Shown: piece by piece, positions 1 to 39,095 of the stretch
Position numbering within the stretch: position 1 is the first letter of the stretch
How the letters are laid out: every line of letters starts with the position of its first letter
Source: Neolecta irregularis DAH-3
Lineage: Eukaryota
Direction of reading: 5' to 3'
DNA length: 39,095 nucleotides
NCBI GenBank assembly: GCA_001929475.1
Contig: LXFE01000695.1
Coordinates: 1 to 39,095 of the forward strand
Position numbers and translations under genes: made by a program
The notes under the pieces: generated by a model
The model's database searches: none
Told to the model about the DNA's origin: nothing
What the model saw: the letters and a program-made list of their open reading frames with translations, nothing else

Positions 1-181
1 CCCATTTCCGCTCTTGTTAGATAGCCAATAATATTACAATTCTTCTGATACCGATCTCCAAAGATCCGGAAGACCGATATCTCCGTGCTCACCAATATAC
101 ACCCAATCTATTACGACAACTACAACAACTACCAAACCACAATCCTTAAGCTACAACCAGCGTGTGACATACTCGACACAA
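1..181 (+). repeat. Partial copy of a dispersed LTR-like repeat (matches 36839-37019), cut off by the window edge and the N gap
   Basis: Direct alignment by eye: 181 nt with 3 substitutions versus 36839-37019 (gatccgg/gatcagg, caatatac/caatttac, acgacaac/acaacaac). Confidence 0.9.
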
Positions 182-191
182 NNNNNNNNNN
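182..191. other. Assembly gap (10 N)
   Basis: Run of n in the sequence; base composition switches abruptly from AT/AC-rich to GC-rich across it. Confidence 0.99.
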
Positions 192-446
192 TACCGACGA
201 CCCCGCCGTCCCTTCAAGCGACCCCGCCTCGGCCTCGCGGGCTGCCTGCGCAAACTGCACAAAGGCCGCTTGTGCCGCAATCGCCGCGTCGGGCGGGCGG
301 CAGGACGCATCTGGCGGGCGGCAGGACGCATCCGCAGAGCGCACCAGCCCTGCTGCCAGCGCCGACACGGCCATGCGCAATGTCGCCAGCTCCCGCTGCA
401 GCTGCTCCACCCGGCTCAGGCGCGATCTGGTGGTGCAAGACATCAT
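192..446 (-). CDS. Possible 5' part of a hypothetical protein, truncated by the gap
   Basis: Open frame MMSCTTRSRLSRVEQLQRELATLRMAVSALAAG... with a coiled-coil-like start and an in-frame 21-nt duplication (DASCRPP x2). It is divergent from the helicase ATG at 495. GC-rich DNA gives many spurious ORFs, so support is weak. Confidence 0.35.
292..332. repeat. Tandem duplication, period 21 nt (ggcgggcggcaggacgcatc x2)
   Basis: Identical 20-mers at 292-311 and 313-332. Confidence 0.9.
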
Positions 447-494
447 CCGCTATCCGCCGCGCCATAAATTTTTCACTCCTTCTCTTTCTGCCCC

Positions 495-3400
495 ATGCTC
501 CGCCGCACTGCCGCCCTGCGGCCCCGCCTCCCACCCGCGCTCTTCCGCACACAGGCCACTAAACAGCGCTCCAGAAAAGACCTGCAGTCCCCCCTCCCGC
601 CCTCGCCAGAGACCGTCTACGACAAATCCAAACTCTTCGACAGCGTGCAGTCCCTCGTCGCCTCGAAAAATCTGCCCCGGGTCAACAACTACGACGCAAA
701 ATCAACAATTACACGGGCCCTCGGCCTCTCAACATACAACGTCTCCAAACGCAGACTCGCAACTTCCCAATCCTGCCCCTGGGCCTGGGAGGCCCTCGTA
801 GACATCCGCATCGACAAGTCCCGCTGCCTAGAGTCCCTTGGCCACGGCCCCTCCAGTGCAGATGCAGTCGCTTGCGCTTGGTTACACGCCCTCTTGGAAA
901 TCTACTCCTCCCCTTTGATCGATCAGCTGCACGACCCAAACGATCCCCTGCGTACTTCCTCCGTCACAGACACCCTCTGGTCCTCAGAACAGGATGCCCT
1001 CAAAGACGTCTACGACTACTGCGGCCGCTTTGACGAAACTCCCCTCATAAACAGAAGTAACCCCCGCCGCGACCAAGAAATTACGGTGGAAATATCCCTG
1101 CCAACTCAAAATATAATTGCCCGTGGCGCCTCAAAAAGTGTCATAAACGCCCACATCCTCGCCGCAATCGCCTTCAAACAGGCTGCTGAAGAATACCACA
1201 AAGAACACGGCCAGTCAGACCTCCTCGTCAAAGACCTCTCTCATCTCTCTACCCAAACAGCAATGACGTTTCTCGAATTCAGATCAATGAAACTCAGACT
1301 CTCCCATCCCCGCTCCACCCTCCACAAATCCCCCATTAAAGGCCTCTGGGCCGCTTCAGTCTCCATCGCAGACAAGGAACTCGGCTCCGTAGATATGACC
1401 TCAAAAAAACACGCTGAAGAAGTCGCATACCTCGTCGCCGCAATAGAAGTAAAAAAAGAAGAACCAGACCTCTATAACGACTTTCTTAAAACAATAGCTT
1501 CTTCCGGTGGCCATCTCCTCAAACCCCTCAAACCTTTCGATACAGAATTTGATAGAGACACCTTTGACGCCATGGACGACACCCTCTTTCACCTAAAACG
1601 CCTCGGTTGGAACCCATCACACTCCCTTCCCCTGCCATCCATCACTCAACAAGATATCGGAAAAAGAATGAAACCCGCTAAACGCTTTTCCCAACCAGAA
1701 CTTGGCTGCAAATCATTTCTCCTCAAAGCAAAATTGGAAGCTTACCATGCAAACGAAAACATCGCAGAATTGCGCGCCAAAAGAGCAGCACTCCCCATGT
1801 CGGCATACAAACAACAACTCCTCGATCTCGTCAAGGACAATCCGGTTTCTGTTGTTATAGGCGCTACAGGCAGCGGCAAAACTACTCAGGTATTATCATT
1901 TCAAACTAGACTAATACTAGCTACCCCAAATCATACTAGACAATGAAATTCAAGCCTGCAACGGCAGTCGCTGCAATATCATCTGCACCCAGCCTCGTCG
2001 CATAGCAGCGACCTCGGTAGCCTTGCGCGTTGCCAACGAGAGAAACGAACGACTCCAAGAAACCGTTGGCTACCAGGTTCGATTCGATTCAAGACCTCCC
2101 CAACCCAACGGAAGCATCTCGTTCTGCACTACCGGCGTTCTCCTTCGCCAATTGCAAGAATCAATCACCGAAACTCTTCGTGATGTCACGCACATCATCA
2201 TCGACGAAGTCCATGAACGCGACATTCAAATCGACTTTTTGCTAGTCATTCTCAAACGAATGCTAAAAGATCGCCTAGACAAAAATATTCAGGCACCCAA
2301 AATCGTCTTGATGAGCGCTACCATCGACTCCAACCTCTTTACTGAATATTTTCAAGATCTTTTTCCAAAGGGTACTGCCTGTCCTAAAATAGATATTCCC
2401 GGTCGCACGTTCCCTGTTGCGTCCCACCATCTCGATGAAATAAACGCAGACTTGAAATCGAGATATCCGGTTGCCCGAGCCCCGCTTTTATACGATGCCG
2501 ATTCAAATATTTTCCTCGACCGCGAACAAGAATTTAAATTAAAAAATGATCGATCTATCGACGTCGTTGATCAAGCGGAAGACCGGGATATAGGCGCCCG
2601 GATAAATTGGGATGGTAAAAGTGTAATCGGATTCAATGGTCTAATTCAACTTTCTACATCTCAAGACGACGCTAGAATACCGTACGGGTTGATGGCTACG
2701 CTTATTGCCCATATCGCTGCAACTACAACCGAAGGCTCAATCTTGGTTTTTCTGCCGGGTCTCGTAGAAATTACTAATCTGCACAATCTACTCGTTAGAA
2801 AACCGGTCCTCGATGCAGATTTAACGGATACGGAGAGGTATAGGATATACATGTTACATTCTTCCATCCCGCAAATGCAACAAGAAGTCTTTGATAAACT
2901 ACCTCCTGGCGTCCGAAAAATCATCCTCTCTACAAATATTGCAGAAACATCAATCACGATTCCAGATGTAGTGTTTGTTGTAGATAGTGGGAAACACCGC
3001 GAATTAATGTATGACCAGACTTCACGGATGTCGAGTTTGGCGTGTACTTGGATTAGTAAAAGTAATGCCCGGCAACGAAGTGGAAGAGCAGGTCGCGTAC
3101 AACATGGCCATTATTATTCAATGATGACTAATGAACGATTCGATTCTTTGCAGATTGCTTGTCAACCGGAAATTCTTCGAGCGGATTTACAGAAAATTTG
3201 TTTGGATATAAAGTTACTTGGAATGGGCGATTCCGTTGAAACGGTGCTGTCAGAGGCTATCCAGCCGCCAGATCCCGTGGCTGTGGTTACTGCTGTACAA
3301 CATTTAATGGCGCTGGACGCCATGGATTCTAGCGAAAATTTAACTCCACTAGGACGGGTTCTCGCCGTTTTGTACGTGTCCCTTGAACATCTCGACTAAT

Positions 3401-4832
3401 TGCCAGGCCAGTCGAACCTTCGCTTGGAAAAATGGTTCTTTTGGGAGTTATTTTCAAATGCCTGGATCCAGTATTAATCCTCGCCGCGTCAATCGGCACC
3501 AAAGACCCGTTTCTCTGTCCCCCACACGCTCGAGCACAAGCCGAAAGCAGTAGATTGAATTTCACTCAAGGTTCTAAATCAGATCAAATTGGTCTGTTGA
3601 ATGCATTTACACAATGGCGTCAACTGAAATCTCTTCCAAACAGTCGACAAGCACAATCTGAATTCACATTCAACAATTTCTTGCATAGAAATTCATTATC
3701 CACAATAGACCAAATCGCAAGACAAATACTCGAATTGCTAATAAAAGCAAATCTAGTAAAACCAGATCGCACCATGAGTCAAAATTTCCGGTTTGGACCA
3801 CCCGAAATGAACGTTAATTCCGAATCTATACCGTTGTTGAGGTCGTTGTTGACGGCCGGATTGTACCCAAACATCGCATGCAAAATATCAGAGTCGAAAA
3901 AGGGGTTACGAACTCTGCATAATTCGTGTTCTTTAATTCATCCTTCTTCGGTAAATTCCATGCGAAGGCAAAGAGCACATGAAACAAAATCATCGCCGCT
4001 GTTTTATACTTTTAGCTCTAAAATGAAGGCCGCTGACGAGTCTTCTCGTGCTGTGTTTCTACGATCAACGACCGCCGTTGATCCGTTGAGTTTACTAGTT
4101 TTCGGGAGACAACTTGAGCAAAAAGGATGGGTGTTGACTGTCGATCAATGGTTGCCATTTTACGTTAAAGGTCGAAGTTGTGGTGTTATACTGGATTTCA
4201 GAGAAGCAGTGTACAGTGTACCTCGTCCCACTGGAATTAATACTAATTACAAGATTCTGTCTACTACTTTTGCAAGGCTTGGTCAGCAGCAATTCAACGC
4301 GTTGTCCGATGACGATGAAAATGAACGGTCATTGGGCATGTCAAGTCCCAGTTACTCCCGCTTTGAACGATCCGCAGAAATAGATTGCGAAATTCGTCGA
4401 CGCGAACAATTGACACAAGGCTTTGTACAAACTTTGGAAATTTTCGATAAAATGATAAATCCAGTTTCAGACTCGGATCGACCTTCTAATCGGAATTTTT
4501 CCAGAGAGCCCAGAGAACATTTCAAACCTATTGACAATAAATTGGAACCTGATGGGTTTGTATCTAATTGTAAACGTCCAAATCAGGAATTCCATCCAAA
4601 TAACTTTCTGTCAGACTTGCTCGAATCGGATAGTGCAAAAATGAGGAGATCAGTTGATACAAACCCTGCAGTCAAACTACGCGAATTTCTGTCAGACTTG
4701 AACGAATCGGGTAGTGCAAAAGTACCGACCATGAAGAGAACAGATGATCAGTCGTCAAACAATCGTCCTTCGCCATTGGGATCAAGAGAGGATTATAATC
4801 CTCGTCCCAGTCTCCTTAAAGCGGCAATGTAA
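495..4832 (+). CDS. DEAH/RHA-family ATP-dependent RNA helicase (DHX30/DHX36/RHA-like) with a putative mitochondrial presequence and dsRBD-like N-terminal region
   Basis: Motifs GATGSGKTTQ|LPQ, TQPRRIAA, DEVHER, MSAT, STNIAETSITI, QRSGRAGR, then HA2/OB-type regions. Introns 1890-1920 (31 nt), 3372-3406 (35 nt) and probably 4218-4253 (36 nt, in frame). Confidence 0.9.
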
Positions 4833-4946
4833 AAACGAAATAGAAATATAAAATGCTGGAGTATAACATTGACCGGAGTTACCGAGTGGAATATACATCG
4901 TCTATTTGTTTTTCTCCCACTTCTTTCTGTTATCCTCTCATAGAAA

Positions 4947-7084
4947 TTATATATTAGGTGAAACTCGATCTAGTTGTATCATTTTATCAACGTCTTCTTC
5001 GACTATCGCGGTTATATATGATCGTGCTTCTAACGCTGCCCAGAATTTCAACCAGGTAAATATATTACCATTTGATCTCAACAGCTTGGAACCGCTTGTA
5101 GTTCCTACTTCTCGGAGAATAGGCAATGCACTAGACCATCAGTAAATACAGATACAAATATTGGACCTTTGGAATAAGTCCATATTTGGATCTAGTTGTC
5201 TTCCGATACCTTCGAGAAGTAAACAACTAATCACAACGTTTATGAAATCTCCTTCCATTCGTACATGGTGACTTCTCACCATTCTCAAAATTTCATTAAG
5301 AACATCGGAAATCTTGATTTTGCCAAGTGTAAATGTCCGGCTTTTTACACTTAATATTAAATTCTGCATTTTCAACGCGAAAATGTGCTTGTCGATTACT
5401 GCGTCCGGCTGTCGACATCTCTCACACATTAATTTTCCAGCTCTGTACCCGTCAAATTCACAAATCGCTTTAAATAAATCGAGAAAATTGGCTCGGTTCA
5501 CGTCGTTTAATTCAGTTACTAGACCCGTATCGATGAATATTAGTCGCGGATGAAAACCATCTTGTTCAAGACGTTGTAATTCTATATTCCATTCTAAAGG
5601 ATTTCTTTTATGCGGTTGGAGACGTTTTATAGCTTGAGATGTAGCTTCATACGCATCCATTGCGGAATCGTTGCCTCGGCTCGTAAATGATATAGGGTTT
5701 TTCTTTCTGTAAAATGAAACCATGATATTACCTGGATGAAGATCTGCGTGAATAAAATTATCAATAAGCAACATGTGCTAAAACTGTAAAGACTATTTTC
5801 AACTGGGAATGCAAACCAGGAAGGCATCAAGTCCCATATCAGCCATCGCTTTATCAAAAGTTCCACATCCGTTTTCAAGAAAATGGCTCAACGGCAGTCC
5901 ATGAGAAAATTCCTCAAATAATACTTGACGAGTCGTATAGTCGGCGTACGGTGTAGGAAACGTCGCGGTTTTCCTATCCTTGAAGTTGTTTTGAAAAGTA
6001 CCCAGATTGTGGGCTTCAATACGCAAGTCGAGTTGAAGACGCATCATTTCTCCAAATTTATCAACCTCGTCGGGAAGTGAAAGCCATTCTAGTGTAGGTA
6101 CAGCGTTGATCAAATTGGCAAAGAATTTCATAATCCGTAAATCTCGATGGATTAGCTTTTCCACTCGAGGATGCAGGACTTTAATTGCAACCCACGGCGA
6201 TGCCTGTTCGTCAAGTGGTGAAGAAACTGGACCGGTCAGCATTTTCAATCTTTTAGATTTCGAAGACTGGCGAACTGCTACTAGATCCGGTTTCAATTTC
6301 GCTCGGTAGACCTGGTTAATAGGGTAAGAACTTGGATCACTCCATTCATACCTGAGCAATCGCACCCACACCCAGCAATTTCTCATCAAATTCCTCGAAT
6401 ATTTCATAAAATTCCTTACCTCCAAAGGCCTTTCTGATAATCCTCTTGGTAGCCCAAAGTGGATGCGCTTTCGCATTCGAGTGTAATCCAGACATCAATT
6501 CACATAATTCTTCGGGAAATATATCCGTTCGCGAGGCTGCCCATTGTCCCAACTACTCCAATCAGTAAACTCATTCCATGATTCACCAAGACTTTGATAA
6601 ACGAGGGTCCGGCTCGTTCTAATTGACAAACGAAAAATTTGTACCACCACAGCGAACCCCACGCTAAAGGTAAAGTAGCCAAAACTGGACCAAAAAGGAA
6701 AACGAGATGAATGAAGCGAAAAGTGGTGGCAATTGGTTCGATTAACCAACGTGATAAATATAATCTGATAGTATGAGCGATTCTTTGAAGAATATTCGCG
6801 TCAGGAGGAATGTCAAGATTCAGTTCTTCCCACTCTTTCTCTGACAGTTCAAAGAGTTGTTCCTCTGATCGTGAATCGCAACATATTGTCCCGCCAGCTC
6901 CAAGAAGAGAAAACAACCTTGCTGCTTGAGCATGGCGAGAATATCGAGGCCTTGGAAGCTGTTTCAATCGCGTAAACCCTCTCGATCCAATCACTCGAGC
7001 TCGAATGCTCACTTGGATACTCCGGAATATAACCAGGCGTGGCGAAAACTTTAGGGGAAGTAATCCCACTTGGACGCATGACAT
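4947..7084 (-). CDS. ABC1/UbiB-family atypical kinase, Cqd1(YPL109C)/ADCK2-like, mitochondrial
   Basis: ERAGPSFIK|LGQWAASRTDIFP, GVGAIAQ|VY, VAIKVLHP, DNFIHADLHPGN, IFIDTGL. Four short introns (e.g. 5131-5166). The spliced end reads ...DRVSPNI* (stop 4947-4949). Start ATG uncertain. Confidence 0.85.
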
Positions 7085-7340
7085 GGAGGTCAATCCCAAA
7101 TCCACCCGAGACAACTAGTTCAGTGTCGTCATAGTTACAACACATGAATAATCCTAGATAGATACTTGATAAAGTAATTTACAGCGGAAACACTTTGCGA
7201 AAACAAAAAAACTGCAAAGAATGACTTTGACAAAAGATACTGCACCATAAACCAGCTCCAAAGATATTGGCCAACCCCATTGAATAAAATGAAAAAGGAA
7301 AGATCGTCCGCGGTAAACCTGGTTAAAAGAGTGCGTGGCT

Positions 7341-10300
7341 TTACGTCTCACTCTCCTCATTCAAAGAATCCCCTTCAAAACACCACTCTCGAGCGGATTC
7401 GACAAGAATTCGAATACTCTCCACTCGATTTGCCCACATTGCTTCAGTAGGCGTTCTAATACAGTTAATAGGCTCCACAGTGTAGGTGGATACCTAAACG
7501 TCCATGCACGTTGACAGAGGATGACTTGCATTTGCTGAATGGCTTGTTTCAATCCATCCCTCTTAAAATGTGCAGGTTGTTTAATACTCTCACAGGCCAA
7601 TGACAAATCGTCATCTAACGAAGCGAAAATCTCCGAATCCCAACTCAGGGGGACGTTCGTCGGAGGAACAGGGAACACATGGCCAGCGTTGCCTCCACTC
7701 AAGTCGGACGGCGGTGAACTACCCTGGCGATGTACTGAGGGGTTCAGCAGAGATCCTCTCGCCATCCCTTGCAAAATACTTCGAGTCTCATTGAGCAGTC
7801 GTTGCGCTGGTCCGTATTTCTGTCTATCGACCAAACCAATCGCTCGGGCAAGCATATCAGAGGCAAGCAGCTCGACTCGTCGCTGCATAATTGCTGAATG
7901 TGGGGGAATACCATTACTGAATATCGTATCCAATTCGTTGGATTCAGGAGCTGGCTCTGCGGGAACCATGCTTAGGACCAGAAGCTGAGGTTGAGGAAGT
8001 CTATGGACAAATTTATCTTTAACTGGATCCGTCCAGGATAGGTTGACTGAGAAGATTGGTGCTTCTTCAATTAAATCCCCGGTGTCAAGTTCATAGCCAA
8101 CTTCTCCGACCGCTTCGAGACCTGATCGAATTGCTTCCCATGGGTCATCATGCATGGCGGACTTGTCCACTCTCTTCATATCTGTTTCGACAATGAGCTG
8201 GACGAGAATGTCCTTCTTATCACCGAAACGCAAATCACCAATTTCTGCTTCCGCCTCTCGACCATTTGCTCTAACGAGACACCTGTGAGCGCCAGAAACT
8301 TTGGCAAAATGGGCATGTGATCCTTCAGGTGTTCGGAGTTTAACTTTAAGCCTTTGATGAGAGAGATGTTGCAGACCGCCAAGACATCCCGCGACTGATT
8401 CTCGAAGCATGTACCAATCTTTAACATACGTATATGAACCACCGGTTTCACTTGCCAGATCTGCAAGTAGCCGAGGAACATGAGTCATTCCATAGCCAAA
8501 AGAATAGATCGCACTTCTTGAAATTCAATAGGAGGTCAAATTGGTTACATACTTGACGAGCTCTGCACGATTCAGGATAAAGTCTTTACCTTCTTCACCG
8601 GTGGGATCAGTTGTAGTTGGACAATCACTTATTAACAAAATATTGGCCAATGGATTTTTGGCTTTTCGTTGCATGAGAAGGTCCAGAGCTATACCATCAG
8701 TACAGCATCACTCAGAGCCCAAAGTACCTTGATTAATGCCATCAACTACATCTGAAGCATTTTTAACGTTCTTTGAACCAGCGCGAATCTTGTCAACGGC
8801 TTTTTCCCACTGAGCCCAACTCTTTCTCATAAAGCCCGTTTGAATCTCTGCGCCATTTTCAGAACCAAACAAAACAATCGCAATTCTATCGCGATCTCCC
8901 ATATTATGAGTGATAAATCGCAACGTGTCTTTAAGCAAAGACATCTTAAGACCTTGCATAGAGGTTGCAGCAGATGCTACAACCACGATGTCTAGAGGAA
9001 TATGGTGTTCGCCGAATAAGGGACCACCGGTAGTATTATATCTTCCATACGCATTATATGTTGGAGCCGTGAGGGCGGTGAACGCAGATGGTGTTATTGA
9101 TGCACGGTTTCGAGCAAAAAGGCTATTCTTTGAGAAAATTGTTCGAGTTTCCGAGCCAATAATTGAGCCTACATCGTCAAATTCACGACAATCATCACCG
9201 TCTTCAAAGTGACTGTATCGTCGATTGTCGTTTCTTGGATCAAGCGTATCTCGATCGGGTTCTTGTTGATCTTGGCCTAAAAGTGCTGACTTCCATTGTT
9301 GCAATTGAGATATAGCGGAGAAATTGATACTAAAGGATTCTAGATCATCGGTATCTAGTGTCATTGTAAGTGACAGTTCACCTTATCATTAACAAGCTAA
9401 AAAGAGGCAAAGGATTACCTCCAGCACTGGTGTCGACAACTCGTTGAATATGCTGAAGATAGATTGAGCCTTTCAGGGTATATTTGAAAGTTTCTTTCTT
9501 TCTTCCCCAAGTTGAGGGCGACTTCTGCTTCAAACATAACATGAGTTTCTCAAACAAGAAAACCTCAAATTCTCTCGACGATCCATTCATTCCAACAGCC
9601 AACACATCCCACATACGTAATTTTCCAGCTTGATGGATATTAATGCCACGCCAATTGATGACACTGTTTTTGAGATTCTCAAGTATAACTGTTTGGTTTG
9701 GAGGTGGGACATTTGGGACTTTGAGATATGATATCGCCTCTTGTTGAGATTTAATGTGTAGTTGTTGGGTGGACCGTTTGTCTGTCGACTGAGTGACTGA
9801 ACGGGCGTCATTCCCTTGTTTCTCGTCTGACATTTGCGAGCGAAACTCAGGGAAGCCAGAACTTACATGGAGTGAATCAGATAAACGTCTTCGAGCCGGT
9901 ATTTCGATAGTAACGAGACATGTTATACTTTGCGAATCTGGTCGACGAGTAATTGTAGGAAATTCTGAGCGAATGGTAACTCTGGGTCGTGGAATTTCAA
10001 GTTTCAGTGTTCGTGTATCAACTGGATTCTCCAGTTCTTGAGCATCCATGACGTTCAACGCACCTTGAATTGCTTTCACATTACTAGGACGGACTTGGCT
10101 ACTGGTGTGATAATTATCAGATCTTGTTCGCGTTGCCTTTTGGGAATACGAATCTACTTGATTAATCGACGACATTCGTTCACTCATACCAGGAGTTTGT
10201 CTTTTCGCGCCGCCTTTTAGGTTGAGTGGTTTACTACAAATCGCACATTGATTGAACTCTTTAGAAAACTCATGGAAACAATCTTCGTGCATTACATGTG

Positions 10301-10646
10301 TACAATCTATCGGTTCTATGACTCGTTCTCCTGGAAGGTTGTGAGCCAGTGATTCGCTTTCAATCAGTTCTGATGCTGTGAATACCATGAAATACCCGCA
10401 GACCGCACATTCGGCCTTTGAATGATTCGTATGCATATTAAAAGCACCATCGCTTTCTTCTGCTTTCCGTGCATGACTTGATGAAGGAGGAGCTCGATGA
10501 ATTCCCGATAACCCCTGATCTCGAGGGGACGTTTGGCGCAAAGCGGGAAGCTGCGATTCTAGAGGAATCGGCGTATTGAAGTAGCTGTTCTGACTTTTGT
10601 TTGACTTGGAGCTGAAGAAGTCGCGTCTTCTCCCAAAGAGCGACAT
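7341..10646 (-). CDS. RING-H2 + PH-like + von Willebrand A domain protein (Far1/Ste5-like architecture)
   Basis: CAVC...CTHVMHEDC...CAIC RING-H2; PH-like segment (LRMWDVL..EVFLFEKLMLCLK..YTLKGSIYL); VWA segment (PLDIVVVAS..SMQGLKMSLLKDTLRF..DRIAIVLF..ILLISD..SFGYG). About 6 short introns. The last exon ends ...NEESET* at 7341. Confidence 0.8.
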
Positions 10647-10813
10647 TGAGTAGGGAGGAATATGTCTGCAAGGAATGAAAAATGTCCTTCGCGTCCCCTG
10701 ACGCGAATCCTATGATTTAAGACCTCTGCCGGATACTATAAGTCACAGACAAATAGCCTCAGGTCGAGAAGGGTCGGAAACAAATCAGAGAGCTGCAATC
10801 CGGTATTCTTTAT

Positions 10814-10845
10814 GCAGAAGCAGCAGCAGAAGCAGCAGAAGCAGC
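10814..10845. repeat. Imperfect (GCA/GCAGAA)n microsatellite upstream of the RING-VWA gene
   Basis: gcagaagcagcagcagaagcagcagaagcagc seen directly. Confidence 0.75.
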
Positions 10846-11744
10846 GTAGACAGGGCAGAACAATGCTGCCTGCTGCGAGGCTCAGACAAGAGCGGTATCA
10901 GGGCACAGAGTAAGGTATTTCATATGAACTCCTCTAGTGCCCAAGTCGGCCCTGTGCTCCATATTTAGAGAGCAACTAGCGTGCTTCAGGTCTAGTGTCT
11001 CCAGGGGACGAAATCTGGGACAGCAAAGAATACACTGAGCTGCAAAGTTTGCTATGATACAAGCAGATGTGCAGAGTTAAGCATTTCGTCGCGGGCTAGA
11101 TGCCGAAGAGTGCGATGAGTAGTGTGAGTAGTGAGTTCAGTGAGACACCAAGATCATCCCGATTCTTGTCCAGAATGCGTCCGTTACAGCAGCAGTTTAA
11201 GAACCGTCGCGATCTTATGGTCTGCGTTACTGCTACCAGCGATATGCAGACGGAACCAAGATAGCTGAATTGCCGAGAGAAACCACATCTGTGGAAGTAT
11301 TCTTGCTGTATCACCAGTCGCGCTTGCTCACATGTGACGAATTCGACCGATGGGACAAGAGTTGCTAGCAGACACTACAATTGAGGTCGCGATGTCTGAT
11401 TTGGACTGGAAAATCTATAAAGATCCTTGTAAGAATGTCACTATCTTTGTGCAGTTGGTGTGCCATATCTGAAAGACCTAGCTATTCCCCGCGCTCCTAT
11501 ATATAGATATAGGGCTTGAATTCTGGGGAAGGTTTCGATGGTTCGGCTTTTCAAGGGGACAGTCATTACTGTACGTCATTCCAACCGAGACAACAGTGAG
11601 GGACTAGCAATCCAAGAGCACGAAGACAATGAAAAATTTATCAATAAGGCAGAAATCTTTTTGCTGGACGAGGACACAGTTTGATTGATATTGCACGCTT
11701 AAAAGAAAGTACAGCTACATTCAATTGCCCGAAACATAAACAAC

Positions 11745-12820
11745 TCAATAATAATCAGCCATCAAGACATCACTATGCAACCCTTTGGTACCAGGAGCAC
11801 TAATAGTAAGACCAAAGAGAGGGAGTAGGCGCATACTCGACTCCATAAAGTCCGTTTTGGTAGCTTTTGGGTGCTTGGGATGGAAGTTCTTTTGACTGAA
11901 CAGGCTTCGGTGCTTCTATTGGCTTGGGCGGACAGTTTGCAATCTTCACACGGAGTGTTTGCCCTGTGACGTCAGCATCGGCGAGGCCGAGGAAATGTAT
12001 ACCATCAGCGAGGACACCATCGAGATCCTTCACAGCAGTGGTAGCCGACGCATGATCTGCAAATATTACTTCACTTGAGACATTGTTCCCGGCCGAAGAA
12101 ACATGGCATTTTTGCACTTCTCCATAACGAGACATGAGAGACTACTAGTTAGAGATAATATACCCAAAGACATGCCCTGATATCGGGAGCAATGGTTCCC
12201 GCCGCAAGATTTTGGATGATGACGACAGTAGAACCTGATGTACCCTTAATACTCAGTTCACCATGACTGGCACTGCCTTTGATGGAAAAGTGGTTGTTGC
12301 TATTAGGCATTCTCAGGGGAGCTTTCTGGGGTTTCGAGACCCGGTTCACTTTGTTTAATCGAGCAATAATATCCCTACCGGTAATTTCATTATTCCTATT
12401 ACTCTTAACAGGCTTGGTCCCCTTCCCCAAATCTATGCGATTAAAGAGCGAATTTTCGTCGTAATCCCTGCTCTCTCTTTGCGCTGACAGTGGATTCCGT
12501 CTCAATTTGACTGAACCGATTCTTTGGAAAAGATCCTTGGAAGTACTTTCGCCGAATTTATCATGTTTCCAGGAGCCGTCAATGTTGGCTGTATCGGATC
12601 GCTGAAACATTCAGATATAATTCAAGTAGCAATGAGGCTACAGAATATTGATAAGGCCCTCCAGATCTCGGCTGACGGCCTTGATTTTGTCTTTGCGGAC
12701 CGCGGCTGCTGACTGGTTGAACGTTCTTTCTTTCTGTAAGATCAGCATAGAAGGAATACATATGCACATACTTTCAGGAGTAAGCTCGTCTAGCGAAGCA
12801 TCGATATTCATGGAGGACAT
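11745..12820 (-). CDS. RRM-containing RNA-binding protein (Yra1/ALYREF/POLDIP3-like)
   Basis: N-terminal MNIDASLDEL, WKHDKF motif, and C-terminal RRM (VIIQNLAAGT..DIR|SLMSRYG..EVIF..AVKDLDGVLADGQTLRV). Five short introns, one of them GC-AG (12142-12175). Spliced end GLHSDVLMADYY*. Confidence 0.7.
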
Positions 12821-13168
12821 ATCGAAATTTGGTAGGATGAGTTGCGGTTGAGGATACATTCAGGGCACGGGATCCAATTCCAAATCATCACAAAGTGAGA
12901 GCTTCTCCATTACCTTTAGGATTCAAGGCTGTCAAAGTGTATTCGCTGAACTATGGACAAGAAAATTAGGGAAAAGGATACATCGAAGAAAGATAACAAA
13001 ATGCTAAATCAACGATTACTAAATGAGCGGCAATCCCAGTAGCCTCGTAAGATATGCGTTAATCATAATGATGAGGACATGAAAAGAACATCCAGGCATT
13101 AGCTTAGCAGTACATTTCGTCAGCCCCGAATCCAAAATAAATGAAATGCCCTTGCCCATGTTGTCTAT

Positions 13169-16100
13169 CTAATTTTTGTCGGCTGCTGTAGCAGTCAGCG
13201 AAGATTCACCCAATGTAGATCCTTTAGGAAGTAAATTCAACCTTGGACGCTCACGATGTGGTTCTGTGGAACTTTCTGCTACAGCCTGCGAAGTGGTTAA
13301 ATCTTCAGTTTCGTGATTTTCTGCACCTGCAGCCGTCGAGTCACCTATATCCATATTCAGAAGACTTCATATCAGACAATGATTAAGCATGGAGCAAATA
13401 CTCAAACTGATTTACGGACTGAGCTGTGTGCGAGGCCTTTCGGATTACAGGGGTGCCACTTCTTGAAATAGAAGGTACTTCATCATCTTGAAACCTTGCT
13501 GGGTGCGACTTCTTTGTACCGTTCCCACTTGCACTTCGTAATGATGAAAATGCACCGCCAGGGCCCAGACCACTGGTCTGACTATTCGTCCTCATCATTC
13601 CAAGTCGACTTAGATCGCCAGCAAGAGCTTGCCGATTGGGGGTCTTAACAGTACTCCATCCATCTCCTCTTGTGCCTCCAGGGTTTGGAACACCGCCATA
13701 GCCCAAATTCCGATTCTGACCACGAGAATCACCCCTTCCGGCGTCTGAACGACGTGACTGCGCAGCCGATTTAGCAGCGGCTTCTTGCTGAGCCTTGGCA
13801 GCCTTTAGAGATTAAATTACGCAAAGACAGCAAGATTTACATCGGCATGAATCTCTGCAATAGTTTTCGGGCCAGCTTCTGCGGCCTTATCAAGCCATCC
13901 CTTCTTCCGAAGATCAATCAAATCCTGTAAAATATTAAAAATATCGCAAGAAAATAATGTACCATAACCATAAACTTCATACGAGATGGAATCTTACTTT
14001 CGAGAAGTTGTCCAAGTCGTTCAAAATAGGCAGTCATCCTGTGAGCCCCCTTATCCTTATCGAGCATCCCACCAACAGTAGTAAGCAATTTGCATAAACT
14101 CTCAACTTCTTCCTCCTCCGGGTCTGTGACATTTTGCAGCAATTTTGTCACGCACTCGTGCATAATTTTCTCGACTAACATACTTCGCTTGTATAGCTCA
14201 CCGATAAATTTGATAAGACCGAGACCACGCCGTTTGGCGGCTGCAGCAACATAGTATTCTTCGGAAAGCAATTCGGCTTCCTGAGGATTGGTAACTCCCT
14301 CTAGCTTGGGCGTAACATTCCAACCTCGTTCAAAATCTTCCTGACACCGATTGAGAAGGTATTTCCGGAATAAAAGACCGCCGCTGAGAGGCTGACCACT
14401 CTTTCCAAGAACTTTCTCATCCTTGATGTCGGAATTCATTTGATCCATCATATGTCGAGCAGAATCAGCATAAACACTAGAGAAATTGGGTTCATCGGTT
14501 GCTTTCTCAAATGTAAGTTGGATGACTTGTCGCAAGGTTTGGCCATCAGTTTCTCGTTTTGATTGAGAAGCAATATCCAGAATTTGTGCGGTGATTTTCT
14601 CTTCGTTATTTGGTGTAATCTTGTTGAGCAAAGCTTTAACTTTTCTCTGTACCGTATCAGGTGTCATCAATGGATCCTCGTTCCCTAAGGCAGGTCCAGC
14701 TTCAGCAGATATCTCCGCAAGAGCACGAGGCTTCCATCTAGACGCTGAAGCTTCGAGAGGCTTAATTTGATCGATTGGGATAGTGAGGCCCTTCTCCATA
14801 TCAGACTTTTCATGTCTACTTTTGCTCTCGGAGGTGCCACCGCGTCGAGATCCTCCCCCGCGGGTGGATTTCGCGCGAGGACTACCAGGAACCGCACCAA
14901 TCGATGTGGAGACACCAGAAGCAGAAGCGGAGCGGCCAGATCCTAAGGGTCCTAGGCTGGGTTTGAAATGGGCGCCCATAACCGGGAAAGCACCCACCGG
15001 TTGGCTTCCAGTTGCATTTGCTCCTCGACTTTGAGATCCGCCTTGTTTACTGGACAGTTCAAATCGTTGCTGCGAAGTCAACGTGGAAGCAGCAGGTCCG
15101 AGGCTAGTGAGTCCCAGTGATCCCATTGGTGGTGCACCACTAACTCGCGAAGCAGTTCGACCTCCGGTGCTTCGAGTGCTAGTAGGCCGAGATTCTCCGG
15201 ACAAATCACCGATAGTATCTCTTATCCTATCGTCCCAATCGAACATGGGCTTGTCTGTATAAGCAGCTTGGAACTGAAGCAAGAAATCTTTATCGTATAC
15301 AATACGGCCGGAGGGCGCATTCATATTGAGAGCAGGATTAGGAGATCTGAACCCCTCGGGGTACGAAACTTTTGTGATATCATTGATAAACTTGGAAGTT
15401 CGTAGAGCGGTGAGGGGAGCGGATGGTAATGGTTCGTTAATTTGTTTGGTGAGACTAAGGTTAAGCGATGACGGAATCTTTTTGTCCTTTTTCAACGGAG
15501 GAGGCATCGTTATGGCGTCTAATTCGCTTGAGGTGAACACCATTTCTGGAAGGGTAAGAGATCTCTTGGAATCGTCGACCTTTGCTTCTCGTTCATTCGT
15601 TAGGCGATTCTCCTCTTCTTGGGCCGTCTTTTCTTCCTCGGATTTTCTTATATCTTTGGCCAATCTGGCAGCGTTGGCTTCTTCCGCTTGACGCTTTTCC
15701 TCGGCAACTAGAGCAGCTTCTTCTTCCTCAAGTTTCTGTTTCGCAATTCGAGCAGCTTCCTCACGCATGCGTTGAGCTTCAGCGTCAGCAGCTTTTCTCT
15801 TTTCGGCTTCCTCCTCTTTTGCCTTTTCAGCCGCCTCTTGATCAATCTTGGTTTTTCTTTCCAGATCTTCTTTCTCCTTCGCAAGGCGTTCGCGTTCGGC
15901 CTTAGACTTTTCTTCGGCTTCAACTTTCTCGCGTGCTTCGCGCTCCTCGCGTTCTTTGACTTCGTGGATCTGTTTTATGAAAGTGGCTTTCTTAACTTCC
16001 GCTTTAGCTTTAGCATCGTCTTCTTCAACAGAATCTTTTTGAGAACCTGGGTGTTCACTCTCGTTTGCAATAGAGGGGGAATCAGTTTTCGTACGTAATG

Positions 16101-17390
16101 AAGAGACTTTCTTGGAAGGAACAATTTTTGCCACCACTTCTGATTTTGTATCTGGATTAATAATTTTTATCGCAGATGTTTTCTTAGTTGGAAGCTGGAA
16201 TTCAGTTGCCTTTGGAGTTGATGGAACAACAGAAGTAGCACTGGCAGAATGGCGATGGCTTTGGGCATCTGAAATAGTTGAGGCTGATCGACTCATTGGA
16301 GGAGGGCCGAATGAGGGCCCCACGGGACTGACATATGCCGGGCTGGAAGAGGCTGTGTAAGCATTGTTGGGTCGGGGACTTGCTGGCGTAAATCCGTGGC
16401 TGGACACTCCCATAGGACCTGCGTAATAAGGATAGTTAGGGTCCATCATGGGTGGATAGCCAGGCTATATAATTAGATGAAAGTTATAGGAGAATGACGC
16501 ACGTATGTAGGAACCATATAGGTAGGAGTCTGCAATGGACTTCCCATAGGCATTTGTGCATGAGGTTGAGCGTGAGTTGTAAGTGGGCTCGGGAGAAGAT
16601 TAGAAGCTCGAGGACTTGGCCTTGTTCGACTTCCCGGTTGGTTGAAGGGCATGGCGGGGCTCGGATTGTTGAATCCTCGCTGAGAAACCATAGGAGAACG
16701 GAAGTTTGAATTCTGGTATCCGCCCGGATATCCGTTGTACTGACCATGCTGAAACTGCTGCCCATGAGCAAAGTGGGGTTGCGCATATGCCTGTTGTGGA
16801 GTGCGTCGCGGAGACTGTGCGATCTCAGACATATGGTTCTGGTGATGAGCATGTTCTGCAGAGGCAGAGTGCGTTGAATGCACAGAATCGCGGCGGACCC
16901 GCGCAGGAAGAGAAGTCTGGCCGGAGATCGGAATGGAACCGTTGTGTGATTGAGAACTCAAGACATTAGAAACCTGCTAGAAGGCTTAGCCGCAGCAAAG
17001 ATCGGCCGGCAGTACTTCTTTGTGCGAAACGGGAGCGGGAGGGGTAGCAGTACTTGCGGGTACTTGCGCAGACTCATCTCGAATTCCTGCGCTATTAGGC
17101 ATTTCTGCTCGCTTTTCTACAGCCGGCTGTTTCAGAGGTACTGGGGTGGGACCGTTCGTCAAGGTCACTGGCTGTACAGGAGCAATCGGATGACCGTTAG
17201 TCTTTGTTGGTTGCTGTTTCACTGGAGCGCTGGACGCGACACTTGCAGAGCGGCCATATGTTGCTGGTATCTGGGGAACGGCAGGCTTGGGAGTCTGAGG
17301 CACTTGTGTAGGTGGCGGATGGGAAGAAATTTGCTGGGGAGGCGGCTTGGGGGCAGAAGCAATTTTAGACCACGACTGTTGCTGCATCAT
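13169..17390 (-). CDS. eIF4G: Eukaryotic translation initiation factor 4G
   Basis: eIF4E-binding motif YDKDFLL (YxxxxL-phi); MIF4G domain (VQRKVKALLNKIT..FEKATDEPNFS..FRKYLLNRCQEDFE..KRRGLGLIKFIGEL..EEEVESLCKLLTTVG); Pro/Gln-rich N-terminus; five coding introns. Confidence 0.93.
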
Positions 17391-17711
17391 CTGCGAAAAA
17401 ATCCGCCGAGATCCTTCGCGTATGGGACAAAGGATGAGTGGAAGAAACGACTCACCTACAGAGTGGCAAACAAGCACGGGGGTGGGAGGGAGGGTGCCTG
17501 CAGAAAAGGGCAGGCTCGCTGGTGGAGGGAAGAAATTACCAAGCTCGCCTGGTGGTGGTCAGTTGGTGACGCCGCTGATTTTACTGCAATCCGCAGGTCA
17601 GGGATTTCTATTCACATAGATATTTGCAAGGCGCAAGGATGGAAATAACGCGCTATTCTATACTGCCTACCTCTACAACCATTATCTGTCATATCACTTG
17701 CAATCCTGCGT

Positions 17712-19500
17712 TTAGTGGCAATAGAAATTTTCCTAGGATCCATGAGCTCTCTCTTACACAGACTAAAGATCTTATACCTCCGGTATACGTCCCCGCAAGT
17801 AAGGTGGTTCGGATCCAGGCCTGCCTATATCAGAATCATGGAATACGGAATAACTCGTACACGTAGACATCTTTGAACAGAGTCTTTGGATCTGCTGCCG
17901 GATCTGGCGATTTCTCTGCTTCCTTAGTTTCAGCCTCTACACGAGCCCGAGCTTCCTTATCAACTTCCTATTGGCTAATGAGATCAAGCTAGAGGTCGAT
18001 TTGTACTTTCAACTGGAATTCACTCAAGACATTCCATTCCAAGATTTTTGCTTTGAGTCCTGCAATAGCATCATTTGTTGACCGCATATATTGGATTTCC
18101 TCTCGAGTTCGATACTGCATAATCAGCTGATAGTCGAAGCTCAAACAAACCGTCACACCAGGGTCAGACATGCTGTGACCACCTTGATGGTCTAGTCATG
18201 TTTCACGTGAAGATCGCATACCATATCTATAAGTCTCAAATTCAAGGACCAGAGGTCCCTTCCCGCTTGTTGTCCATTCTTTGGCAAAACCACTAGCATG
18301 TTTGACCGCAAGAACATCCATTCCATTGACTTTAATACCAGGAATATACTGCCCTCTTTTATAGTACTCCGTCAGAGCACTGCTTCTCTCAGCCGAAGTT
18401 CCCTAACATCGTTAATGTTGCTCTCTCGGCTCCTCTACCATGCCGTATTTGTTGTTCTCGCAGGCAAAAACGCAAGGTAGATCCCAGAGTTTGGCCATAT
18501 TAAACGCCTCGAAAACTTGTCCTTGATTTGAAGCTCCGTCGCCATATAGCGTGAAGGCACAGTTGTCACGTCCCATATATTTGAGTGCAAATGCTAGACC
18601 AGCACCCACAGGAACCTGGGCACCAACAATACCATTTCCTCCAAAGAATCCTTTCGTAAACATATGCATTGAACCGCCTGGACCGGTAAGTGCCTGTGCA
18701 TATATCGTGTGGAACCTTTTCCATGCGCAATGCCGTCTTGGCGTCCTAGCAATTCGGCCAATATGGATTTAACCGAGCCTCCTCGCATAAGGGTGAATCC
18801 TAATGATAAGAGCAATCTAGAAAGGGGACATGCCATGACAACGATAAGCTGTGATAACCTGATCATCAGTTAGCAAACAACCTCCATCTCGGAATATCTT
18901 GCCATGTCCTCTATTTTGAGTCAGCAAACAGTAACGAGCTTGAAGAAATCATGCCCTTGGTAATAGCTTTCTCAATACCGACAGCGATAGCTTCCTGTCC
19001 AGTTGATAGGTGACTTGTCGCTGATTAGTAGATTTATTTAGGACCTGTCATTCATACCAGCTAAATGTGGTCAGCGATAAATACCATGGACCAAAGAAAG
19101 GGAACTATACAATCCTCGAATTTTCTTTGCTTTGTATAAAGCATCTGCAGCCATCTCTAATCGTCGAATAGTGACCATATCGGTATACCTATAAAATAAG
19201 AAACTGCTGGTGAAGGATGCATACATGGCAATTAATTCCTTCTTCGTGACATCCACCTCCAATTTCGGGCCATCCAATTTATAGAATTCGAAGCTGTCCG
19301 AAGGAAGGGTTACTTTAAAATGCTCATCGTCTTTTTTGGGCTTTTTTTTGACATCTGCCTGGGATGAGGCCGCGTCTATTGTAACTGTTCTTAGAAACTG
19401 CACCTGGTCACTTCTCGTTTTTTAAAAACCTTCGTACAGGGAGAGTTTTGTGAATTCTATTCGAAAAGAGGGATAAGCGGGCGAAGGGACGGGGCAGCAT
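17712..19500 (-). CDS. PDA1: Pyruvate dehydrogenase E1 alpha subunit, mitochondrial (about 14 introns, micro-exons)
   Basis: [91 protein letters not shown], all reconstructed across short introns. Confidence 0.95.
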
Positions 19501-19905
19501 AGTAGCAGACCTTGTCAGCAACTTTTGGTGGTTGTAACTACAATTTTTGGGGAGCCATAAGCCCGCATATTTTTCCTACTCTCAATAATTATTTACTCAG
19601 AACAATCATACTACGTTCAGGCAATAAATATTTTGGTAGTAGTCTAATCTTATCAGCAAGGTAGTAACGGGTCGGAGTTACGGAAAAGGGTTTCAACTGG
19701 CCATTTGATCGCTTGTACTTTTCTTAAATCCCGCAGTATTGTCTTGAGCAGTCTACTATTTTCCCGTTATTACTCTGTATATTGTCTTTTAGTTCAACAT
19801 AGTGTACATAAATGTGATACCTCTGTAGAGTCGCAGTTGCATGTTGCGAGTTGCGTCTACGGCAAAAACAAATTGCCTCACCCATCCTATTTTCAAAACA
19901 CTTCC

Positions 19906-21145
19906 ATGATATTTAGATTTGGGGTTTCCTCTATTTCCCGTCCATCCCGGGGTCTCCTCTCACTCCAACGACGATCTTTTTCCATTCAACCACCTGCGCG
20001 ATCGACATATTATCGAATTCCGCGCAGGCCGCAGTCCTCCCGAATCGAGAATTCCCCTCGGCGCTCCATATCATGGCGGAACCGTATTTCCACATTTCTG
20101 ATAGGAGGCGCGACTGTCATGGGCGGCAGTAGTATGCGCATTTGTAAAAATCTCTTTTTGAAATTTAGTTTATTTCGTCTCTCACCTCGAGACCGTCCCT
20201 ATGACTGGCCGCTGTCGGTTTATCGATATGTCACCAGAGGAGGAGCAAGAGCTATCCAAAGTTGCCTACCGGGAAATTATGACTAGATACCGAAACCAGA
20301 TATTGCCTGGGAACCACCCAACATCCAGGTTCGTGAGCAATGTAGCTCAGAGAATTATCAAAGTCTCTGGGTTAGAAGGCCTGAGATGGGAGATTCATGT
20401 CATCGATAGTCCCGAGAAGAATGCATTCATACTTCCAGGTGGAAAAGTGTTTGTCTTCACGGTATGTTGAATAAGAACCGGACCATGCTGATTTTCACTA
20501 GGGGATCCTACCCCTTGCACAGAATAAGGTACCATATATATTCCGGATCTTGTACTTATGCTTATAGGATGGCCTTGCAAGCGTCCTTGCACATGGTGAG
20601 CCTTTTTTATATGATTTATTCCATTAACCCCAATGATAGAGGTTGGCCATCAAGTTGCGCGACATATTGCAGAACAAAACAGTTTTGGGAAAATCATTAT
20701 GCTGGTTAGGTTGCTTTTGACTTTTACTTTCGGCGATTCTTTAGGTATTGGTGGGCTTGTTACAGAGTTTGGGTTGGCTATGCCATATTCTCGAAAATAT
20801 GAATCTGAAGGTATCTCCATGAATATCTGGAATCTAACTGTTCAGCCGATTATATTGGTCTGCTATTGATGAGTCAAGCTTGCTTTGATCCTGGTGAAGC
20901 AAAACTCTTCTGGCAGAGAATGGCTAAAGCTGAGACGTCTTCAATGCCACAATTTGTCAGTACACATCCTACCCCAAAGAATCGATCGAAAAACATTGAG
21001 AAGTGGCTTCCAGAGGTATATTCCCCTACGTAAGACGCACTGGATATCTTAGGCATATGAAAACCGAGCTTCCAGTGACTGCGAATCTCACCTTGGGGGA
21101 ATTTACGATCAGTTTGTTCGACATACTAATTATGCAAGTTACTAG
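19906..21145 (+). CDS. OMA1: Mitochondrial inner-membrane M48 metallopeptidase
   Basis: VPMTGRCRF, WEIHVIDSPEKNAFILPGGKVFVFT|GILP, LASVLAH|EVGHQVARH (HEXXH), PYSRKYESEAD, FVSTHP. Six introns. Arg/Ser-rich presequence. Confidence 0.9.
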
Positions 21146-22074
21146 TGTGGTATTTCACATTTTTCACATACAGTATGGCTAGTGAGCATTGCATTGCGCA
21201 CCTATTCCGATAATAGATTTCTTAGGAGGTCCAAAATCCAGGTCAAGAAGTGGCGTGCAAACCTGCATGACTTGTAAATAGTCTGTACCTCCTATCCATT
21301 TTCCCTAGTTGGTCGTCTTTCCTTATTCTAAATCTCAAATCTCTTCAAGTCACGCTAATTGCAGAACTTGTCACATATGGTTGTTAGCAACAGGAAGCTG
21401 AAGTCTTGGACAGTTGAGTGAGAACAATGCTCTGAACTCAATACCTTTTCCTTAACAAAAGAGTTCCCAGCCTCAAGATTATGTTGACAATACCGAAATA
21501 CCGAGGGCCTCGAGCTTGTTGACTACCAAAACCAACTCATTATTCAATTTGGATTCATCTCATGACATCAGTATCAACTACAGGTATCAATATCTGATAT
21601 CAAGAAACAATTCCATATATCTTCTACAAAGGACTATCCTCAAAGGACCCAAATCTTTTTTTGGATATGTCCCGTGCACTAAGACATGTCAGCATTCCCA
21701 CCCAGCTCTTAGCAATATCATGCAAACTCCGCAATTACAATCTTCCATAGCTACGTATTATCCATTCACATAAGGCATGATGTAACAAATGGAGATTCCT
21801 TTTCATTATGTAAGTTGTAATGAAGCGGCCGACCCTTGTGCTTTAAAATATTACTGATTCGGACCACCTTGAAAGACTGGTGCCGTCAAAATTTGGGAAA
21901 GAGCATTGCTATCAATCTCGCTCTTGTTCTGTGACAGAATCTCTTTGAACATTATGACAAATCGACGGAATCTCTCGAGATCTAAACAACTGGAAGACTA
22001 AAGTACATTAGCAATGTTACAAATGCATGACACAACGCTCAAAACAAAGACATGTATACGGAGAGTAAGTGGAC

Positions 22075-23191
22075 TCAAACTGCACTTTGTTGTTCCAGTT
22101 GCTGCTTCTTCCTCGCAAGATACCGCTCCCGCGCGCTCAGAACTTCGCTCTCAGTTTTCGTTCTTTTTATCCTCTCTTCTAGTTCCTGCTGTTTGAGTAC
22201 CTCTTCCTCTCGGTCTCTTTTCATGTTCTGGGCCAGCTGCTCCTCTACCATCCGACTCTGTCGAGTTCGGCTTTCTTTGTTGTTATACCGATTTGACTGG
22301 TAAATTTTTCGAGCTTCTCGGGTAGATGTCTCGGTCGTGGCAAGATGGGATGATGAACATTCGCCAGTATTTAAACCAGCCGCTAGGAGTTGACGCTTAT
22401 CAACGATCTTCCCTTCATCATTGAGAACCACGTTTGTGCCTAGTTTCTGAGTAGCTTCATTTGCTTTTTCAATATCGGATTTTTCAGTCGTCTCCTTTCT
22501 GAGAGGCCCAATTAGATTTTGTTTGTTGGATGCGGCCTCGACTGCTAGTTCGTGGTTCTGTTCGTTCCGATCGAGAATGTTTCTGTAAAACGTTGCCATT
22601 CCCCTCGATTTACTTCGTAGAGCAGCTTTATCATGAATGACCATAATTAGAACAAGGAGATACCTTCTCGAGCCTCTTCTTCGGCCTCGAGTTTCTTGAG
22701 TTCTTGTTGTTGTTGTATGTATGCGGTAGTGACGAATTTTTCCTTGTCTTTGTACATCTCCCCTTCTGCTTCCCGTTCTCGTTGCAGCATTTTCTCTTGT
22801 GCCATCAGGAAATCACGTTTACGTACCTCTGCGGCCGCAAGCAAATTCTCCATATATTTTGGCTGAGTCGTTAGTTTCAGCTCTACTAAACTGGATCCAC
22901 CTTCCGTTCCTTCCTCTCGATCTCCTCTGCTGCTCTCTTCTTTTGCTCTCCTACCTTCATGTTATCGAAAACCTCGTCATATTCGTATGTCGAGGGATCG
23001 ACCTCTTCTACGGGATGCGCAGATATATTGTCTGAAAACTTCAATTGTCGATTCACTTCTTGTTTCGGATCGGGTAGAGCCTCTTCATCATCAGTATCAA
23101 ACCGAATGCGAGATCGAGAGCTCTTCTCTAGTTGTTTCTTTTTTATATTGAGGCCATACTGAAATTGTGACTTTATTGGCTGGTTTGACAT
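22075..23191 (-). CDS. Nuclear speckle splicing regulatory protein 1 / CCDC55 (DUF2040) homolog
   Basis: FQYGLNI, YEYDEVFDNMK, PKYMENLLAAAEVRKRD, EREAEGEMYKDKEKFVTTAY, SARERYLARK. Two introns. Confidence 0.85.
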
Positions 23192-23327
23192 TAGAGTTGG
23201 GGTCCAAGACTGTTTCGAATCAAAGGCGAGACTTCGAAGGAATCGTGTGTGCAAAAATATATAGTATAAATAATAATCTACTATATGCCAAGAGAAATTG
23301 AGAAGAATAGTTCTCTGTTCACGAGCG

Positions 23328-24524
23328 TTAGAATCTTGATCGCCTTTGTTGGATTCTCCATGCAGTAAACCCGGCATATCCGCCCACACATACTGCGAAG
23401 AAAAAGAATATCTTGACCAAAACCCATCCCCATGATCCGCTCTCGGATTTTTGTGAAGGAAACTTCCTACCTGGTCGCTTGGGTAAAGTGCCTGGTTTAG
23501 GAACACTATAAATATTTCGACTTGAAACAGCGATGATATCGTGATTATCTATAATCAACCAGGTTCGAAAATGAGGAAATACCGCTGACTTCGCCAGTTA
23601 AAGCCGTAAACCCAAGGTACGAGAGAGACGGAAGGGCGACATTCTTGATATTGAAACAAGAAGTCCATTCCCCTTCCTTTTGATATTGAAGTTCAAGTTC
23701 AAGGTAATTATCCTTGTAATAAGTCAATTTTGCTTTCGTAGGGATATTTGCTCCACGTATTCCACGAGCCTAGTGATGAGTCAAGAAATCCGGATTTAAT
23801 TCATACTGTACAACTCCCAATATCATTGGCCATTCCATCATGGGCATTATCATAGGAGGTCATTCCATCCCCCAACATCGCCGTTACGAGAGGGAATTGT
23901 CCAGGTCGAGCTTAATGATAAGCCTTGCTAGGAAGAGGGAAGTGCACAATTCTTGTAGGTATCGAAGAAAATTCCCAGTCCTTCGAATTTATCTATAAAT
24001 CCGAATACCGGGCCTTGAACAGCCCGTTCTTTAGTAATCCACATGGCAAATCCGTCTCCAGAAACTCCAGTGGAAGAACCAGAAATCTTGAATGTGACTT
24101 CGATCTGTTCAGTTAGTTAAAGTTTGAAAAGTCACAGTACCTCAAAGTTTGTTATTGAAAGCGGTAATCGAGAGAATAGCCACCCGGATTGGCCGGGACG
24201 ATCATGGGTCAATCGAATGTGCCTAAATGGGGGTTAATTTTCATGAAGGAGAGGCATCATTGTTCAGACTTATTTGTGTTTATCACAGTATCTCCACCAA
24301 AATCAAACCTGGAGCTTGAAAATCGCATAGTCGGAATTTGCGTACCATCGAGATTGGATGTCTTGATCCAAATAAGGGTGATAGAGCGAATGTGTACGTA
24401 ACATGACACTTTTGAAACCTGGAGCATCGGAAGTACCCCCAGCACCAGAAGCGCTAGGACCGTCGATTGCACAGACGGGTGCCAAAACCAGTAGGAAAGG
24501 CAGAATTTTTAACAATTGGTGCAT
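23328..24524 (-). CDS. L-type lectin cargo receptor (VIP36/ERGIC-53/Emp46-47 family), type I membrane protein
   Basis: Signal peptide, LRTHSLYHPYLD..FDFGGDT, GDGFAMWIT, GIFFDTYKN, YLGFTALTGEVS|DNHDI, C-terminal TM segment plus RRSRF tail. Six introns. Confidence 0.88.
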
Positions 24525-24621
24525 TGGAGTGCAAGATCGCAGGCTGCCTCGTCGCTCTTAAGTTTTCCCAGTCACGTTATAGTCGGGAACCCTATCCACC
24601 AAACCTAGCATTCAGTCAAGC

Positions 24622-24975
24622 ATGGCTTCGGAACAGAAAAAAACCGAAATTATGGAGCAGGTTACTCGTTCGATGCAGGTTTGTTACTGGGAAACACATA
24701 GAGATAATATTACAGGTTGCAAATGTTTCTGAGCTCGTTTTAGTATAGAGCTTTCTTTGCCTAACCTTGTTGATAAAAAGAAATCGACCGAGTTATGCTA
24801 TTCAAAGTGTATTCAACATCCTGGGCCATCTCTGGACAGCTCACAAAAAGTACACTAGTCACACTGATTCTGTCAACTAATATTTCAGAAATGCTCCACT
24901 CAATGTCTAGATAGGTATCTGGAAGCCTGGCAGGTGGTTGCCGAGACTCTGAGCAGAATCCAACGACAAAGTTGA
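24622..24975 (+). CDS. TIM13: Small mitochondrial intermembrane-space chaperone, twin CX3C (Tim13), 79 aa; absent from the ORF track
   Basis: Exons 24622-24678, 24716-24742, 24781-24849 and 24889-24975 splice to MASEQKKTEIMEQVTRSMQVANVSELVLKSTELCYSKCIQHPGPSLDSSQKKCSTQCLDRYLEAWQVVAETLSRIQRQS*. Confidence 0.9.
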
Positions 24976-24983
24976 CATGATTG

Positions 24984-26083
24984 TTAGAGTTTTGGCCCTG
25001 GAAGCTGTTTAATCCCTCTGTTTGAGTTTGCGAATTGCCTGACAAGGACTGTACATGATGTCTCCTTACACAGGTCCTTGCGCTTTGAAACGGGAAGCTT
25101 GTTTAGAAATTCCAGCCCTGCTGCCCTGAAATTGTTAGTCATGATGATCCTACTTTGATATACCTTTCAATAGCCTCCAAAGGCATCTGGAAATCCGTCA
25201 GAGGTGTACTATCGGGAATTGAAACTGTTGAATTGGGCATGACAAAAGCTGCCACAGCAACTTGCTCGGTTTCCCCATTATCAGCCACAATAATTTTGTA
25301 AAAATGAGTTGGGACGGCTACATTCGGTGGTGTTCCAATGACTTCGTAGGAAACCCTCCATTTTCCGTCTTGATCCTGCTTGGGGAGATACAGAGGACCG
25401 GTGATAATCCGCACAGTTTGGTATTGTGCCGTTAGACGACGGCAAAAATCTTCAAAATGTGCCCAATCTAAAGTCAGAGCATGAAGGAAGAAAGTGAAAT
25501 ACAGTTACGGTTTAACTGGGGAGTTTGAGGACAAATGTTGGATAATATAAAAGTCTCGTTCATGGCTTCTTGAGAGATTTTGGCATCTGCAGCAGGAGCC
25601 TAGGTGATCAGGGCAGCTAGGCCTAAGAGTTGTACCTGGTGGCCTCGATCGTAACCGCTACGACTATAATCCGACAGCTTGGTCCGAAATTTTAACGGGA
25701 TTTCTGCATCCTCATAAAATTCACTATTCTTGCGATCTCCGTTTTTGCGCTCTAGCGATTTTGCCGTCAATACTTCGGCAACCTATCATACATCACTTTG
25801 AGATCCAAGGAAAAAGGAGCAATACCCAAGCAGGATTTCTCATTCGACGGTCATACAATGAGATAAAAGCCTTCCTATTGCCGATATCAGCAGATATAAG
25901 TGGCGTTCCGTATTTAAGGATCTCATTTGGATCGACAACTGCAGTTGCGGTGGGGGAAATTACGAGCGCTGTTCTCTTTGAGACGGATGAAGACGAGGAG
26001 TCCTTTTCCCAGGCAACAGATGCGCCAACAATAGCACCACCGACAGCAGTGCCGAGAGCGAATGCGATAATGCGAGCAGGCAT
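24984..26083 (-). CDS. NUC1: Mitochondrial DNA/RNA non-specific endonuclease (EndoG family)
   Basis: YDRRMRNPAW|VAE, SGYDRGHQ|APAADA, ETFILSNICPQ, ITGPLYLP..VSYEVIGTPPNVAVPTHFYK, IER|AAGLEF. Four introns; stop at 24984-24986. Confidence 0.92.
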
Positions 26084-26341
26084 CGATTTTTCGATTTGGA
26101 GTCTACCAGAGAGACTGGTTGTTTTGCCGAGTCAGATACAGTCATATATGCATACATGCGATATTATCCAAATGCAGCCTTGTATAGTTCTGCCTACTGG
26201 TCTATGTTTCTTTGTTCTTCTCGTTACATGACTGGGGTAATATTTGGTTGTGTACCGTCACAGTCATCGCTGAAACCGTCAACTCCACCTTGAGCAACGC
26301 TTTTGCATGCTATTAATATCACAACTACTGTTGTAAGAGTG

Positions 26342-27771
26342 ATGGACCAAGCAGAAGCCCACGGCTGGGTGTTGGCTGCTGTGACTGCCGCATTGTGCGT
26401 CTCTTTGGAATTCCACCCGACCTCTAACCTCGCAGATGCTTTCTGGGTGGGCTGCTGATCTATGTCGATCTTCCTATCCGCCGGTTTACGCCATGGAAGA
26501 CTTTTGATATCAAGACCGACAAAAGGATCCTGGTAGGAGGTCTCAGTCTTGGTTCTGGTGTTCTCGTACGATTATCACGACCTAGCACGGTTGACAATGG
26601 TAGTTATTTACCGCGTTATGGGAGATGTTTCCGGTGTCAAAAGGTTATATTGAAAAATCTAGCAAAAATAGAGATATTCCCTATCCCGTTTCTGTCATGT
26701 TCATCCTTGTTGGCACGTTTATGCTTGGTGTCATTGGTTGTACGGCTCTGAACATGCTTATTCACCAATTTACACCAGGTACCCATACTTGACATTTCAC
26801 ATTCTGATCCTTTCAGAGTCAATAGTCCACTGTGGAGGTCATGGAAGAGAGCAGAAAGATTTTTTCAACGATCCCGAGTTGGGAATTGTCGCGCGAACTC
26901 ATGGACAAACGCCAGGCGAATGTAACAGCGACGAGGATTCTCCCCTCCTTCGTCCCATCAGTGCTGTTTCATCCCGTGATGTACCTTTCTTTCCTCAATT
27001 ATGTTAACTGGGTACAGACATGTAACTCGATAAGTTCCTGTGCTGGATATACCAACCCGTGTGTTAAGCTCTGCGAGGGTCACGAAATTCATAAGACATT
27101 TCGCAGACAAAAGTCCTGCCAATTCGTTATGAATGAACCATTTTTCAAAACACCGCGACAGAGTTCTGATAGTCTGGAAAGACATACTCATCGTCTTTCA
27201 GGAACTTCCCTTCATGCGGAACGAACAAGGCCCTTGATTCATCATCACCATAAAACTGACGAGAGTCTCAATATGTGGTCTATAGGTGTCCAGACTGCTG
27301 CTGCCATTGGGATGCACAAGTTTCCTGGTATCTCCTTTACGTATGGACCTGCTAACCAAGGCAGAAGGATTCATCATGTTCATGACAAGTCAAGCAAACA
27401 TGGAACTTGGAATTTTGCTGTGTTTAGCGCTCGGGATTCATAACATTGTTGAAGGGTTAACAATTGCACTTCCATTATACGTAGGAACTGAATCTCGTTG
27501 GAAAGCATTGCTGGCTGTCTTTGTTCTTGGCGCTGGCGCTCAGCCATTTGGCTCGTTGGTCGCAATGATGTGGTTGCGCTCGGGTTCTGGTATCAACGAC
27601 ATGGTTTACGGTCTGATCTTCGCTTTTACTGCCGGCTTTATGACCTTTATCGCTATTTCTTCTATGTTATTTCAAGCTATTCGAATGGATACTGGAACAG
27701 GACGACTTGTCACCACTTGCTTCTTCGCCGGCGTAGCACTAATCGGGATTAGTTTGGCATTATTGGATTAA
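26342..27771 (+). CDS. ZIP-family zinc/iron transporter (Zrt3/Zip2-like)
   Basis: GLSLGSGVL|LFTAL, His-rich loop (IHHHHK), IGVQTAAAIGMHKFP|EGFI, LGIHNIVEGLTIALPL, AFTAGFM. Five introns. Confidence 0.88.
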
Positions 27772-28000
27772 GGGGATTTTCAGTGACTCCCAGCTGTCAT
27801 GTAGCTTAAGATTGAATTAGTCGGTGTTGATCTTGGGCCAAAATGTCACACCAGGTTTGATTTTATGAGTATACATTGCAAGATCTAGATTAACAGAAGA
27901 TAACGAGCACAGAAAAGACAAAACGAAAGGTCATAGGATCTATTTTACTTAGAAAGATCAATAGGCTTTCGAATAACTACATTTTTTCCTTATGCAGCCT

Positions 28001-28551
28001 TTAAAAAGGCTTTCCCTGCATACATTCTCGGCAAGTATGTCGGCTTGCAAAGTTGGTGAAACCACATACACATTTCCAGTCTCCCTCTCGAGTCTCAATG
28101 CCGTCATTTGAATCATTGGAGAACATATTTCTAGTCCCTCGAGCTATACAGTTAATAACAGAAGAAGTTAAGAATTCTTACATTGGACATTGGTTTGGGT
28201 AATTTGTCGTCCATTGCTGCTAGGATTTCCACAACTAAAGCATACGTGGTTTCGCGCGTAATTGTATTTTGTGCAATCACAAACCCAATCTCCCTCTTGT
28301 CCGGCCCTCTCAGTATCCTTGGTTAATAGCTCAGAACACTCGAAGCAGGAGGCTCGAGATGCAAAATTATGAGCGCTACATTTTGGACAAGTCCAGTCTC
28401 CGATTCTCATGGTACCAAATCCTTGAACTTTTTTGGTGGCACAAATATGCTTTTGTAACTGAGTTGCTGCAGGCCGAAGGTTGAGAATTGTCTTCGTAGA
28501 AACAGCTCTAGACAGGATACGACGTACTGGAGCAAGGAGGGTTCTGAACAT
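28001..28551 (-). CDS. Protein with three RanBP2-type zinc fingers and a putative mitochondrial presequence
   Basis: GDWTCPKCSAHNFASRASCFEC, GDWVCDCTKYNYARNHVCFSC and, after one intron, GDWKCVCGFTNFASRHTCREC; stop at 28001-28003. Confidence 0.85.
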
Positions 28552-28744
28552 GATGAATGATGTTGGTGCAAACTAAAAGGTGTTGCGAAGAATTAGAAAA
28601 TTTTTCCGCAAACTGCAGAGATTTGATCGAAAGAATTTATTTTTTCATTTTAGAACCAAATAAACCTCCTTAAATTCTTTGAATATTACATGAATGAACT
28701 TTTGTGTTTTTTCTTTCTTCCGATCCAAAACCTGTCCCTGACCT

Positions 28745-30480
28745 CTATCGGTTGCGATATTTTACGTCCCAAGTATACGAATAGAACAAAGCTCCAATAG
28801 GCTGTTGATTAGCAGCCTCTCTAAGTACAAGATACATGTCCCAGAAGACAAAAGGTAATCCAGAAGATACAATTACCAATGATGGTTGCTTGTTCTCCTC
28901 GCATCTTTGATATTTGTTGAGTGAGCATGATCAATGGGATTTGTAAAAGCATTGCGACAAATGCGACACCCATGAGAGAATGGGTGGGAATCCCAATTAG
29001 GATTTCGTGTAGAAATGCGCTGAAAACAAAGACCATTATGCCGGCTTGTTTGGGTGTATATCCCCGTTGCACCAAGGGCATGTAAACGTGCCGTCTAAAG
29101 AACATATAAACAGGGCGATTCCAGAGGCGCCAATCTGAATATCAGTATAACCGACAAAAATCTGCGAGCACACAGCTTTCCCTGCGGTGTTAACTGAATA
29201 TAGCAGGGAAGAGTAATACATGTCGCCAGCATTCCACCAGTCGAGATAGAATGTTCTATCCGCGAATCTCATAGCCTAGCGACCATCAATCAAGGATACC
29301 AAGAAAATCAAGCTTACCTCAGCACAAGCATTCAACCCACTTTGGAAGAAACAAAAGAATCCTGCACACCAGCAGATAACACTGATCGTGCTCAATTTTA
29401 ACAAACGCTCGAGTATCCGTCTGATGTCGAGATTCTCCATAGCCTCAACTGAGTTCCTACAAAGAGGAACAGCATATTGTGCAACAATAAACCATAGAGC
29501 GAAAAGCAAAACCAAGAATTCTGTGGCTCGTTTGATAAAGAAACTTTTTCGAAACCTGGCCGTTCGCGGGTAGCAAGGTTGATATATCAACGTGGGTGCT
29601 AACCAGAAGTACAACAATTGGTGGATAGATAGGTCCGGATACATAGGGCCATCCATATATGCTGCGGGAATTGGTTCTGATTTCAAGTATGCATCTCGAA
29701 GGTCACGGTTGGTAAGGGCGTAAGAAGCAAGCTTTAAGCAAACGATAACTGAATTCCATGAACTAAATCCATAAAGGGAGCGTACCTGCATGCGTTTCAG
29801 TGATAAAGCCCAGGACGGGATGATAAATCCGCGTGTATACAGCCCAACTACTAATACCTAGACAAAGAGCCACATTCGCAGAATGAGCCAAAGCAATTAT
29901 ATCCCACCACTGTCGCCTCTTCGTTACCGAACCATCTTTCTTAGCGCTGAGAGATTCTTTCGCAGCAGAAACTTCGATGACGAAAGATACGAGGAGATGT
30001 AATGGAATTGCAAATGCAAGAATGCTCGCAACAAGAAAGTCCGACGTTCCAAAAAGGTTTGTGGGGATGGTGAGAAGAAGGCCGTACTGTTGTACATGTC
30101 AGCATTTGTATCAGACAGAGCCGGGATGTATACTTTGGCATGATTCTCGATAATCAAACGCAGATTGTTAGCAACCAGGACTAAAACTAGCTGGATAAGC
30201 AGATTAAGATAAGTAGGAATAGAGACTTGCGAGGTTTCGGAAGCCTGAAGGGGTCAATTAGGTTCAATACTTTCACGCTTGTACCTCTCAGAGAGAGACT
30301 CTCTGCGGAGTCTGAACTGAAGAGCGAGGCGGTTGAGTGTGTATGGATAGCAGCAATATGTGTGAATGGGAAGTTCTTGCCAGCATCATGTTTAATCTGG
30401 ATTTTCCTTTCTTCCTTTTCGCGTTCTACTGAATCTTGTGAGGAGACGACATTAGCTACGGCTGATATGTCCTCTTTCAT
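28745..30480 (-). CDS. MBOAT acyltransferase, DGAT1/sterol O-acyltransferase family
   Basis: GFRNL..NNLRLIIEN, LKLASYALTN, YFWLAPTLIYQPCYPRT, ERLLKLS, MRFADRTFYLDWWN, YWRLWNRP, SAFLHE (catalytic His), GNCIFW. About 8 introns. Confidence 0.9.
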
Positions 30481-30561
30481 GTTGATGTGATCAGATGAGG
30501 GACAATTGTGGCGCGAATTCGATTGGAGGGAAGTGTAATTTTAACTTCCTACATCTATGCC

Positions 30562-32396
30562 ATGGCTCCTACTAACTTTCCTCGATATCAGCAGCAGAAT
30601 GGGGAAGAAAGGAAGAAGCCCACGGCAAGAAAGACAGTTGACTATGGATCCTCGATAGCCAAGTGGATGTATGAAAAATACTTGCACAGAAACCAATTCG
30701 ACAAGGGCTCCCTCATTCGGACTGAACCAAACCATATTTCCAATGTACTGTTCGGTCAATTTCTAGAGTCGTTCTGAGATAACTAGTTGTTACCGCCTGC
30801 TGCATATCTTGATAATCCTGCGACATCGCTTATGACGAAATTTGTACACACTTCCATGAATAAAATAAAACACCCGGTAAACGTAGTCAAGGTATTCTCT
30901 CGTTATGCAGGGTAATGGCTGAATTCAATAGTGGACTCCAGAAGGGAGGAGACTGATAACAGCTTCAAGTAGTGGAGAATTCACCCTATGGAATGGAATG
31001 TCTTTCAACTTTGATACAATTCTTCAGGTCTAATCTTTTGAATCTACGGAAATTAAATTTGAAGGCCCATGAAAGTGCAATACGAGCTTGTGAATGGTCC
31101 CATAATGGGGAATGGCTACTTTCAGGAGATCATTCTGGGATTATTAAATACTGGCAACCAAACATGAATAACGTCAAAGCGTTTAATGCCCACGATATGG
31201 AAGTTCGAGCACTCGCGTTTGTATCTAATAAACTCTTGATCTCACTTTGTAGATTTTGTCCTTCTGATTCAAAATTTGTGACTGCATCTGATGACAAAAC
31301 TTTAAAAATCTGGAACTTCGATGAAGGGATTGAAGAAAGGACTTTGATAGGTCATGGATGGGACGCAAAAGCGGTTGATTGGCATCCCTCCAAAGGGCTT
31401 TTAGTGTCCGGGTCAAAGGATAATCTAGTGAAGTTTTGGGACCCTCGTTCGGCAAAATGTATCTCGACACTCCATGGCCACAAAAACACTGTAACAGCAA
31501 CAAAATTCCAACCAACCCAAGGGAATTTACTAGCCACATGTGCTAGGGATGCGACGGCTCGAATCTTTGATATCCGAGCAATGAAAGACCTCCGCGTACT
31601 CCGAGGTCATGAAAAAGACGTTTGGTCGTTAGCGTGGCACCCTATCCATACTTCACTTATTTCGACTGGGGGCGGAGAAGGAAGAATATGTCATTATTTA
31701 TTAGACGAATTATCTCAAGATAATCCAACATCATCACAAGCTAGTCCAACAATCAAAATACCTTTTGCCCACGAGCAGACCGTTAGTTCACTTCAGTATC
31801 ACCCATTAGGCCATATTCTATGTTCTGGGTCAACAGATCGAGCAACTAGGTTCTGGACTCGCGCGAGGCCAGGAGATCCAATGGCTTTGACTGATCGTTT
31901 CCATATTGGAGAAGCTGCGGCCAAAGAAAAACATGGCGACGCATACTCCAGGCGAAACAGAAATCTGGAGACAAATGAGGAAGATGATGAAGCAAATGCT
32001 CTTATAGACCAGCAGATGCCTCCTGGACATCATTTGAACATACCACCGCCTCCTACAACATTTGTACCAGGGTTGACGAATTTATTCCCTGCGAATATGC
32101 CATTCCCATTTCCTCCACAGCAAATGGGTGGACTGCCTACTCCACTTCCTCCCGGTCTTGGATTTCCTCATGGAATGGCTCCATTTCTACTCCCAGGCTT
32201 TGGAAACGTTCCACCTCCTGAAATTCCAGGAATGGGACAAGTCACAACTTCGTCGACAAGACGAAGAGTTCCCCTACCCTCACAGCAAGAGCTCAAGAGT
32301 GAATTTATCAAGGAGGATAGCCAGCAACCGCGAAGGGGTGCAAGAAAAGGAGAGAAGAAAGGAAATAAACGAGAGCATCCCTATAGGAGGAGATAG
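30562..32396 (+). CDS. PFS2: Polyadenylation factor subunit 2 (WDR33 ortholog), WD40 repeats with a Pro-rich tail
   Basis: [95 protein letters not shown]. Four introns. Confidence 0.93.
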
Positions 32397-32454
32397 GAAG
32401 TGAAACCAGCATGTACAATATTATTATGACTATTTCTAACCAATACTTTGCGCT

Positions 32455-34220
32455 TTATAACTCTGTGATATACAAGTAAAAAAACGCGAAGAAACTCGAG
32501 ATGACACCTAGTGCGCAGTACACGCTAGTAAACATCAATGGCAGAAATTCATAGCGGTTGACAAAACAGAGTGGATGGAGAACATTAACGTAAACTTCTA
32601 AAGGAAGGAATCCGATAAAGTAAAGCACCTCAAATCGATCGAGGAAGAACATTCGGGAATGTGAAGCTCTTGGGACAGCTTGCTCAAAGGCGGCCATGAA
32701 AACAATCATCCATAGAGCGGTGTATGCGAACTTGATTGGTGCTTCTGGCAAAGTCAGTTGTGGAAGCTAGCAACAACTGACCAGCCGGTGTGAAAAGCAG
32801 GGGAAATAATGAGAAGTATCCGGCCACTGCGAGAGGTCTAAAGGCGCTCAGATAGCGCCTGTCTTTCAAGGCCAGTAAGCTACAAGCTGAGCGAACGTGG
32901 AATATTAATTTTTCATACCTGAATGGGATGATTGCATTCAATATAGCTTTCTCGTGGACATGGTATCCAGTTAAGAATGCAGCAAACGCGCACAAGGTAA
33001 CGGCCCCAAGACAAACATCGATGTTTTTCGGTCGTAGGAAAAGCTTGATCAATACCAGAAATTGTATTGCAGCTGTGATGATGAATGTCGCTCTGGGCTC
33101 GACATCAGGAAGGACTGCAAAAGACGAGGTTCCGACAATACCACGGGTACTAGATTCCAAACCTTTGCTTTTTAGCGTAAGCTTTAGCGTAGGTGCAGCT
33201 TTATATAAGTATTTCAAGAAACGTAAACTTTACCAAGGATTAACAAGCGATCCAGAAAGCTGTACAAAGCCCAAACATTTGGCGCCCAGTATGCATGACA
33301 TAATCCTCTTGCGAAAGGAAATAATCTTGATAGCAATTGCATAGATTGACCAAGATAAATAAATGGACCCAGTGCGACTGAGAATATTGAAATCACAACA
33401 GATCCTAATTTGATAGTGTTGGACAATTGTATCCCACGGAAATTTTCTTTCAAACAGTAATTTCGTAGTAGGAAGACGAAATATGCTGGAGCAATATAAA
33501 GAAATATATGTTTGAAACAGAGTAGAACTGAGAATTCAACAGCGGATTGTAAGTATGTGGATGGATGACCAAGATGTGTCAATGAAAGAATAAATATGCC
33601 AAATAAGAATCCGTTGTATTGAAAATGAATATGGTCGATTATCAAAAGACCGGGCGACAGAAAGATTGAAAGGGCAATTAAAGTCGCCCTTCCTTTCCGT
33701 GCTGCACTCGTCGTCTCGATGAATCTGAATGAATAAGCTGAATTTGAGACCCGGGAAAAATACTTGCTCAGAGCATAATACAATAATATTTCTGTAAAGA
33801 TCACTGATGACCTCTGGAAATATATTGTTGCCTTGCTAGCATATTCGAGATTCTGAACTTGCAACATTTTCGAATCGAAGAATTGGGCGATTTGTGATAA
33901 TCCATATTCAAACCACGCAAACAGCGGCGGGTAATCAAGAGTCCACTTGGAAGTAGCCTAGACAAATTAAGCTGCTGAATGGACTAGGACAGTATAGCGA
34001 CATTGATGTACCACTGGTATATTGGAAGCGAATAGGTAACCGCTAACCAGTTTCTATGAACCTCAAAATCAGTCGATCTGCTATGGTCATAAGTCAATTG
34101 ACTTGAGAAGAAAACGTACTATGCTGGAAAGAGCAGCAATTTGAGGAAACCACTTGCAATTGCACCTTGCTTCAAAGATGGACCTACTATATGGGAAGAG
34201 AGAACTTGCTTATTAGACAT
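32455..34220 (-). CDS. ALG8: Dolichyl-P-Glc alpha-1,3-glucosyltransferase
   Basis: [100 protein letters not shown]. Six introns. Confidence 0.92.
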
Positions 34221-34617
34221 CTGAATTCAGGGTCGTAAAAGTTTAAATAACGTGCATCCAGGAGTGAGAGGAAGGAGTTTAGGATCAACGCCTAGCCCAA
34301 ACCAGCAGGAGCTGCGTGTCATTTGCAATACAGTAAAAATTAGGCATAAAGTCGCATTGTGTAGAGGATCAAAGTGTATTCAATTTATCAACTTTTTGAT
34401 ATCGGTTAATATCCATGATTCAAATAAAATGCAAGAGTGTAGTATCCGAGTTATTGAGATATATTTTCTTCTGCCTAAACTTGAAAGTAAGAATAGTGAA
34501 GCGTTGCATGTAAAAATTCACCATAGAATCACCTTGAAAAAGCTAACTTGGAACGTACATAAACATTTAAACCAAAACAAGAAACCTCTGACCTTTGAAA
34601 CATACATTTGAGCATTA

Positions 34618-35993
34618 TTAATGGTGTGTAATGATTGAGAGGTCATCATACTGCTTTGTTTGCAACCTGTATTTAAACGTAGTTATATCAGCCTTGTCAT
34701 AAATCTTGGAGAGCACAGCAGTTACCAGGTCTCGATAGAATATAAGCCCACCCGCATTTGGGGGATCGATGTGTAAATATTTTTCAGGTTCAAGAAGTGA
34801 GTGTAGAACGTAGTTCAATATCATTATCGTTCGATCTTGTCCATCATTGTCCCGGCCGGGATAGTAATCGAAGAGTATATATTTAACATTGCCATACTGG
34901 GAGGTAGTCTTCATTGCTTTTTGAAACAGTGCCACGATGTCGTTGTCTTCGTGGCCGTCGTATTCGTCATCAGAGTAAACAGGATCAGAAATGCTTTCAG
35001 AGACAACGCTGTGATCGTCACCGTCTACATCGTCAGAGGAAACGTCGTCCTCTACGATGTCGTCTTCGTCGTCCGAGTTACCCTCAACGTAGTAGCGATC
35101 CTCTAATTTTCGCCGGCTATTTGATACATAAACCATCAAAGGCTCTGCTGGTTTGTTAGGAGCGTCTCGTACTATCGCATAATCACGAAGCCCGAAATAA
35201 ACGACAAGTATGTCGATATCCGGTCCACGGATGGAAATCTGGGTTTCGCTTGGATCGTAACTAATCTTTATGTCTGTGCGGATATGCGGGCAGAATATAT
35301 CCAGAAAAGTAAACACAACGTTTGCAAAGGATTCTGAATGTGATTTGACGCCCTCCAAGCTCTTGTGGCCAGAAAATGCCACAAGGTCAGAAATTGCTTT
35401 TTGATTAATTTCTGTTGATGGTTTGCTATTCATGGCAGGTGGGCAAGCCTTTATGACATTCTCGAAGAAGGCCTTTGATATTCCATCCTCCTCAAAGTTA
35501 AGACCATACCCCTTTGCAAGATCGCTGATCCACTGGGATTCTGGATGATGATCATGAGAAAATCTCTCCCCAACGGGTTCGACTTGTTCTGATTCAGAAA
35601 CCCTAAATTATCAAAATCACCTTCAGTCACAAACACTTACTGATATATCTTTAGCGGGCCACAGTCAGAGGCATAATTAAGGGATAATTGTGATATCGGC
35701 TTCCCATATATTAGGCACATAAATGTCCCCGGCAGGGCGATAAATCTCTGATATGACGGGAACTGGTCCCAGTCGCCCACCTTAGTAACCATTAACACTT
35801 TGCAGAAATATTTGGCCTCAAGGCATTTCCTTTTACAGAAATCTATTGCATCATTTTCGTCCAACAAAGAGTTCGTGTTATAGGTTTCACGCGGACCAGT
35901 GTAGTCGACGACATCGTGGGGAACATCATCTGTGATGTCTGTGAAATGCCCCGTTGCCAAAGATACAAAAAGAAAGAAGAGATTTGGTAACAT
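34618..35993 (-). CDS. Orphan secreted protein (about 445 aa): signal peptide, Cys-containing PAN/apple-like N-terminal module and a C-terminal region with an Asp/Glu-rich tract
   Basis: Intron 35603-35640 (gtaagt...tttag, 38 nt) joins ORF 35637-35993 in frame, through QVSESEQVEP...KACPPA, to ORF 34618-35433. The N-terminus MLPNLFFLFVSLATG is hydrophobic. Confidence 0.7.
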
Positions 35994-36174
35994 GTCAGTG
36001 GTTGTATCTGTGGGTTGGGTATAATTTGTGTGGATATAAGCTGAGCAGGCACTGTACCAATAGGACTTGGTTATTTTGGCACTTTTACGCAGTATTCCAG
36101 ACCAGCTTAATACCCATTGCAGACGCTCTTAGCTGTTTGTCTTTTCCTGTCTCAAATCTGTCTCACGGTGGATG

Positions 36175-37087
36175 TGTTAGGACACCATCAAGCTAATCCG
36201 GATGGTTCGTCCTTACTGTAGGCTCTGGTTGCAATCTGAATAGCATGCGCTATAAAGGAAACAGACTAATACTATTGAGTTTCCAAGGAGAGCCTGTTCA
36301 GTATGCTGGGCAGGCCTACATTATGGATAATTGTGAGGACCCAAGGATCGGTGATCGCGTGTAGACACCCAGCTCAGATGCACTGACAAGTAAGTAACAT
36401 TGCGAAAGACCACAAGCCACCAATGTCCGGATGGGGGCATTAGTGCGCCACGCAGCCAATTCGGCGATAAGACCAAGCGAAATCTGGTAATTTATTTTTG
36501 TCCATGCGAAGTGGCAATCATGAAGTACTTGTTGCAAAGCCGGTGAATTGTCACCTGTTCTGAACACTTTTCCGATCCGTGTCTCACCTCCAATCCCATA
36601 GATTCCTACTTTCGAGACAGCTCTAGGACGCCTCCACGCTCACAAGCTGCCTCCGTCTATCCTCACAGTCTCGGCTTATTTCAATTACTACTATAGGTCT
36701 CTTACTTGGGGAAGTTAGGAGTGCTACCGCTCCCAGAGTACTCTCTGACCCGCCACCCTGTTTCAATATTGTCCTTCCTTGTTTCTCCCCCACATAGACC
36801 TGTAGGGCCGCCTTGCCAGCAATGGCTATAAAAGGAGGCCCATTTCCGCTCTTGTTAGATAGCCAATAATATTACAATTCTTCTGATACCGATCTCCAAA
36901 GATCAGGAAGACCGATATCTCCGTGCTCACCAATTTACACCCAATCTATTACAACAACTACAACAACTACCAAACCACAATCCTTAAGCTACAACCAGCG
37001 TGTGACATACTCGACACAATCTTCTCGGGGCAAATGATCAGACACATTGTTCGTAACGGCAGAGATCTATATATGCGTTTGATAACA
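36175..37087 (+). mobile_element. Solo-LTR-like element or nested LTR remnants; boundaries uncertain
   Basis: Contains the repeat shared with 1-181, a TATAAAAGG box at 36827-36835, TG...CA ends (TGTTA at 36175 / TAACA ending 37087) and an internal TGTGAGGA...TCCTCACA inverted pair (36332-36667). No retroelement ORF. Confidence 0.55.
36839..37019 (+). repeat. Second copy of the repeat found at 1-181
   Basis: 178/181 identical positions by manual alignment. Confidence 0.9.
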
Positions 37088-37214
37088 TAATATTGAGCTA
37101 AAGGGAAATCACAGAACCACGGCCCAACGCCCCGCCCTGAAGAATGACCAAAACAAGACATTGAAGAAACACAGAATATGATAGATGCCACTGACGATAA
37201 CTAGACATAAAGCA

Positions 37215-38350
37215 TTATGCAGCTTCGTAATGCTTTGAAGCCAACGTCTGACATTCGGATGGAGATTGACTCGTTGGATGAAGAAGGATATCAGTTGAGA
37301 TGCCATCATCAGAGTTGACAGTAGGAGGTGTCTGAGGCCCGTTGACGTGTCGTGTGAGAGAAGAAGCGGACGTAGACCGAACAAAAGGAGATTCTTGTGT
37401 CTCTAGCAGTTTCCTTTCCTCCTCTTCTTTTTTCTTTCGTTCTCTTTCCAGCCGACGATCTTCTTCTTCCAGACTCAACTTGAGGGCTTCTTGAAGTAAG
37501 ATATCATCGATATCATCTCGACGTCTTGAGCTGTTTGTAGGTCTAACCAGTGACGATTGCATTCGGCTTCGATTATTCTGATCAATGATAGCTTGATTAG
37601 CTGCTTGTAACTGAAGTGATTTCTTTGCCGTCTTCCATGCGCGTCGATAATCAGGTCTAATATGATCTGTACTTTTCAAAAACTGAAACTGCAACAAAAT
37701 ACCATACCACATATTATTACCCTTTCATCGGCTTTATCATATCTTGTCTTCTCCACCGGTGGCGGGTAAACAACGCCGAAATCTGATTCCGTGCAGTATG
37801 GACAACTTGGAGCCTCGTTGAAGACGTCAAATGTCTCTTGATTTCTCCGATGAGGGGGAGCTCGTTTGATTTGCACAAAGCATTCTGAACAGATTGGTTG
37901 GGAACAACATCGAGCAACATTCATCATCGGGTAGAACTAATATTTGTCAATTGCAACTGAATATATGCGTACCAAGAAACAGATTGGACATTCCTCGCAT
38001 CCTCTGTACATATCTACCAAACTGTCTTGCGGAGGAAACGGAAGAGAAGCAGTACTTGCTCGAGACCGGGTTGAGCTGGAAGGGTGTCGTGCCGAGGTCA
38101 CACTTGAAGTCTTGCCTCGCTCGTCCAACAAAGATCTTAATTTTGCATCTGACCATGATGAATCAAAGTCGGAGAGTCCTCTGTAAAACGGTGCAAATTT
38201 ACGATCTAGTTGCAACTGACGGACAATCTGAAGGCAATAATCGATGGGTCCATTGTATACTCCCTGTGGAGTCGTGTAGCCGCCGTCGATATGTTCAGCA
38301 GACTCTCGAGTTGGAGAAAGAATTGCCGAACGAGAAGAGTTCACTCCCAT
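37215..38350 (-). CDS. SIP5: Sip5-like protein (Snf1/Reg1-interacting, RING-like zinc finger)
   Basis: MGVNSS start (possible myristoylation), HIDGGYTTPQGVY, VRQLQLDRKFAPFYRGL, ECPICFL|FYPMMNVARCCSQPICSECFVQIKR, CPYC, DHIRPD, ILLQEALKLSL. Two introns. Confidence 0.85.
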
Positions 38351-38581
38351 GGATCATAAAGGGAAGGAGATTTGAATGATTTGGAGGTTATAAATCAGTG
38401 CTTTGCAATATTGTAAAAGGTTGGGCAGAATAAACAGGTCCTCCCCCGATTTAACAAGATTTCCAAGGAAATAGATTTCTTGGAATATACATATATTAAA
38501 TTATCAACTGTGATCAATTCATGTATTCTATTAATATTATTCTAATGCAAACACTACGATTTCTCCACCTTGTTTGCGCTA

Positions 38582-39095
38582 ATGTTCACCACCACTCGGG
38601 CGTCGATTAGTCGATTGTCAAAACGCATGTTCTCTGCAATTCAAACTTCTCTTCCGTCAAAAGCAGTAGCTCGGATTACTCTTTCTCGACCTCCGGTAAA
38701 TGCGTTAAACAGCGCCTTGTTTACTGAACTCAACGCTGCTCTTCGAGAGTATGCAGCTGATCCATCGATTAAAGTCGTTTTGCTTACCGGTTCTAAAAAG
38801 GCTTTTGCAGCGGGAGCGGATATTAAAGAGATGAGCAATTTATCGTTTGCCGATGCGTATGGGAAAGAATTTATATCTCACTGGAGTGAGATGATGAACT
38901 TTTCCAAGCCTGTCGTTGCAGCTGTGAGGGGCTTTACATTGGGAGGAGGATGTGAATTGGCGATGATGTAGGACGGTGTTTCAGGACCCTGCTGAAATCC
39001 AGGGCGGATATTTTGTATGCGAGCGAAACAGCAATATTTGGACAACCAGAGATAAAGTTGGGGGTGATACCTGGTATTATCTTGTTATTTATTAG
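38582..39095 (+). CDS. Mitochondrial enoyl-CoA hydratase (ECHS1-like); runs off the window end
   Basis: ITLSRPPVNALN, LTGSKKAFAAGADIKEM, KPVVAAVRGFTLGGGCELAMM|ADILYA..FGQPEIKLGVIP; Arg/Ser-rich presequence. Confidence 0.9.

Follow-up and report, generated by a model that had tools for sequence, protein, structure and literature searches.

Ultra-small exons have been described in fungi, plants and animals. In fungi, a 1-nt exon has been reported in the CYP621A P450 genes of Fusarium, and an 8-nt exon in a P450 gene of Phanerochaete (Nelson & Syed 2026, PMC12940212). Plant micro-exons of 1–15 nt include the 1-nt exons of APC11 and VPS55, and the introns that flank such exons are argued to be removed sequentially (Yu et al. 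2022, PMC8831610). Three-nucleotide micro-exons have been reported in animals. The micro-exons of animal neurons are described as being spliced by a PRP-40-dependent form of intron definition (Choudhary et al. 2021, PMC8378409); the same report presents intron definition as the default for short introns and as the mode on which micro-exons rely. A further type of compact splicing unit, the stwintron, is known from filamentous fungi (Sci Rep 2019, PMC6616335; NAR 2017, PMC5587772). The literature searched for this study yielded no fungal nuclear gene with a reported 3-nt exon, and likewise no such report for PDA1 or for Neolecta. One fungal paper that contains the phrase "3-nt exon" refers by it to three exonic bases in a construct.

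Here we describe a putative 3-nt coding exon in the PDA1 gene of Neolecta irregularis DAH-3. N. irregularis is the only sequenced Neolecta, and it is used in comparative work on fungal multicellularity and intron evolution. The window analyzed comprises the 39,095 nt of contig LXFE01000695.1 (assembly GCA_001929475.1), and all coordinates given below are positions in this window. The only gap in the contig is a run of 10 N at 182–191.

Genes and introns of the window

By homology, the gene at 17712–19500 on the minus strand is that of mitochondrial pyruvate dehydrogenase E1-alpha (PDA1/PDHA1), an identity already assigned to it in a sequence-only reading of this locus. The translation of exon 9 (18439–18675, minus strand) matches P0001, a deposited protein of N. 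irregularis DAH-3, at 100% identity. P0001 carries the PF00676 domain, as do all of the homologues listed. The other matches, among the 120 listed, are fungal pyruvate dehydrogenase E1-alpha proteins that are at most 88% identical, and these 120 matches include no transcript-derived protein of 100% identity besides the deposited model. The complete PDA1 model is 72–83% identical to fungal E1-alpha proteins over 230–386 residues, and one homologue, P0107, matches the structures of human PDHA1 (1ni4 and others) with an E value of about 2e-118. The model also contains the stretch YGDGASNQG...CENNKYGM, which we take to be the thiamine-diphosphate (TPP) motif (GDG...NN). Its overall layout is as follows.

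17712..19500, minus strand: PDA1 coding region, 15 exons, 407 aa, model joined by coordinates
PDA1 exon lengths (nt): 63, 173, 78, 3, 59, 8, 25, 84, 239, 181, 32, 108, 107, 43, 21

Protein-to-DNA spliced alignment with each of three homologues (P0107, P0002 and P0038) returned the same 12 internal introns. The aligner penalized GT and GC donors equally and had neither a prior on exon size nor a minimum for it. The 14th intron (17777–17733), recovered by one of the three queries, and the last exon are tentative.

In the deposited annotation, PDA1 is fused to the downstream eIF4G gene, yielding a protein of 1808 aa (P0001) that carries PF12152 and PF02854 in addition. The fusion spans 13921–19500 on the minus strand; the MIF4G and eIF_4G1 domains are located in an open reading frame at 13921–16464, and the PDA1 model stops at about 17712.

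The window contains 27 homology-supported introns, all of 31–50 nt, of which 14 are found in PDA1, six in Oma1, four in Nuc1 and three in a DEAH-box helicase gene. The helicase introns that were kept are 1890–1920 and 3372–3406, both supported by three of three homologues and by the deposited protein, and 4218–4253, supported by two of three homologues. Many other "introns" proposed by the aligner at the poorly conserved ends of the helicase were discarded as gap artefacts. The intron at 4218–4253 (plus strand; GTACCT...TACTAATTACAAG) is a possible in-frame intron of 36 nt, and the deposited helicase reads through it.

The OMA1-like M48 peptidase gene (20129–21142, plus strand) has six GT-AG introns of 35–44 nt, and two of its internal exons measure 27 and 28 nt. 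Its deposited model begins past the first intron, which is supported by three homologues (two Pneumocystis proteins and P0130). A protein of 240 aa encoded on a 1165-nt JGI contig (P0122) is 81% identical to the Neolecta OMA1 exon, compared with 55–57% for the Pneumocystis proteins. Its source is probably a relative of Neolecta sampled from the environment, and the sequence may derive from a transcript. The gene for the mitochondrial nuclease Nuc1/EndoG differs from its deposited model at 25468–25508 (minus strand), where the deposited donor is 25508 and the donor backed by four of four homologues is 25502. A conserved stretch of this nuclease reads LNRNYW in the homologue-guided model and LNHW in the deposited one.

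A probable 3-nt exon within the RGFCHL motif

The trinucleotide CTG at 19058–19060 on the minus strand is very likely a real exon, and we interpret it as a constitutive 3-nt coding exon of N. irregularis PDA1. By micro-exon we mean an internal coding exon of at most 30 nt. The exons and introns around it, in 5' to 3' order of the minus strand, are listed below.

19111..19188, minus strand: exon 3, 78 nt; its 3' end, AAA ATT CGA GGA TT, encodes K I R G and supplies the first two bases of Phe-105
19061..19110, minus strand: intron 3, 50 nt, phase 2, GT-AG, donor GTATAG, acceptor TAG; reads GTATAG...CGCTGACCACATTTAG
19058..19060, minus strand: putative micro-exon (exon 4), CTG; C completes Phe-105 (TT/C) and TG opens Cys-106 (TG/T)
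19014..19057, minus strand: intron 4, 44 nt, phase 2, GT-AG, donor GTATGA, acceptor AAG; reads GTATGA...CTACTAATCAGCGACAAG
18955..19013, minus strand: exon 5, 59 nt; opens with TCACCTATCAACT, in which T is the third base of Cys-106 and the codons for H L S T G Q E follow

Each of the two flanking introns is complete by itself, with its own donor, branch-like motif and acceptor and a length within the range of the window. The boundaries of the trinucleotide read TTTAG/CTG/GTATGA (19065–19052), with CTG immediately preceded by an acceptor AG and immediately followed by a donor GT. Intron 3 contains a branch-like CTGAC (19074–19070) whose A, at 19071, is located 10 nt before the G of the acceptor, and intron 4 contains a branch-like TACTAAT (19030–19024) whose A, at 19025, is located 11 nt before it. 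Across the introns of the window, a branch-like CTRAY motif is found by eye 6–13 nt before the acceptor G. The coordinates and strings that the sequence-only reading gave for CTG and for both introns match the minus strand exactly.

The three bases help to encode a conserved protein motif. When CTG is joined, the product reads KIRGFCHL; when CTG is omitted, it reads IRGFHLSTGQ, still in frame with the Cys lost. Both outcomes had been predicted from the letters of the sequence, and both were seen when splice paths were enumerated. We investigated the conservation of the motif in the 83 homologues of 380–440 aa found among the 120 matches listed. R, G, F, C and H (model positions 103–107) are each present in 83/83 of these proteins, and I and L in 82/83 each; the motif IRGFCHL is near-invariant. 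The model with CTG is free of gaps around the motif with respect to the seven homologues displayed in the alignment. Cys-106 corresponds in the alignment to residue 66 of chain 1ni4_A (365 residues), and we take the aligned residue to be Cys-62 of mature mammalian E1-alpha. Cys-62 was reportedly identified as an essential active-site cysteine by Ali, Roche and Patel in 1993.

Between 19188 and 18955, 2952 splice paths were enumerated, allowing zero to two GT/GC-AG introns of at least 20 nt, and 467 of these are open in frame. Paths were scored by their mean BLOSUM62 local alignment score against 20 homologues. The path with the micro-exon has the top score (189.2), followed by the path that skips it and yields IRGFHL (169.2), and all other paths score at most 160.2. 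No single-intron path among those enumerated gives the Cys. In the spliced alignments, introns 19110–19061 and 19057–19014 were recovered with each of the three query proteins (P0107, P0002 and P0038). By both path enumeration and spliced alignment, the micro-exon is the sole canonical splice solution that restores IRGFCHL. A stwintron arrangement was also considered and rejected: removal of the whole of 19110–19014 gives IRGFHL without the invariant Cys, and three bases must stay.

Metagenome contigs were scanned for related loci by tblastn with an alignment of 12 fungal proteins. Of the 80 loci retrieved, 79 consist of one uninterrupted HSP. The sole intron-bearing locus (L003) is interrupted only after residue 308 and has no intron at the motif.

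Splice signals

To score the splice sites, matrices were trained on 25 introns of the window, without the two that flank the micro-exon. Donor 19057, directly after CTG, scores 8.1 and is second among the 184 GT/GC sites of the gene; donor 19110, with 5.8, is fourteenth. Among the 128 AG sites, acceptor 19061 takes rank 15 (score 5.1). Acceptor 19014 (GACAAG) takes rank 86 with a score of -0.1, below the minimum training score of 1.8, and is the weakest point of the micro-exon model. A nearer CAG in intron 4 (19023–19021) scores 2.7, above 19014. It follows the branch-like A by only 4 nt, a distance that we argue is too short for use, with branch sites chosen by eye; PDA1 introns 10 and 13 likewise skip an AG that is equally close to a branch-like A.

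Very small exons are tolerated here, as the 8-nt exon of PDA1 and the 27- and 28-nt exons of Oma1 indicate. No special RNA fold was found across 19120–19004 on the minus strand: the folding energy is -20.5 kcal/mol (z 0.34), which 131 of 200 shuffles equal or better.

Alternative readings of the locus

The sequence-only reading went further in suggesting that skipping of CTG could serve as a silent off-switch. In such an arrangement the trinucleotide would be a regulated cassette, included or skipped according to condition, and the skipped form would be an in-frame, Cys-less and presumably inactive E1-alpha. This proposal is compatible with a real micro-exon. It also has some attraction, as the skipped form keeps the frame without a stop and so would evade nonsense-mediated decay, and the outer donor 19110 and outer acceptor 19014 would be common to both forms. 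However, the skipped form would require an intron of 97 nt (19110–19014), about twice the length of the longest of the 27 introns in the window. In addition, the second-best donor-like site of the gene is located just after CTG, and the RNA structure of the stretch is ordinary. The sequence gives no sign of regulated skipping, and we consider this off-switch to be quite unlikely. Pyruvate dehydrogenase is controlled by phosphorylation of E1-alpha, and a splicing switch is not needed.

If, instead, there were no micro-exon, the same 97 nt could be removed as a single intron in all transcripts, leaving a Neolecta enzyme that reads IRGFHL and has no Cys at this position. This solution needs one splicing event only, uses canonical GT-AG borders and is the runner-up in the path enumeration. 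It requires, however, that Neolecta has lost a Cys present in every one of the 83 homologues, in an alignment column without gaps, and that an intron twice as long as any other in the window contains by coincidence a suitable acceptor and donor separated by three bases. We estimated how often this would occur by mononucleotide shuffling of the interior of the 97-nt stretch, keeping the donor hexamer and the acceptor trinucleotide fixed. A shuffle was counted when it contained AG-NNN-GT/GC with an NNN giving TT[C/T]+TG/T and with both sub-introns of at least 30 nt, branch sites not being part of the criterion. A suitable arrangement arose in 1002 of 200000 shuffles (0.5%). A single long intron is accordingly a very unlikely account of the locus.

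The deposited protein represents another reading, as it gives IRGLYTATSHL at the motif, without the invariant Phe-Cys. Comparison by eye of this peptide with that of the fourth-ranked path (score 159.2) shows that the two are equal here, and the deposited model seems to use the same 3-nt CTG, but between an outer donor and an outer acceptor that differ from ours by 5 and 7 nt, respectively. The introns of this path are 19105–19061 and 19057–19021, and its product is four residues longer. According to the N. irregularis genome paper, RNA was sequenced and 99.4% of the gene models have RNA-seq support (PMC5309816), which would favor the deposited junctions, as does the higher matrix score of acceptor 19021 relative to 19014. 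Against this, the path loses both the invariant F and the invariant C and places a four-residue insertion where none of the 83 homologues has one. Donor 19105 scores only 1.2 (rank 58 of 184), and the CAG at 19021 is the one that crowds the branch-like A. The deposited protein is also plainly wrong nearby, where three GC-AG introns are read through out of frame and where the eIF4G fusion occurs, and the deposited Nuc1 model is off as well, with a donor 6 nt from the one that homologues support. We regard the deposited junctions as highly improbable.

That the locus is a pseudogene or an assembly artefact is barely conceivable, since the exons, all of them open, follow homologues collinearly for about 380 residues (72–83% identity) and the reported coverage is 199-fold, and beyond the draft status of the assembly (N50 of 16 kb, PMC5309816) nothing specific points to it.

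The PDA1 model presented here corrects the public model of a core metabolic enzyme, in which Phe-Cys is missing, about 30 residues are wrong and an eIF4G is appended. Re-annotation of the genome should be guided by proteins and should be aware of micro-exons and of GC donors.

Proposed splicing of the micro-exon

If CTG is the constitutive exon that we propose, introns 3 and 4 would be two ordinary short spliceosomal introns, both in phase 2, that are inserted three bases apart in codons 105 and 106, within RGFCHL. Each could be recognized singly across its 44–50 nt with its own donor paired to its own branch site, that is, by intron definition. Splicing by intron definition is a reasonable reading, which we infer from the fact that all 27 introns measure 31–50 nt and from the published argument outlined above. 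With only 3 nt separating the end of intron 3 from the start of intron 4, the 3' splice site of the former and the 5' splice site of the latter could not be occupied simultaneously, so that removal would have to be sequential. The two introns would most likely be removed in turn, in either order. Once the first had been removed, CTG would become the end or the start of an exon of normal size, presenting either TTCTG/GTATGA as a donor or TTTAG/CTGTCAC as an acceptor, and the mature product would be a normal E1-alpha. The presence of CTG in the mRNA, its constitutive use and the consecutive loss of its neighbors are all features that we infer from the genomic sequence.

GC-AG introns and a second micro-exon downstream

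Immediately downstream of exon 5, the PDA1 model contains three introns with GC donors and a second very short exon.

18911..18954, minus strand: intron 5, 44 nt, GC-AG, GCATGA...TGCTGAC...TAG
18903..18910, minus strand: exon 6, the second micro-exon, 8 nt (AGGACATG), encoding part of K-E-D-M
18859..18902, minus strand: intron 6, 44 nt, GC-AG, GCAAGA...TGCTAAC...CAG
18800..18833, minus strand: intron 7, 34 nt, GC-AG, GCATGT...TAG, splitting the invariant C-H-G

All three introns have the features of GC-AG introns, with G at -1, A at +3 and G at +5 in 3/3, and all three were recovered with each of the three query proteins. The best paths restricted to GT donors cost 26–34 score units in this part of the gene, and those for the second region also lose the invariant C-H-G. 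GC donors are absent from the 13 homology-supported introns of Oma1, Nuc1 and the DEAH helicase.

Of the 78 intron pairs in the gene, introns 5 and 6 form the most similar one (z 3.96, with 0 of 300 shuffles reaching this value), a similarity that is due in part to shared splice signals. No repeat of neighboring sequence was detected by eye in the 8-nt exon. A tandem-duplication origin was also considered for introns 3 and 4 and was rejected, as their global alignment is unremarkable and the pair is outside the top 8 of the 78.

The stretch from 19110 to 18800 (given as 260 nt) contains five introns, and the coding sequence among them amounts to 95 nt in exons of 3, 59, 8 and 25 nt. It could be a local hot spot of intron gain in which introns 5 and 6 are copies of each other, a scenario that we consider speculative and rather unlikely. 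If it were true, very short introns would spread locally by duplication or reverse splicing, with ultra-micro-exons as a by-product, and Neolecta would offer a natural system in which to observe how the spliceosome handles 3-nt exons.

Comparison with known ultra-small exons

The putative PDA1 micro-exon most readily invites comparison with the CYP621A exon of Fusarium. In both cases, an ultra-short exon is found in a highly conserved motif of a fungal nuclear gene and is mishandled by automatic annotation, and in both cases the exon is deduced from phase, from continuity of the motif and from an apparent intron of about twice the usual length. The two differ in that the CYP621A exon measures 1 nt, is conserved in at least 20 orthologues and is confirmed by SRA reads, as described in PMC12940212. 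The PDA1 exon, in contrast, measures 3 nt, belongs to a housekeeping enzyme of a Taphrinomycotina fungus, is set among introns of 31–50 nt and is predicted from the genomic sequence.

The micro-exons of plants, like that of PDA1, are located in conserved coding regions and are misannotated, in plants pervasively, and in both systems the flanking introns are argued to be unable to carry spliceosomes at the same time. The plant examples differ in having longer flanking introns, in being alternatively spliced in many cases and in being verified by RNA, according to PMC8831610. A similar relationship exists with the neuronal micro-exons of animals. Like them, the PDA1 exon is too small for exon definition and would be recognized across its introns, where short intron length relieves the need for helper factors. 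The neuronal examples are described as regulated cassettes with long introns and dedicated regulators. In PDA1, by contrast, constitutive inclusion is likely the default, and all introns are tiny. Stwintrons resemble the PDA1 arrangement in that two short fungal introns are in immediate contact and are excised consecutively. In a stwintron as described, however, a splice signal of the outer intron is split by the inner one, and no bases from between the two are kept in the mRNA, whereas PDA1 would keep three. With these likenesses and differences, PDA1 adds a probable 3-nt case to the short list of fungal ultra-small exons, and it calls for no new mechanism.

Follow-up and report, generated by a model that had tools for sequence, protein, structure and literature searches.

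GC-AG introns, which carry a GC donor and an AG acceptor, are substrates of the ordinary spliceosome (PMC1557818, PMC7072748). They account for 0.37–0.87% of introns in five model species (PMC1557818), and GT-AG introns make up 98.7% in fungi (Frey & Pucker 2020, PMC7072748). Their donors match the consensus better than GT donors do at the remaining donor positions, which is the classical GC-AG compensation (Sheth 2006, PMC1557818), and GT and GC can switch at homologous sites. Micro-exons have been described in plants (PMC8831610) and in human MPC1, where one of 4 bp is found (PMC9929638); they are tiny, not multiples of three and missed by annotation, and they are kept in the mRNA and essential for the frame. 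In fungi, same-gene intron duplications and introner-like elements are documented (Collemare et al. 2013, PMC3609843), and stwintrons place two splice units almost back to back (PMC8469720, PMC9024468).

The window analysed here is the whole 39,095-nt stretch of contig LXFE01000695.1 (GenBank assembly GCA_001929475.1) of Neolecta irregularis DAH-3. Its PDA1 gene contains three introns, I1, I2 and I3, which share with known GC-AG introns the GC donor, the AG acceptor, removal by the ordinary spliceosome, the better-than-GT match at the other donor positions, and GT/GC switching at a homologous site, since I2 has GC here and GT in two metagenomic loci, L026 and L072. Unlike the GC-AG introns of those papers, all three follow one another in a 155-nt stretch of PDA1, with an 8-nt exon between two of them, and they are very short (34–44 nt); moreover, the local share of 4 in ~57–80 introns is higher than the <1–1.3% usually reported. 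We hold with high confidence that I1–I3 are true spliceosomal introns of N. irregularis PDA1, all of U2 type with GC-AG ends, and that they have been removed from the assembled transcript. Their type is a known one and it is the clustering that is unusual; the mechanism is ordinary compensated U2-type GC-AG splicing. The words ‘intron’ and ‘splice’ occur 0 times in the main text of the Neolecta genome paper (PMC5309816), and we found no paper on GC-AG introns or micro-exons in Neolecta.

Gene identity and the two sequencing runs

The translation of a 79-residue exon (18439–18675, minus strand) is 100% identical to the public protein P0001 of N. irregularis DAH-3. Two exons match the Pfam family PF00676 (E1_dh) with E-values of 2e-33 and 3e-20, human pyruvate dehydrogenase (PDH) E1 alpha takes all of the top six places among PDB matches, with E-values of about 2e-37, and the named homologues of the locus are fungal PDA1 or PDH E1 alpha proteins. 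Because of these three sets of matches the gene is assigned as PDA1, encoding PDH E1 alpha and orthologous to yeast PDA1, which is also the name that the first-pass annotation, made from the letters alone, had given to it. Its structure (Table 1) is based on spliced alignment to proteins P0002, P0107 and P0014 together with a walk along the coding sequence, and the spliced product has ~72–75% identity with the PDA1 proteins of other ascomycetes.

Contigs of run X2 skip 54 intron-like stretches within 10001–30000, and contigs of the genomic run X1 skip none. Among the 15 listed of the 54 X2 joints, lengths are 34–41 nt, and all are GT..AG in the local gene orientation except one GC..AG. Run X2 is labelled ‘DNA?’, which is a guess, and its RNA origin is deduced from the intron-skipping contigs, so we treat X2 as transcripts; 12/12 pieces of it were at least 99% alike, and we infer that X2 acts like an assembly of transcripts from this organism.

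Table 1. Features of PDA1 and of neighbouring genes in the window (GC-AG and GT-AG refer to donor and acceptor dinucleotides)
Feature	Positions	Strand	Details
PDA1 coding region	17712–19500	-	ATG at 19500, TAA at 17714–17712; 14 introns of 34–50 nt; 407 codons
3-nt micro-exon CTG	19058–19060	-	completes F and starts C of GFCHL; between GT-AG introns 19061–19110 and 19014–19057
Intron I1, GC-AG, 44 nt, phase 1	18911–18954	-	GCATGA...AAATAG; donor G/GCATGA, branch GCTGAC; aligner and X2 joint
8-nt micro-exon AGGACATG	18903–18910	-	completes E, encodes D and M; X2 contig letters and aligner
Intron I2, GC-AG, 44 nt, phase 0	18859–18902	-	GCAAGA...GCTAAC...GATCAG; donor G/GCAAGA, branch GCTAAC; aligner and X2 joint
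25-nt exon	18834–18858	-	VITAYRCH and first base of G; aligner; residues invariant in fungal alignment
Intron I3, GC-AG, 34 nt, phase 1	18800–18833	-	GCATGT...CATTAG; donor G/GCATGT, branch-like CTCTTAT; aligner and bin depth
Fourth GC-AG intron, 34 nt	12142–12175	-	donor G/GCATGT, branch CTCTAAC; neighbouring RRM-protein gene
Second 8-nt micro-exon GGAAAGCT	29174–29181	-	between GT-AG introns 29182–29219 and 29135–29173; separate gene

Three GC-AG introns and an 8-nt micro-exon are supported by homology and transcripts

The minus-strand letters read exactly as the first-pass annotation had given them, with ...AAGG, three stretches that start with GC, and then GATTC. We aligned P0002, P0107 and P0014 to 17300–19700 with a purpose-written protein-to-DNA spliced aligner that handles introns of every phase. 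Restricted to GT donors, it scored 1285/1296/1307 (P0002, P0107 and P0014, respectively) and skipped the conserved block as part of a 119-nt ‘intron’; with GT and GC at equal penalty the scores rose to 1344/1347/1364, and the aligner picked exactly the coordinates of I1, I2 and I3. To guard against over-fitting, we repeated the alignment over 18716–19013 with GT plus one further dinucleotide at a time, for all 15 alternatives: GC gained +51 to +59, the runner-up AT gained +20 to +26, and at least nine dinucleotides gained 7 or less. The spliced reading regains D127, I130, T131, Y133, R134, C135, H136 and F138, which are invariant in 8/8 aligned fungal sequences, and the invariant block D..IT.YRCH.F is present after GC-AG splicing and absent from the deposited model. 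With all 16 donors permitted, two of the three query proteins favoured an AA..AG ‘intron’ at 18969–18882, which is excluded by the transcript contig. That candidate takes advantage of a TDDQ that reads in frame where I2 ends.

An X2 contig of depth 266.7 has a joint from 18859 to 18955 with ATGTCCT between, and the C at 18859 together with ATGTCCT is the reverse complement of AGGACATG, i.e. I1 and I2 are out and the 8-nt exon is in. I1 and I2 are therefore absent from the mature transcript. The joint of I3 is not among the 15 listed of the 54, and its removal is deduced from depth arithmetic: the mean depth of the bin 18672–19338 is 147.1, and the values expected from the 266.7-deep contig are 147.1 with all seven introns skipped and 160.7 with 18800–18833 retained, which points to the absence of I3 from the mature transcript as well. 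I1–I3 all have GC at +1/+2 and AG at the 3′ end, and these are the sole AG-acceptor placements that fit the observed mRNA. Moving the junctions by one base yields only the ends GG..TA, GG..CA or CA..GG, and hence no GT-AG placement fits. Thus the series of three consecutive GC-AG introns, which had been proposed from the letters, was found at the same coordinates by the aligner and by the X2 joint (I1 and I2) or depth (I3); likewise the 8-nt micro-exon is present letter by letter in the transcript-like contig, the 14-residue conserved stretch that splicing was said to restore is recovered by the aligner with invariant fungal columns, and the earlier judgement that GT alternatives are unsuitable holds for the X2 form of the mRNA.

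Could the GC dinucleotides be assembly errors for GT, or the locus a decaying pseudogene? An X1 contig (record 7, 17554–28846) has 0 differing letters and thus the same GC bases at the PDA1 donors, although X1 is the sole genomic run over the site and may be the source of the assembly itself, so that it is not an independent confirmation of these bases. However, with a contig word depth of ~430 the same error three times over, each exactly at +2, is very unlikely, and a pseudogene sits poorly with a spliced open reading frame that is intact for 407 codons, ~72–75% identical to ascomycete PDA1, and expressed (X2 depth 266.7). We regard an artefact of either kind as scarcely credible.

GC donors are compensated and the introns are of U2 type

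We catalogued 30 introns in the window, 21 of them as X2 joints (15 rows plus three double rows) and the remaining PDA1 ones from homology and depth; they are 34–50 nt long with a median of 38 nt. The 26 GT donors among them are degenerate: 10 have G at −1, 22 have A at +3, 12 have G at +5, and 2 combine these bases. All three bases occur together in 4/4 GC donors against 2/26 GT donors (Fisher p = 5.5e-4). The first-pass annotation had considered the GC donors not all perfect; measured against the organism's own GT donors the opposite is found. Because the GC donors carry G-1, A+3 and G+5, they bear the signature of compensated U2-type splicing.

A branch-like motif lies 8–11 nt before the AG in each of I1–I3. 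The branch A of I1 (GCTGAC) and of I2 (GCTAAC) is 11–12 nt from the 3′ end of the intron, and the CTCTTAT of I3 is a weak variant, of a kind that is also present in the PDA1 GT intron 19189–19224. The branch motif of U12-type introns is TCCTTAAC, and no U12-type signals are present in I1–I3. Their donors (GCATGA, GCAAGA and GCATGT) lack GCATCC, the U12-type donor motif (PMC1557818), and as judged from these motifs they are not U12-type. A search of the whole window with Rfam gave 0 matches and hence no snRNA there.

By the logic of U1 and U6 pairing, a C at +2 would cost one base pair with U1 snRNA, and the best available matches at G-1, A+3 and G+5 would offset this mismatch. Moreover, introns as short as these are probably recognised one at a time, by intron definition, which would explain how exons of 8 and 3 nt survive between them. 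Use of I1–I3 and of the micro-exon would presumably be constitutive.

Other micro-exons and a fourth GC-AG intron

The 3-nt exon CTG lies upstream of the GC-AG cluster in PDA1. It is kept in X2, in which a joint from 19014 to 19111 has AG between, and it was also recovered by the aligner. The second 8-nt exon is seen in the same way, in a joint from 29134 to 29219 with AGCTTTC between. Like the plant and MPC1 micro-exons (PMC8831610, PMC9929638), the small exons of PDA1 are tiny and missed by annotation, and the 3- and 8-nt exons are kept in mRNA and are essential for the frame; CTG is itself three bases long, though it is grouped here with micro-exons that are not multiples of three. Unlike the plant and human cases described in those papers, they occur in a fungal host with ~38-nt introns, and the 3-nt exon is common to two metagenomic ascomycete lineages.

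Two splice units almost back to back are also a feature of stwintrons (PMC8469720, PMC9024468), and we considered this arrangement for the introns around the 8-nt and 3-nt exons. However, in X2 the 8 and 3 bases between the units stay in the mRNA, so these are separate introns and not a stwintron, and no inner intron lies within a splice signal.

The fourth GC-AG intron is skipped by an X2 joint from 12141 to 12176, which removes 34 nt with the ends CT..GC on the plus strand, and the reading frame is unbroken across it. The exon downstream of it matches positions 18–61 of RRM_1 with an E-value of 0.015, which is below the Pfam cut-off.

How common are GC donors in this genome?

The cluster of three GC-AG introns is statistically unusual. 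One explanation, in line with the unusually tolerant spliceosome that the first-pass annotation had offered as one inference, is a genome-wide property, namely that the Neolecta spliceosome takes C at +2 far more readily than those of other fungi and that GC-AG introns make up several percent of introns; three in a row would therefore be less improbable. Four GC-AG introns do occur in two genes of one 39-kb window, and at a 1% rate the probability of at least four is 0.003–0.009 for ~57–80 window introns, in a calculation that assumes independent sites, which the three in PDA1 may not be, and concerns a window followed up because of those very introns. The lower total is the count in 20 kb (54 joint rows, up to three of them double), and ~80 for the whole window is an extrapolation. 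Moreover, the GT donors are very degenerate (G+5 in 12/26, G-1 in 10/26), which suggests weak reliance on U1 pairing. The shares of 4 in ~57–80 window introns and of 1/17 RNA-supported introns outside PDA1 hint at a GC frequency that may exceed ~1%.

Against this, GC occurs in only 1/17 of the listed RNA-supported introns outside PDA1, for which the probability of at least one at a 1% rate is 0.16, and every GC donor is strongly compensated, as a normal spliceosome requires. In a position-weight scan with a score of at least 12, donors with T, C, A and G at +2 numbered 15, 5, 3 and 2, respectively, with no GC excess over GA or GG beyond the four known introns; because the C excess consists of those four, which are in the training set, and an alternative acceptor of I1, the scan is uninformative on further GC introns. 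An ab initio coding-chain finder regained 24/29 known introns and proposed two further GC candidates, 8689–8739 and 30181–30230, but both have GT alternatives, and since the control donors GA (12) and GG (9) were chosen more often than GC (6), the finder is too noisy for GC counts. When loose donor and branch patterns were counted for all 16 dinucleotides, even GT was not enriched, which makes these counts uninformative. Hence a spliceosome that is relaxed throughout the genome is a tentative and rather unlikely explanation, and ordinary compensated splicing of each intron is preferred.

A different proposal, which the first reading of the DNA had raised, is that the cluster is a regulated checkpoint, in which weak GC donors and a micro-exon tie PDA1 output to splicing efficiency, for example according to carbon source. 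Retention of any one of I1–I3, or skipping of the 8-nt micro-exon, results in an early stop, so mis-splicing would lower output, and GC donors and micro-exons can be regulated in other systems, such as the microexon switch reported in Trichoderma (PMC11121469). However, a premature stop upon retention holds for almost any intron. The sole PDA1 transcript form seen in X2 contigs is the fully spliced one; contigs cannot show retention levels or conditions, and, as assembled contigs drop rare forms, partial retention or alternative use would escape them. Furthermore, micro-exons and a GC-AG intron are also present in unrelated neighbouring genes, and are therefore habits of the genome rather than specific to PDA1. 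We consider regulation of this kind very improbable and retain compensated and presumably constitutive splicing as the account of the cluster.

Origin of the three introns

Among metagenome contigs we found 80 PDA1 loci; some of these contigs may be transcript assemblies or derive from intron-poor yeasts, and ~35 of the 80 loci show introns somewhere. In the segment that matches residues 85–185 of P0107, 62 loci are too short to hold an intron (at most 9 nt in excess) and 18 have an excess of at least 50 nt. Seventeen of these 18 were aligned, L050 being omitted since its numbers duplicate those of L049: 13 have one intron at Q112/E113, one has a phase-1 intron at segment residue 70, and one has none. 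L026 and L072 have tiny introns of 33–41 nt and the same 3-nt exon with the same two phase-2 introns, as well as an intron at the exact position of I2 (phase 0, 128/129) with the GT donors GTGAAC and GTAGCC. Whole-gene alignment found 6 and 7 introns in L026 and L072, respectively, all of them GT, and 6/13 comparable Neolecta PDA1 intron positions are common to one or both of these loci. No intron at the position of I1 or I3 is present in any of the 79 metagenomic loci covering residues 125–137 (L032 starts at 141). One exon of L072 is 92% identical to unnamed metagenome proteins, 80–82% to Orbilia and allies and 77% to Neolecta; neither L026 nor L072 is closely related to Neolecta. On our reading I2 and the 3-nt exon are probably old, and I2 would have exchanged its GT donor for GC on the branch to Neolecta, while I1 and I3 would most simply be lineage-specific gains.

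A possible source of these gains is I2 itself: in the Neolecta lineage this older intron would have been copied locally, GC donor included, to give I1 and perhaps also I3, either by intron duplication within the gene or by reverse splicing into the same transcript. The three GC donors would then not be independent of one another. The I2 position is common to L026 and L072 and those of I1 and I3 occur in 0/79 other covering loci, and cases of intron duplication within one gene have been described from fungi (PMC3609843). Each of I1 and I2 is 44 nt long, and the two have GCAWGAT in common at their 5′ ends as well as TGTTTGCTRACT at their branch sites; in global alignment they are the third-best of 406 intron pairs, with a score that 3/2000 shuffles reached. 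The adjacent I1 and I2, with equal length and partly shared sequence, thus resemble the fungal same-gene duplications and introner-like elements of Collemare et al. (2013, PMC3609843), and I1 and I3 resemble introner-type gains in lying at positions unseen in other sampled fungi.

However, without the splice-site ends the local score of I1 and I2 is 10, inside the shuffle null (mean maximum 11.1), and the top global pair, 12142/13803, similarly falls from a score of 15 to 12 without the splice ends, within the same null. Within-gene pairs score 5.55 against 5.61 for between-gene pairs, and 3019/5000 permutations were at or above the observed value. I3 is unlike I1 or I2 (ranks 175 and 406 of 406), and the flanking exon bases are without duplication. 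I1 and I2 share 25/44 aligned bases, short of the near-identity that marks a same-gene duplication or introner-like element, and unlike the duplications described in PMC3609843 there is no multi-copy family in the window, in which blastn-short with 30 queries found no related intron copies (best non-self E 0.046). Moreover, because the I2 donor is GT in L026 and L072, a GC-bearing source of copies must itself be young, which counts against local copying. We therefore find local copying doubtful. Equally speculative, and improbable in our estimate, is the broader scenario in which a GC-switched I2 would have given rise to I1 and I3 in recent times, by local copying or reverse splicing, the GC run would be the relic of a hot spot of intron gain, and the spliceosome would tolerate several percent of GC donors. 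Independent of either, the locus amounts to a natural experiment, on a small scale, in how donors evolve: the I2 position has GT in two lineages and GC in Neolecta, it is flanked by GC introns at positions unseen in other sampled lineages, and all GC donors are compensated.

Correction of the deposited gene model

The deposited PDA1 model is garbled at the GC cluster. P0001 used GT donors there, and 28 out-of-frame residues replace the invariant ITAYRCH segment. It misses both PDA1 micro-exons, of which the lost 3-nt exon supplies the Cys of GFCHL. The new gene model presented here corrects the public record, and it offers a clean transcript-supported case of presumably constitutive 3- and 8-nt exons in a fungus. 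The Neolecta genome often serves as a ‘living fossil’ in comparative studies, and similar errors are to be expected throughout this intron-rich genome wherever splice models permit GT only and do not handle micro-exons. At its 3′ end P0001 differs as well: its acceptor at 17821–17860 is not that of the transcript, and the model of PDA1 therefore runs on into eIF4G.

Transcript evidence for small exons and GC-AG introns

Within the 20 kb at positions 10001-30000, the contigs of run X2 leave out 54 introns, some on each strand, and X2 therefore behaves as a transcript assembly despite its run label of 'DNA?'. The 30 introns catalogued in this interval are 34-50 nt long with a median of 38 nt, a very narrow spread, and the shortest two (34 nt) are both GC-AG introns with the donor GCATGT. 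The features resolved by these contigs are listed below, together with two PDA1 loci on metagenome contigs.

Small exons, a further GC-AG intron and related PDA1 loci (coordinates of the whole stretch unless a contig is named)
Feature	Coordinates	Strand	Remarks
3-nt coding exon CTG of PDA1	19060-19058, within 19014-19110	-	flanked by two GT-AG introns; in X2 transcript contig
8-nt micro-exon	29174-29181, within 29135-29219	-	supported by an X2 contig whose joint has 7 intervening letters
Fourth GC-AG intron, 34 nt, donor GCATGT after exon-final G	12142-12175	-	skipped by X2 contig
L026 PDA1 gene	1318-2767 of L026		metagenome contig; introns 33-41 nt plus 62 and 87 nt, all GT-AG
L072 PDA1 gene	360-1769 of L072		metagenome contig; introns 33-41 nt, all GT-AG

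The 3-nt exon supplies the Cys codon of the GFCHL motif in PDA1, and the same 3-nt exon structure is present in L026 and L072, so that it is probably ancient among ascomycetes. These two loci represent an ascomycete lineage with tiny introns like those of Neolecta, and on one exon the nearest named relatives are Orbilia and its allies (80-82%). The second 8-nt micro-exon has a GT-AG intron on either side (38 and 39 nt long), and the fourth GC-AG intron splits an RRM-like domain in a gene downstream of eIF4G.

Deposited protein and an in-frame motif in a GC-AG intron

The deposited protein P0001 (1808 aa, about 11400-19500, minus strand) is a PDA1-eIF4G chimera that lacks the 3-nt exon and reads GLYTATSHL in place of GFCHL, and in which the three consecutive GC-AG introns around the first 8-nt micro-exon (18800-18954) are garbled. 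Moreover, because its acceptor at 17821-17860 is 4 nt upstream of that used in the transcript, P0001 never reaches the PDA1 stop codon.

The last 12 nt of the middle GC-AG intron of this cluster (18859-18870, minus strand) translate as T-D-D-Q, in frame with the next exon VITAY. Saitoella and Tuber have the similar PDDQ at this place of PDA1, and in two queries the spliced aligner favoured the T-D-D-Q reading once all donor dinucleotides were permitted. T-D-D-Q is unused in the transcript. It is probably due to chance, although it could be a relic.

Base-level features of the contig

Across the 20 kb compared (10001-30000), the sole base difference between the window and the contigs is at position 11777, which is G in the window and A in both the genomic run X1 and the X2 contigs. 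Ten consecutive N are present near the contig start (182-191), in a region of 59% G+C.
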